From contig OY253682.1 in the NCBI GenBank assembly GCA_958009085.1, positions 868,001 to 932,000 on the forward strand: a stretch of 64,000 bases of DNA, read 5' to 3'. The translations under genes and the position numbers were made by a program. The notes under the pieces are model-generated. The model was not told the origin of the DNA. It did no database searches and was given only the letters and a program-made list of their open reading frames with translations. The number at the start of each line of letters is the position of its first letter. Position 1 is the first letter of the stretch. The DNA comes from Protoeuglena noctilucae (lineage: Eukaryota). Shown here piece by piece: positions 1-64,000 of the stretch.

Positions 1-150
1 GGTGGGGTAGGGGTTCATATAATGCTGGAATGTGATAACGATTAAGAGAGAGTGAGCGTGTGCAGTTGGCCTGAGTGCTTGGCCGTCCCCACCCCTTCCT
101 TGCACCCACCACTCACCCACCCTCACTGCAACCCCCCCTCTCTCCCCCCA

Positions 151-2880
151 GCTCGTGGCCATGCCCCTCCTCAGCTGCCTGGCCCACTTGCACGAGCGAG
201 GCATCGCCCACCGGGACATCAAACTGGAGAACGTGTTTGTGGGGTCGAGGGGCAACGTCATGCTTGCAGACTTTGGGCTGGCCGTGGAGCTGACTAGGCG
301 GTGAGTGATATTTGTGATATGCACTAGTGATATATATACTAGCGATATGTACTATTGATATGCGCATGTCACTGTCTGAGTGTCATTTGTAATGAGGCAC
401 TGGCGCTGGTGAAGCTGACTTCACACAGACCAAGCCCTTTCTTACCCTAGCACGCTCACATCACACAACCTCGCACCTCGCTACACAGCACCGCACCACC
501 CCCACCCCCTCCCACCACCCCATTATCCCCTCCCCTCCCCTCTCCTTCCCCCCAGCCGCGCCCTGACTCAGGTGGGCACGCTGTCAGTCATGGCGCCAGA
601 AGTGCTTCTGGCAGATCACGTGACCGGTGCCCAGGGCCCCCTTCGCTGCGAGAGGCACAGAGACGACAGGAGGGAGTACGGGACGGCAGCCGACGTGTGG
701 GCGGTGGGAGTGCTGGTGTGGGAGATGCTGACAGGGACGGGTGAGTGGAGATGAGACGGGGTTAGGTGGGGGTGCTGGTGTGGGCAGGGGTTGATTGGTG
801 AGTGCTTGGGCGGTGGGGTTGCTCGTGTGGGTGGGGGTGAGACGGGCGAATGGTTAGCATAGGTGTGGGTGAGCAGGTGGACTGTGGGTGGAGTGGCGAT
901 ACCCATGGCTGCCACCGTCACTCCCACCCTCAACACCACCCCCGCTGCCACCCCCACTGCCACCCGTAACATCGCACTCTCACCCCTATCACCCCCCCAG
1001 TCCCCTACCGCGCCTCGTGTGACCGTGAGATGACCGACACCCATTGCCACCCTTAACACCCACCCCTCACCCCTCACCCTTACCACCCCCAGTCCCCTAC
1101 CGTGCCTCGTGCGACCGTGAGATGATCGAGACGATCGCCACTGGCATTCAGGACCACCCCTCCTATCCACGCCTGCCATCGGACGCAAGGTCCTTCATCG
1201 AGCAGTGCCTCACGTGGGACCCCGCCAAGAGACCCACGGGTGAGATGAATATTGCATATTTGTGCTTATTATAGTATACTATATGCATTGCATGTCTTAT
1301 ACAGACACATGTGTCGTTGCCATGTCTCACCTGGGACCCCGCCAAGAGACCCACGGGTGAGGTCACTATTACATATTCAAACATACGGATGTGTTTTTTA
1401 GTCACATGTATTCGCATGCATGCGGATGGCAACTGCGCACGCGCTACCGCAGTCACATCCACGGTCGTCGGATGTCCATGATAATTGTTACATCCTCCAT
1501 ATAATCACATCGATACAACTACACACCTTACCTGTCTTTCACCCCGCCCGTCTCACACACTACCCCCCCCACCCACCCCCGCAGCACGCCAGCTCTACGC
1601 CCACCCCTTCGTCACACAGCGAAGCAACTACGCAAACTGGCGGTCCCTCGCGCCCCCCCGATCCTCCATCGACGACAGGGTATGCCCTAACAACCAGGGC
1701 AATGCACCCAGCAACGTCAACGCCGGCGATGCGTACGGTTTGGACCGTGCCACCTCCCAACCCCACCACGCCCGCGGCCCCTCCGGCTCATCCCGGCATT
1801 CCGCAGCGTCCCGTGCGTCGCGTGCCAGCGCCGTGGGGTCCCCGCGGCCCACGCTGCCCGGCGCCGGCGGCGTTTCCGACGTGGGCGGCGCCAGTGTGGC
1901 GTGTCAGTCCCGGGCCAGGGAGTCAATCCCGCCCCTGGCCTTCCCCCACAACTGCCCCGCGTGCGATCCTCTCTCGCCCTGTCCCCACGGCACATCCCCC
2001 GCGGGCGTCCCAGCCCGGACAGACTGATGCGCATCGGCGTCGGCCCAGCCCACTGAGTCTGCCACAGCACGCAATAGCATCTGCAGCGGGGGCGGCGGGG
2101 GTGGCGGCAGGTCCCGCGGCTCCTCTCGCCGCACCATCCCCGGTAGCGGATCGCCGAAAGACGGGCTCAGCGCCTCTAACTACGGCACGATTGCGGGTGC
2201 GGCCGCGAAACGTGCTGTGACGAGCGTGGACATGCCGGGGGCGCCGGGGCGGCCGCGGGGGCGGGCGTCGGGCGCAGCGGCGAGCGTGGATATCCACCGC
2301 AAAGGCTTTGGTGACGGGAAGGGTGGCGGGAAGGGTGCGAGAGGGGTGGCGGTATCGGTGGGGCGGACGTCGGCACGTCGGTCCCAGGACAGGGTGGCAC
2401 CTTCCGTGGTGTCGAAACGTGCTGCGCTAGAGGCCTGGGCCAGCGACGACGCCGGGGACTCTCTGCCCAGGAACAGCCGTGAGTGGTGGGGGTAGGGGGG
2501 GCGATGGTGGTGATGGGGGCGTGGCGATGAATGGTGGGGGTTGACAGGGTGGTGGAAGATGGGTTGGTGGTTGGAGTTGAGGGTGATGGAATGATCACAG
2601 CTAATACGCATTGTAATTGGTATGAGGGTTGGTCTGTGTGTGCTGCTCGTGCACCCATCTTACCATGACCCCTCTCTGCCCCCCTCCCCTTACCCCCAAC
2701 TCCCACCCATCTCATTATAACCACCCCGCCCCCCTCCCTCTCCCCCAGTCCCCCCCCAGCTGACCATGACCATCATTCCTGCATTGTCGCTGCCTGACAG
2801 TGACCGCGGGCTCTTCCTGGAGACCCCCAGGCGCGGTGTGGCCAGGAGACTCATGAGGTGCTTCTGCGGGGTGAGATGCT
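151..2880 (+). CDS. Ser/Thr protein kinase, Aurora-like (multi-exon, 5' part outside window, 3' end approximate)
   Basis: Exons ~151-299 ([16 protein letters not shown]), 556-740 ([25 protein letters not shown]), 1093-1238 ([18 protein letters not shown]), 1584 onward (ARQLYAHPF), followed by a low-complexity tail. Confidence 0.85.
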
Positions 2881-4207
2881 ATGTGCTAATGTTATGAGCC
2901 ATGCATACATTCATGGGGTGCTTCTGCGGGGTGAGATGACGTGTGACATGAGATGCTTTGAACAATGCGATATGACTGACAGGGGTGCTTCTGTGGGGTG
3001 AGATGCTGCACTGTTTTTGCATGAGGCGTTGTTAGTGATGCGACAAGAGTGATGCGACACGGTTGGGGTGCTTCGGGCTGACATCTCGACCCCGCATCGT
3101 CCCCGCAGGTGCCGTCCACCGACTAGATTACACCACCAGGGGGTCCCTCACAGAGCTTGGACATCACAGCTAACGTCACACAGCTGATGTCGCAACAGAG
3201 CTCGGACGTCTTTGTGCCTCGACGCCGCCCGTCCCAACACTGCGGCCACTGACCCCGGCTGCCCTGACGCAGGGCCTGCCCTCCTGACTCATGTCTTTTG
3301 GTCATGTCGGGAGATGGGACGGACTCCGCTGTCATAGACCACGTCTGCATCCCCGGCATCACGTGCCACATCACGCCACGTCGTGTTAGACCACGCAAAG
3401 CACGTAAGGGTGGCCCGTGGGTTCGGACTCGCGGGTCTGGACTCGCAGGTTCGATTCTTGGGCATGCTCCGATTTCGGCGCGACCTCAGTAGTCGCGCGA
3501 ACCGCCCGGGGCGCTTAGAGTTTGCAAGGGGAGTAACGTTGCGGGATGCGTGCATGCATGGACCCGCAGCCATCTTACCCCCTCGCACCCGCGCCCTCCG
3601 ATATCATTACCGGCGATTTCCGCTCTCACTCCCGCTGCCCCTGCCCTCCTTGGCCCCTACTGAGGGCAGTTGAGCGCGGTGTGGACCGTGCCACATGCAC
3701 GCACGATGCATCCTGCTAATACCCACCTGCCGACACAACATGTTCACTCCCCTGCCTTAAGCTAGCCCTTTGCCTGATGTCTGCCTGTTGTAGTCTCTGT
3801 AAGCGCCGGCCCCAATCATCAATCACGGCGCGTTGGTGTGACCACGATATAAATGCAGTCAGCCAGCCTGGCTTGGCGACCCTTGAAACATCCGACGTTG
3901 CAGCGGAGCAGAGGGAGAGTGATAGACGACAGATAATCATGGTCGAAATCCAAATGGGTTGCAACAGCATGTCAAGGGACAAGGACGTGGTGTCTATTCT
4001 ACTCCATTAAAGCACGTAGTGCACAGCGTGGCGCACTGCTGCGGCGCTCGGTCAGATTGCCGCGCAGAGACTTACGCGTAGGAGACGACATTGGCGGGGT
4101 AGCAGTGAAGGGGCAATGATGACAGCGAGAGGGTGGCACGAAGCAGGGCAGGGAAGGGCGAAGGGCGATGAGCCATGGCCGGCTCCCTTGCGTCTCGATG
4201 CTCCCAT

Positions 4208-5028
4208 TCAGATGCCCACGTCAGGGAAGTTGCGGACGTCCAGCGACGGCAGGCTGCCCTGCCGCGACCTGGCGGCTGCGTAGGCGATCAGCCATACTAT
4301 AAAGGCCGTGCTCACGACCGACGCGCCCCCCGCCGACACGCGCAGCATCCGCGTCATGTGGGGGTCCGTGCGCGCGGAGAATGCCGGCCAGAAGTACCAG
4401 AGCTGCGGACGGGGCGGCGCGGACAGACCCGTCGCGCGCAGGGCAGGAGGCCAGTGCACTGCGCAAGCTGGCAAGTGCCGCTGCCGCGCCCTCGAACTCA
4501 CGTTGATGATCCAGAGCCAGGGTAGCAGGAAGAAACCACCAATCATCATCCTGCGCGGGGCGGGAGAGGGCGTCGTCGGAGGAGCGCGGCAGGAAAGGCA
4601 TGCAGGGAACGTCGTCGTCCGCCTCGCCTCTTGCACTTGGCCTTGGCCTCTGCCAGTGGCAAATCCTGACCATCGATGGTAGGGACAAACAACTGCCCAG
4701 GTGCCGTCCCGGGCGCGAGCGCCTGCGAGGAGGGGGACGAGGAACAAATGCAAAGGGCGCAGGACCCTCCAGCCGCGCGAGCAGAGCGCTAAAAGGTCTG
4801 AAGACGCGTCTCCGATACGATTTCTAGACAGGGATAAAGACAGATCCTCGGAAGCGTGACAAGGTCATTGGACGCGCTCGCTCACCCCCACGAGGGGTCG
4901 CCGACTGCTGCGCGAGCCATCCGCGGTCTCCGGAGTGCTGGGGCCCGCTAACTCCCGCGTGCGACTGCTAATCCTCGCCGACGCCGCGCTGGTGTGGGGC
5001 TCCGCATCCCCTCCCGTCCCCCGCTCCA
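4208..5028 (-). CDS. PEN2: Presenilin enhancer PEN-2 (gamma-secretase subunit), multi-exon; start approximate
   Basis: Spliced peptide KCKRMMIGGFFLLPWLWIIN|LWYFWPAF...RVSAGGASVVSTAFIVWLIAY matches the PEN-2 pattern GFxxLPWLWxxNxWYFW. Confidence 0.8.
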
Positions 5029-5785
5029 TCTCTAAAGGGCGAAACTGCTCTGCACGCTTTTCTCTCTTGGAGCAGGCTGGAAGCAAGGCGTCTCAATCGC
5101 TGGTTCGCTACCGATCTTCACATGTGTTCGCGCAGCATCGATGAAAAGCACACAAACAACGCAGGAGAAGGGAGAAACCCTCTGCCAGTACAACACGCCG
5201 TCACAGTCACAGGTCAGAGAGAGGCCGCCCCTTGCAGCTTGCGCCGGGTCCACCGCTGCGTGGGCCCCGTCGTGCGCGGCCGCTCGACGCGCCACGGCCC
5301 TCGCCCGGTGGTCCTTTTGCTGCTGCACCTCAACAGCCGTACGGTTGGCGAGCAGAGCGAAGATGCTTGGCGTGACTTGGCTGGCATTTAAGTCACGCCG
5401 ATCATCTTCGCGCTACTAGCAAATTGTGCGGCTGTCCAGGTCGTGCACCTGCGACATAGTTTGAGGGATGGGGCATGCGACACTTCATGACAAGATGCCA
5501 ATCCCTTCTGCCACCCCAGCGAGGTCGTTGATGGCAGTTGGCTCCATAGGACATCTCAGGCCGCTCTACTGGCGCGTCTCTGACAACGCAGGTGCCCTCC
5601 ACAGGCGCTGCGAGTGGGGTGGGAGGGCGGGTGGTCAAGGGGGCACATGCAGGTGCGCACTAAGCAGCAATCCAGTAGCCAGCACACATGTCGCATCTCG
5701 GGGCACATGGCGTGGCAAGAAGGGAACTGTTGGTGGCCCGGCTCGACTCACCTGCGCCCTCACCGCGTCACTCCGCGACGTGCGA

Positions 5786-5930
5786 CGTCGCCACGCGCGA
5801 TCTCATCCCACGTGCTTCACTTCCACCTGTGGATGATGCAGTGGAGAGCCGCACCAGACTCGTGCAGTTCTCCCATGCATCATCCACAGATGGAAGTGGA
5901 GCATGTGGGAAGAGGTCATACCTTGCGACG
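5786..5930 (+). ncRNA. Long fold-back hairpin, pre-miRNA-like
   Basis: 5806-5840 pairs with 5876-5910 almost perfectly, with G:U wobbles on the + strand; an inner stem closes the loop cagactc. Confidence 0.5.
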
Positions 5931-6933
5931 GCTGGTGGCCGTGCGATCCACGCACACCTTGACGCCGCCGGTCTCGACCTCTTGCGCGCGCGGTAGGGAG
6001 CCAGTGCCCGGCGTCCGCGCACGAGCTCCACACCGCACACTTGCAAGAGAGAGGCCGAGACAGACGGAGTCAAGGTCGCGTGGACCTCACGGCGGCCGTC
6101 GGTACCCCAACACCCTGACCATCCGGGAAATCGAGTGGTGCAGGTACCACTCAATTTCCGGCCGGCCAGGGCGTTCGGTGCCCACATGCCGAACTTGCGT
6201 TGGTTTGAGACCCCCGGCCGGGCCGTCCTACCCTCAGCCGCTGCGCCCTCTCGCCCTGGATATCTGCGACGGGCGGGCGCCGGTCGGGGGGAGCTCACAG
6301 GTCTGTTGGATGACCTGTGAGCTTCTGCGGTGCCGCGAGGTGGCCACTCGGAGGTGGGAGGGGGCGTTGGGCGACTCACACCGCCGCGCCAGCTGCGCTG
6401 CACGGTCCGAACGTGCGGCTGGAGTGCACAGGCCCCGCCGCGGCGCGCGGACGAGGCCTTCGCTCAACACGCTGCGTCCACGACAAGACGAGGTCTTAAA
6501 GAGCAACGTGCGCTCGCGGCCTCGGCAAAAACACGGCGGAAATGCGGTTCCTGGGCGCAGCAAGGTCGACAGGGTCAAGGGGCCCCTCCCGACGCCCGCG
6601 CGGCCCCCGGAGGTAGCCAAAGCACCGCCACGGCATCGAATGCACCGAAGCAGCAGGATGGTGGGCGCCGATCACCTCGAGAGCTTGACATCGCGTGCCG
6701 GCAAGCAGGGGGCGTTGTGGTGCGCCCAGAGGACGGTGTGAGGAAGCCAAGGTAGGGAGCCTCGAGCCGGAAACGTCAGTTTTGCTCCCATATTTGCCCG
6801 CTGGGAGGTATTTAAGCTCCAACGGCGCAGGCTACGGGCGGGCAAACCCCGTCCGACATTCTTCACAAGCAGCACTCAGTGCTGCACTGAAATCTACGCG
6901 CGGGTGCAGATGCCACACGCACTCATCCGCACA

Positions 6934-8027
6934 TCAGAGCGTGCGGAACGACTGCGTGATGCGCTTGGGCAGGCCGGGGTCCGCCTTGAGGTCGCGGAGG
7001 GGCGTGCGCACGAACAGCGCGTACACGCGGCCCCTCGCCGTGGTGATGGAGGCGTCGTACTGCACGTCCGGAGCCTGCGAGCACGCAGCTCCCCTCGCTC
7101 AACTCGCAACGACATGACAACGGCAATAGCACCACGACGGCCCGCCACTGCAGTGCCGGCGCCACTCGCCTCGACGCGATAGTCGAAGTACCGCCTCCCG
7201 CCCTCCTCCCTCTCGCCCCTCTCGATGTTGACCGCGTCCGTCATGGCGTCCTGCAGCTCGTAGTCGGCCCCCACGAACCCCTGGAAGGTCGAGTCCACGT
7301 CTCGGAGCTGGAACGTCGCATAGTCCTCGCCCGCCCGGCCCAGCGTGATGACGAAGATCCGGTGGGCCTTGTTCTTCGGGTCCACGATGCGGCAGTCGAT
7401 GCCCTGCGTCCCCTTCTCCACCTTGTTTGGCACGATGCTGGGGGCGGAGAGGAGTACGCGGGTGGGGTAAGCGACCCACGGTAGCACCACTGAAGAATCC
7501 ATTTTAAGGCGAAAATAGCAGTCCGTCATCCAGCTGTAGTCTTTATCAGCGACGAGTGAAACGTGCTCGCTCGCTTTGTTCCTTCTCTGCTTGCCTGTTC
7601 CACCCCTGTGGGTACTGGAAAGTGTACTTGGGCAGCTCGTTGGGGTCGTTGCCGCCGTAGCCGCCGTAAGATGTGGGCGGGCGGTCCATGCCCATGAACG
7701 TCAGCAGCTCGGTCTCGGCCACCTAGGGGGGGAACGGACAGCGCGAACGTTTGCATGCGTCGCATCGATGCAGTGCACATCTGCGTCCTGCCACGGATTT
7801 GATGGACGCACCGCGGGAGACGGAGCCGCCATTTGCAGAGCCGCCGTGGCGATCGCGGCCACGGACGGGGCGAGGACGACGGCGCGCCGGGACGCCGCGG
7901 TGCCCTGCAGGGATCCGGGGACGTGGGGCGGCATCAGCGGCGATCCCGGGGCTCACGGGGCGTTCAGGACACGTGCACTGCTTTCCAGATCTCGCTGCTC
8001 GCGACGGACGTGGCAGGGAAGCGCATT
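6934..8027 (-). CDS. PsbP-domain thylakoid lumen protein, multi-exon; start approximate
   Basis: Twin-arginine signal SRRAVVLAP...A; SYGGYGGNDPNELPKYTFQYPQGW; PNKVEKGTQGIDC; GRVYALFV...ITQSFRTL*. Confidence 0.8.
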
Positions 8028-8601
8028 TGGCGCCTGGCGCGGCGGTTGAGTGCGCGCAGCGATCGGGTCCGGGACCGCAGCGCAGGCCACGAACGCGGGC
8101 AACGGCGAGCGCGATTGATTGCTACTGTACTTTAATCGATCAGGCCAAGCGCGTGGCCGGAGCAGCCGTTGTCATCGCGCAATGCGGCCCCTTTTCCACA
8201 CACCTCAGCGTGGGCCCTCACACACCGCCCCCGCGCCCCATGAAGACGCCGGCCACTCGCAGCGGGACATGGAGAGGCCAAGCAGGCAGCAGACGTCGAC
8301 ATCGTCGACATCGTCGGCCCCGGTTGCACGCGCGCTGAGCTGGCCTCTGGTTCGGTGCCTTGGCGCGCTGCACGTCCTGATTCGAACCCGACGATAATGC
8401 GAACAGCCGGAGAAGCGCAGAGGGACGGGAATGGAGAAAGACAGCCGGTCCGACTGGCAAGAGTTTTCTCCGCGTTTCGATCCCCGACGCCCGCAGAAGT
8501 TCGCCGAGAGGACTCTGCGTATTGTGCAGCTAGCCTGCGAACATCGTGGACCCAGGAGACGCGCTCGCTTGGAGCAACGGCGGCGGGGATAAGGGGGAGC
8601 G

Positions 8602-9758
8602 ATGGCCGACGCGCCCAGCACGTCTGGGTCTCCCGAGGGCAAGAAGAAGGTGGTCAAGAAGGTGGTGAAGAAGGTCGTGAAGAAGAAGGTGGGAATGGGG
8701 TGGCCACGGCGTCCAGCCGCTGCGGCGCCGTGCGTCGGACTCTGGGCGCCTGGTAATGCGGTGATATAGAAGGCGGGGGAGCTGGTCGGGACGTTTATGT
8801 ACCTATGTTGACAACGCTGCGGTGGGACGGGAGGGAGAGCTTCGAGGGAACGCGTGGCGGCCTCGGAGTGGCGCGCCTCGCGTTCCGGTCCCCGCCCGCG
8901 CGAGGCCCGGCGCTCTGCGCTGCTCACACACCTGATTGCACTGTCGTTGTATAGAAGTCGACATCGCGTCTGCTATCTGCGCGCCCGCTGCGCCTGGGCT
9001 CCCCGAGTGGCACTACGACTGCAGCCCGGGCACATCCACCGCGCATCGCCGCCCCCGCCCCGCGCTCCGCAGGCGGACGATGAGGCACAAGGATCGGGGG
9101 CTCCTGCTTCGCCGCGGGCCCAGCCGGCCGCCAGCAGCGGCGACGGCGGGGGCAAGAAAAAGGGGGCGGACCGGCCATCGCGTCGCATTGAGACGTTTGA
9201 GGAGGTGCAGCAGATCGACTACATCCGCGCCATGACGTCCCGCAACGTATGGTACTACCGGGACCGCCTCTCCGTCCCGCGGGGCCCGTGCACGATGCCC
9301 GTGCTGCGTGAGGCGTGGGCGAACGGCGTCATTGACGAGACCACCCTCGTGTGGTGAGGCCGGGGCATGGCTGGGGCGCGTGGCGGGTGCGCTGCGAGGC
9401 GCGCGATGATCTTCAAATTCGGATTCCCAATGAGGCGCTCTCCGGAGACCTTTGATTCCATTTGATTTCCTGATGCCTCGTGCGCACGTGGGTATATCGC
9501 AAGCCCCTCCGCCCCAGAGCTCCGCCGCGTCTCTCCCTACGCCCTCGCAACCGGCCCATTTGCAGGGGCGAGGGTCTTCTTGACTGGCTGCCGGTGCGCA
9601 ACGTGAGGACGCTGACGGCGCAGATCCGCACGCCCGAGGTCCGACTGGCCACGTGGCTGCGCAAGAACCTGTTCCTCCGCCCCGCCATCGACGCCGCACA
9701 GAAGGCGCGAGCGGCCTTCCGCGACCACGTCTCTTCTCAGCTGGAGGACATGTCCTGA
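8602..9758 (+). CDS. TIC56-like GYF_2-domain protein
   Basis: NVWYYRDRLSVPRGPC...WANGVIDETTLVW|GEGLLDWLPVRNVRTL..IRTPEV resembles plastid TIC56; Lys/Val-rich first exon. Confidence 0.75.
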
Positions 9759-10091
9759 GAGCTATGCAGGCGGCTGCGAGGCGTCGCTGGGGTTGCGGCC
9801 GTTGGCTACCGTGTGCTACACGGTAGCTCGTTGTCCCTTACCACGTGGCCTGCTTAAATGTGCTCGTATGTGGCACATAGGCATGTGTGAAGGGGGCATG
9901 ACCGTTGGATTGGCGCGACTGGCAGTGGCCGACAGACAGTTGGAGGCTGACTAGGTAGGTTGCGTCCCCAGCGCTTTTCACCTCGTCTTGGCCGCCGCGT
10001 GGCCACGCTGATTAGTACATCCCTGCGACTTGCCGAACACGAAGACAGCCGCCGGATTGCTTGGGTCGTTCAAGCGCTGCAGTAGTTCACA

Positions 10092-11739
10092 ATGGCGACC
10101 GTGGCGGCCCTCGCGGCCCCGCGCGTCTGCCTGGCGCACGCCCCCGCGGCGTTACCGGGACGGAGATGGTCCGTCACTCGTGCGATCCCTGCCCCCGAAG
10201 GACGCTCGGGCTTCGCGGGGTTCATGCCGGGGGCACCCAAGGAGGCGTCCCCTCGCCCTGACGAGCGGTGAGGCGGGAGGGCGATATAGCCTGCTCAACA
10301 GCGCCGTGGTTCGTATCGCTACCCTGCAAGCAGCCCAACTCGACGCCCGACACGCCCCGCAGGCGCCGGCCGCGCAAGCCGCCCCGGGACCCGAGCGTGG
10401 TGCGCGGGACCAAGTTCCGGGCGGTGGAGACGGAGCGGAAGCAGCGTCTAAACAAAGTCGTCGCCGCGGCGGGCTACGCGTCGCGCAGGAAGGCGGAGGA
10501 CATCATTAGGGAGGGGCGCGTGCGCGTCAACGGGCAGGTGCGGCATATACCGGCACATGCAGGCTTCCTCTCCCTTCCGCGTGGTTGTATCCACAATCCT
10601 TGCTGTTCCCTCCGCCTGCTGCGCAGGTCGTGACGCTCCCGCAGCACCTGGTGGACGTGCTGAAGGACCGCGTGCAGGTGGACGGCGCAGCCGTGCAGGC
10701 GCAGGCGCAGGAGTTCTTTTACTTCGCGGTGAACAAGCCCAAGGGGTATATATGCTCCAACACGAGGACCAAGGACGCGCCGGAGGTGCAGCGGGGCCCC
10801 GGCCGCGCGCACTCGCAGCTCTTCGCTGACTGGGCACCAATGTCCACTATTTTGCGCGTTTTTCTCCCTCGCAGTCCGGCGCCCGCCTGGCCATCGATCT
10901 CCTCGCCCCTTTCGTGGACGAATGGCGCCAGAGCCGCCCCGGCGCGGTGCCTCCCCGGCTCTTCACGGTGGGCCGTTTGGACGTCCAGTCGACCGGCCTG
11001 CTGCTGGTCACGAACGACGGGCAGTGGGCGCAGGAGGTGTCGCATCCGTCGTCGGGACTTACGAAGGAATACGTCGTCACCACGAACCCGCTGGTGAGGG
11101 CCGCAGGAGCTGCAGGGGAGGTCGCAGTTGATGAGCTGCATGGATGCTCTTCGCATTACATAACAAGGCGTGCGGTGTTCCCAACCATTTCTCTCGTCCC
11201 CGCAGCCCTCCGCATCCCACGTAGCCACCATGACGGCCGGCTGTGAGGTGGACGGTGTGCGGGTGGTGCCCGTGGGTGTGGGCCTGGTGGGAACGGGCGC
11301 AGAGCGCCGGCTGCGGGTGGTGGTAGCAGAAGGGCGCAATCGCGAAGTGCGCTCCCTGTGCGCTGCGGCGGGGCTGGACGTCAAGACGCTGCGTCGCGTG
11401 CGCGTGGGCGGCATGCGCATGCCGCGGGAGCTGGGGCCGGGGCAGTACCGGTGAGACTGGGTTGGTATGAAAGAGTGGGCTGGGAGTGGGCTAGGGCTGT
11501 GGTGCTGATGAGACTGGGTTGGTTTGAGAGGGTGGGCTGGGAGTGGGCTGGGGCAATAGGACTATTGGTGAGAATGGGCAGCGACTAGCATACTTTATCC
11601 CCCCTTCCTCCCCCCCTTCTCCCTTCGCAGCCGCCTGCGTCCGTTTGAGGTGCGTCGCGTGACCAACCTGGGGGAGCAGAACCAGCAGCACCTGAGCATC
11701 GGATTGGATCTGAGTGACGTGGATACGAGCGATGAGTGA
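10092..11739 (+). CDS. rRNA pseudouridine synthase, RsuA/RluB family (SVR1-like), multi-exon
   Basis: S4 domain [38 protein letters not shown]; catalytic [28 protein letters not shown]. Confidence 0.92.
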
Positions 11740-12085
11740 TGCGGACTTTGAGCACACGTCGATGTGAACGATGAGTGATCTAGGGATCTAGATTAATCCG
11801 GCTTTGCATGGGGGACCTAGGCAGGCGCTTCTGGCAGCGTCGCCGTGCTTGAAACGACACGCTTCACAGTTGAAAAAGGTGAATGCTACAGAAGCGCCGC
11901 ATGCACGCCGCAAACACAGGCGGTCTACTCTCACACACCGCCCATGGTGTCATAATAGCCGCACTGGACGTCACTACATCTCTCGCTACACATTCCAAAC
12001 CAACCGCACCCAAATTCCTCCCTTCATATCTCTCCCCTCATCTCTCTACCCAACTCTCTCTCCCCACAGCTCTCTCCCATAACCA

Positions 12086-15000
12086 TCACCCCCCCCGCGC
12101 ACCCCTCCCCGGCGACACCGCCATCCCCACCCCAATCGCCGCCCCACCCCCCACCACCGCAACCCCACCCTCGCGCACCCCCCCATCCACACCCCCCTCC
12201 CACGCCACCCCCACCCCATACTCCGCCCAGCCCCCATACCCATCCCGCGCCCCCTCACCCGCACCCCCATTTGCCACATGCGACAGCAAGGGAGGGGCGA
12301 GTGCAGCCGATTGCAACGGCGATACTGGCGACGGCGCATTGCCCTCCCCGCCGTTGCCGCTCGTCCCATTGGCCGCTGCTACCCCCCCGCCCCTCGCCCC
12401 CCGCCGCCCCCCCCGTGTTCTGACACCGCCCTCTGGCGGCGTCAGGGGCGGCACTGGCACTGGCGCGGGCACCCTCCCCGCGAAACTGACGTCAGGGTGG
12501 TGGAACTTGCACATTTGCCCGAACTTGCAGTGTCCCGTGTCGATGTAGTGCTTGCACAGGGGCTCGGACGGTCGTAGGGGCAGGGAGAGGGCGTTGAGGT
12601 CGATGCCGAATTCGGGTGGGTGGTCGAAGTGGCACTTGGAGCCGTAGCGACTGCGATGGGTGGGGTGGGGAGAGATGGTGTGAGTGAGAGTGACAAGGTG
12701 AGGGTGTGAGTGAGAGAGGGTGTGGGTGAGGGTGTGAGTGAGTGAGAAGAGGGGTGAAAGAGACTAGGCGATCACACACAGTACAGCCCCACACCCCATG
12801 CGCACTCACCAGTACCCCACTCGTTTGAAGAAGTCACAAACCGCCGCCCCCTCCCTCCTCGGGAAGAGGTGACGGGTGCTGCGTGGAGCAGACGCACTGC
12901 CACCCACACCACCGCCCATACCCACACCCACACCCCCACCGCTACCCGCACCGCCATTCACGCCACTCCCCACGCTGCCCAGCTCCCCACCCTCCTCCCC
13001 ACTCCCCGTCTCCTCCCTTCCCGACCCACTCGCCCCCCCTTCCCTCCCCATTCCCACCCCATTCCCATTGCTGTGATCTGCCACCATACCCCCATCACTG
13101 TCGTCACCCGCACCCGTACCCGCCACACCCACACCGCTCCCCACATCCCCGTTGTTGCTCACAGTATAGCCGTAAGTAACGGGTGGTATTGCCGGCACAG
13201 ATGGGGACAGTGGCACTGTGCTTGTACCCATACCCATGCCAATAGCAGTGGCAGTGGCTGTGGTGGGCCAAGCGCGGCGGTGGGCGGGGAGGTGGGGTAC
13301 AGGTGGGAGTGTGGCTGGCCTGGGGAGGTCTTTGAGGGGAGAGGAGCCGTCGGGGAAGAAGGGAGCAAGGTGGGGGTCGTCGGAGAGATGCTGCGGGGGA
13401 TGGGGGGGTTGGGATTGGTAGGGGTGGGGTTTGGTTGGTGAGTGTAGGAGTGGGGGTGGCAGTGGGGGTGGTATTAAGGGTGGCAGTGACGACCATCTTC
13501 CCCTCGATCGCCATGTCGCAGCAGTGCATTATTTTAATGCATCTCTAGTACATTACTAGTACATTTACATACAGTATCTATATTAACACCACCCCACTCT
13601 TGTCTCACCTAGATGGCCATGTAGTAGCAGTGCATGTATACACACATATAAAACTTAGTATATTTACAACAATATCCATTTATACCACCTCACCTCGACG
13701 GCCATGTAGTAGCAGTGCATGAGCAGGGACGGGAACCTTTTCGTGAAATACGACAGGAACCCCTCCGGCAGACTCCCTATGGTGGCCTTGAGTGTTTCTG
13801 GCATCTCCTTGTAGTGGCTTGCCTTGTTGCGGATCACGCGGAGGAGGTCGCGCAGCAGGTAGCCGTTGTACACGCTGGGGGGGAGTGGGGTGGTGGGGGG
13901 GTTATTGGTCAACAGTTGTTGTCAATAGTAATGGTGATGGTGGTGGTGGTGGTATTTGTTATTGTAAGCATACATCCACATCAACCATCACCACAAAAAG
14001 TAACTATATAACACCATCATTTATTAAAAACACACAATCTCACCGGTACGTCCCCAGGTTGGCCACCAGCTCCGCATCCAAATGCGCCAGCCAGTCCCCG
14101 TCAGACATCCCATCCACAATAGCCATTACAACAAACCATACATAGTATAATTATAAACCATATATTCCCTCACCGGTACGTCCCCAGGTTGGCCACCAGC
14201 TCCCCGTCCAAATGCGCCAGCCAGTCCCCGTCATACAACGCCGGCGCCCCCCGCTCCAACGCAGCGACCAGGTTCGCGTCTCCCCCGTGCCTGTCCTCGT
14301 TTTCCAGCCGATTGGAGAGCTCGATGAGGAATCGGAGTCGCTTGTCGGGGTGCCACCATGCCGGGTGGTGGAGGGACGCAGAGAGGGGGGGGCGGTGGCG
14401 GGGGTCCTGTGTGGGGAGAAAGGGAAGATTGGTTCATTGTTGATAGTGATAAAGTGGAAATGACAATCATATATACGAGTTGAATGGTAATGTAAAGGGT
14501 GGTGGAGGGAGGCGGAGAGGGGGGGGCGGTGGCGGGGGTCCTGCTTGGGGGTGTAGGGAGTAGCAATGAAGAAACGGCGATTGATAATTGCTAACAAATG
14601 ATAAGTAATTATCCTGGACCATTTAACCGTCACGCAAACCACCCCACACACCCCACTCTCACCTGCTGAATCATGCACCCAATCAGGTGCCGCATCTCCG
14701 GCAGATGCCCCAGCGCCTTGAGACTGTGTCTGTCCAGCATGATGTTCTGATCCCTCTCATACTCTCCCCCAAACGGGTGTAACCCTCCCGTCAGCAAGTA
14801 GTGCAGCAGGCAGCCCATCGAAAAGACGTCCACAGCGCGCGTCATGCGGTGGGGGGCGCCTGAGAGGAGGGAGGATGGGGTGTTTATTAGTTGGAGAATA
14901 TGTATTATAGTATGTATATTGTTAAAATTAGTCATGGACTAGGCTCAGCTCGCACCCCATGCCCCAGTCCAATCAATCACACTCACACTCACACCCGCTC

Positions 15001-18000
15001 CCGTCCCCTGCAATCGCAATCAGCAACCTCCCAAACATTCCACCCACCCCAGCTTAAACATCTAAATCCACTCATATTCAAACTCACCCCCGCTCCCCAT
15101 CCCCTGAGACGAGTCCTCCCCAGACCCCCCCCCCGCCCCGCCCCCGCCCCCCTCCCTCCCCCGCAGCTGCTCCGGCGCTTGCCACCCCGACGACCCAGCC
15201 GGGGCCATCGTTTCAAAACTGGACTGATCGGGTACCAATTTGCGTGATAGACCCATGTCACTGATCTTGGCTTGCAAGCGGAAGGGCCGGGACGGGGCGG
15301 GAAGGGCGGGGGCGGCGGTGAGGAGCACGTTGCGGGGCTTGAGGTCGCGATGGACGATGTCGCGGTGATGCAGGGCCGCGGTGCCCTGGGAATGGGGGGA
15401 GATGGGGGGTGAGGGTGGGTGAGGGGTGGTGAGGGTGCCAGTGGGGGTGGCAGTGGTCCAAGCACGCAACACACACAAACACCATCCACATCAACACTCA
15501 TTCGTTATTCAAATCCGCTCCCACTCCTCGCCTGCATGACGTCCATGGCCAGCGCCATGCACAGTTGCGTGGGCGCCCGTGTGACTGGGTCCACCAGCGC
15601 TGCCCCCCCCTCGGGGCTGATCACGTAATCCCCCAGGTTGCTCTGGCATCGTTCCAGTGCCAGATACACGAAGGTGCTGTCCTCCTCCATGGCGAAGTAC
15701 CTCACGATGTTGGGGTGGTCGTCGCTGGTGGTCAGCGTGCGGACCTCCTTCTCGGCCATCTGAGAGGGGATATGATAAGGATGATTGAGATGAGCGATAT
15801 AAAGGATATGTGTAGTATTTACAATTTGTCATCCCTCGCCTGCACCAGCTGCCTCAGCACACGCACAGACATCAAAACTCATCCTGACAATGATAATAAC
15901 AATATTGATAATAACACCATCCCCTCTTCTCGCCTGCACCAGCTGCCTCAGCATGCTTACATGTCAACACAATAATGATAATAATAGTAATAGTAGCATC
16001 AATTGCATGTTCCTCGCCTGCACCAGCTGCCTCAGCATGCTTACATGTCAACACAATAATGATAATAATAGTAATAGTAGCATCAATTGCATGTTCCTCG
16101 CCTGCACCAGCTGCCTCAGCATGCTTACATGTCAACACAATAATGATAATAATAGTAATAGTAGCATCAATTGCATGTTCCTCGCCTGCACCAGCTGCCT
16201 CAGCATGCGCTTCACCGCCACCGCCCTCCCGTCCAGCATCCCCTCAAACACAATCGTGCCCTGGCCGCCGTACCCCAATATCTTGTCCGTGAGCACCTGG
16301 GGAGGGGGGAGCAGAGAGGTGTGAGTTATATGATATAAAATAGTAATAGTAATAGTAATAGTGATATTAATAGAAATAGCGATAGTAATAGTGATAGTGA
16401 TAGTGATAGTGATAGTAACAGTAATAGTCATAGTACTAGTATCATTACTCAACAAACATATATACAGGGATATTGTCACCTGCATCTTCCCCACGTGCGT
16501 GACCCCATCCACCGTGTAACTCCGCCCCTTCTCTTTCCCCTTATCGTTCTCCTTATCCCTCTCCCTCTCCATTAAATGTTCGGTGGGCGCTTGCGATGCC
16601 TCCCTCTCTCGCTCCTTTTCCTTTGCCAGCAATGCGGCGGTGGTGGCGCGCTCCAACTGTTAAGGGGTGGGGGAGGGGGTGAGGGGGTGAGTGGGTGAGT
16701 GGGTAAGTAGATATGAGATTGGGGTAGCAGATGGGGGCAGCAGTGAGAGTGGCGGGTGAGTGGTGTGTGACACAGTGGGTGGGTTAGGGTCCGTTACCCT
16801 CACTCGAGCAACAACCCCAGTCTCACTCAATAAAACACTCTTATCTACCAGTCACCCATTTCACCCCATATCTACCCTCACCTGCGCCATGGCCCTCCGC
16901 ATATTGCGCCTCACCAGTCAAACAACCCCAATCTCTCACTTACCCTATAACAACCAATAACAAACAAACCACCACCAACACTCCCCATATCTCTCACCTG
17001 CGCCATGGCCCTGCGCATGTTGCGCCTCATCCTCGCCAGCGCCGTCGCCATCATTGCAACCAGAACCACCAATCCCACATTCACCACAAACAGCGGACTG
17101 CCCCACCCCATCCCCACCCCCATATCCCCCCACTCCCACTCCCCGCCCCCTACCGCCCCCCACCCCCTCTGCCCCCCATTCCCGCCCGTCCCCCATCCCC
17201 CGTTGATCAGAGCGTTGGGGTTATTCGTGGGAATCAGTGGAATAATCGGGTTTATTCCGGTGTTGCCGGAAACGGGGCCGGGGAGGGCGGGGGTGCGGAG
17301 GTCGGCGTGGATGGCCGAGCGGAGGTCCAGGACGCTGCAATTGGGTAAGGAAGTGGATAATTAGATTAGAAAAGTAATAATCCCCCATCCCCCCCCCCCC
17401 CCCCGCCCCTCATCTCACCGCATGGGGCGGCTGAGGGCGTCCATCCCCACTCAGTTATCAACCACTCACCAGGGATTACCGATCATCAATAACTGTCCAT
17501 CAATAATTAACCATCACTCACCGCGTGGGGCAGCTGAGGGCGTCCATCCCCGCCCGGTCCATGCACACCGCAAGGTCCCTGGCATCCTTGTCCAATACCG
17601 CCACCACGCCGTCCCCAGGCGCGGGCAACGCGAGCGGGCCGCCCGTGTGAGACATCCCCACCAGATGCGAAGTGGGGAGGGCAAACCAACCGGAGGAACT
17701 GAGTTGGGGGGAGGGGGGGTGTATGTGAATGATGTAAGTGTTATTCCATATACCAGTGTTACTGCATATACTACAATAGAGTGTTTTATGTAACTATGTA
17801 CGTATCCGAATAGACACGCTCCAACATCGCTCAACCCCACACCCGCACGCTTTATGCTCCCCCACACACAACAACTCACACACTACCCCTCTCCCCCACC
17901 CAACCTCCCCACTCACCCCCCCGCCAGCCTCCCCACCACCACCATGTCCCTCCCCACCCCCTGCTGCCCCACCCCCACGCCCACCCCCCCGCCACTCCCA

Positions 18001-20054
18001 TACAACGACAGATGGGCGCGCAATGCCCTCGTTGTCGGGTCTCTGGAATACACCACGACTGGCGGCGCGGGGAGGGCAGCCCGCCACGCATGCCAGCCAT
18101 ATGTGGCGTCGACCAGGTGCATGGAGTGGTCGCTTGTGATCAGCAGTTGGCCGAGGCCGGATGAAGTGCGGATGTGGGGGTGGTAGGGGATGCTGGAAGC
18201 ATCGGACCAGGAGCCCAGGCCTCTGAGAGTAAGGGGGGAGGGGGTGGGGGGGTTGTTGTGTGGGGGGGGGGGAGTGGGGGTGGTGTTGAGGGTGGCAGTG
18301 GGGGTGGTGTTAAGGGTGGCAATGCGGGTGGCAGCCGGTCACACAGAATGCATATACCATCCGAATACACTCCATATACACTCTATTACTGTGCACAGTA
18401 TACTCCACTCACTTGCTGGGGTCCATGACCAGCATCTCCCCGTAGGTGACGTTCCACCTCTGTGCGCCTGTCAATGTGTCGACCGATTGCACGCGATACT
18501 CTGCCCTGCCCAGGAAGACGGGGTCCAGAGATGAGGCGTCCACGTCGGGGTGACCGTCGCCGTCTGTAATGGGGGGGGTGAGGGGGGGTGGCAGTGAGGG
18601 TGGCAGTGAGGGTGGGGGTGTGCTCACACATACCATGCCATCTCACATCACCCATCCATATCACCCTCTCACCGAAGTCGAGCATGTCTTGCCGGTCCAT
18701 CGCATCGAACGCCCCGCTCCCCGGCCCCTCAAACACCCGCAGCAACGTCCCCGACCGCCCGTCCAGCATGTAGATGGCGGCACGGCGCGATGCGGTGATC
18801 ACGGCGCCGTCATCGGTCATAGATGGAGAGGCGTCGACCAGGTCACGCACGGTGAGGGGGAGGCGGACCTGGGGGGGGTGAGGGGGTGAGGGGAAGTGTG
18901 GTGGTGGTGAGGGGGTGAGGGGTGGGGGTGGCAATGTGGGTAAGGGGGCAAGTGCAAAGTCAAGGCCACCTGCAGTCACTGACTGCGACAATTGCTGTAA
19001 AGGAAACACCCCAGCATGCGCCAATTTCTCCCACATGGCCATCACAAACAGTCACGCAACCGTATGCACCCCTACTCACCACAGCGGGCGACCCTTTGCT
19101 GCGCATCGTGGGCGTGGCATAGAAATACAGAGACCCGTCTGCGCCTGGGAAGACGCGGGGACCCTGGGCCTCGTCACCACCGTTACTGTTCCTGTCACCA
19201 TCGCCACCAGCACCAGTATCGCCCCCACTGCCGCTCGCATCGCTGTCGTCTCCTCGGGGCGCAGAGGGGGCCGCGGACGCCACGAGGGGCTCTCCGGAGG
19301 AGAAGGACCACAGACGGGTGCCTGTGCGGGGGGAAGGGAGAGGTCCGGGGATCGAATCCCACGTGCGTCGGATCGTACCGAGCACTGCCGGGCGCTGCGG
19401 CCATGATTTAGACACAAAGCGCCATCCCCGCCATCCCCGCTCGCCTGTGTTGGCGTCCAGGGACACGACGGTGCCGTCCAGCAGCCCCACGATGATCTGG
19501 GTCGTCGGGGAGTCGCCGTCCAACCCAGGAGCATCGGGGGGCAGCGGCTCCCGCCTCTCCGCGAAGCGGTGCGACGACGCCGTCTCGTAGAAGGAAGTGG
19601 CATAGGAGGGAGCTATCGGGACGTCATCCGATGCGTCGTCCGGGCCCACCCCGGCCGCGGCGCGGCCCACATCCACGACGTCGACCGCCTTGGGACTGGA
19701 CCGCGACCAGTCGACGCGCGCGCCGGACGCGTTCCCGGCCACTGGGGAAGCATCTTCAAGGACGCCGGTCCTGGACGACACCGACTCGAGGACTGCGGGC
19801 GCGAAAGCAAGCGGAGGGGTCCCGAAACACGCTCGCGCCCCCCTCTTCGCGGGCGCGGAGTGGGTGTCTCGGTCTCGCGCGACCGCCGCGGACTCTTTGT
19901 CAAGCAAGGAGAGCATGAGCAGGTTCGAAGGCCGCGACGGATGCAGGCGCGAGACGCGGGGGCCCATGAGGGAACGCGCGCCCCATGGCTCGCCCACTGC
20001 GCTGCGCGCGGGCCGCGTGCGCAGGACAGGCACACATCGCACTCTCGAGCGCAT
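12086..20054 (-). CDS. IRE1: IRE1 kinase/endoribonuclease with C-terminal tandem CCCH zinc fingers; start approximate
   Basis: Luminal domain (IVGLLDGTVVSLD, FPGADGSLY, LVDASPS, GRAEYRV), TM segment (~17040-17090), kinase (ILGYGGQGTIVFEG, HRDLKPRNVL, KISDMGLSRKL, GSSGWQAPEQL), KEN RNase (RDLLRVIRNKASHYKE), then two C-x8-C-x5-C-x3-H motifs. Confidence 0.92.
15929..16208. repeat. Intronic tandem repeat (~87 bp x3) containing the IRE1 exon end cctcgcctgcaccagctgcctcagcatgc
   Basis: Near-identical units are directly visible; partial copy at ~15833. Confidence 0.9.
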
Positions 20055-20504
20055 CGCAACGCGAACTCGCGTCGCAGGTCGGGTCCAGCAGAGGCTTCGC
20101 GAGCGCGGGCCCCCACCGTGAGCTTGACCGACGGAAGCCGGCCGGACCTCCTGGACCTTGACCATATCAGATTGACATCAAAGGCGCTGCCACCATGTGG
20201 CCCAAGGGCGCCCCGCGAGGGACCAGGAGAAACCTCGTTGCGGCAAAGGAGTCCGACGCGAATTTCGATGACAGGCCGCGACGATTTGATGCGTGCACCA
20301 TTCACCGGGTCCTGTGAAGTCGGCGAGGGACCGTGTGCTGCACAACTGGCTGTGTGTCCTGGGAGTCGTCCTGGGATCGCCGGCAGCGTCCCGGACGTCG
20401 GCAATTCCGTGTTTCTGCACCCCCTATAACCCCACGTCCCTGTCCTCTGCGTCACACGTAGCCATGGCGGGCGCAGTGCCCCGGACGGACCTGATCGAGG
20501 TCTC

Positions 20505-20522
20505 TTCTTCTTTCTTTTCTTT

Positions 20523-20558
<36 letters not shown>

Positions 20559-20559
20559 T
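20505..20559. repeat. (TTTC)n microsatellite flanked by direct repeats gaggtctc
   Basis: Directly visible; gaggtctc at 20497-20504 and 20575-20582. Confidence 0.9.
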
Positions 20560-20582
20560 AATGAGGTCTTTTATGAGGTCTC

Positions 20583-20790
20583 GGTCAGCAACCACAGGGC
20601 CCCAAAGGGCAGGAGTCCTACCCCCGTTCGCCCCAGAGCATGCGCTAAGCCTAACGGGCTAGGCTCGGCGCACAAATTCACCCGGTGCGCACCGGGCTTG
20701 GCCAAAGGCTGCATATCACAGGCAGCTTCCGATGCACCCCTCGGTGCCAGAGCGGGTGGCCCACCGCCTCACGAGACCACCCGCCCGCTA
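20583..20790 (-). ncRNA. Candidate Fanzor omega-RNA scaffold (cluster of hairpins)
   Basis: At least six stems in ~200 nt, ~315 nt downstream of the Fanzor stop; two stems pair fully (G:U) only on the minus strand. Confidence 0.45.
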
Positions 20791-20834
20791 AAACTGGGAT
20801 AGCTAAACTGGGAAAAACTGGGACTCTCCCCTGA

Positions 20835-23800
20835 CTAGCTTAACTGTACACGGTCGGCCGCGTCACTCCCTCCCGCGCCATCCCCGCCAACGCAGCCACA
20901 TGAAACCTGCGAGAGAAAGGGACACGCTTGATCTGTCACGGACCGAATCCAATGCACAGAGCAAGTTGACAGAGTAGGGAACGCGGGCCGCATGTCACGC
21001 ACACGCACGCACGCACGCACGCGCGGTCGGTCGCGGCCAAGCTCACCCGACCAACTCCCCGACCCCGCTGCCCGCCCAGGGCCTCCGCCCTCCCCCGGAG
21101 CGGGGTCAACCCGCTCCACCACCGCGCGGCCTCTTGCGCCTGGGCGCACCCACGGCCCCGCCCACCCCCTCGCCCCCACCACCCCCCTCGCCCCCGCCCC
21201 GCCCACCGCCCCCCTCTCCCCCGCCCCGGGCGCGTACCCGCCCACGGCGGCGGGCCCGCCCGCGGCCCGCCTCGCCGCCACCGCTCCCCTCGCTCCCGTC
21301 ATTCCCGCCCCCGCCGCCACCGCCACCGCCACCGCTGCCCCTACCGCCGCCCCCACCGCCCCCCTCGCCCCCCTCACCCCCGCCCCGCCCACGGCCCCGC
21401 CCCCGACCGCGCCCACGGCCCCGCCCAGCGCGTCCCTGCCTACCGCCGTCCCCGTCCCCGTCTCCGTCCCCGTCACTCCCGCCCCCGCCCCCACCCCCGC
21501 CCGCGAGTGCCTCGACCCGCTTCTCCACGTACTTGCGGTAGTTGTGCGCGATCATGACGGCCGCATTCCCGTCGCGCTCCACGAGGGCGCGATCTACGCC
21601 GACGGGCACCGTGATGCGGGAGTATCGGTAGCTCCCGTGCGCGTGGGCGAAGGGGCAGGTGAGCCACCGTCGCGCGTGGTACTGAATCTCCCCGTGAGCG
21701 AGAGGAGGGGCGTCCCCGAGGCCGAGGTCGGCCGCCGTCGTGGCGCGCATGCGTACGTCGACGCCGTCCACGTCCGGGTCTGGCGGGATGACGTGTCCAG
21801 TCGCGTTGAACTTGAGCGCGTCTCGGAAGCAGTAGTGTACTTGAGATGTGTAGCGCTCATCTTGCTGCGGGAAATAAGAACACCGCGTCAAGTGGGGATG
21901 GGTCGGGTCATGCGCGTCGACGCAAGCCGAGCCGGTGTTCAGCCCCACGCAGAGCGGCACAACGAGCACAGGATACGCAAGCAGCCACAGAGAAGACGCG
22001 CGACGCGACGTGGAGGGGGCCCCACCCACCAAGCCAAGGCGCGAGCGGAGCCGGCGCACTCACCCACACGCCCGTGACCCACGTGGGAGCGACGTTGATG
22101 CGGTGGGCCGCGAGGCGCCTCCTGCTGCACTCATTGTACAGCTCGCGGATGAGCGCCCACACGGCGCGCGTGTTGGGCATGGCCGGAACGCCGCGCACGT
22201 TGTTGCCGTACAAGGGGGCGTTGCCAAAGGCCACGATGACGTTGAAGTGGGGGAAGCGCTTGAAGATCCGAGGACGCCACATCTGCCCCGCGATGGAGCA
22301 GATGCGCCGGCCCCGAGCCATCTTCATGCGGGCCCCCGTCACGTCGCGATTGTAGATGGAGTCCGTCACCACGCAAGGCCTCTTGGGGCTCGTGTTGGGG
22401 TTGCCCGGCCCGCGGACGGCCATGTCGCGACAGTACCGCGCCAGCGTCACGCCGTAGCCCGGCCCGCGCCTCCACCCCGGCATGATGGTCTCGAAGCGCC
22501 CGAGGCGGACCGGGACGCCGGTGCCGACGTCGAACAAGAGGTACCGCTTGAGCTCTCGGAGCCACTTGTCGTAGACGGACCGGAGAGACCGGTGCATGTA
22601 GGACTTGCCGTCCACCTCCCAGATCTTTATGACCGGCTCGCCGTCGTCGTCGAAGTAGAGCACCACGGAGACCGTCACGATGCGCTTCTTACCGGGGTCC
22701 ACCCCGATGATGATCGTCAGCCGTCGATCCAGGACCACCTGTGGGAGGGGAAGAGGGGGAGGGTCGAGGGATTGAGGTGCAGTCCGGTCCCGGGCGGCCG
22801 GCAAGGAAGCACGGGGGGGCACGGCATGACAAGCACACGGCAAGCCCCATCTCATCACCGCAGCGGGCCGGCCAGGCGCGACCCGCCTCTCACCTCGTAC
22901 GAAGCGACGCCTTCGCCGGGCTGGGGGAGGGGGTCTGGCCGAAGTGGGTCGGCGCCGACCTATCAAGCGCCCGCCCCGTGCGTCGGTTCCGCGGGCTGCG
23001 GTTCCACGCGTTCGCGGGGGATCCCCTGGCGGCCTGGAGGTTGAGGCAGACTTTCACCCCATCTGTAGTGACTTGCGCGAGTCGCGGGGGAGGAGCCCAA
23101 GAATCGTCCGCGCCCTCCGGCCGGGGCGGGTCGAGGTGCTCGTAGCACCCCCCGCGGCCGGAGAGGGGGCGGCGTCGGTTGAAATTCCTCCCGGCGGCGC
23201 CGAGCTTCTCCGCGGCGCGCCGGCACTTGCGCCGCGTCGCGTTGGCGACCTTACGCATGTCCCGCGCCGACGCGCGGAACATGGCCTCGAAGCGGCAGCG
23301 CAGGACGTCCGTGGGGACCACCGAGGAGCCCTGGAACTCTTGATGGATGTACGGCTGCTTGCCCGGGGGCTGGGCCACGTTGCGGCGGGCCGTGAGGAGG
23401 CGGCACCGGGCGGACTCGAGGTTGGTCTCGGCCGCGCCGAGGATGGCGTCCGCCGCGTCCCCCAAGCGCCTCCGCGCGTCCGCCAACCGGTCCCCATGAC
23501 CGCCGGCGAACTGCAGCGTGCACGCCTGGCCCACGCGGTCGAGCCCGAAGTCGACGTGGCCCCTCGCGGTGTCCGCATGCTCGTGCGCGGCCGAGCGGCG
23601 CGGGAGGTCCCGCTGGTCTTCGTGGATGGCGCGTCGGACGTCCACTCCCACCCCGGCGAGGCGCTGGGCCCAGTCGCGCACGCGTTGCCACGTCCACTCC
23701 CCCGCGGGCACGGCGAGGAGCTCGGCCCGCGCCGCCTCCGCCGCGTCGACCAGGTCGTGCGCGCCGTCGTGTCGCGCGGCCACGATCGCCTCGCGCGAGA

Positions 23801-26800
23801 CGGCCTTGTCCCGCTGCCGCCGCAAGACCTTGGCGGCCGCGCAATTTGCCAAGTGGGCGAATACCTTAGGCGTGATGATCATATGACGACGCGACTCCGG
23901 AGGGTGCGGCAGGGCCGTGAAGCCCTTCTTCCTCCCGACGATGTCCATCTCGCGGGACCTCTCCACAGGCGCTGCGAGCGGGGGGGGAGGGGGAGGAAGG
24001 GTAATGCCCGACTCGACGCAAGTCGTGACCCGACGCCGGCAGGGGATGCACCTCCGCGAGGACGCGAGACTGACAGATGTCGACAGCAAGCGCGCGTATG
24101 GCATCGGGGCACATCCGGGCACGGGATGGGCGACGGCGTGCATGCAAGCGTGCGGCGCTCACCGAGCGTGACCCGGGCGAGCCCCCGCCCGCGCACGGTC
24201 CGCCAGTGCAGCATGTATAGATGCCAAAAGAACAGCTGCGGCGTGACCTGGCTCGGGTGGTACGGGACCCGCGAGTAGAAGCGATCCGCGGCGAGGCCCC
24301 CGCCGGGCGCGGTGACCATCGCGGCCCGCGTGGCCCTCGCTTGCCGGTAGACCCGGCGGAGCGCGGCCTCGACCGCCGCTCTCTCAGCCTGCGCGAGGGA
24401 CGCCAGGCGGCCCCGCAGGGTCTCGTGTAGACCGAGGACGTAGGCACCCGCATTGCCCGGGGGGGCCCATGGCGTCGCCCACTCCTCCCCCGCGGCGACC
24501 CAGCTCCAGAGGAGGGACTTGCTCATATCCGCCTTGTCCGTCACGCGCGGCGCCAGGCGTTGTCCGTTGGCGCCCACGTCGGGTGGCGTGAATCGTATCC
24601 CATCGTTGACGAGCTACGAGGGGTGGACGAGGGCGGCTCGGTTCTCGGGCTCGCACGTCGGCGGGTGGGAGGACGGACGATCGACCGGCAAGCCAAGCCA
24701 TCGCGCGACTCACCCTCGCGCCTGGGACGATGTCGCGGCAAAGGCCGAGGAGGTGTTGGCGGGCGCGGCGGACGAACGGCACCGTGACGTGGTGGACGAT
24801 GTTGAGGACGAGCTGGGAAGCCAGGGCCTGGAAGATCTCGCGCATCGCCCTCTCTGGAAAGACGAACGCGTCGTCGTCCCGCGCGCCCAAGATGGCCTCG
24901 ACTTGCCGGCGGTCGTTGCAAGCCGGCAAGGTCGCCGTGAAGCCCGCCGACCCTTGGATCTCGAGACGCGTATGCTTGCACACCGCGTGCTCGTTCTGCG
25001 GATCCGCCATCCCCCGGTAGGCCATGGACACCCAGAAGCGAGGGCCGGACGACCTCGAGAACATGTCGGCCACCGCCGTGGTCCACACGTAGCGCATGAA
25101 CACCGCCACGTTGTAGACGGGCATGCCGTCCTCGTTCCGCGGCACGTTGGGGTGATGCAGATAGACGTCGAACCGGTGGATGACCAACGCCGTCATCGTG
25201 CGCATTCCCAGCTTTCGCTGGTTCGTGCATACCGGCACGAGGCGGTCGACGGTCTCGACGAGGGCGCGGGCTTGGGGGTCCGACGCCATGTCGACCGTCT
25301 CTCGAAGGTGACGATGTGACGTGACGTAGTCCTCCGGGACCGGGGCGCCGGGCTCGTCGTCGTCCGACGGTGCCCCGGAGGACGGGTACCCCTTGCCGCC
25401 CTTGGGGGGCGGTGGAGGCGCGCCACCTCCGGGCGTCGCCCGACCACGCCCTCCGCGGCCGCCCCCGCCCCCACTCGACTTGGATTTCTGCGAGGGGGAA
25501 GCGGGGACGGGAAACGTTGGTGTATGTCAAGGGGGGCGATGGTAGGAGACGGTCCTCGTGGCCCAAAGGAACGCCGGCGCGCGAACTCGCCTTGGTCACG
25601 CCGCCTTTTCGCCCGCCCTTCTTCCCGCCCTTCTTCCCACGGCCACGCCCCTGGGCGCGCGTGCGCGCCCTCGCGCCGCCCTCGGCACCCGCAGCATGGA
25701 CCCGCCGGCGGCGAGCCCACCACGCCGCTATGGCACGCGCGGCCCGGACGACATCTTTGGCCACGGCCACGGCGAGCCGCCGCACCTGCGAGCGCGTGGG
25801 GTTGGGGAGGGCGGTCTTTATTCGGCGACGAGCTTGGGTCGGAGGGAGCGGCGGGCGAGCATTGCATCGCGTGCATGCCATCATTCCGCCGGCGCTTTCT
25901 CGCTCGCTCGCTCGCTCACCAGCCGGCAGAGCGACAGGACGCCACGGAGGAAGCCGCGCGGCCGGCGCCGGCGTCTCGCGCGCCAGTACCGCCGCCCGCA
26001 CCGCCATATCGCCTCGCGCACCCCGCGCGGACGCACGAGATCGTCGCCCGATTCGCCCACGGGGACGTCTTCCTCCACGCTCGTCGCCATGCACGCGTAC
26101 CCGGCTGCGTGGAGGGAAACGAGGCGATGGACGTGGGCGAGGGAGACTTGCGAGCTCGCGCGGTAAGCGTTCGCTACAGCGCTCACCTACTCCACCCGTG
26201 GCCAAGAGGGCGAAGCTTGCCGGGATTGTCTCGTCGACGTCGAAAGAAGGCCCCGCGGGCCTCCCCGTATCCCACGTGACGTGGAGCACGAGAGGCCCAT
26301 CCCTGCGCGAGAGGGAGGGGCGCGAGCTGTGCTGAATGCTGCTGCTTTCATTCGCATCACCATCGTCAATAAAGAAACCCAGATGCAGCGGGAGACGCGT
26401 ACGGCCTCACCGTCCGCCGCACGGGCGCATGTAGATGGAGCGCGCAGCGAGGACCACGGCCGCCACCGCCACCACGGCGAGGGCTGCACGCTTCAGGACA
26501 GACCATGCCGACAGGAGCACTGACCCGGCTCCCCACCCGCCATGGGTCTGCGGGCGTGAGGCGGGGGCGCGAGATTGCATGGAGCGTGCAAGCTCCCGCC
26601 GCATCATCCGGTGACCAACGGGCTGTTCAGAGGGAGTGTCCCTTATGCAAACAGTGCGGCAGGCGCAAGGGATAGGCCCGAGCGTCGATCCCGGCTTGCA
26701 CGAACCGACGTGGGTCCGTGGCGGGCAAATACGGCCGCGGAGCCTTACCTCCTCGACATCATGGCCCCGTGGCTCTGTGTTGGAGCCCTGTCCACGTGCC

Positions 26801-28113
26801 TCCTTGTGCTCCGCGCCGATGCGGACCTGCGGGCCTCGCGCGGGTGGCGGGTCCGAAACGCGCTACGATGCGACCCGCGTGGCGCGCCGGCCCGGCGTGC
26901 GCGCTCGCGATGCAGGCGGTTTTAAGCAGCGGGGATACTGTGTGAAGGACACGTGCGGCTCGAGAACGGCGCGCGAGAGCCCCTAGGAGGAGCGTGGGGT
27001 CCGGGGCCCCGAGACGTGACCATGTGTGCATCGCGGCGGGGCCGTCACGTGCGACCTGCCTCACCTCCGCTCGCACGGCGCTCGACGACGTCGTATTCCA
27101 GCGTGGCGGCTGGTGGCCTGCGCGGCGGCCACCGCTGCCGCGCGGCGACATGACCGGAGGGGCACACTCCGACCGCCCCGCGGCGCGGGGACGCGCGCGT
27201 TTGCGCAAGGCGCTGCGGAAGAAGAAGAAAGACGCTGAATAGGACAGCAAGCGCGAGCATGCTCGTCGAGAACGGCCCCGATACGCGCGAACGCACGCAG
27301 AAAGTCACTCCGTATTCCGGACCGTCGCGCGGGCGGGGGGAGCCATCCGGGAGGCGCCGGGACAGACGATTCGTTTTCAGCTGGCCAAATACACGTCCCG
27401 CTCACCTGAGGGGTGGCCTCGAGCCCCGAGGGGGAGGCGGTGCTCTTCGATGATCCCGAGGCAGGAAGGTCGAGGTCGGAGGCGGGAATGCCCGGGGACG
27501 CAGCCGCGAACCACAGCCATCCGAAGAAATGACAATCTTTTCCACGGATGGAGCCTCGCCGGCGGGCGGGTTTGACCCGGTCGTGTCCGTCCGACCGACT
27601 CGGAACGAGTCCGAGTTGTCCGGAGTTGTCGTGGACCTCCCTACCCCGGCCGGGGCCTGGAACGTCCCTCCGAAGGCCGGGCGTTGCGACGGTGGCCGTG
27701 GTCACCCGCCACACACGCGAAGCGGCGGGCGGCGGGCGACCGGGGGGAGCGACGAAGATCGCGAAGGGGCCGCGCGAGTGCTTTCCGGGCGGGACGGACA
27801 AACGGGGCGAGCCCCGACCCCACGCCGACGTGTGCCGGCAAGGTCGTGATGGGGCCCACGGGTCCACCCTACCCACCCCCACAGGGGCAGCTTCAAGCGG
27901 ATCCACGCGGCCGGAGAGGCGGGGGATCGCCTCGCCAATCACTCGCGCAGTCCGGCGCGGGCCTTCCGTCTAGCTTGCGCCCCGGGCGGGAGGGCGTGGC
28001 CTTCGACGACACGGTCGTCGGTGTGATGTACATGGCCGCCGCGGGGACCGGTGGAGGCGACCCCCGTCGAAGCGATTCGGCCGCGGAAGGCGTGTTTGAC
28101 TCGTGAGTCGTCG
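20835..28113 (-). mobile_element. Fanzor-carrying non-autonomous transposon, possibly Helitron-like; boundaries tentative
   Basis: CpG-rich island with a sharp GC drop at ~28113; minus-strand A|TC at 28113 next to palindrome gactcacgagtc; hairpin + CTAG|T at 20835; no transposase recognised. Confidence 0.45.
21106..27151 (-). CDS. Fanzor1 (TnpB-like RNA-guided endonuclease), 11 exons, ~1,510 aa, one unresolved phase junction
   Basis: RuvC-I IIIGVDPGKK (D at 22697-22699), VIVAFGNA, RuvC-II VWQDERYTSQV (spliced 22064/21864), RuvC-III ERDGNAAVMI (D at 21571-21573), VTTDGVKV, ASQLVLNIVHHVTVPFVRR and GFTALP..RHMIIT motifs. Exons: 27151-27065, 26826-26749, 26547-26411, 26302-26187, 26104-25920, 25785-25591, 25487-24714, 24613-24163, 23971-22894, 22738-22064, 21864-21106. 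Confidence 0.88.
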
Positions 28114-28888
28114 ATAATTTAGCGGGATTCCGGTAATGTATGCAAGTAACGCAAGTACGCAAGTAACGTGCATTGCTTCGTTGGCAAATGGAAAATTTTA
28201 CAGTGTGACACTTCACTAGCAACCAATACCATACGAAGCTATTTTGACATGACCTGGATACGATAAATGGGTTACTAAAATGCACATGTGGATTGTGAGC
28301 TACTGTTGTTGGATGTGTAAAAACATTATATAACATTATGTATTAAATTCTCTAACACATTTAGATACCAATTAAAATACTGTGGTGTTTAGTTGGTAAT
28401 GAATTGTTACATGACACCCGCCTGGGCGTGGTGATGCATTGACATGTCCCACTCATGGTGAAAAATTATGGAAAGACATGTCGATGTCTGCATCCGTGAC
28501 CTTCCACCTTCGCCAGGTGCTAGTCCAGCTGTAAATGTGAACGGCCTTATCAGCGTGGTGACCTGTCTTTCATTGCATTGCATTACCTTCAGCTAGCTAT
28601 AAGTGCCATATCGTGCTAGCCAAGGTACACCTTGCGGATGGTGAATTCTGATGTAACATGTTAAAGACGAACATGATTTAATATTTAATGTAATTTTTTG
28701 TAACAGGAGCAGTAAGATTTCCCAATAATTAATATTATGTCTAGTGTCTCAAGAAAGTGTCATCCGAAACTCTTGCAGACCCAAAAGTTCGCAATTGTTC
28801 TTAGCTTATTCTAGCCAAACCAAAAAAAAGAAAGCTAATTCCCTCATTTATTGCCACGTCGTAGGCGCCCGCGCCCGCGTTTGCGCTG

Positions 28889-30710
28889 ATGCGCTCGCGC
28901 GAGGGCTTCGCCATCATCGACGACACGCTTGTGGATCCGTACTATCCATCCTACGAGTCCTTCGATTGGAACGGCGAGTCAATCCTTGCCATCATTGATT
29001 GACGGGGGTTGCCTCACCACTCCCCCTCTCTCGCCCCCTTCCTCTGCATGTGGACATTGACAAGCCCAGTCACCCCCTCAACCCCCTGCCATTCTCGCAG
29101 GCATGCGAGTGGACATCGACCACACCAAGAACCGCGTCTTCTTCCCCATGTTCCGCCAGCGGTCGTATGTCGTGGCCAACACCACAACAAACACTGACAG
29201 CAAATCGAAAGCACCCACTTTCTACTCCGTGTCTGTCGCGCACCCGGAGCTGCCACTCAGGGCACGCAGCCGTGTCGAGGGCATCCGGGGGGACCGCGTG
29301 CGGTGCGGGTGGCAGTGAATGGGGTAGTTGGGGTGGTGTTGAGGGTGGCAGTGGGGGTGGTGTTAAGGGTGGCAGTGGGGGTGGGGGGTGGTCGGTGGGG
29401 GTGGTGTTAAGGGTGGCAGCGGGGGTGGCAGTGGGGGTAGCGATGTGAGAGTAAGGGTGAGAGTGCCCTCATGTCCCTGCCCCTTTCCAACCACAGTTGC
29501 TCCATGTTCTACGGATTCAAGACGCACAGCCGTGACGCCCTCCGCGCTTTGGCAAAGGGGACAGTGATCCAAGACGCAGCCGACAAGGCAAGCACCGAGT
29601 TCCTGTCATACCCATCATAACCTATGGTGGGCCTGTGTGTGGGTTGCGCTCGCTGTCGTGTGTGTGCTGCGTGCCACACCCCCTGCTGTGTATCTCACAA
29701 CACCCCCGTCGCTCTCACAGCACCCCCCCCCTGCCGTGCCCACCATTACCCATAACCCCCTGCCCCCCTCTCCCTGTCCCCCCAGGTCTACACCGGCATG
29801 GACTCTCTCCTCCCAAGCGCCGCTTCCCCTCAAACCGGCTGCTGGTTCGAATCCGTGATGGCCATGGATCTGAACGGCGTGTGGCGCGACCCGCCCCTGC
29901 TCTGCGGGCGCACCTACTTCCCCCTGTGGCTCCAGAATATGGCGAACTTGGACATCTGTTTCAAAGACATGCTGCAGCGCAACTACCTCAAGTTCATGGC
30001 CAGGCACCGGTGAGGAGAAAAAGAACTAGCCTACTTGGTAGAGTAGGCTAGTTCTTTTTCTACTAAGCATTTATCTGTCATCCATCCTTTAAGTATATCA
30101 TGTAAAGCAGATACCATACCTTATCTATCACCCATCCTCTTGTGATGCCCACGCAGGGACCTGCAGGGGGCAGACGTGGCCAAAGTATCGGCGTTTGTGG
30201 AAGCACGGCGCAAGCAGAGGCAGCTCAGCGTCCACGGCCGAACCTCCACCGCTGCGGTGAGGAGGGGGGTGGGTAAGAAACAAAGGGATGGGTTAGAAAC
30301 ATTAGACGCGCTTCATGTCACACATTGGCTTGTGCCCATACGCGCAACTAGTACTAGCTTGGTCTCATGTGTCACTCCCTATGCGTCACTCATTGTGCTC
30401 ATATCATGTGTGCATGGCTCCATATGCGTGCATTACCCCATATACACATGACCCCATTACCACACCTCCCCAGGTTGCTGCGCTGGCCGTCTTTGTCGTC
30501 ACATCTCTCACCCTCGCCGTTTCAAGCAACACAGCGCTGGCATCCACCCAAGGCCCCTCCTCCGCATTCCTCTACATCCTCGCCCTCATCGCGCCCCGCG
30601 GCTATGGCGGAGTGGCGTTCGTGCTGTTGGGGTATGCCCTATCGGTTGCGGCACAAGCGGGGGCAGTGGCGGCGGCAGCATATGGGGTGCTATGGGCCAT
30701 GGGGTACTGA
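28889..30710 (+). CDS. Hypothetical protein with C-terminal transmembrane helices, multi-exon
   Basis: Coherent exons (DPYYPSYESFDWNG|MRVDIDHTKNRVFFPMFRQRSY; GCWFESVMAMDLNGVWRDPPLLCGRTYFPLWLQN; hydrophobic last exon); family not recognised. Confidence 0.6.
30016..30061. repeat. Perfect 20-bp inverted repeat with 6-nt loop in an intron
   Basis: agaaaaagaactagcctact-tggtag-agtaggctagttctttttct. Confidence 0.9.
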
Positions 30711-31281
30711 TGAGACGAGTTAAGAGGAAATAATGAGGCATGTGAGGGGTGCAGTGGTGGGTGGGGGGTTGCGGTGGGGAGGGGATGAGGGGGAGGGATG
30801 CAGTGGGCTGTTGGGTGACGCTGCCGTGGATGGTTGTCTCATAGGGATGTTATCCGAGCAACGTCGATAATGACCATGTACTGGTCTACGCCCACACAGT
30901 GACGGTCATTGGCAAGCAACAAGCAGCCGTGCCGATGCCATGTTGTGAGGGATATCATGTAGTGACAACAGTGACGGGCGTGGCAATCAATGCTCTGCCA
31001 TCGTTTCAAATCCTCTCGCATGCTACTCCCGCCACGAACCGGGCTGCTCATGGCCAGAGCCACCATGCTTGCTCGCACACGCGCGCCACTCAGCCACACC
31101 GTCACTCTCACAGCGTGCGTGTGTCATGGGATCGCCGCATCATGCGATCACCCTTCGCCGCCACAACTCCCACAACTCCCATCGCATCCACCACCACTCT
31201 GCCCTCCAACCACCGCCCAACACCACCCTCCCAGTCCCTCCTTCGCAGTCCCCACACTACACCCCACCCCACACTCCCAAC

Positions 31282-32400
31282 TCAGTTCCCATTCCCGAAG
31301 CTGAGCCCCCCCGAGAGCTGCTCGTAGAGGAACAGCAGCCCGTCGATGGCCAGAATCACCAGGCCCACCTTGGTGACCGTCGTAATCCCACCCGGCTCCT
31401 TCCCCTGAGCTTTCGCGTCTTGCTGCTGCACCTCCGTCCATCCCAGCACCTCGGAAAGGCCCCCGATGCCCGCGTAACGGATATCCTTGCCGCCCACCGT
31501 GGGCAGATCGCCCTTCTCTGATGTGTCGAAGCCCCCATTGATCCACGCCACCTCGGCATAGCCGGCGCGCGCCAGCTGCTCGCACGCTGCCAGGGATCGG
31601 AGCCCTTTCTGGCACCCGACGACCACGCGGGTGTCCTTGGGAATCTTCGTCTGCACCTCCCGCATGAAGTTGGGGTTCGCCACCATGTGACCGCCCCCCA
31701 GCCACCAGCCGCCCATGCCAAACGCAGACATCTGCTTCAGGAGCGAGGGCACCGACAGGTCCTCGTCCATCACTGCGAGGGGGGACGGAGACAGAAACGG
31801 GTCGGGACCAGCTGACATATCTGGGGGCAACGCGACGTGCGGTGTGCGTTGTGGCGGTGCACGCGTCCATGCGCCCCTCATGCAAGCAACGAGCAGCCAG
31901 ACATCATCTCCAGTTAGCGTCCAGCATCAATCTTACCGAACAGCGGCACCGTCACGGCTCCCTCGATGGCCACCTTCTCGATCTCCTCCTCCGGCCGCAC
32001 GTCCAGCAGCACCCACCCTTCCTTCATCATCTCCCCCGCCATCCGGCTCGTCACGTTCTTCACCGCGCCCGATCGAACCTGGTCCTCCCAGCGACCCTGC
32101 GCGAGGAGGTGCGGTGCGTCGGTAAGCGTCGGGGGATGCCCAGGGGCCGCTCGCAGGCGCAGCAAATCGCGGGCTCACCATGGCCGCGTTGACCTCGTCC
32201 TGCGTCGTCGACCGCACGGACGCGTTGCGCGTCGCACGGACCGGCGATGGCGCCCACCTCGCGACGCGCGCTGCGGGAGAGGGAGAGGCGCGGGCCAGCT
32301 CAGCGCGGGGACAGTTGAGGCTGGCAAGTCACCGCAGGCACGCGTGGATCCTCCCCGCGCCTCGCTGGGGGGTCGTGCGGGACACACAGACGCTCAGTGT
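31282..32400 (-). CDS. Chloroplast rhodanese-like protein (STR11-like); start approximate
   Basis: GWVLLDVRPEEE..AIEGAVTVPLF; FGMGGWWLGG; VVVGCQKGLRSLAACEQL; DIRYAGIGGLSEVLGWT. Confidence 0.85.
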
Positions 32401-32915
32401 CGCTAGAAGGCGCGCAGCAACGGAGGCGGGGAGCAGAGAGCGGCTGGGAGGAGCACCAGGCAAGGAACCCGCGCGGGGGCGTCGCAGGGACGGCCGGGGG
32501 CATCAAAGCGTGTCCCAGGCGTTCCGAAAGTTACAAACCAGCCAGCAGGTGGACCGCGGAGGGCTGGATCGGCGCGGCTCTCCCTCGCGAGGCCGATATC
32601 GCGGCCCCCGAGTTCCGAGCTTCCCTGGCCGAACTGCCCGCGCGGAGGAGCCTCCCCGCACTTGTCTGCCGCCGTTCATAACCAGATACAGGGTTGCTTC
32701 GCGGGGCCATGCGCTCACCTGGCGCGGCCCGGCTTGTTGCCCCGGCCTGGGGCCGGGCTCCGAGGGCCGAGAAAGAGATCGTTGCGCTCATGCCGACCGA
32801 CAGAGACAGGTGCGCGACACGGTCCATCTGGCCACGCCGCTAGCCGCGCCGGCAGCCCAGTAAGCAAGCCCAGCTTCAAGCACTGGCACCGAGCCCCAGC
32901 AAGAGCCGCGCGCGC

Positions 32916-35900
32916 CTAAGCGGGGATGAAGGCCAGGTCGTTCTCCTTGAGGAAATCGGCGACGTCCGGCATGTCCCCGTCGACCTCCGGGTTGTGGGAG
33001 AGGAAGGAGGCGCCGGAGATGCCGTGCTCCCGGAAGGCTGCCCCAATCTTCGCGTCGTCCATGCGGCTGCGCATGTGATTGATGACGAAGAGCGCCATCT
33101 CGCGCCGGAGGTACGGGTCCTCGATTGGCGCGAAGAGCGGCGGGAGGGCCGTGAGGGGCACGGTGCCGTCGGCGATGACGGAGCCCAGGAGCGACCCCAG
33201 GAGCCGCGTGGCCAACGGATAGTCCATCGAGAGGTCTCCCATCTCGGACAGGAGCGTCCCGAGGCTCTGCGTGAGGTGCGCCGACTGCACGTAGCCCCGG
33301 CGCGTGAGCACGCCCATCAACTTGATCGCCATCCCCTGGTCGCGCTCGGACGTCATGTCCAGCATACGCGTCGCCACCTCCGACACCAACTGCGCGCGAG
33401 ACGAACCGACGATGAGTCCTGCGCACGCTCCCTGTCACCACGCCAGTCCCACCCGCACCCATGCACCCGCACCCATACCCCCCGCACCTTGGGCATCCAC
33501 GCCGGGTTGTTGAGGTCGTTCATGCACGTGACGAGCTCCTTCTCGTCCCCGACCGCCACGAACTCCTCGATCATCCCCCGCATCATCTTCTCCAGCTCCT
33601 CGTCGCTGCGGTTGACGTTGCCCGTCGCGGCCGGGGGCGTCGCGCGGGGCACGAAGTCACCCAGCAGCCCGGACGCCACCTCGCCCGCCCCCGTGCGGTG
33701 CGTGTACCGCCCCTGCCCGGCCGCCCCACCCTCGCGCAGCGCGGGGAACAGCTCCACCTCCCGCTGCCCCCCCCGGGGCGCGAGGCTGGCGAACGACCCC
33801 GCGCCGGCGTCGGTCTTGGGGATGGAGACCCCCAGGGCCAGCTCGGCCTCCGCTCGAATCTCGTCGAGCTTCTTGGCGGTCTGGACCTCGCGCCTGGGGA
33901 CCCACTTGTTGGCGCGGAGGTCGAGGATGTCGCGGACCAGGAAGCGCACGCGGCTGGAGAGAGACTTGTCCTGGCTCAGCTCCGCCAGGCGCTTGAAGTG
34001 GCGCTGCGGGGAGGGGGCGGGGGGTGGGGGAGCGGTGGGGGAGTGGTGGGACAGGGAATGGAACGGTGATAGCGGGCGGAGGGTGGGTGAAACGAGTGGC
34101 AACGACTGGCGAAAACCTGACACAGCACCTCGCCAACTCTGGCTGGCTGGCTGGCTGGCTGCCCATGTCGCAACCCACCGCTGCAACCCACCCCTCCCCA
34201 TCCCCTCTCACCTCCACCTTGGCCTTCTCGCTACCCTTCCCGTCCTTGCCCCCCCCGTCCTGCGCCCTCTCCTCCAAAGCCTTCCCCGCCACCGCGAACA
34301 TCTCGCACAGTGTCTCGACATCGTCCTCGTCGGTCGCCTGCCCCTTGGGCGGATGCAGCAGGTCCTGCACCAGCTCCGACATGACCCACTGCGGCACCTC
34401 GCCCTTCAGGTACAGGTGCGCGATGAGGCGGACCGTCCCGATCATCCGCTGCTTCACGCGGCGGTCGGCCTCGTCGGGGTCCTCCCCCGCCGCCCCCCTC
34501 GCGCGCTGCGCCAGGCGCTCCTGCCGCGCGGACTCGAACTCGTCGTGGCACGTGTTGAGGAGCACCTTGCGGAACGCGATCGGCTTGGTCTCGCCCGCGG
34601 GAGGGGGGAACTCCGGCAGCTCCTTGGACAGGCCCATGCACAGATCGACGTAAAGGAATGTGAAGCTGGGCTCGGACACCGCCTTCTCGAACACGAGCGT
34701 GATCGTCTTGCGCAGCGTCTCCGCCGTCGTGACCACCTCCAGCAGCTGCCTGCGGGCCGGGCGCGGCGCGGGAGCATGACGACGGGTGGCGCGGTGCGAC
34801 GCGTGCAATGTCACGCGCCCGGCAGCCTGCGGCGCCGCGACGGTCGCGATGTGCGATGCAATACTCACTGGAACAGTCGCTCGAACTTCTCGGGCGCGAG
34901 CCTGTTGAGAATACCGCGGATCTGCTTGACGGCACGCTCGAGGTCCGTCGCCGTCTGCCCGACCGTCGGGCGCCACGCCTTCTGGCCCACCTCCGCCGCC
35001 GTCTGGATCTTCGCGAACTCCTCCTTCCCCTCCGGCCCGTCCGCGCGCCTCCCGGCCTCGGGGCCCTCGGCCGCGTCCCAGCCGGGCTTGCGTGCGCCAG
35101 CCTCGCCCTGCGCGACGCGAGACGTGCGGCCGTGACGGAGGACCAAAGACATGCATTTCTTGCAACCGCGCGCAACACCAGAATGCGCGCTCACCGCCGG
35201 GGCGCGCCACGTGTCCTCCTCGGAGCCAATCAGCTGCAGGACCTGTTGCCGGTTGCGCTCGCGCTGCGCCTCGGGCACCACCACGGAGAGCTTGGAGTAC
35301 TCCAGCTCCGGAGGGCACCGGTAGAAGCGCTTGGCGTGCTTGACCAGCTCCTCCTTCGTGTAGCGCACTGCGGGGGCGCAGACGGGGACGAAAAGGCTCG
35401 CGCTCTGGATTCCGTCGCGAGATCCTGGACGAGACGACGTCAGGGCCGAGCGAAACACAGCGGAGATCGGGGATGGACGCAGAGAGCGCCCGTGGGGCCC
35501 GCGCACGGGGCGACGGCCGGCACGCGGTCGCCCACCGCGCCCGAGCGCCCGGGCGGCCGCGAAAGTCTCTCACCCATGTCCTGGACGGCCTTCATCTTCT
35601 TGAAGATGGGCCGGAGCTCCGCGGCCTGGTCGCCCTGTTGCTGCGGGCACGTGAGGAGGGGCGGTGTTCAGAAAGACCCCCGGCGACCTCTGGGCATCCC
35701 AGGGACCCTGCGCCCGCTGCGAGCCGCGCTGAGAGTGAGTCATCATGCAGCTGCTCGGCAGCGTCGGCGAGACGCCCGCTCAGGGCGCAGAACGACCCGT
35801 GTTTGAGCAGCTGGGGGGTGTTCGAGGGCCATGGAGGCGCGAAGCGGGCCCATGTCATCCGTTTCATCGCTCTCCTATCGCAGGTCGCGGAAGGCGAGCT

Positions 35901-36081
35901 GTCCCGCGACCCCGCCCGTGCCGGCCGTCGAGCGCGGCCGACACCGGGGCCCCCCGACCTCCAGACCAGTCACCTTGGCGACATTAGCGCCCGCCCCGAT
36001 CGACATGACCATGAAGGGGCATCCCGGCGTGCCCAGCCCCAGGCCCAGGGGCCGGAAGTTGAACTCGCTCGTCGTTGCCAT
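32916..36081 (-). CDS. Translation initiation factor eIF4G/eIF(iso)4G (MIF4G + MA3)
   Basis: eIF4E-binding motif RYTKEELV; KQIRGILNRLAPEKFE; VFEKAVSEPSFTFLYVDLC; SSRVRFLVRDILDLRANKWVPRR; helical C-terminal domain. Confidence 0.92.
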
Positions 36082-36282
36082 GGCTGCCACTCGCCGCCGG
36101 TCCACTCGAGCAGCGGTGAGTCCCAGGGCGGCCGCCGATTCCCCGATGAGCCGCTCCTGGGGCGGGCAAACCCGAACTTGTCTTGTCAGGTCTGACGGGG
36201 GGAGCGCCCCCGCCAGCGGGTTTCAGCCTCCCCGCTTCGACGAGCCGAACGAGAGCGCTGCCATCGCGGCGAGGGGAGCAGC

Positions 36283-37644
36283 ATGTGGTCGCTGGCGGCC
36301 CATCCGCGCCATCCGGAGGGGTTGGCACGCGCTGCCCATCCATCACGGCGCCTCTCCCGCGCGCGCGCGTCGGCCTCCTCCAGTTCGCGGCCTCTCGAGC
36401 CGCGCATCCCACGCAGCTCCGAAGAGCAGGTCGAGCAGGCGGTGGCGAGCATCCTGCGGGCTTTCCGCGACGGTTGCGCCGTGCAGCGCGTCGAAATCCT
36501 CCTGCCGCTCATCGGCGCCACCGAGCTCGACGACTGGCCGGGCGGCGTGCAGCAGCAGCTCAAGGCCGCGACCCCGATCGTCGAGGCGCTGCTGCGGGAG
36601 CTGAAGCGCGAGCCGGGTCTCGAGGGACGCATCACTCCGCGATTCCTGGACAAGGCGAGCGGCGGCGATGATGGGGAATAATCGTGATTGATCGGTTGTG
36701 TAATCCTCGATCGCAAGGAGCGGCTTAGGACCTCGCGCGAGTGAGCTGCAAGCTCGATGGTGAGTACCACGAGCGCCCATGCACTATGACCCATGAATGT
36801 CCCCCGCATTGCAGGGCGATGCGGTGGTGGCGTGGGAGTCCCCCGGTGTCTCCGCGGTGGTGTTTCCCACGGGCGGGACGCTGCCCGCCGCCATGCAGGT
36901 GGCGGGGGCTGCCAAGCTGTGCGTGATGGTGAATCCCCAATGGACCACGGGGGGGATCGAAAGCGGGACCTTCCTGAGCGACTTTGGGTTCGGGGAGCAG
37001 CGGGTGAGGATTGCAGAGAAGCGATGAGCGAGGTTGTGAAAGGACATTGGTGGGGATCGAACCCATTCCAGAGCCCATGACTCACATCACATCCCACCCA
37101 TCATCCCCCGCAGCGCCGTAGCGAGGCGTTCGTGGCATCTCTGGGGGAGGACACGTTCTATTTGAAATCGACGCGCATCAACGGGGAGACGGTGCGGGTG
37201 GTGCGGCGGTACCCGGAGCCATACCAAGTGGTGGCTGCTACTGACAAGGGGGAAGTGGTGCTGTCGCAGTCGGTGAGTAGTTTTTAATTGTAGCAGTGAG
37301 CCATACCAGGAGTCTCCTCGCCTCACCTCCCTCATTCATTCATATAATCACTCACACACCCACACCCACACCCACACCCACCCACACACACACACCCATC
37401 CCCACCTCATCCCCAGGAGTCGACTCGCCCCAACAAACACCCCAATCTCAAACAAACACCCCAATCTCAAACCAACACCCCACCTCATCCCCAGGAGTCC
37501 ACTCGCCCCAGTTACAGGCGACTGGAGGAGCTGGCCAAGTCTCGGCCCGGCAGCGTGGCGGCCATGACATGGGTGGAAAGACTGCGGTATGAGGTGGAGT
37601 GGGCACAGAGGGAAGGGTTAAGGAATCCCAATGACAAGGAGTGA
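36283..37644 (+). CDS. LPA3: LPA3-like (DUF1995) photosystem II assembly protein
   Basis: RVEILLPLIGATELDDWPGGVQQQLKAA; LCVMVNPQW..G..LSDFGFG; RRYPEPYQV; RPSYRRLEEL. Confidence 0.8.
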
Positions 37645-37805
37645 GTTATGAGTGAAGCAGTGGATTGTTAGTGACTCATGAAGCAGCTGATAGTGAGACT
37701 GTTGATGAGTGAGCCAGTGGTTGAAACAAAATCGATGGGTGAAGTTGTGAATGAATGAAGCATTTGATATGAGTGACACGGTGTTTGAGCCCAGTCTAAC
37801 GTTGT

Positions 37806-40800
37806 TCAAAACACATAGATAGGATCTATCCTCGTTGTTGGCAGTAGTAGTGTAGAAGAATCTACCGATTGACGAACAGAAAGACCACGCGCTCTGCGAC
37901 ACGCACTGTAACAACGTGCTGCCCCTCTCTGCCCACCCCTCGCCCTGCTCCCATCCCCTCTTCCCACCCACCCCACCCCACTCTTCTCACCCATCTCCCT
38001 CATCCCCCACCCTATCCTCCCCCTCCACCCCCCTCACCCCACCCCCCCATCCCCCACCCCCTCGCCCCCCTCCACCCCACTTCCCGCCGACTGCAGCGCT
38101 CGCATCGCCTTCGTGCGCATGCTGGCGGAGCTGGCGACTTTGAGCAATTTCGAATTGGTGGCTTTGAGGATCTTCTGCACGCCCTTGCGTGCCAGTCCGG
38201 TGAGGTGGGCGGTGAGGGCCTGGTGTTGGCGGCTGGTCACACGCCTGGGAGTGAGGGTGAGAGGGAGTGGGTGAGTGGGGGTGGCAGTGGGGTGGCAGTG
38301 GGGGTGGTGTTGAGGGTGGCAGGGGGGGTGGTGTTAGGGGTGGCAGTGGGGGTGGGGGTGGGGGTGGCAGTGAGAAATATACACGCATACAAATCCATAA
38401 TCATATCCATCAACTTCTTACTCACCTGTATATCTCGTAGAAGTTTGCCTGCAGCACCGTGGCGGGCAGCGCGATGACCATCATGCCCGCAATGCACTGG
38501 AAACCACCGAAGATGCGGCCGGGGGCTGGGGGGAGGGAGTGGTGGTGTTGGCGTGAGAATGGGATAGCGAGCGATATAACAGCAACGCTACTTAAGCAGC
38601 CGCCCATCTTCTAAGAACCAATCAACAGAGTGTATCATGTACATATACCTTATACAATACAATACATAATATTTAATAAACACCCCATGTCTCACACCGT
38701 ACCGCGTTGATGTCCCCGAACACAATCGACACACCCATCTACACCCATACCTCCACATACACAACATACAATCATCGATACATATTTAGATATATTATAA
38801 ACATATCCCCATATACCTCACCCGTCACCGGGTTGATGTCCCCGAACCCCGTCGTCGTCATTGTCACGATCGACAGCCAGGCCGAGTGTGGGATCGATTG
38901 TAAAGGTGTCACTTCCGTATTCCTGGCACAGCCGGGCAGCGCATCGTAGTAGTTGGGGCATGTGAAGGTGGCTCCGTATCCCTGGTTAGGCACGTATCCC
39001 AGGTCAGTGGCGAAGGTGCAGCCGTGGACCAGGGCGGAGTAGACGGGGAAGGTGGACCAGTCTGGGGGTGGGAGAGAGGGGTGGAGGTGAGGTGGGGAGA
39101 AGGTGAGGGGGGAGAGAGAGAAGTGTCGCACTCTCACTGCCACTGCCACCATTAAAACCACCCCCACTGCCACCCTCAACACCACCCCCACTGCCACCCC
39201 CACTCATCCCCTCACCCGTCTGCTGGCTCTGGTACACGTTCACATCGCATGTGTAGTCCGTCTTGAGCAGCCACTCGTATAACAGCCCCGACATGTTGCC
39301 GTGTTCCCCGAACCACACCAGTGATCCGAAGAACACGATGGCCATGAGTAAGATGAGGAACAGGAGGTCTAGCACGGGGAGGGAGACGGTGACGGAGCGG
39401 AGGGTCACTGGGGGGGAGGTGGGGTGGGCGATGAGATGGAGGGTGACAAGGGGTGGTGGGCATTAAGCAGTCCCATCTCCCATCACCATTGCTACCTTCT
39501 ACCACAACCTCCCTTATCTTATCATCACTCTCCATTCTCTCATGTAACCCCCCTCACCTTGCAGGTGCTTCTGCGACAGCTTGAGCAGTCGCATGGCCCG
39601 GGTGAGCCTCAGCACTCGCACCATTTGCAGCCCAATGACGCGCTTGGTGACTGCTAAATCCACGAAATAGGGCACGACCGCCGCCAGGTCGATGTAGTTC
39701 ATGAAATCCTGGAAATAGTAGGCGACGGAGGGGCAGGACCAGAAGCGTAAAGCGATCTCGATTACGAATATCGCGATGCACGCCGACTCGATTGCAAAGA
39801 AGGGGGTGGTGGTGTCGGACTGAGGGGGAGGGAAGTGAGAGTTACTGATACTGAGTGAGTGAGTGAGTGAGTGAGTGAGTGAGTGAGTGAGTGAGTGGGG
39901 GTGGCGATGTTGCAGTGGGGTGGGGGTGGCGCTACACAGCTGAGTAAACGCATACCACCCCATGCATAGCAAATAGCATCCACCCCATCCAATGCATATC
40001 ACACTACTCCATTCACAGTACTAGCCACCACCCCAATTTATACCAGCCTCTCACCGTGGGCTTGTAGTAGAGCAGCGACGTCTCGGTGATGAAAGAGACG
40101 GTCGACAGCAGGATGGCGGTGGTGATGGTCAACCAGATGAGAGTGGCCAGCCAGGAGCTGGCGGGGTTGTTGAGAAGGTGCCAGACGCGGGACTGGGGGC
40201 CGCCCTGGGTGTGTATGGGAGAGAGAGAGAGCATGAAGGGTACGTATTGAATGCCACCCTTAACACCACCCCCACTGCCACCCTCACTCCCAGCCCCACT
40301 CGCAACCCCACTGCCACCCTCACTCCCACCCCCACCGCCACCCTCACCGGCAGCCGCGGCCCGCACGACCTCCAGTCGTATTCCATCGTCTTCGCCTCCT
40401 CCATGGCCTGCTTCGCCGTCCCGTCCACGCTAACGATCGAGAATCGGTCATCATCGTCGCCGTCCGCGTCCGTGCCGCCGTCGTCCTGGCTCGCGCGCAT
40501 CGATGCGACCCTGCGAATGAGAATATACATGATATTATCATTGATAACATGCGACTGCGGTGTCGCAAAGGATCTCCGTTAGGAGTGGAAAGGGCTGCGG
40601 GGCGCTGTGCATGTCCATGGGCTCGCTGCAGTCACGAACGCCGATGTGCACCATTACATCCGACTCGCCTTCGCCGCATCGCAGCCACGACGTCGAAGGC
40701 GGGGTCCGCGGGCTCCGGGACGGGCACGTAGGGGCCCGGGGGAGCGCCGCGGGACTTGGGGGGAGGCGACAGCGCCACCTGCGGGCGAATTCGCGACATT

Positions 40801-41430
40801 TTCAGCGTGAGTACATGCAAAGCGGGCCCGTCGGAGGCCCCCGGCGCTACACGTGCACGTGGCGGGGCGGCTCGCCTGCATGATGCGGTTCTTGTGGGCC
40901 TTGGCGTCCGCGGTCTCTCCCGCGGGCGGGTCGTCCGCTTCCTCATCCTCGTCCTTTTCTCTGATTCCCGGAAAGAGCGGGACCGGGCGATACCCGCGGA
41001 AGAGGCGGTGCGGGAGGAAGTGCACCACGACGCCGCCCGCGCGGGCCTCCGAGATGTCGAAATACTCGTACGCGACGCCGTTTCTTTGGAGAAGGAGACA
41101 GTCCCTAGCCGCCTGTGCGTCGCGGAGAGCGGGGAGCGCGTTGAGGGCAGGAAAGGCTCGGGCAAGGGCTGGGAAGGGCAGCGCCGCGTCGCTCGCAAGC
41201 TCTTTAGTTCCCCCGGTCCATGCAACGTCAATTGGCTACCAAACAAAAGCGATTGGCGCCACGCTTCGTCATCCACACGCGCCCCGCGCTCGCCTGGAGC
41301 GAGACGGGCTTGGGGTCCACGACGTGGTGCTTGAAGCGCAGGATGCACAGCGATAAGAGGTCCTCGAGGCTGAACGCAAAGAGGTTTCCTTCCACCGACG
41401 TCTCGCCTCGACAGACGAGCACGACGCCGT
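37806..41430 (-). CDS. Voltage-gated potassium channel (6TM, Kv-like); ends approximate
   Basis: VWHLLNNPASS; IESACIAIFVIEIALRF; MNYIDLAAVVPYFV; S4 VRVLRLTRAMRLLKLS; pore WLSIVTMTTTGFGDINP; S6 GMMVIALPA. Confidence 0.9.
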
Positions 41431-41945
41431 GCGCGGGGGGGTCCGGGAGCGCGTTTCCACCTGCGGCTCGGTCCCGGGTCGCGCGTCGTCACCTCTGGGC
41501 CGCACGAGGGCACAGAGAGATGCGATATATGTCAGAGATAAGCGCGGCGTCCGCGACTCGCCTCGCAGCATCACGCCTCGCGCGTAGGGCCGCGTCATGC
41601 TGCCGAGGGGCCTGCGGGGCGCCTCGCGCACCCCCGCGAGGATGGCGCCCAGCGACCACGCAATCATCTCACGCTTTCGTAGTTCTACACGTCACGGGAG
41701 GGACGCCCCCGGGCCCGCGGCCGGCATGGCCCGAAGCTGCGCACTTTTGCACTCTCCAGTCGCAGCTATGCTCGCGAGCCGCGCTCGTGCGCCGGATTCC
41801 GTCGCCAGATAATTGCATAGACATCCAAAAGCCGAACAGTACATCATCGGGCCGCGCCACCCGTCGGATCTTCACACACCGTCGGCCGAACTGGCACGCG
41901 CTTCATCGCCAGTCCTCTCTCTCAATTGGCATTGAATTTTAAAGC

Positions 41946-44900
41946 TCACAGCTCCTTCTCCGCATCCGGGAAAAGCGTTCCGTCCAGATACGACATGAGG
42001 ACATCCAGGGACCGCCCCGGCTGCGTGTAAGGGACCATGTGCCCCGCCCCACGCACGGTCGCGAGGGTGAGGCCGTCATAGGCGACGAAGTATCCACCGA
42101 CCTGGCGGCGCGAGTCGATCCACGGAGTTCAGTGCTGCAGCGTCTCCAGGCCCAGCTGCGGGGATGGGGTGTGGGGGAGGGTGGGGAATGGTGTGGGGAG
42201 GGAGGACGTTACATATCCACGACAGCACCCACTCCCACTCTCACCATGGTCACCCACACGCGCGTGCCCATCACTGCATACTAATTATCACTATCACTCA
42301 TCACCACCACCCCATCACTCACCATGGTGACCCACACGCGCGTCCCCAGCACGGGCAGGATGCCGTCGACGTCCCCCGTGTAGATGAGAATGTCCAGGGA
42401 CCCATCCTCGAGTAGTTCCTTGTAGACGGGGATCATTGAAGTGAGGAGATCGTCCATGGAATATTCGATGGCGTCGGAACAGGGGAGCCACGTGACTGGG
42501 GGAGGGTGGGTGCGTGAAGTAAGGGAAATGAGATGGGAGGCTTTGCATAAGTAATGTCCATCTTAAGATCAATAAGAGCAATATGCGCACCATGCACACT
42601 CATTTTGCTCAGCACAATGTCTCAATCAATGCATGTACATTTCGCAGTGCAAAGCGCCCTCACCGCCACCCTCGTTGGGCCCCACCGCTCGCAGCGCCCT
42701 CTGCACCTCGGGCTTGTTGAGATACTGGGGAGGAGAAGAGAAAAATGATAGTGGGGAGGTATTGGTGGCAGTGGGGGTGGTGTTGAAAGGAACAGTGAGG
42801 GTAGCAATAAGGGTGGTATCGGCACTAAGTGTGCCAAGCATAGCCAAATGCCAATCACAGTAGTACCGTGCTTCGCATCAACCTCAATGACTCACCGCCG
42901 TGAGCTCGAAGTCCACGCAAGGGTCGACGTCGTTGTCCTCATCATCATCGTCACTGCCACCGCGGAGACTGGGGGAGGGGAGAGACGGAGCGATGGTTGG
43001 TGAGTGATGGTGAATGAGGCTGAGTGACAGGCAGAGTGACAGACGGAGCGGCAGTGAGCGACGGTGAGTGGCTATGAGTGAGAGTGAGCGACGGTAACTG
43101 ACAGACAGTGGAAAAGACAGACATCCACTCTTACCCCAACCCCTTCCCACCCCATTCACCCCCACCCCACCCCCCCGTCAACCCCCCTCACCGCCTACGC
43201 TGCTCCCCCGCCCCCCGCGCCACCCCCGCCCCCGCCGCCATGCGCCACGGCAGCGACGCCGCCCCCCCTTTCAGCACTTTCACCATCTGCTGCGCCTGGC
43301 CCCTGACCGCAGTGCCTGACTCAGCGTCACTGCCAGTGACGCTTGAAACGGCACCGAAGTCGCACACGTCCTCGTACACGTCGTAAATGTCGATGCCACC
43401 CATGTCCGACACGGCCATGTCCACGAACGCCTCGCAGTCCGAATCGTCGGAGAGCCCCGGGGATCGAACCCGCGACCTCTCGGCCGCCTGCGCCAGCCGC
43501 CGGCCCTGCGGCCCCAAAGCCGCCTCCAATGCGGCTGCTTGCATTCCCGCATTGCCAGACTTGGCGATCGTCTTCTTTGCGAGCATCGCGCGCGCCGGGT
43601 CGATGCCGAGGTGCGTGGCCGCTGCTGTGATTGGCCAGGCGGCCTCGATGGGGCCGAGGGTTTTGAGATCGCAGAACATCTGAGTGGGTGAGAGGGGTGG
43701 GGGGGGTGGGGGGGTTGAAGGGGGAGAAATGTGAGATGACCATGGCAGAAATGCACGGCAGAGCATCCGGCACTGCATGCCCCATCACCCATTCCCATCC
43801 AATCCCTCACCAGCACCCCCACCACCACCGCATGCCCGTCACAAGTCCCATTCTCTCACCAGCACCCCCACCATCGCCTCGTCCGATATCAGCCCCCGCA
43901 CCCATGCGTTGACCAGCGCCCCGGCCGTGTCAATCGCCGGCACCGTCCAGGGATCGCCCACCAGGATGCCAGACAGGGGGATGGGGGACGATGGGTATTG
44001 GTCGAACCAAGCGGGGGGGATGGACCAGCGGCCCTTGGACTGAGTGGGAGGGATGAGAGGGGAAGAGGTGAGACATGGGAACTGAGGGGGATGAGAGGGT
44101 GCTACGTAGTAACACATGTTGTGTTTGTATGGAGCAGTGACGGCACCGTCTCTACCCATCTTCCCATCCACCCACCCACTCTCTCACCTCCCCCCTGCTC
44201 CACTGCAGCACCCCACCTCAACCCGATACATCATTGACAGTGATAGTGCAAGTCACAGTTGATAGTACGACTATCGGTAACCCTTCCTCACCTCCCCCCG
44301 GTTCCACTGCAGCACGGCCGAGGCCAGGTTGGGGACATAGTGACCCCCGTAGCTCTCCCCCGCGATGATGAAGTCGCTATTCGCGTACTCTGGGAAAAGG
44401 CGGAAGAACTCCAGCAGGAATCGAAGGGCGTCCGTGGCCGTGCGGGCGTCGCCAACCTGGGGGGGAGGGGAGAGGGTGTGGGTGAGAGTGAGGGGGTGGG
44501 TGTGGGTAGCAGTGGGGGTGGCAGCCGGTCATATGAAGTCCACCCCAATTTCACTATCTCATCACCCCATCTCCACCCCCAAACCCCCACTCATCCTCAC
44601 CACCGCGTCCGCCTGGTCCCCTGACCGTGAGAATCCAACCATGGCGGGGGACTCGAGTGCCACCACCGACGCCTGGGACACCCACGTGTGCCAGTTGGGC
44701 TGGAGGGAGGCGCCGTCTGCGAAGATGGGAAGTCACCAAGTTAGTGACTTTCAGTATCAGCAGAGCATGGTAATGTGAGCGCAACACCACATCGAGCGCT
44801 GTGCCATGAACAGCGCTCGCATGCGCGGACTGCACGCTCAATCACCTTCGTTGGGGTAGTAAGGACCCAGCTCGGAGAAGAATCCGAGCAGAGAGCTGCA

Positions 44901-45306
44901 TCCCGGGCCGCCGTTGAGCCAGAGGATCACGGGCTTGTCCGCAGGGTCCTCGAACGCCTCCGCGAAGACGAAGTAGAGGTCGCGGTGCGCTTCGTCGTCG
45001 ACGGTCACGTATCTAGAACGCGGAAGCGAGGGCACGGGCTGAGCGGGGGGACTTGCGGGGCGCAGGCGGGCGGAAGAAGGCGCGGTCTCACCCGCCGTAA
45101 AGGCCGAACTCGCGAGGGCCGGGCTCCCCCGGGAGATCCCCGATGCGGTACTTGTCCGCCTCACGCGGCTCCTTGGGCGCGTCGCGGGCCAGGGCGACGG
45201 CCTGGGGCCCCGCGAGGCGCCCCGCAAACACGCCGGTGGTTAGGCCCGCGACCGCGAGCGCCAGGACCGCGATCAGGGCCCAGAGGGACACCCGCGCGAC
45301 CTTCAT
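41946..45306 (-). CDS. Serine carboxypeptidase, peptidase S10
   Basis: Signal peptide; VILWLNGGPGCSS; IAGESYGGHYVP; IYTGDVDGILPVLGT; TVRGAGHMVPYTQP. Confidence 0.93.
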
Positions 45307-45695
45307 CGCGCTCCGGTGATGCAAACTCAGGAAGGGGCGCTGATACTGCCTGATCAGGTGGAAGAAGGCTGCGACTCGGAAGTCGCTCCGGAGCAACAAG
45401 TAAAGTGGCTCGCGATGCTTTGCGCCACCACTCCTAGCGCGAAATTAGCGTGGGCGAGCGCGGGGAGGGCGCAGATCGCGGCGAGGCGACACGTCCTCAC
45501 TGGCACTCGGCTGACGAGGGTCCTGGGGGCCTGCCACGTCCAATCCGCTGCACCAATATGCTCTTTCACTCCATCGCAGCGCGCTCGTCTGCACGATCGG
45601 TCCTCAGCGCGCTGCCTGGGAAAGAACAAGTGGCTCCAGGTTAGGGCCCGTTCGCGCCGTGCTCTGTCATCCATCCGCGATCACCACTACCGCGA

Positions 45696-48525
45696 TGGCT
45701 TGTCGCTTGAGCCGTGTGGATCGCGGCCCTGTCGTGGGCGCCGCGATGGCCCGCGCTGGCCCCGCAGCGCGTGTGCCACCTGTGCACGAGTGCCGCGCAC
45801 TCTCCGCGCGGCGCGCGATTGACCGCACGACATCGCCGCCACTTCCTGGAGACAATGCACCATGCGCGCCTCTGCGCGCGTCCATGGCGGCCCTCGCGGT
45901 TGCCATCTCGGTCCTCGTTGCCCCGTTCCCCGCTTTGGCTGACGACGACGGCGATCTGATCATCCGATTCCCGGGCAGTCCCATCGCTGAGGTCCGCAAG
46001 GCCCAGCAGGCCCTCGTGGAGGCGTGGGCGTACACGAGCCTCCAGTTCTTCGATCCCACATTCAATGGGATGGGATTAAGCCAATGGAAGCAGCAACTCC
46101 AGCAGTGAGCGGCGCCAATGTGGTTGCAAAACGCAGCAGAATGTATATATTAAAAAGACATGAATTCAAATGCAAATTCAAACCAATACCTTTCCGCGTC
46201 CGCGCGCAGGGCCATCGCCCGCACTTTTCGCGCGTCATCGGCCACTGAGGTGGTCACCGAGAGCGACGCGCTGCTCTCTCTGCTGGGCGATCCCTTCACG
46301 CGCGTGGTGCGCGGCGACGAGGAGCGGCGATTCGACATGCAGGTGCGCAGGAATGAAGGCGGGGTGTTGGGGGCGGGGTGTCAGGGGTCACACGCAGTTA
46401 TGGCGGGTGCTGCACCTGCACCCACTCCCCCCTCACTGCCACGCAGCGGTCGGGGGAGGTGTTGTCGAGCGGAGTGATGGTGGCTGCGTCCTCGAAAGAC
46501 CCAGCGAAAGTGGAGGTAGCGTACGTGCTGCCGGGGAGTGGGGCGGAGGCGGCGGGGGTGCGGGCGGGCGATGCTGTGGTGCGGGTCGGGGGGAGGGACG
46601 TCGATGCGCGGGACCTGCCACGGATACCGGGTGAGTGGCAGTGTGGGGAGGGGGTGGGTGGGTGCAAGGGTACTGTGTTAACACGGTCGTCACTGCGCGG
46701 GACCTGCCACGCATTCCCGTGAGTAGCAGTGAGGGGAGGGGGTGGGTGGGTGCAAGCAGACTGTGTGTATATGGGCACTTGGGAAGGAATACATCGTGCT
46801 TGCAGCACTGGGGAGAGGGGTGCCCCCACTGTACCACAAAGTATGGCCACTTCCACATATTCTCACCTCTCATACCCCCCCATCCACCTCACCTGCCCAC
46901 TCTCACCCCCTCCCCCCTCTCAGATCTCCTCCGCAGCGACGGTGTGGAAGTCACACTGCGCAGAGAGGGACCGGTGACACCCCTAAGACCTTCCAGGCAC
47001 GGCTGTCCACCACACGCGTGCCCGTCAGCTCCGTGCAATACGCAGCACTGGGTGCTGATACCGTTACTGATACTGGTACTGGTACTAATGTGATCGGTAC
47101 TTATACTGATACTGGTGTTATGGGAACTGGTGGTGATACTGGTGTTAAAGAGGGGGCTGATGGTGACACTGTGACTGGTGCTGATGCTGTGAGGGCTGGT
47201 GGGGGAGCGGATGGGGGGGCGAGCGGTGGGGTGCGTGGTGTGAGTGGCGGCGACGATGGTGGGAGTGGGGGGGTGAGGGGGGTGACTGGGGATGAGCAAA
47301 GCAAGAGTGGTTCAAATTCACTTTCAGTGGGGTACATACGGGTGGCTTTCTTTGGGGAGAGGTCGGCACAGGACGTGAGGGGAGCGATTGAGGTGACTGG
47401 TGATATAAGCAGCGGGGCAGCGAGTGGCTGAGTTATCCTGTGAAGTGGGCTGTGTTACACCTGCTTGCATCTTGTCTCCCACTGCTATCGCCACTGCCAC
47501 CCCCACGGCCACCCCCACTGCCACCCTTACCACCCTCACTGCCACCCCCACTGCCACCCTCAACACCACCCCCACTGCCACCCCCACTGCACCCTTAACA
47601 CCACCCCCGCTGCCACCCTTACCACCAACCCCACTGCCACCCCCACAGTCCCTTCAGTCCCTTTCTGACAACGCCCCCCATTCGTGGATCGTCGATCTCC
47701 GCGCCAACCCCGGTGGTATCGTGCTGAACGGGGTGGAGGTGGCGGAGCTGTTTCTGGCAAACGGGGACGTGCTGTGCCAGGTCAAGTACCCGGACGGGCA
47801 GAGCGAGGTGAGGGGCGGTGTGTGTGGGGAGGAGCAGAGCGTTTGTGTGCACACAGCAAGGTGAGGGGCAGTGCTGGGGAGAAAGCTAAGCGCACCTCAT
47901 CTCCCTCCCTGCTCCATCTGCAAACGTGCCTCGCCCTCCGTGCTTCGCTCTGCCCCATCCGCAATCGCGCTTCACTCCTTCATGTTGTACACTATAGTAC
48001 ACTATTTAAATGTGCTATCATCCCTTACCCCCAGGTGGTGCGCCTGACCGAGGCGGTGTCGCTGGTCCCCCCCTCCCAGCCCATCGTGGTTCTGGCAAAC
48101 AGGGGCACTGCCAGTGTCAGCGAGATCCTCGCGGGGGCGCTGAGGGACGACAGGGGAGCCGTCATCGGTGAGGGGGGATGCGAGACGGTATGAATGTTGA
48201 TACTGATACTGCTGATACTGATACGGATACTGCTACCGGTACTGATACGGAAAACTGATACTGATACTGACACATCACTTCCAATTCATAACACTGTGAA
48301 TCTGTATTACATGTGTCAATGCACGTGTTACACTTCCTTCCCAACCCCCCTCCCCCCCATCCCCCCGCAGTGGGCGAGACGACGTTTGGCAAGGGCCGCA
48401 CCCAGCGCATCGTGCGCCTGCAGGACGACTCTCTGCTGTTCCTGTCCAATGCCGTGTATCTGACACCGAAGGGCGATCCTGTGGACCGAGTGGGGCTGCG
48501 GCCGGACGTGGTGTGCCAGCCGCAG
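45696..48525 (+). CDS. C-terminal processing peptidase CtpA (S41), thylakoid lumen; 3' end runs into the gap
   Basis: LVEAW..FFDPTFNG; LLGDPFTR; PDZ-like exon; IVDLRANPGG; VLANRGTASVSEILAGALRD; GETTFGKGRTQ. Confidence 0.9.
47480..47646. repeat. Dispersed intronic minisatellite (actgccaccc[t/c][t/c]aacaccaccccc), representative copy
   Basis: Related arrays at ~909-970, 13449-13487, 18270-18320, 29330-29440, 38280-38370, 39135-39200, 40253-40345 and 42765. Confidence 0.85.
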
Positions 48526-48572
48526 GTGAGGGGGTGGGAGGGGGTGAGAAGGGTGGGAAAGAGAGGGAGGGT

Positions 48573-48772
48573 NNNNNNNNNNNNNNNNNNNNNNNNNNNN
48601 NNNNNNNNNNNNNNNNNNNNNNNNNNNNNNNNNNNNNNNNNNNNNNNNNNNNNNNNNNNNNNNNNNNNNNNNNNNNNNNNNNNNNNNNNNNNNNNNNNNN
48701 NNNNNNNNNNNNNNNNNNNNNNNNNNNNNNNNNNNNNNNNNNNNNNNNNNNNNNNNNNNNNNNNNNNNNNNN
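48573..48772. other. Assembly gap (200 N)
   Basis: Run of N. Confidence 1.
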
Positions 48773-48819
48773 ATCACCCATACCCTGCAACCTGCCAACC
48801 CCCCATCCCCCACCCGCCC

Positions 48820-50861
48820 TCACCCGCCACCCCCGCGTCGACCTTCCCCTCGGCCCTCTTGAGCTGCTGCTCCCACCGGTCGCACGCCGCCGCCGCCTGC
48901 CCCGCCTCCTTCTCCGCCACCGCCTCCCCCACGCGACCCCTGGCCGCATCCTCCGTCAGCTCCTCCAGAGAGCGGGCCAGGTCACGGGCCTCGCGGGAGA
49001 CGCGGAGGGCCTCGTCGCGAGCAGACTGGGGGGAAAGGAGAGGGGGAGGGGGGTGGTGTGATGGTGGATGAGGGGTGATGCGATGGTGGATGTGTGTGGG
49101 ACGGGACTGGCGACGCATGAGGGGTGAGGGGATTGGTCTTGTTTGATACACACAAAGTATCAGCGACAGACGCTATGCATGCATGGACGCCGCGGTTGCT
49201 GTCCCCTTGACCTCATCATTGATGCCATCCACGCATGCGCTACATAGTCATCCCTAGTCGCCACCGTCGTCACCTGCGCCATGGGTCCCTCGGCCTTGGA
49301 CAGCGCCGCCCGCAGCGCATTCGCCGCCTCGCGCACCGCGTCAGCCGCCGGGGCATCCCCCGCAGCGTCCGCCTCCCTCGCCGCCTCATCCGCCAAAGCA
49401 CCGCCGCCCGCCACGCGATTGACGTCCACGCGAAGACCCGTGCAGCGCTGCACGAGGCTCTGGGCGATGCGCTCGGCCATCACGACGCGCTGCGACGCCG
49501 AGCGGAGCGTCTCGACGGCGGCGGCAGCCGAGGGGGTGGCGGGGGTCACGGACGGGCCCGGGATGGGGGAGGAGGGGCGCGGGGTGGAGGTGGGGGGGCC
49601 GGGGGGAGAGCCCGTCAGGACCGCGGAGGCGCTCGGGGGCGGGCGCACGCCGGGCTTGGTGCGGAGGAGCGAGGCCGCGGCGGAGGTGAGGATGTGCGAC
49701 TGCGGGGAGGCGGGGAGGTGGGCGGTGGGCGGTGGGGATGATGCATGGATGAGGCAGCTGGACGGGGAGGGTTGCGGGGGTGTGCGTGGGGTTGACAGGG
49801 ACCCTTCGAGAGCGAGAAAGATGGGGCAGAGGCTGGCGCAGTGAGGCAGGCAGAGGGTCAAAGCACGCGTCTGATGATGCCACAGCCCCACGCATCTCTC
49901 ACAACATCACTCCGTGCCTCTCACCAGGATGCCGATGGGCCCGCACATGAAGCAGAGGAGCGCGGTGTGTGCGAAGGGCACTGCGCGCGCGGCCGCGTCC
50001 CAGAAGAGCTGCCGCGCAAGCACGACGTCGAGCAAAAGCAAGTGTGTCCATACGGTGGCGGTGAAGTGCGAGCGGATGAACTGGGCGGCGAGCTGGGGGA
50101 CGCGCACGTACGAGGAGATGACGTCCTGCCACGTCGCGGTGGCGGCGGGGACGCCCGCGCGGAAAACGTCCGCCACGCTGCAGGCACAGACACATGGGGG
50201 CGCTGTGAGCGCGCGCGAGGGCCCCGGCGCAGCACGAGGGCAGAGGCGGGTCGTTCAGAGAGCATAGATCGCGAAACTGGGGTAGATCGGGCAGCGGGGC
50301 GGCCGGGCGGGCCGGCAGGGCGACCACGCACGGCCACGCCAGCGTACCTAGCCCAGTCGATGCTCCCCGCGAAGACCATGCCCACGTACACGAGCCCGAG
50401 AGCCGCGAAGAAGAGCCTGAGGCGATTGACGGGACGGCGGGGCCGATGAGGGCGGGCCGGGAGCGCGATGGGGCTCGAATGCGCGCACGGAACCCAAACA
50501 CTACGCGAGCTGCGCCAGCGGCCCGAAAGGGCGCAGCGTGGGCGCACCTGCTCGAAAGCAACTTCTTGGTGACGTCGCTCCTCGGTGCCACCACCATGAG
50601 CGCGTACATGGGCATCACGCTCAGCATGGCACCCGTGAAGACCGGGGCGGCAATGGGCGCGGCCCTCGCGGCCGTGTCCCGCCTGTCCTCGGTATCCCGC
50701 GGCTGCCCGGGCTTCCTGACCTCCAGGACGCCGAATCGCCGGCGGGCGGGCAGGCTCGGCGGCAGGGGGCCCGGCCTTTTCGGGAGGCTCCGGCCCTGGG
50801 CAAGGGCACCCGCTAAGGCGCGGGGACGGCCCAAGGGGACGGCAGACGCAGCGAACGCCAT
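48820..50861 (-). CDS. ABA4-like/DUF4281 membrane protein with C-terminal helical extension; 3' end uncertain near the gap
   Basis: MPMYALMVVAPRS; WTHLLLLDVVLARQLFWD; HTALLCFMCGPIGIL|SHILT; further Ala/Glu-rich exons. Confidence 0.75.
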
Positions 50862-51365
50862 CGATCAGCTATTCGCGCCTCTCCCTCGCCGTCCCGGCCT
50901 CTTCTCCTCCGATGCTTCGCTGGGGCCGATCCGAAAAGATCCTGCCCTTTTCCTCAAGGATCCGATCGCTGAAAGGCCAGACCGCTTTCCTGGCTTGCAG
51001 GATATTGTTTTTTACAGCTTCCCGGCACCCGATTGCTGGAAGAATCGGCGGCCACTCGCAGCAGACTGGCAGCAAGGGCGGAATGCACGCAGCGAATATG
51101 ATACGGAACGGAAGGCGGTGATAAGCTACGACGGGGTGACAGTGATATCCAGTTCCGGGACCGGGTGCTAACGGTGCTAGTGCAGCGGGAGGTCAGTAAA
51201 CAACGGGGCAGGCGCGGATGGGCGAACAGGGAGGCACAGAGGGCGGGCGGGCGGCAAACTGCGCGCCCGTGATGCAAGAATCTCTGGACGGGGCCGCATC
51301 ACAGCGACCCTATGCCTGCGCTCACATCACACGGCGCAGGCGCTCCACACGCCCCTCGTCGCAGA

Positions 51366-54333
51366 TCAGGGCTCCTCCATGGACGCATCCGAGCTCTTCT
51401 TGCGCCGTAGCATGCGCTTGAGGCTCTCCATCGTGGACGGCTTCTGCGGGGAGACGCGCACGGTGTCACGGCTGACCTGCGCATGGATCGCACGCCCGCA
51501 CACCGCCCGCCATCCGTGCTACCGCCCCTCACCTCCCTCCTCCCCTCCCCCACCGACCCCTCCGGCGCCTTGCTGCCCTTCTTCAGCCGCGACGACACCC
51601 CCCGCGACACGGCGGGGCTGTGGGAGTCGGACGACACGTTGCCACCCGCCGCCGACCAGTGCGACGTGGCCGACAGGGGCGTCTCGCCCGCGCCGCTCCC
51701 CACCAGGCGCGCGCCCGCGGAACCTCCCGGGCTCCCGCGGTCCACCCCGCCGCTCCCCGGCAGCACCGTAAGGCTGCCCCCGTGCGGGCGCTTCACGGTG
51801 GGGGCCAGGCCCCCCTGGTCCCACGGCAGCACGTGCGTCGAGGAGTCGAGGCCCGACGGCAGCGCCGCGCTCTGCCCGGGCGCCCCGAGCGTCGCGGAGA
51901 GGCCCCCGGCACCCCCCAGCGCAGCGCTGGGTGGGATGCCGCGCAATGCGGGCGGAGGACCGAGGGGTGGCGCGGCCCCGTGTGGCAGCGAGTGGGACGA
52001 CCGCTCCACCGTCGCGCCCAGCGCGGACGAGGGGATGAAGTGGCCGGCGCCGAAGCGCCCCGCGCCCCCGTTCCCCGCTCCGGCTGCCGCGCCCCCCGCC
52101 GCTGCCGCCGCTGCTTGCGCGGCCTGGTTGGCGGCGAATGCCTGCTGCGCGCGGCTGAGCACGTCCGTGGACGGCCCGACGCTGTCGTTGGACGCCCCGG
52201 AGTTGGCGCGCGAGGCAGGATTGAGCCGCGAGTGCATGGGCTGCCCCCGCACGCGCCATGCAGGTGCGCCTGAGGGCGGCTCTTCCCCCGAAGGCACCGC
52301 CAGGGACCCCGCGGGCCGCTTGGCCGGGGCTGGGCCCTCCCCCGGCAGCCTGGCGTCGTCGGCTCGCATCTCCTGGGCGCTGGGTGACCCCTCGGAGTAG
52401 CTGAGGAGCGCCGAGGCGGCCAGGCGGAAGGCGTCGGGGTGCAGGGCCTCCCACTTGTCATTCGGCATGTGCTCTATGACCTGGAAGGGTGGGGAAGGGA
52501 TCGGGCGGGTGAGGAAGATGAGGTGAGAGCATCTGCGACCACGCTCGCTTGCAGAGGGTGCCGTTTGCATGTAGATGGTGCGGCTCTACCCAAACATACA
52601 CAGTAACACACACAGTGAAACCCTCGACAGCGATCATCACGCCTCCTGTCTCTCAGCCCCCTCTCCCATCGCTTCTCACCCACGGGTGGCTGTAGAGGTC
52701 GTAGGCCGTGGCCCGCACCGACGCATCGAACGTCAGGCACTGCTCCAGGAAGTCACGGGCGCCGGGGCTGCGGGGGAGATTATTAGCATTGATGAAAGCA
52801 AACAAGCGACGTGCACCCGCACACTGTAACCCCCAACATCCCCACCTGAGCTTCTCGTCATACCGCGGCTTCCCCGCGATGATGCTCTTGACGACGGCCT
52901 TGTCGTCCGGCCCGTTGAAGGGCGCGCGGTGCAGCAGGCACTCAAACGCGATGACCCCCAGCGCCCACACGTCCACGCTGGGGCCGTAGACGTTGCGCTG
53001 GGGCCTCGGGACCTGCTCGCGCATGGGCCCCGTGCGCTCCCGCGTGTCGTTCAGGAGCACCTCTGGCGCCATGAAGTGAAGCGTGCCCAGCCGCGTGAGG
53101 GGGCGGTGGTGCGCCAGGCACACCGAGAAACCGAAGTCCGTCAGGAGCACGTGGGAGCCCTGGGGGTGGAAGAAGCGGAATGAAAGCGGTGAGGTGTGCA
53201 CTGGTGGTTAAACACGAGAACCCACCGTGATCGCTCTCGGTGCTACTCCATGCATCACAGGTAGGTGTAGCAGTGGTGCGATCGGGAAGCCATCGGCGGT
53301 GCGTCTGTGACATACCTGGAGGAGCACGTTCTCCGGCTTCAAGTCCCTGTGGATGACGCTGCTCTGGTGCATGGACGCGATGGCGGACAGGAGCGGTCCC
53401 ACGATGTGCTTCACGACTGGGCCCTCGTCCTGGCGAATCTCAGGCAGGCGACGGTACAGATCGCCGTCCTCCGCGAGACTGCGGGGGCGGAGGCGGTCGG
53501 GGTGACAAAAGGCGAGGGCCCATGGCTGTCGTGCAACAGCGTGCGTGTCAATGGCACCTGTCGCGTTGCGTGTAACGCGACCCCGCAGCGCGGGATCGGG
53601 GCGCGTGACAGGCGCTCACCCCGACACGATGCACAGGTAGGGAGCGTCCTCGAAAGCGGCGTACATTCCCAGAATGTGAGGGTGGGCCAGGCGCCCGTGG
53701 ATCGAAACCTCCATGTTGACCCCCCGCAGCGTCGCGGCCGATAAGCTCGGCTTGTGATACACCTGCGGAGGAGGAAAGAGGGGGGAATCGAGTCGCGGGA
53801 TGAACGGGGCCCGGCGGGATCGGCCGGGCGCGGGCGAGGGGGAGGGCGGAACGGTCCAAAGATGGGGCGCCACCGCGATGCGCAGACGGGGCGAGCGCGG
53901 CTGGGTCGGGAAGAGGGGGTCGAAAGGTGTGCGAGAGGCCCGCGACGACGCACCTTCAGCGCGACCTTGATGTTCGTGAGGATGTCGACCGCCATGTAGA
54001 CCTGGGATGCAAAGCCCCGGCCAATTTTCTGCAGGCGCAGGAACCGGCTCATCTCCCAGCCGCCCTGGGCCGCCATACGGTCCGGACAGCATGGCGAAAC
54101 GAAGGGGAGCTCGACCGGATCCCCGGGACGCTCAGTGAGGACGCCTGCGGAGGAGGGTCCGGCCCCAGCGTCGGACATGCCCGCATCGGAAAGACGGCAG
54201 CGGCGCGCGATAGACACTACATTTGAGAGACGGGAGGGCGGGCCGTTTCGAGTCCAAGCGCCCTGGCCGAGGAGCTCACCCGACTTGGCTGGGCTGAGTC
54301 CGACGGGCAGCAGGCCGAGCTCTGATGCAGCCA
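51366..54333 (-). CDS. Aurora-like Ser/Thr kinase
   Basis: KIGRGFASQVY; VALKVY; EVSIHGRLAHPHI; HRDLKPENV; TDFGFS; LGTLHFMAPEV; DVWALGV. Confidence 0.92.
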
Positions 54334-54722
54334 TGGCGCCCGCGTGCCTCTCCCTCCCGATAGGACGTCGTGAAATCAGGCAAGCATCCGACCCCGCCTC
54401 GCTGGGGGGCCGAAACCTTCCCCCCTCGCGTCGAGCTTGCCGCGCACACGGCGAATCCCGCGCTCAGATTGCAGCTCACGCTCCAGACTTCTCGACGACA
54501 AGCGTCGTCGGCCGAGGAACCCGCGCGTGGCGTCGCACTGGGGGACCGCCAGCTGGGTTTCCCCCGCTTCCTCGCTTCGCCTGGATAACGCGCCCGGGTG
54601 CCGCAAACCGGTCTCAGTCATCTCATTCAACGTACAGGCGATCATCCCTGTCAGCCAGGCCACCCCCGCGCATCCCGGGGTGCCGGGCGGCTGCCTGCAC
54701 TGTGCGGGCGTGCTGAGCGCGT

Positions 54723-58904
<4,182 letters not shown>

Positions 58905-59186
58905 AGGGTTCGAATCTCTAATCCCTGCCTGATGGGATCCATGGCTAGTGTAGTATACTACCCTTGGTAGTGCCCCCTTCCCTTGCGATGTTTGCGATGG
59001 CGAGAGTCGAGAGTCCAGACGTGTAACCGGAGTTATACCGTAACTCTATGGCATTTCAAAAGCATCGACGGCGAATGAAAGCCAGCCACTCATGGTCAAG
59101 ACGGCAAGCAGCTCCTACTCCAAACTCGCACATCGAGACACAAGCGCACACCACGCACCCTCCCCCCATGCTACGCTGCCCCGCAG

Positions 59187-62100
59187 TCACGCGATGGCGT
59201 GCTGATTGAGCAGCTCCTCGCACTGTATGAGCTGGTAGATGTGTTTTAGGTAATACATGTTGTCGGTCCCCAGTATGCCCTGTAAATCGGCCACCGTGTG
59301 CTCGTCGGCTGACCCGGACTCGGAAGCACGGGACGCCTGGTCCTCCAGGCGACTGCGACAAGATGAGGGGATTGAGTATTATTAGATATGGTATCATTAG
59401 AGGTTGCAGCTGTGACGACTGTGACTCGGAAGCGCGGGAAGCCTGGTTCTCCAGGCGACTGCGGATGGGGGGGGGATGAATGACTGGTGCAAGAGCCTAT
59501 TGCTCAAACAAACAAACACGACGCGGGGTTGTCCCCACCCTTCCAACCCCCCCACCCCTCGTCTCGCCAACACAGCCATTCATTGTCGAACGCATCTCCT
59601 CCCCCATCCGCACCCCATCCCCCCCTCACCGGTACTGCTTTATAGAACCGGTCCTCCCCCATCCCCTCTTACCAGTATGGCCATAGCTAACATTGTCGTC
59701 TCATCTAACATCGTCATCTCCCCCATCTCCTCTCTCATCTCACCGGTATGCTTTGTAGAACCGGTCCTCTCCCAGCGTCTCCTCCAGGAACACCCGCAGC
59801 GCCTCGACCTTGGCAGCCAGCGACTCCCCCTCCTCGGCCGCGCGGGCGATGCGGGCGGCGTCGGGGGTGGCCGCGCCGGAGAGGGGGGATGCCTCGCCTG
59901 AGACGTCTGCGGTGTGGTGGGGGGGGAGCGTGGGGGGGGTCATGCCATGTATGGATGCGGTGATCGTGGGGTGACGTCTGCAGGGATGGGGGGGCGTGGG
60001 GGGGTCATGCCATGCGTGCGATGGTCACCGGGGTCATGCATACCACAGGTACTACCTTATCTACCTCGTCCCACCCCCCACCCCCAATCCCATCTCGCCC
60101 TCCCCCTCCTCATCATCCCACCCCATCCACCCCACATCCACTCATACCCCCCCATCTCCCTCACCCCTCACCCTCTACTCATCCCCACCCCACATCCACT
60201 CACACTCCCCACACACACAATCTCACCCTCCCCCTCCTCCTCGTCCACTCATCCCCACTCATACCCCCCCCATCTCATCTCATCTACTCATCCCCACACA
60301 TCCACTCACACCCCACACATCCATCTCCCCTCACCCTCCCCCTCCTCCTCGTCCAGCCCCAGCGACGGCCTGGCCTCGGGATCCGCGTACACCTCCTGCA
60401 TGTAGTTGATCATGGCGGCGAACTCGTACGCCTCACGCTCCTCGCGCTCCTCCTGCGCTTGTGTGACAGTGAGATAAGAGATGAGAGAGATGGGAGTATT
60501 GCATGTATAATAAGAGAGGTAGCGGCAGGTGGCCTGGTGTGACCAGGCCCGCATGCATGCACGGGAGAGGGAGAGGCGCATGCAAGCTCGCAAACAGCGC
60601 CGCCACTAGCATCATCCTACACCTTACACACTATCACCGGCAACCAACCGCAGTCACTCCCCACGCACAGCGCCGCCTCACCCCCTTGCCCCCCACACCC
60701 CCCGCGTCCGCCCCGGCGTCCACCACCCCCGCCCCCCCCCGCAACGCCACCAGCACCGGCGCCCCGTCCCCCCTCGCCGCGATGCCCCCCGCCACGTCAA
60801 TCGTCACTTTCGCCTCCCCCCCACCCCCACCCCCGCCCCCGCCCCCACCCCCCACGTCCCCCATCACTTTGCGGCGGTTGCGCTCGGCCTCCTCCCGCAT
60901 CCGCGCCCCCGCCTCTCTCTGGAAATCCCGCAACTCCCTCTCCCGCTGCAATCGCTCCGCTTCCAATCGATATCGCCTGCGCTCCATCGGGGCCAACGAG
61001 GGCCACTCCGAGGGGTCCCGCCGATCCCGACGCAGCAACTCTGACACCTGAGGGGGGTGTGTAAGAAAGGGATGGGGGGTTTGACAGTAGCGTTAAATCA
61101 ATGGTGAGTAAGCTTAGACTGTGTAAAACACACGACGCAGGTGGCGACTGCAGTAGTAACTCTGCCCCCACTCCTAACTCGCTTTGCAGATACAACATCC
61201 TAAACCCACGCACCACACATTACATCCCCGGCCTCTCACCTCCGGTGGGCACGGCGGCGCGTGGCCCACCGCCACCACCCCCGCCCCGGCAGGCGAGCGC
61301 GCGCGGCTGCCGTGCCCCGCGCTGCCGTTGGCCGCCCTGTAATGCGGGGGAGCATCTGCACTGTCTGGCTGCATTGCGCGGGTGCGGCTGGAGGTGGGGC
61401 GAGCGGCAGAGTGGGGTGGCGGCGAGGGGGAGGGGGAGAGGGAGGGGCGGGAGGGGAGGGGCGAGGGGGACGGGGATCGGGATTTGGCGTTTCCCGCCCC
61501 CGTCAGAATGCGTTTCACGCGGTCCTCGTCCGCCTGTGCGCGGGCGCGGTTGCGGGCCGCGGCCTCCTGCTGCTCCCTGCGTGGGTGGTGGGGGGGGTGG
61601 TATGGGTTATGTGAGGGTGATTGCTTTGTAAGTGTGGGGAGATGAGAGGGGGAGTGCTGAGGGGTTACATGACGATGGTTGCTTTGCGGATCTGGTCGGA
61701 ATGGGACCGCACCATTCGTGTCACCCGTCATCCCCTCACCTCCACATCTGCTTGCGCATCTCGTTGGAGATCGCCGCCTCCGACTGCGCCACGCTCCCCC
61801 GCGACCCCTCCCCCCGCAGCGCCCCGCTGCCCTGCTCCCCGGGACTGGACCGCCCCCGCGCCCGCCCCCGCTCCTCGCCCCACCCCGCACCCCTCCCCCG
61901 ATCGTCATACCCTGGCTGGCTCGCGCCCCCACCGTGCAGCTGCTCTAAATAACGCTGCCGGTTGCGCGCCGCCTCCTCTCTCGCGTCCATGTGAGCCCTG
62001 CGCGCGGCTGCTTCGTCCATCGGCCCCACCCACGAGGGGCGCTTGGATGGGCCGGAGGGGGCGGGGGCGGGCGAGCGCGGGCGGTGGCTGGGGGAGGGGG

Positions 62101-64000
62101 GGGCGGCGTCGCTGGGCATCGGGCTGCTGAGGGAAGGGGGGGGAGGGGGGGTGATGGGCTGGTGATAGGTGGATAGGGTGGTTGCTGGGTGCAGTAGGGG
62201 CGCGAGAGCGGCTGCAACAGTGCTGACCCCAATGACATGTAACCCCATCTACACCCTCACACCCCTGCTACCCCCATCCCACCAACCCCCACACCCCATC
62301 TACTCCCCACCACACCCCCCACCCCCCCTCCCCACTCACCGTCCCCCCGGCACGGCCACCGCCACTCCCCCCCACATGTCATCCTCGGCCGCCCTCCTGT
62401 TCTTGGCAGCCGCCCTCCTCCTCTCCTCCCACTCCCGCTTCCTCTCTTCCTCAGCCTTGCGCTTCTCTTCAGCCACCCTCCGCCTCTCCTCCTCAACCGC
62501 TCGTCGTGCCTCGCGCTCCCTCATCCGATCACGCTCGGCCTTCTCTGCGGCTAGCCGCTCCCTCTCCGCGGCAAGGAGAGCGGCTTTCTCCATTTCCACG
62601 CGCTGCCTGGGGGGAGGGGGAGGTGAGGGGTGTGGGTTGGTGGGGTAGGGGCCGGGCGGTGGTGGTGGCGGAGGGGTGGAGAGGGGGCGGGTGGTCGGAC
62701 AGACGGGGCACGAAGCACTGATATGCCTTTTGCTAAGATAGCAACGATTTTAAGCCACTGCCACCGACCGTCAGCACCACCCACCCACCCCACCGCCCCT
62801 CCCATCCCTCACCTGCGCATGTCCTCCAGTTGCCTCCTCTGCCCCTCCAGCTCCATCTGCTGCATCTCCAGCCTCGCCAGCTCCCCCTGCCGCTTGGCCC
62901 GCAGCGCGTTTACCTCCGCGGCCTTCTGCGCCTCGGCCGCCGCGCGCTGCCGGGCACTCTCGGCGCGCTCTCTGGGTGGGAGGGAGGGGAGTGAAGGGAC
63001 ATGGTAACGGACTCTGCTGTCATTCATTGCTACCTCGCCACCCTCTCCCTCTCCCTCAGCCTCCCCATGTCGTCATCTGCACAGCTACACCCCTCATCCC
63101 CCCTCACCTGCTGACCCTCTCCCTCTCCCTCAGCTCCGCCTCTGCCTTTGCCCTCTCTTCTTCCAGCTGCTGACGACGTGCCTCCAACTCACGCTCGCGG
63201 CGAGCCTTGAACTCCGTCAGCTTGCGCAGCTCCTCCTCCTTCTGAAGGGGGGAGACATGCGATGGATGCATTGGTTCGTTTGATATGGTGCGATACCCAA
63301 CCGCGGATAATGTGGTCACATGTGACTGCACCACCCATCCCTTCACTCGTCACTTGCACCATCTCCCTCACAATTAATTAATACCCATCCCCCTCTACCC
63401 ACCCCATTCACCTGCACGATCTCCGACGCACGTCTTGTGGGCGACCCGGGCACGCCTCCCGTGGGGGTGGGGGTGCGGGCGCGGGCGGGAGCGGGCGCCA
63501 CCCCCGCGGCCTTGCCCGCCACGACCACGCCGTGCACGCGGGGGGGGGTGGGGGTGCGGGAGCGGAGAGCGGAGGCGCGGGGCGGGGGTGTGCCGCCGCG
63601 GGGGGGGGTGGGGTTGCGCGAGGGCGGCTGGGAGCGGCTGGCCGTGGAGGCGGTGGCGGAGGCGGAGGCGGAAGACGCGGCGCTGGCCCGGCTGCGGGGG
63701 TGGGGGTGGGGGTGGGGATTGGTGTGTTGTCGCACAAGCACGCATGATTGCCGCAAGGGTGTGCAGGTGCAGCGTAGTACTAAGAAAACAGCTGCTTTGC
63801 GTAGTACTTAATTCATACCCCTCCCCCCATGTATGCCCCCCCTTGCCTGGGCATGCGGTCGAGGTGTCCCCGGAGCGTGGGCACCAGCTGCCCCGGCGCG
63901 GGCGGCAGGTGGATGACGGTGTGGGAGAACTCCTTGTTCATGACCGTGGCGGAGAGGAACCGCTCAATGCGCTCTTTCAAAATAGGCTCCTGCAGCACCT
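59187..64000 (-). CDS. NIMA-related kinase (NEK1-like), C-terminal portion; kinase domain outside the window
   Basis: LQEPILKERIERFLSATVMNKEFSHTVIH (post-kinase segment), long coiled coil, C-terminal KVEALRVFLEETLGEDRFYKAYR...IYQLIQCEE. Confidence 0.78.

Follow-up and report, generated by a model that had tools for sequence, protein, structure and literature searches.

The question raised by this locus is whether the 64-kb stretch of DNA analysed here (the window) encodes an intact, unusually large Fanzor1 nuclease, as the original prediction held, or something that can no longer work as one. All five motifs behind that prediction (Table 1) are present in the raw minus-strand ORFs at the coordinates first reported, and, as far as sequence comparison can tell, chance is excluded for the set as a whole. 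Our preferred reading, to which we assign a probability of roughly 0.6, is a transcribed Fanzor1 relic, that is, a nuclear Fanzor1-derived gene recently inactivated or decaying. A chain of 10 exons and 9 junctions can indeed be rebuilt from splice-like sites, giving about 1,510 codons from a start ATG at 27151; the predicted length of ~1,510 aa stands to that extent, but the mRNA is frame-broken and the 5' third is unsupported. The RuvC-II motif was also said to form only across an intron, which is not so: QDERYTSQ comprises the first eight codons of the last exon and is visible unspliced, and what spans intron 4 is confined to the preceding strand (VTGVW|QDE) and the connection with VAFGNA.

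Table 1. Motifs, exons, introns and other features of the locus (positions in the window).
Feature	Position	Strand	Description
Three further upstream exons of the original prediction	26187..27151	-	rebuilt 27151-27065, 26622-26411, 26302-26187, joining at 26104; phase-consistent
Candidate first coding exon	25920..26090	-	57 codons; donor GTGAGC; putatively phase-consistent with exon 2
Probable exon 2	25591..25785	-	65 codons, basic, Gly/Lys-rich; in phase with exon D through a putative junction
Exon D	24714..25487	-	258 codons; RNA contigs; no family recognised
Intron 1	24614..24713	-	100 nt, GT..AG; joint in X8 and X10
Exon E	24163..24613	-	451 nt; RNA contigs
Intron 2	23972..24162	-	191 nt, GT..AG; joint in X8 and X10
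Exon F	22894..23971	-	1078 nt; holds TDGV
TDGV	23055-23066	-	exon F; WED-type strand, precedes RuvC in Fanzor1
Frame-break interval	22717..22965	-	RuvC frame closed upstream by TGA TAG (22960-22965)
Intron 3	22739..22893	-	155 nt, GT..AG, out of phase; joint 22735|22891 in X8 and X10, read with the cut +3
Exon G	22064..22738	-	225 codons; GVDPG, SVYDKW (22562-22579), VAFGNA
GVDPG	22691-22705	-	exon G; RuvC-I Asp
VAFGNA	22217-22234	-	exon G; Gly where RuvC-II canonically has its Glu
Intron 4	21865..22063	-	199 nt, GT..AG; joint in X8 and X10 but not in DNA run X5
Last coding exon H	21106..21864	-	stop TGA 21106-21108; joint 21864|22064; QDERYTSQ, HYC (21829-21837), CPFAHAH (21637-21657), RDGNAA
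QDERYTSQ	21841-21864	-	exon H; relocated RuvC-II Glu
RDGNAA	21559-21576	-	exon H; RuvC-III Asp
Probable 3'UTR intron, weakly supported	20907..21046	-	GTGAGC...CAG; not listed as a joint
Probable terminal 3'UTR exon	20568..20906	-	20568-20907 covered by RNA contigs of X8, X9 and X10

The gene belongs to a GC-rich marine eukaryote, and natural marine populations both transcribe and splice it. The evidence comes from metatranscriptome contigs of RNA runs X8, X9 and X10, set beside a DNA contig of run X5. Four GT..AG introns on the minus strand are spliced in the RNA contigs of X8 and X10 (two runs, one study), joining exons D to H, whereas the X5 DNA contig is colinear over 21511-25890 and does not have them spliced out. 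The four joints include the one linking the GVDPG and DERYTS exons, as had been predicted. Codon periodicity is strong throughout exons D-H (GC3 0.82-0.93 versus GC2 0.46-0.57; in exon G, 0.93 versus 0.48). Exon H closes with a low-complexity tail rich in Gly and Arg (21109-21519), the last residues of which, PRRKRPR (21124-21144), are putatively NLS-like. The X9 contig over 22764-23150 is unspliced; X9 generally covers introns, so this run may contain DNA or pre-mRNA.

Upstream of exon D, the probable exon 2 has cgctcgcag| as its acceptor and AAG|GCGAGT as a GC donor; contig 16 of X8 starts exactly at 25785, and contig 15 of the same run stops 2 nt beyond the start of exon D. The ATG of the candidate first coding exon, at 26090, is the first after an in-frame stop, and GC by codon position there is 0.77/0.61/0.88. 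Neither this exon nor any other upstream of 25785 has junction support in the metatranscriptome RNA contigs. In the three far-upstream exons GC3 exceeds GC2 by 0.02-0.18, compared to about 0.30-0.45 in confirmed exons, and beyond about 26350 in the upstream direction GC by codon position shows no clear periodicity of the coding type. At the 3' end, the probable terminal UTR exon lies between an acceptor (ctctcgcag|) and a downstream (AAAG)n repeat, has no Rfam match, and yields RNA fold z-scores of -1.9 on the minus and -1.3 on the plus strand. Of 15 extra letters in X8 contig 13 upstream of 20907, 13 match 21048-21060.

Kinship with Fanzor1 would not have been recovered by standard searches. 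Neither the curated profiles (Pfam, NCBIfam, PHROGs) nor the PDB sequences match any of the exons, so the Fanzor/TnpB profile match expected of the original prediction was not found in these collections, and phmmer over 1.84 billion representatives returned only the locus's own ORF. A single-sequence model of exon G alone reached a pLDDT of only 32 and did not directly show a RuvC fold. A bridge is provided by a virus-borne family, A1, represented by an alignment of 68 sequences drawn from the query and the best 120 of 159 matches; one member, from Marseillevirus LCMAC101, is named 'Putative transposase DNA-binding domain protein', and the comparator, an ORF of IMG/VR locus L064, carries Pfam PF07282 (E 4.7e-9). 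The AlphaFold model of A1 (pLDDT 90.8) superposes on SpuFz1, PpFz1 and GtFz1 (E 5e-21 to 4e-17, TM 0.64-0.73) but reaches a TM of only about 0.25 against Fanzor2, TnpB and Cas12f. Six A1 blocks, TDGV(S/K)VC, (I/V)DPG, SVYDK, (Y/F)G(A/N)A, DE..T(T/S) and RD.NAA, are matched in order on three RNA-joined exons. This ordered match, together with the superposition of A1 on Fanzor1 structures, supports the predicted Fanzor1 kinship.

The alternative is that this is a host protein unrelated to Fanzor or TnpB whose short motifs are chance look-alikes. All curated profile and sequence searches being negative would fit this, as would hhalign probabilities of 2-6% per exon for F, G and H against A1, and the motifs are what drew attention to the locus to begin with, a selection effect. 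We nevertheless consider it very improbable, given the order of the six blocks across the joined exons and the strength of the chain that they form. In the spliced protein the ordered chain scores 53.5 bits, with block boundaries that were chosen after seeing both sequences and follow A1 columns at least 90% conserved. Twenty thousand shuffles (20,000) gave a mean of 4.2, an sd of 3.6 and a maximum of 26.8 bits, placing the observed score about 14 sd above them, and of 682 natural ORF concatenations the highest-scoring that lacked these exons reached 15.4 bits, 3.5 times lower; a rough Gumbel extrapolation gives P of about 1.6e-8. Among the 688 window ORFs of at least 60 aa searched with the A1 profile, exon F comes 1st, H 7th and G 11th, at collinear profile positions; in hhalign, the top match of F, G and H falls on the expected block each time (P 0.0066, 0.0079 and 0.021). 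Searching the joined F-G-H sequence with A1 in hmmsearch gave an E of 2e-4 (one target), the alignment running from TDGV to GVDPG across the frame break. Seven of 13 invariant A1 columns are matched (D312, D345, G347, G469, E503, R544, D545); four A1 blocks, holding four further invariant columns (Y374, D452, F454, P484), could not be placed on the spliced protein, and column C513 is off by one.

The aligned columns include the catalytic triad, and the prediction that all three residues are kept, with the Glu relocated, is borne out: D, E and D align to invariant A1 columns. The Asp and the final Gly of GVDPG correspond to D345 and G347; the Gly of VAFGNA aligns with G469, and the Glu and Thr of DERYTSQ with E503 and T506; RDGNAA, with the NAA helix, provides R544 and D545 in a block scoring 13.1 bits. 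The inert Gly and the relocated Glu are 56 residues apart, which fits the rearranged site of Jiang et al. (2023): in the available excerpts, the inert Gly/Pro of Fanzor1 is followed about 45 residues later by the alternative Glu, which precedes [TS][TS]. The excerpts of Xu (2024) put the Fanzor Glu on the loop that follows strand 5. Bao & Jurka (2013) give a Fanzor1 spacing of D-X(125,275)-[TS][TS], and in the spliced sequence the distance from Asp to Thr-Ser is 216 residues. The WED hairpin matches T311, D312 and G313 of A1, with a linker to RuvC-I of about 68 residues compared to 33 in L064. Through A1, the solved Fanzor1 structures (SpuFz1 8GKH, 9CEU; GtFz1 9CER; PpFz1 9CF0/1) have the same order of elements: first the WED hairpin, next the RuvC-I Asp and the inert residue at the former RuvC-II Glu site, then the Glu that follows strand 5, and last the RuvC-III Asp, on the following helix.

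In other respects the locus departs from its relatives. The C4 zinc ribbon (TNB domain), strictly conserved according to Bao & Jurka, has no PF07282 match at E up to 10; its block scores -4.5 with none of five near-invariant columns placed, and the 95 residues between [TS][TS] and RD, a stretch longer than the ribbon, hold only two Cys. The zinc-binding part is, by all appearances, decayed. Unlike the solved Fanzor1 proteins, the locus has no recognisable C4 zinc ribbon, a broken frame and no sequence match to a PDB chain. A1 proteins are about 550-770 aa long, intron-free on viral contigs and have PF07282, whereas the locus protein carries about 56 additional residues in the Asp-to-Glu interval and about 53 in the Glu-to-Asp interval, and lacks the ribbon cysteines. 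Its N-terminal 830 residues upstream of TDGV match nothing and are unrelated to A1. If joined, the protein would measure about 1,370-1,510 aa, compared to 600-700 aa for most Fz1 proteins in the excerpts of Xu (2024), which also describe a ~100-aa FRI domain in PpFz1; insertions within RuvC are thus known.

TnpB was also considered. The locus protein has its Glu relocated as in TvTnpB, a relocated-Glu TnpB in the excerpts of Jiang et al. (2023), and the pattern (V/Q)DER(Y/F/W)T(S/T)Q is common to the locus and 10 of 67 viral TnpB-like ORFs. Membership of TnpB (IS200/IS605, IS607) was rejected: Pfam gave no OrfB_IS605/Cas12f1-like TNB match, an HMM of the 67 ORFs reached an E of only 0.078 (hhalign probability 1.6%), and an HMM of the 10-member rearranged-Glu subset reached a nonsignificant 0.032. 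TnpB also has neither the TDGV block nor so large an N-terminal part.

A break in the reading frame lies between TDGV and GVDPG. The junction of exons F and G (22894|22738) is out of phase, so that the mRNA changes frame there. The prediction counted nine of ten junctions as phase-consistent, and the one exception proves to be real, confirmed by RNA, and no slip of modelling. The N-terminal frame continues for seven codons beyond the junction and stops at TGA 22717-22719, giving an ORF of about 896 codons from ATG 26090; the RuvC ORF is separate (499 codons, -1 frame) and has no ATG before the RuvC-I Asp in the mRNA. The nuclease is therefore not encoded in one continuous ORF, and joining the two frames would need a -1 shift within the mRNA part of the frame-break interval. 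No indels or variants were found in this interval in three RNA runs and one DNA run (4/4), and it is the one visible lesion at the locus. With the mRNA broken between its WED and RuvC parts, the zinc ribbon unmatched and the 5' third unsupported, the intact, unusually large nuclease originally proposed is not supported.

An active giant Fanzor1 of ~1,370-1,510 aa could still serve as an RNA-guided nuclease through programmed -1 frameshifting or an undetected in-frame isoform. Bacterial IS elements commonly fuse ORFs by frameshifting, the HMM alignment crosses the break, the D/E/D residues are kept at invariant family columns, the 499-codon RuvC ORF is open with coding-type GC3, and the gene is expressed and spliced. 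We think this improbable: the roughly 90-nt overlap has two C5 runs but no X XXY YYZ slippery heptamer, sequence inspection found no alternative canonical GT/AG pair near the F/G junction that restores the frame, a single junction form occurs in both RNA runs covering it (2/2), and the zinc ribbon is degenerate. Even in its intact form CrFNuc, an algal Fanzor1c with introns, did not cleave in vitro, according to the excerpts of Jiang et al. (2023).

The genomic surroundings raise the matter of domestication. In the same excerpts, Fanzors are described as gaining introns, and CrFNuc of Chlamydomonas reinhardtii, which resembles the locus gene in being algal and intron-containing, has six copies, every one of them within a Helitron-2 element, and a noncoding RNA conserved at the 3' side; at our locus no second copy or transposon context was found. 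Neither the window nor the protein and contig collections searched contain a second copy, no inverted repeats stand out at the locus, and none of 113 ORFs scanned has a transposase domain, the neighbouring ORFs having host-type domains (kinase, MIF4G/MA3, helicase C, peptidase S41, CCCH). The traits of a mobile element (3' omega RNA, terminal inverted repeats, transposon association, several copies) were thus not found in the window or collections. No guide RNA was identified, and the 3' exon has no Rfam match; recognising a candidate needs copies or small-RNA data.

Such a setting, with several introns and expression in environmental samples, would suit a host that uses either the ~896-aa N-terminal product (REC/WED-like, no nuclease) or a RuvC-only product with its start within intron 3, likened to nuclease-dead TnpB derivatives in bacteria. 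Intron 3 contains an ATG in frame with exon G, the start of database ORF P0001; the X9 contig is unspliced there, and putatively NLS-like basic stretches lie at both ends. Against this, X9 covers introns generally and may hold DNA or pre-mRNA, the collections contain no orthologue or paralogue to show purifying selection, the N-terminal 830 residues match nothing, and a premature stop with two downstream junctions normally marks an mRNA for decay. We rate this derivative as unlikely. Improbable, too, is a domesticated Fanzor1 descendant of about twice the usual size and without a zinc ribbon, whose halves would be produced from one spliced mRNA by recoding or used separately, the N-terminal one as a protein that binds nucleic acids and the other as a RuvC module starting in intron 3.

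Given the frame break in the mRNA and the apparently decayed zinc-binding part, a relic is more likely than a working enzyme. We propose that a nuclear gene of Fanzor1 descent (TnpB/OMEGA lineage) gained at least four spliceosomal introns. In a working enzyme, the D/E/D elements would form a single RuvC site cutting DNA, chosen, by analogy with the family, by a guide RNA encoded close to the gene's 3' end. The present mRNA cannot yield the joined enzyme by ordinary translation, as the N-terminal ORF stops and the RuvC ORF lies in the -1 frame. Counting against a relic are the 499-codon RuvC ORF, still open with GC3 of 0.82-0.93, the intact triad, and the splicing and expression of the gene; the break could thus be of very recent date, or be circumvented in an unseen way.

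The frame break and lost zinc ribbon make the locus a poor editing candidate. If the domesticated descendant were true, it would parallel, in a eukaryote, the domesticated TnpB derivatives of bacteria and represent a Fanzor lineage invisible to standard profiles. Surveys of Fanzors begin with profile searches, and this locus, which keeps the Fanzor1 catalytic architecture, has real introns and is expressed in marine samples, is missed by Pfam, NCBIfam, PHROGs and phmmer alike. This suggests that very divergent lineages embedded in host genomes are undercounted when eukaryotic RNA-guided nucleases are catalogued, and the locus is a useful case of the decay or co-option of such genes after leaving their transposon.

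All five motifs on which the original prediction built an intact, multi-exon Fanzor1 of ~1,510 aa (21106..27151, minus strand) are present on the minus strand, spread over four raw ORFs in a gene region of ~70% GC. Public sequencing runs of one organism contain the locus sequence, as do marine metagenomes and metatranscriptomes. Three RNA runs (X8, X9 and X10, with X8 and X10 being two samples of one study) and one DNA run (X5) were compared with positions 20000-28500. RNA contigs of X8 and X10 skip four introns, and since an X5 DNA contig runs colinearly through 21511-25890 with zero differences, these introns are genuine and are spliced out of the RNA. One of them, at 21865-22063, lies between the GVDPG and DERYTS exons, which transcripts therefore do join, as had been predicted. 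None of the four runs showed a reported substitution or indel within the gene. The five RNA-confirmed coding exons (D to H, 5' to 3') show a clear coding signature, with GC3 at 0.82-0.93 and GC2 at 0.46-0.57.

Features of the gene and its surroundings (window positions; exons lettered 5' to 3')
Feature	Position	Strand	Remarks
TDGV	23055-23066	minus	raw ORF; exon F
GVDPG	22691-22705	minus	raw ORF; exon G
VAFGNA	22217-22234	minus	raw ORF; exon G
QDERYTSQ	21841-21864	minus	raw ORF; exon H
RDGNAA	21559-21576	minus	raw ORF; exon H
Candidate first coding exon	ATG 26090, 57 codons	minus	first ATG after in-frame stop; GTGAGC donor; GC3 0.88
Probable exon	25785-25591	minus	GC donor; in phase with exon D
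Exon D	25487-24714	minus	RNA-confirmed
Intron	24614-24713	minus	GT..AG; skipped in X8 and X10 RNA contigs
Exon E	24613-24163	minus	RNA-confirmed
Intron	23972-24162	minus	GT..AG; skipped in X8 and X10 RNA contigs
Exon F	23971-22894	minus	RNA-confirmed
Intron 3	22739-22893	minus	GT..AG; skipped in X8 and X10 RNA contigs
Exon G	22738-22064	minus	RNA-confirmed
Intron	21865-22063	minus	GT..AG; skipped in X8 and X10 RNA contigs
Exon H	21864-21106	minus	RNA-confirmed
Host-type domains in ORFs	4211-63998		PEN-2, GYF, CCCH zinc finger, rhodanese, MIF4G+MA3, peptidase S41, protein kinase, helicase C; ABA4-like (below cut-off)

Donors read GTGAG at all four RNA-confirmed sites and at four further candidate sites, acceptors read TCGCAG in four of seven, and one probable GC donor (AAG/GCGAGT) lies at 25590. 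Introner-type repeats were rejected as an intron source, the sole cross-match being a 31-nt polypyrimidine stretch. A joint of 23744 to 25450 (side 21) and loose ends at 23721, 23744, 25438 and 25470, which sit in GC-rich low-complexity stretches, were read as other sequences. The 3' part of exon H (21109-21519) encodes ~135 codons of Gly/Arg/Asp-rich low complexity from 9-nt-periodic C/G-rich repeats; metagenome DNA contigs break within it, with loose ends at 21260, 21383 and 21423.

When joined, the confirmed exons give two long ORFs instead of one. Exons D, E and F are mutually in phase, but F leaves two spare bases and G begins on a codon boundary, so that the N-terminal frame reaches a stop at 22717-22719, after 7 codons of exon G. 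Upstream, the RuvC frame is bounded by TGA TAG (22960-22965); from 22959 it stays open for 499 codons, up to the stop at 21106-21108. Joining the two frames requires a -1 shift within a window of ~90 nt. Recoding there would yield a full-length nuclease; no X XXY YYZ heptamer was found in this overlap, and we consider such recoding improbable. The overlap contains two C5 runs, where a one-base indel would be likely to arise, and a reading of the sequence found no alternative canonical splice pair restoring the F/G frame. After splicing, the RuvC frame has its first ATG downstream of the RuvC-I Asp. Intron 3 holds another ATG, near 22851, whose frame is that of exon G; the locus's only database entry (P0001, 315 aa) is the unspliced genomic ORF starting there, and one RNA-library contig (X9, 22764-23150) runs unspliced across intron 3. 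Partial domestication of the gene appears doubtful.

Upstream of exon D, X8 contig 16 starts exactly at 25785, behind an acceptor, and X8 contig 15 ends two bases beyond the exon D start. The ~1,510-codon model of the original prediction could be rebuilt as 27151-27065, 26622-26411, 26302-26187 and 26104-25920 plus the downstream exons, with eight of nine junctions in phase and one out of phase. The first three of these exons have a GC3-GC2 difference of only 0.02-0.18. RNA junctions were not seen for them, which is no evidence against these exons, as X8 and X10 lack cover over 25964-27667; X9 cover of that stretch is colinear and extends through the introns. Downstream of the stop, RNA contigs at 20568-20907 begin at the acceptor ctctcgcag and resemble a 3'UTR exon preceded by a 140-nt intron. 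A guide RNA at 20568-20906 was considered and rejected in favor of the simpler interpretation as a 3'UTR exon, since the 5' end of this RNA falls precisely on a splice acceptor and folding gave a modest z-score of -1.9. No Rfam match was obtained over 19000-29000. An (AAAG)n/(AAGA)n microsatellite (20500-20567), masked as a repeat in the comparison with the runs, lies directly beyond the probable 3'UTR exon.

Neither raw ORFs nor exact exons matched a relevant family in Pfam, NCBIfam or PHROGs at E up to 10, and the Fanzor/TnpB profile match expected of the protein was thus missing from these three databases. PDB sequences returned nothing relevant to the two RuvC ORFs. Exon G retrieved only its own ORF, P0001, from 5.8 billion clusters, and its own ORF was also the single phmmer match among 1.84 billion representatives. 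No relatives were found in metagenome and viral contigs. An ESM Atlas lead from exon G to Terminase_6C was not used (clusters with 15-18% carriers; score 0.88, below the 0.9 line), and exon H gave no lead there. An AlphaFold model of exon G alone (pLDDT 32) was too poor for a fold search.

Comparators were sought by scanning IMG/VR with a back-translated RD.NAA.NI motif, which lay near the C-terminus of ORFs of at least 300 aa in 67 of 115 matches. A profile of these 67 viral TnpB-like ORFs matched the spliced G+H protein at E 0.078; this, the hhalign comparison and a profile of a 10-member subset with a rearranged Glu were not significant. In that subset (L008, L012, L018, L030, L040, L049, L053, L059, L068 and L078), the motif (D/N/S)E.(Y/F/W)(T/S)(T/S)..C directly precedes the zinc ribbon, the same local motif as DERYTSQ. 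Two different TnpB-like ORFs (L025 and L026; 383 and 400 aa) lie ~5 kb apart on one 14.6-kb IMG/VR contig. The 583-aa ORF at L064:2507-4255 (PF07282, E 4.7e-9) has the whole motif set (TDGV, IDPG, AYGAA, VDE..TT..C and RD.NAA) and belongs to a family of 159 members at E <=0.001. The only informative source name among the listed matches was Marseillevirus LCMAC101 "putative transposase DNA-binding domain protein". For alignment A1, 68 sequences were picked from the query plus the best 120 of the 159 matches. The A1 model (pLDDT 90.8) matches SpuFz1, PpFz1 and GtFz1 over its full length (TM 0.64-0.73, E 5e-21 to 4e-17) but Fanzor2, TnpB and Cas12f only at TM ~0.25; A1 is therefore a Fanzor1 family. 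Six A1 members (P0051, P0055, P0057, P0063, P0068 and P0081) carry an N-terminal SAP DNA-binding domain, and family member P0117 carries DUF5763.

In single-exon hhalign comparisons, the top match fell on the expected A1 block each time, namely TDGV for F (P 0.0066), IDPG for G (P 0.0079) and RD.NAA for H (P 0.021). Joined, F-G-H matched A1 at E 2e-4 (one target), in a single alignment from TDGV to GVDPG that spans the frame break. Among the 688 window ORFs of at least 60 aa, F ranked 1st, H 7th and G 11th, with collinear profile positions. Because hmmalign got no further than blocks one and two, covering 7 of 69 conserved columns where none of 300 shuffles exceeded 4, we built an ordered block-chain test from ten block PSSMs of A1 conserved columns in fixed order. 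Six of the ten were placed in order, scoring 53.5 bits, against a mean of 4.2, sd of ~3.6 and maximum of 26.8 in runs of 2,000 and 20,000 shuffles; a rough Gumbel extrapolation gives P ~1.6e-8. Across 682 concatenations of neighboring window ORFs, the top eight all include exons of the gene, and the best unrelated one reached 15.4. SVYDK is the least certain placed block, because its spacing departs from that of the family. Seven of 13 invariant A1 columns were matched (D312, D345, G347, G469, E503, R544 and D545). Four blocks were not placed, among them the zinc ribbon (score -4.5), and in the N-terminal 889 residues TDGV alone aligned. Chance resemblance to Fanzor1 is unlikely. A REC-helix look-alike at residues 343-373 was dropped (P 0.62).

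The predicted architecture agrees with Fanzors as described in the literature. In Fanzors, an inert Gly/Pro occupies the position of the old RuvC-II Glu, an essential Glu lies ~45 residues downstream, and introns and nuclear localization signals have been acquired (Jiang 2023); the relocated Glu sits on a loop after strand 5, ahead of the TNB domain, and most Fz1 proteins have 600-700 residues (Xu 2024). The metal ligands of SpuFz1 are named in Saito 2023. The motif D-X(125,275)-[TS][TS]-X-X-C4-X(5,50)-RD, called strictly conserved in Bao & Jurka 2013, occurs in the spliced protein except for its C4 finger. The stretch from Glu to Asp has 95 residues and two Cys, compared to 42 residues and four Cys in L064. 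Together, the A1 block chain, invariant columns and architecture argue for kinship with Fanzor1, which is well supported.

All recognized domains of the 113 scanned window ORFs were host-type. Lower-GC islands (0.54-0.57) occur at 14001-18000, 28001-30000 and 38001-40000 in surroundings of 0.65-0.71, and a G-rich tandem array of seven copies (period 12/24 nt) is found at 29303-29453, on the upstream side of the gene region. The intact nuclease of the original prediction is unsupported: the frame is broken and the ribbon lost, no exon has a second copy within the window, no inverted repeats stand out, and none of the 113 scanned ORFs carries a transposase domain. The gene nevertheless is expressed, has genuine introns and shows a single visible lesion. 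We conclude that this is a real, very divergent, intron-bearing gene derived from Fanzor1, most likely, with a probability of roughly 0.6, persisting in Protoeuglena noctilucae as a transcribed relic.
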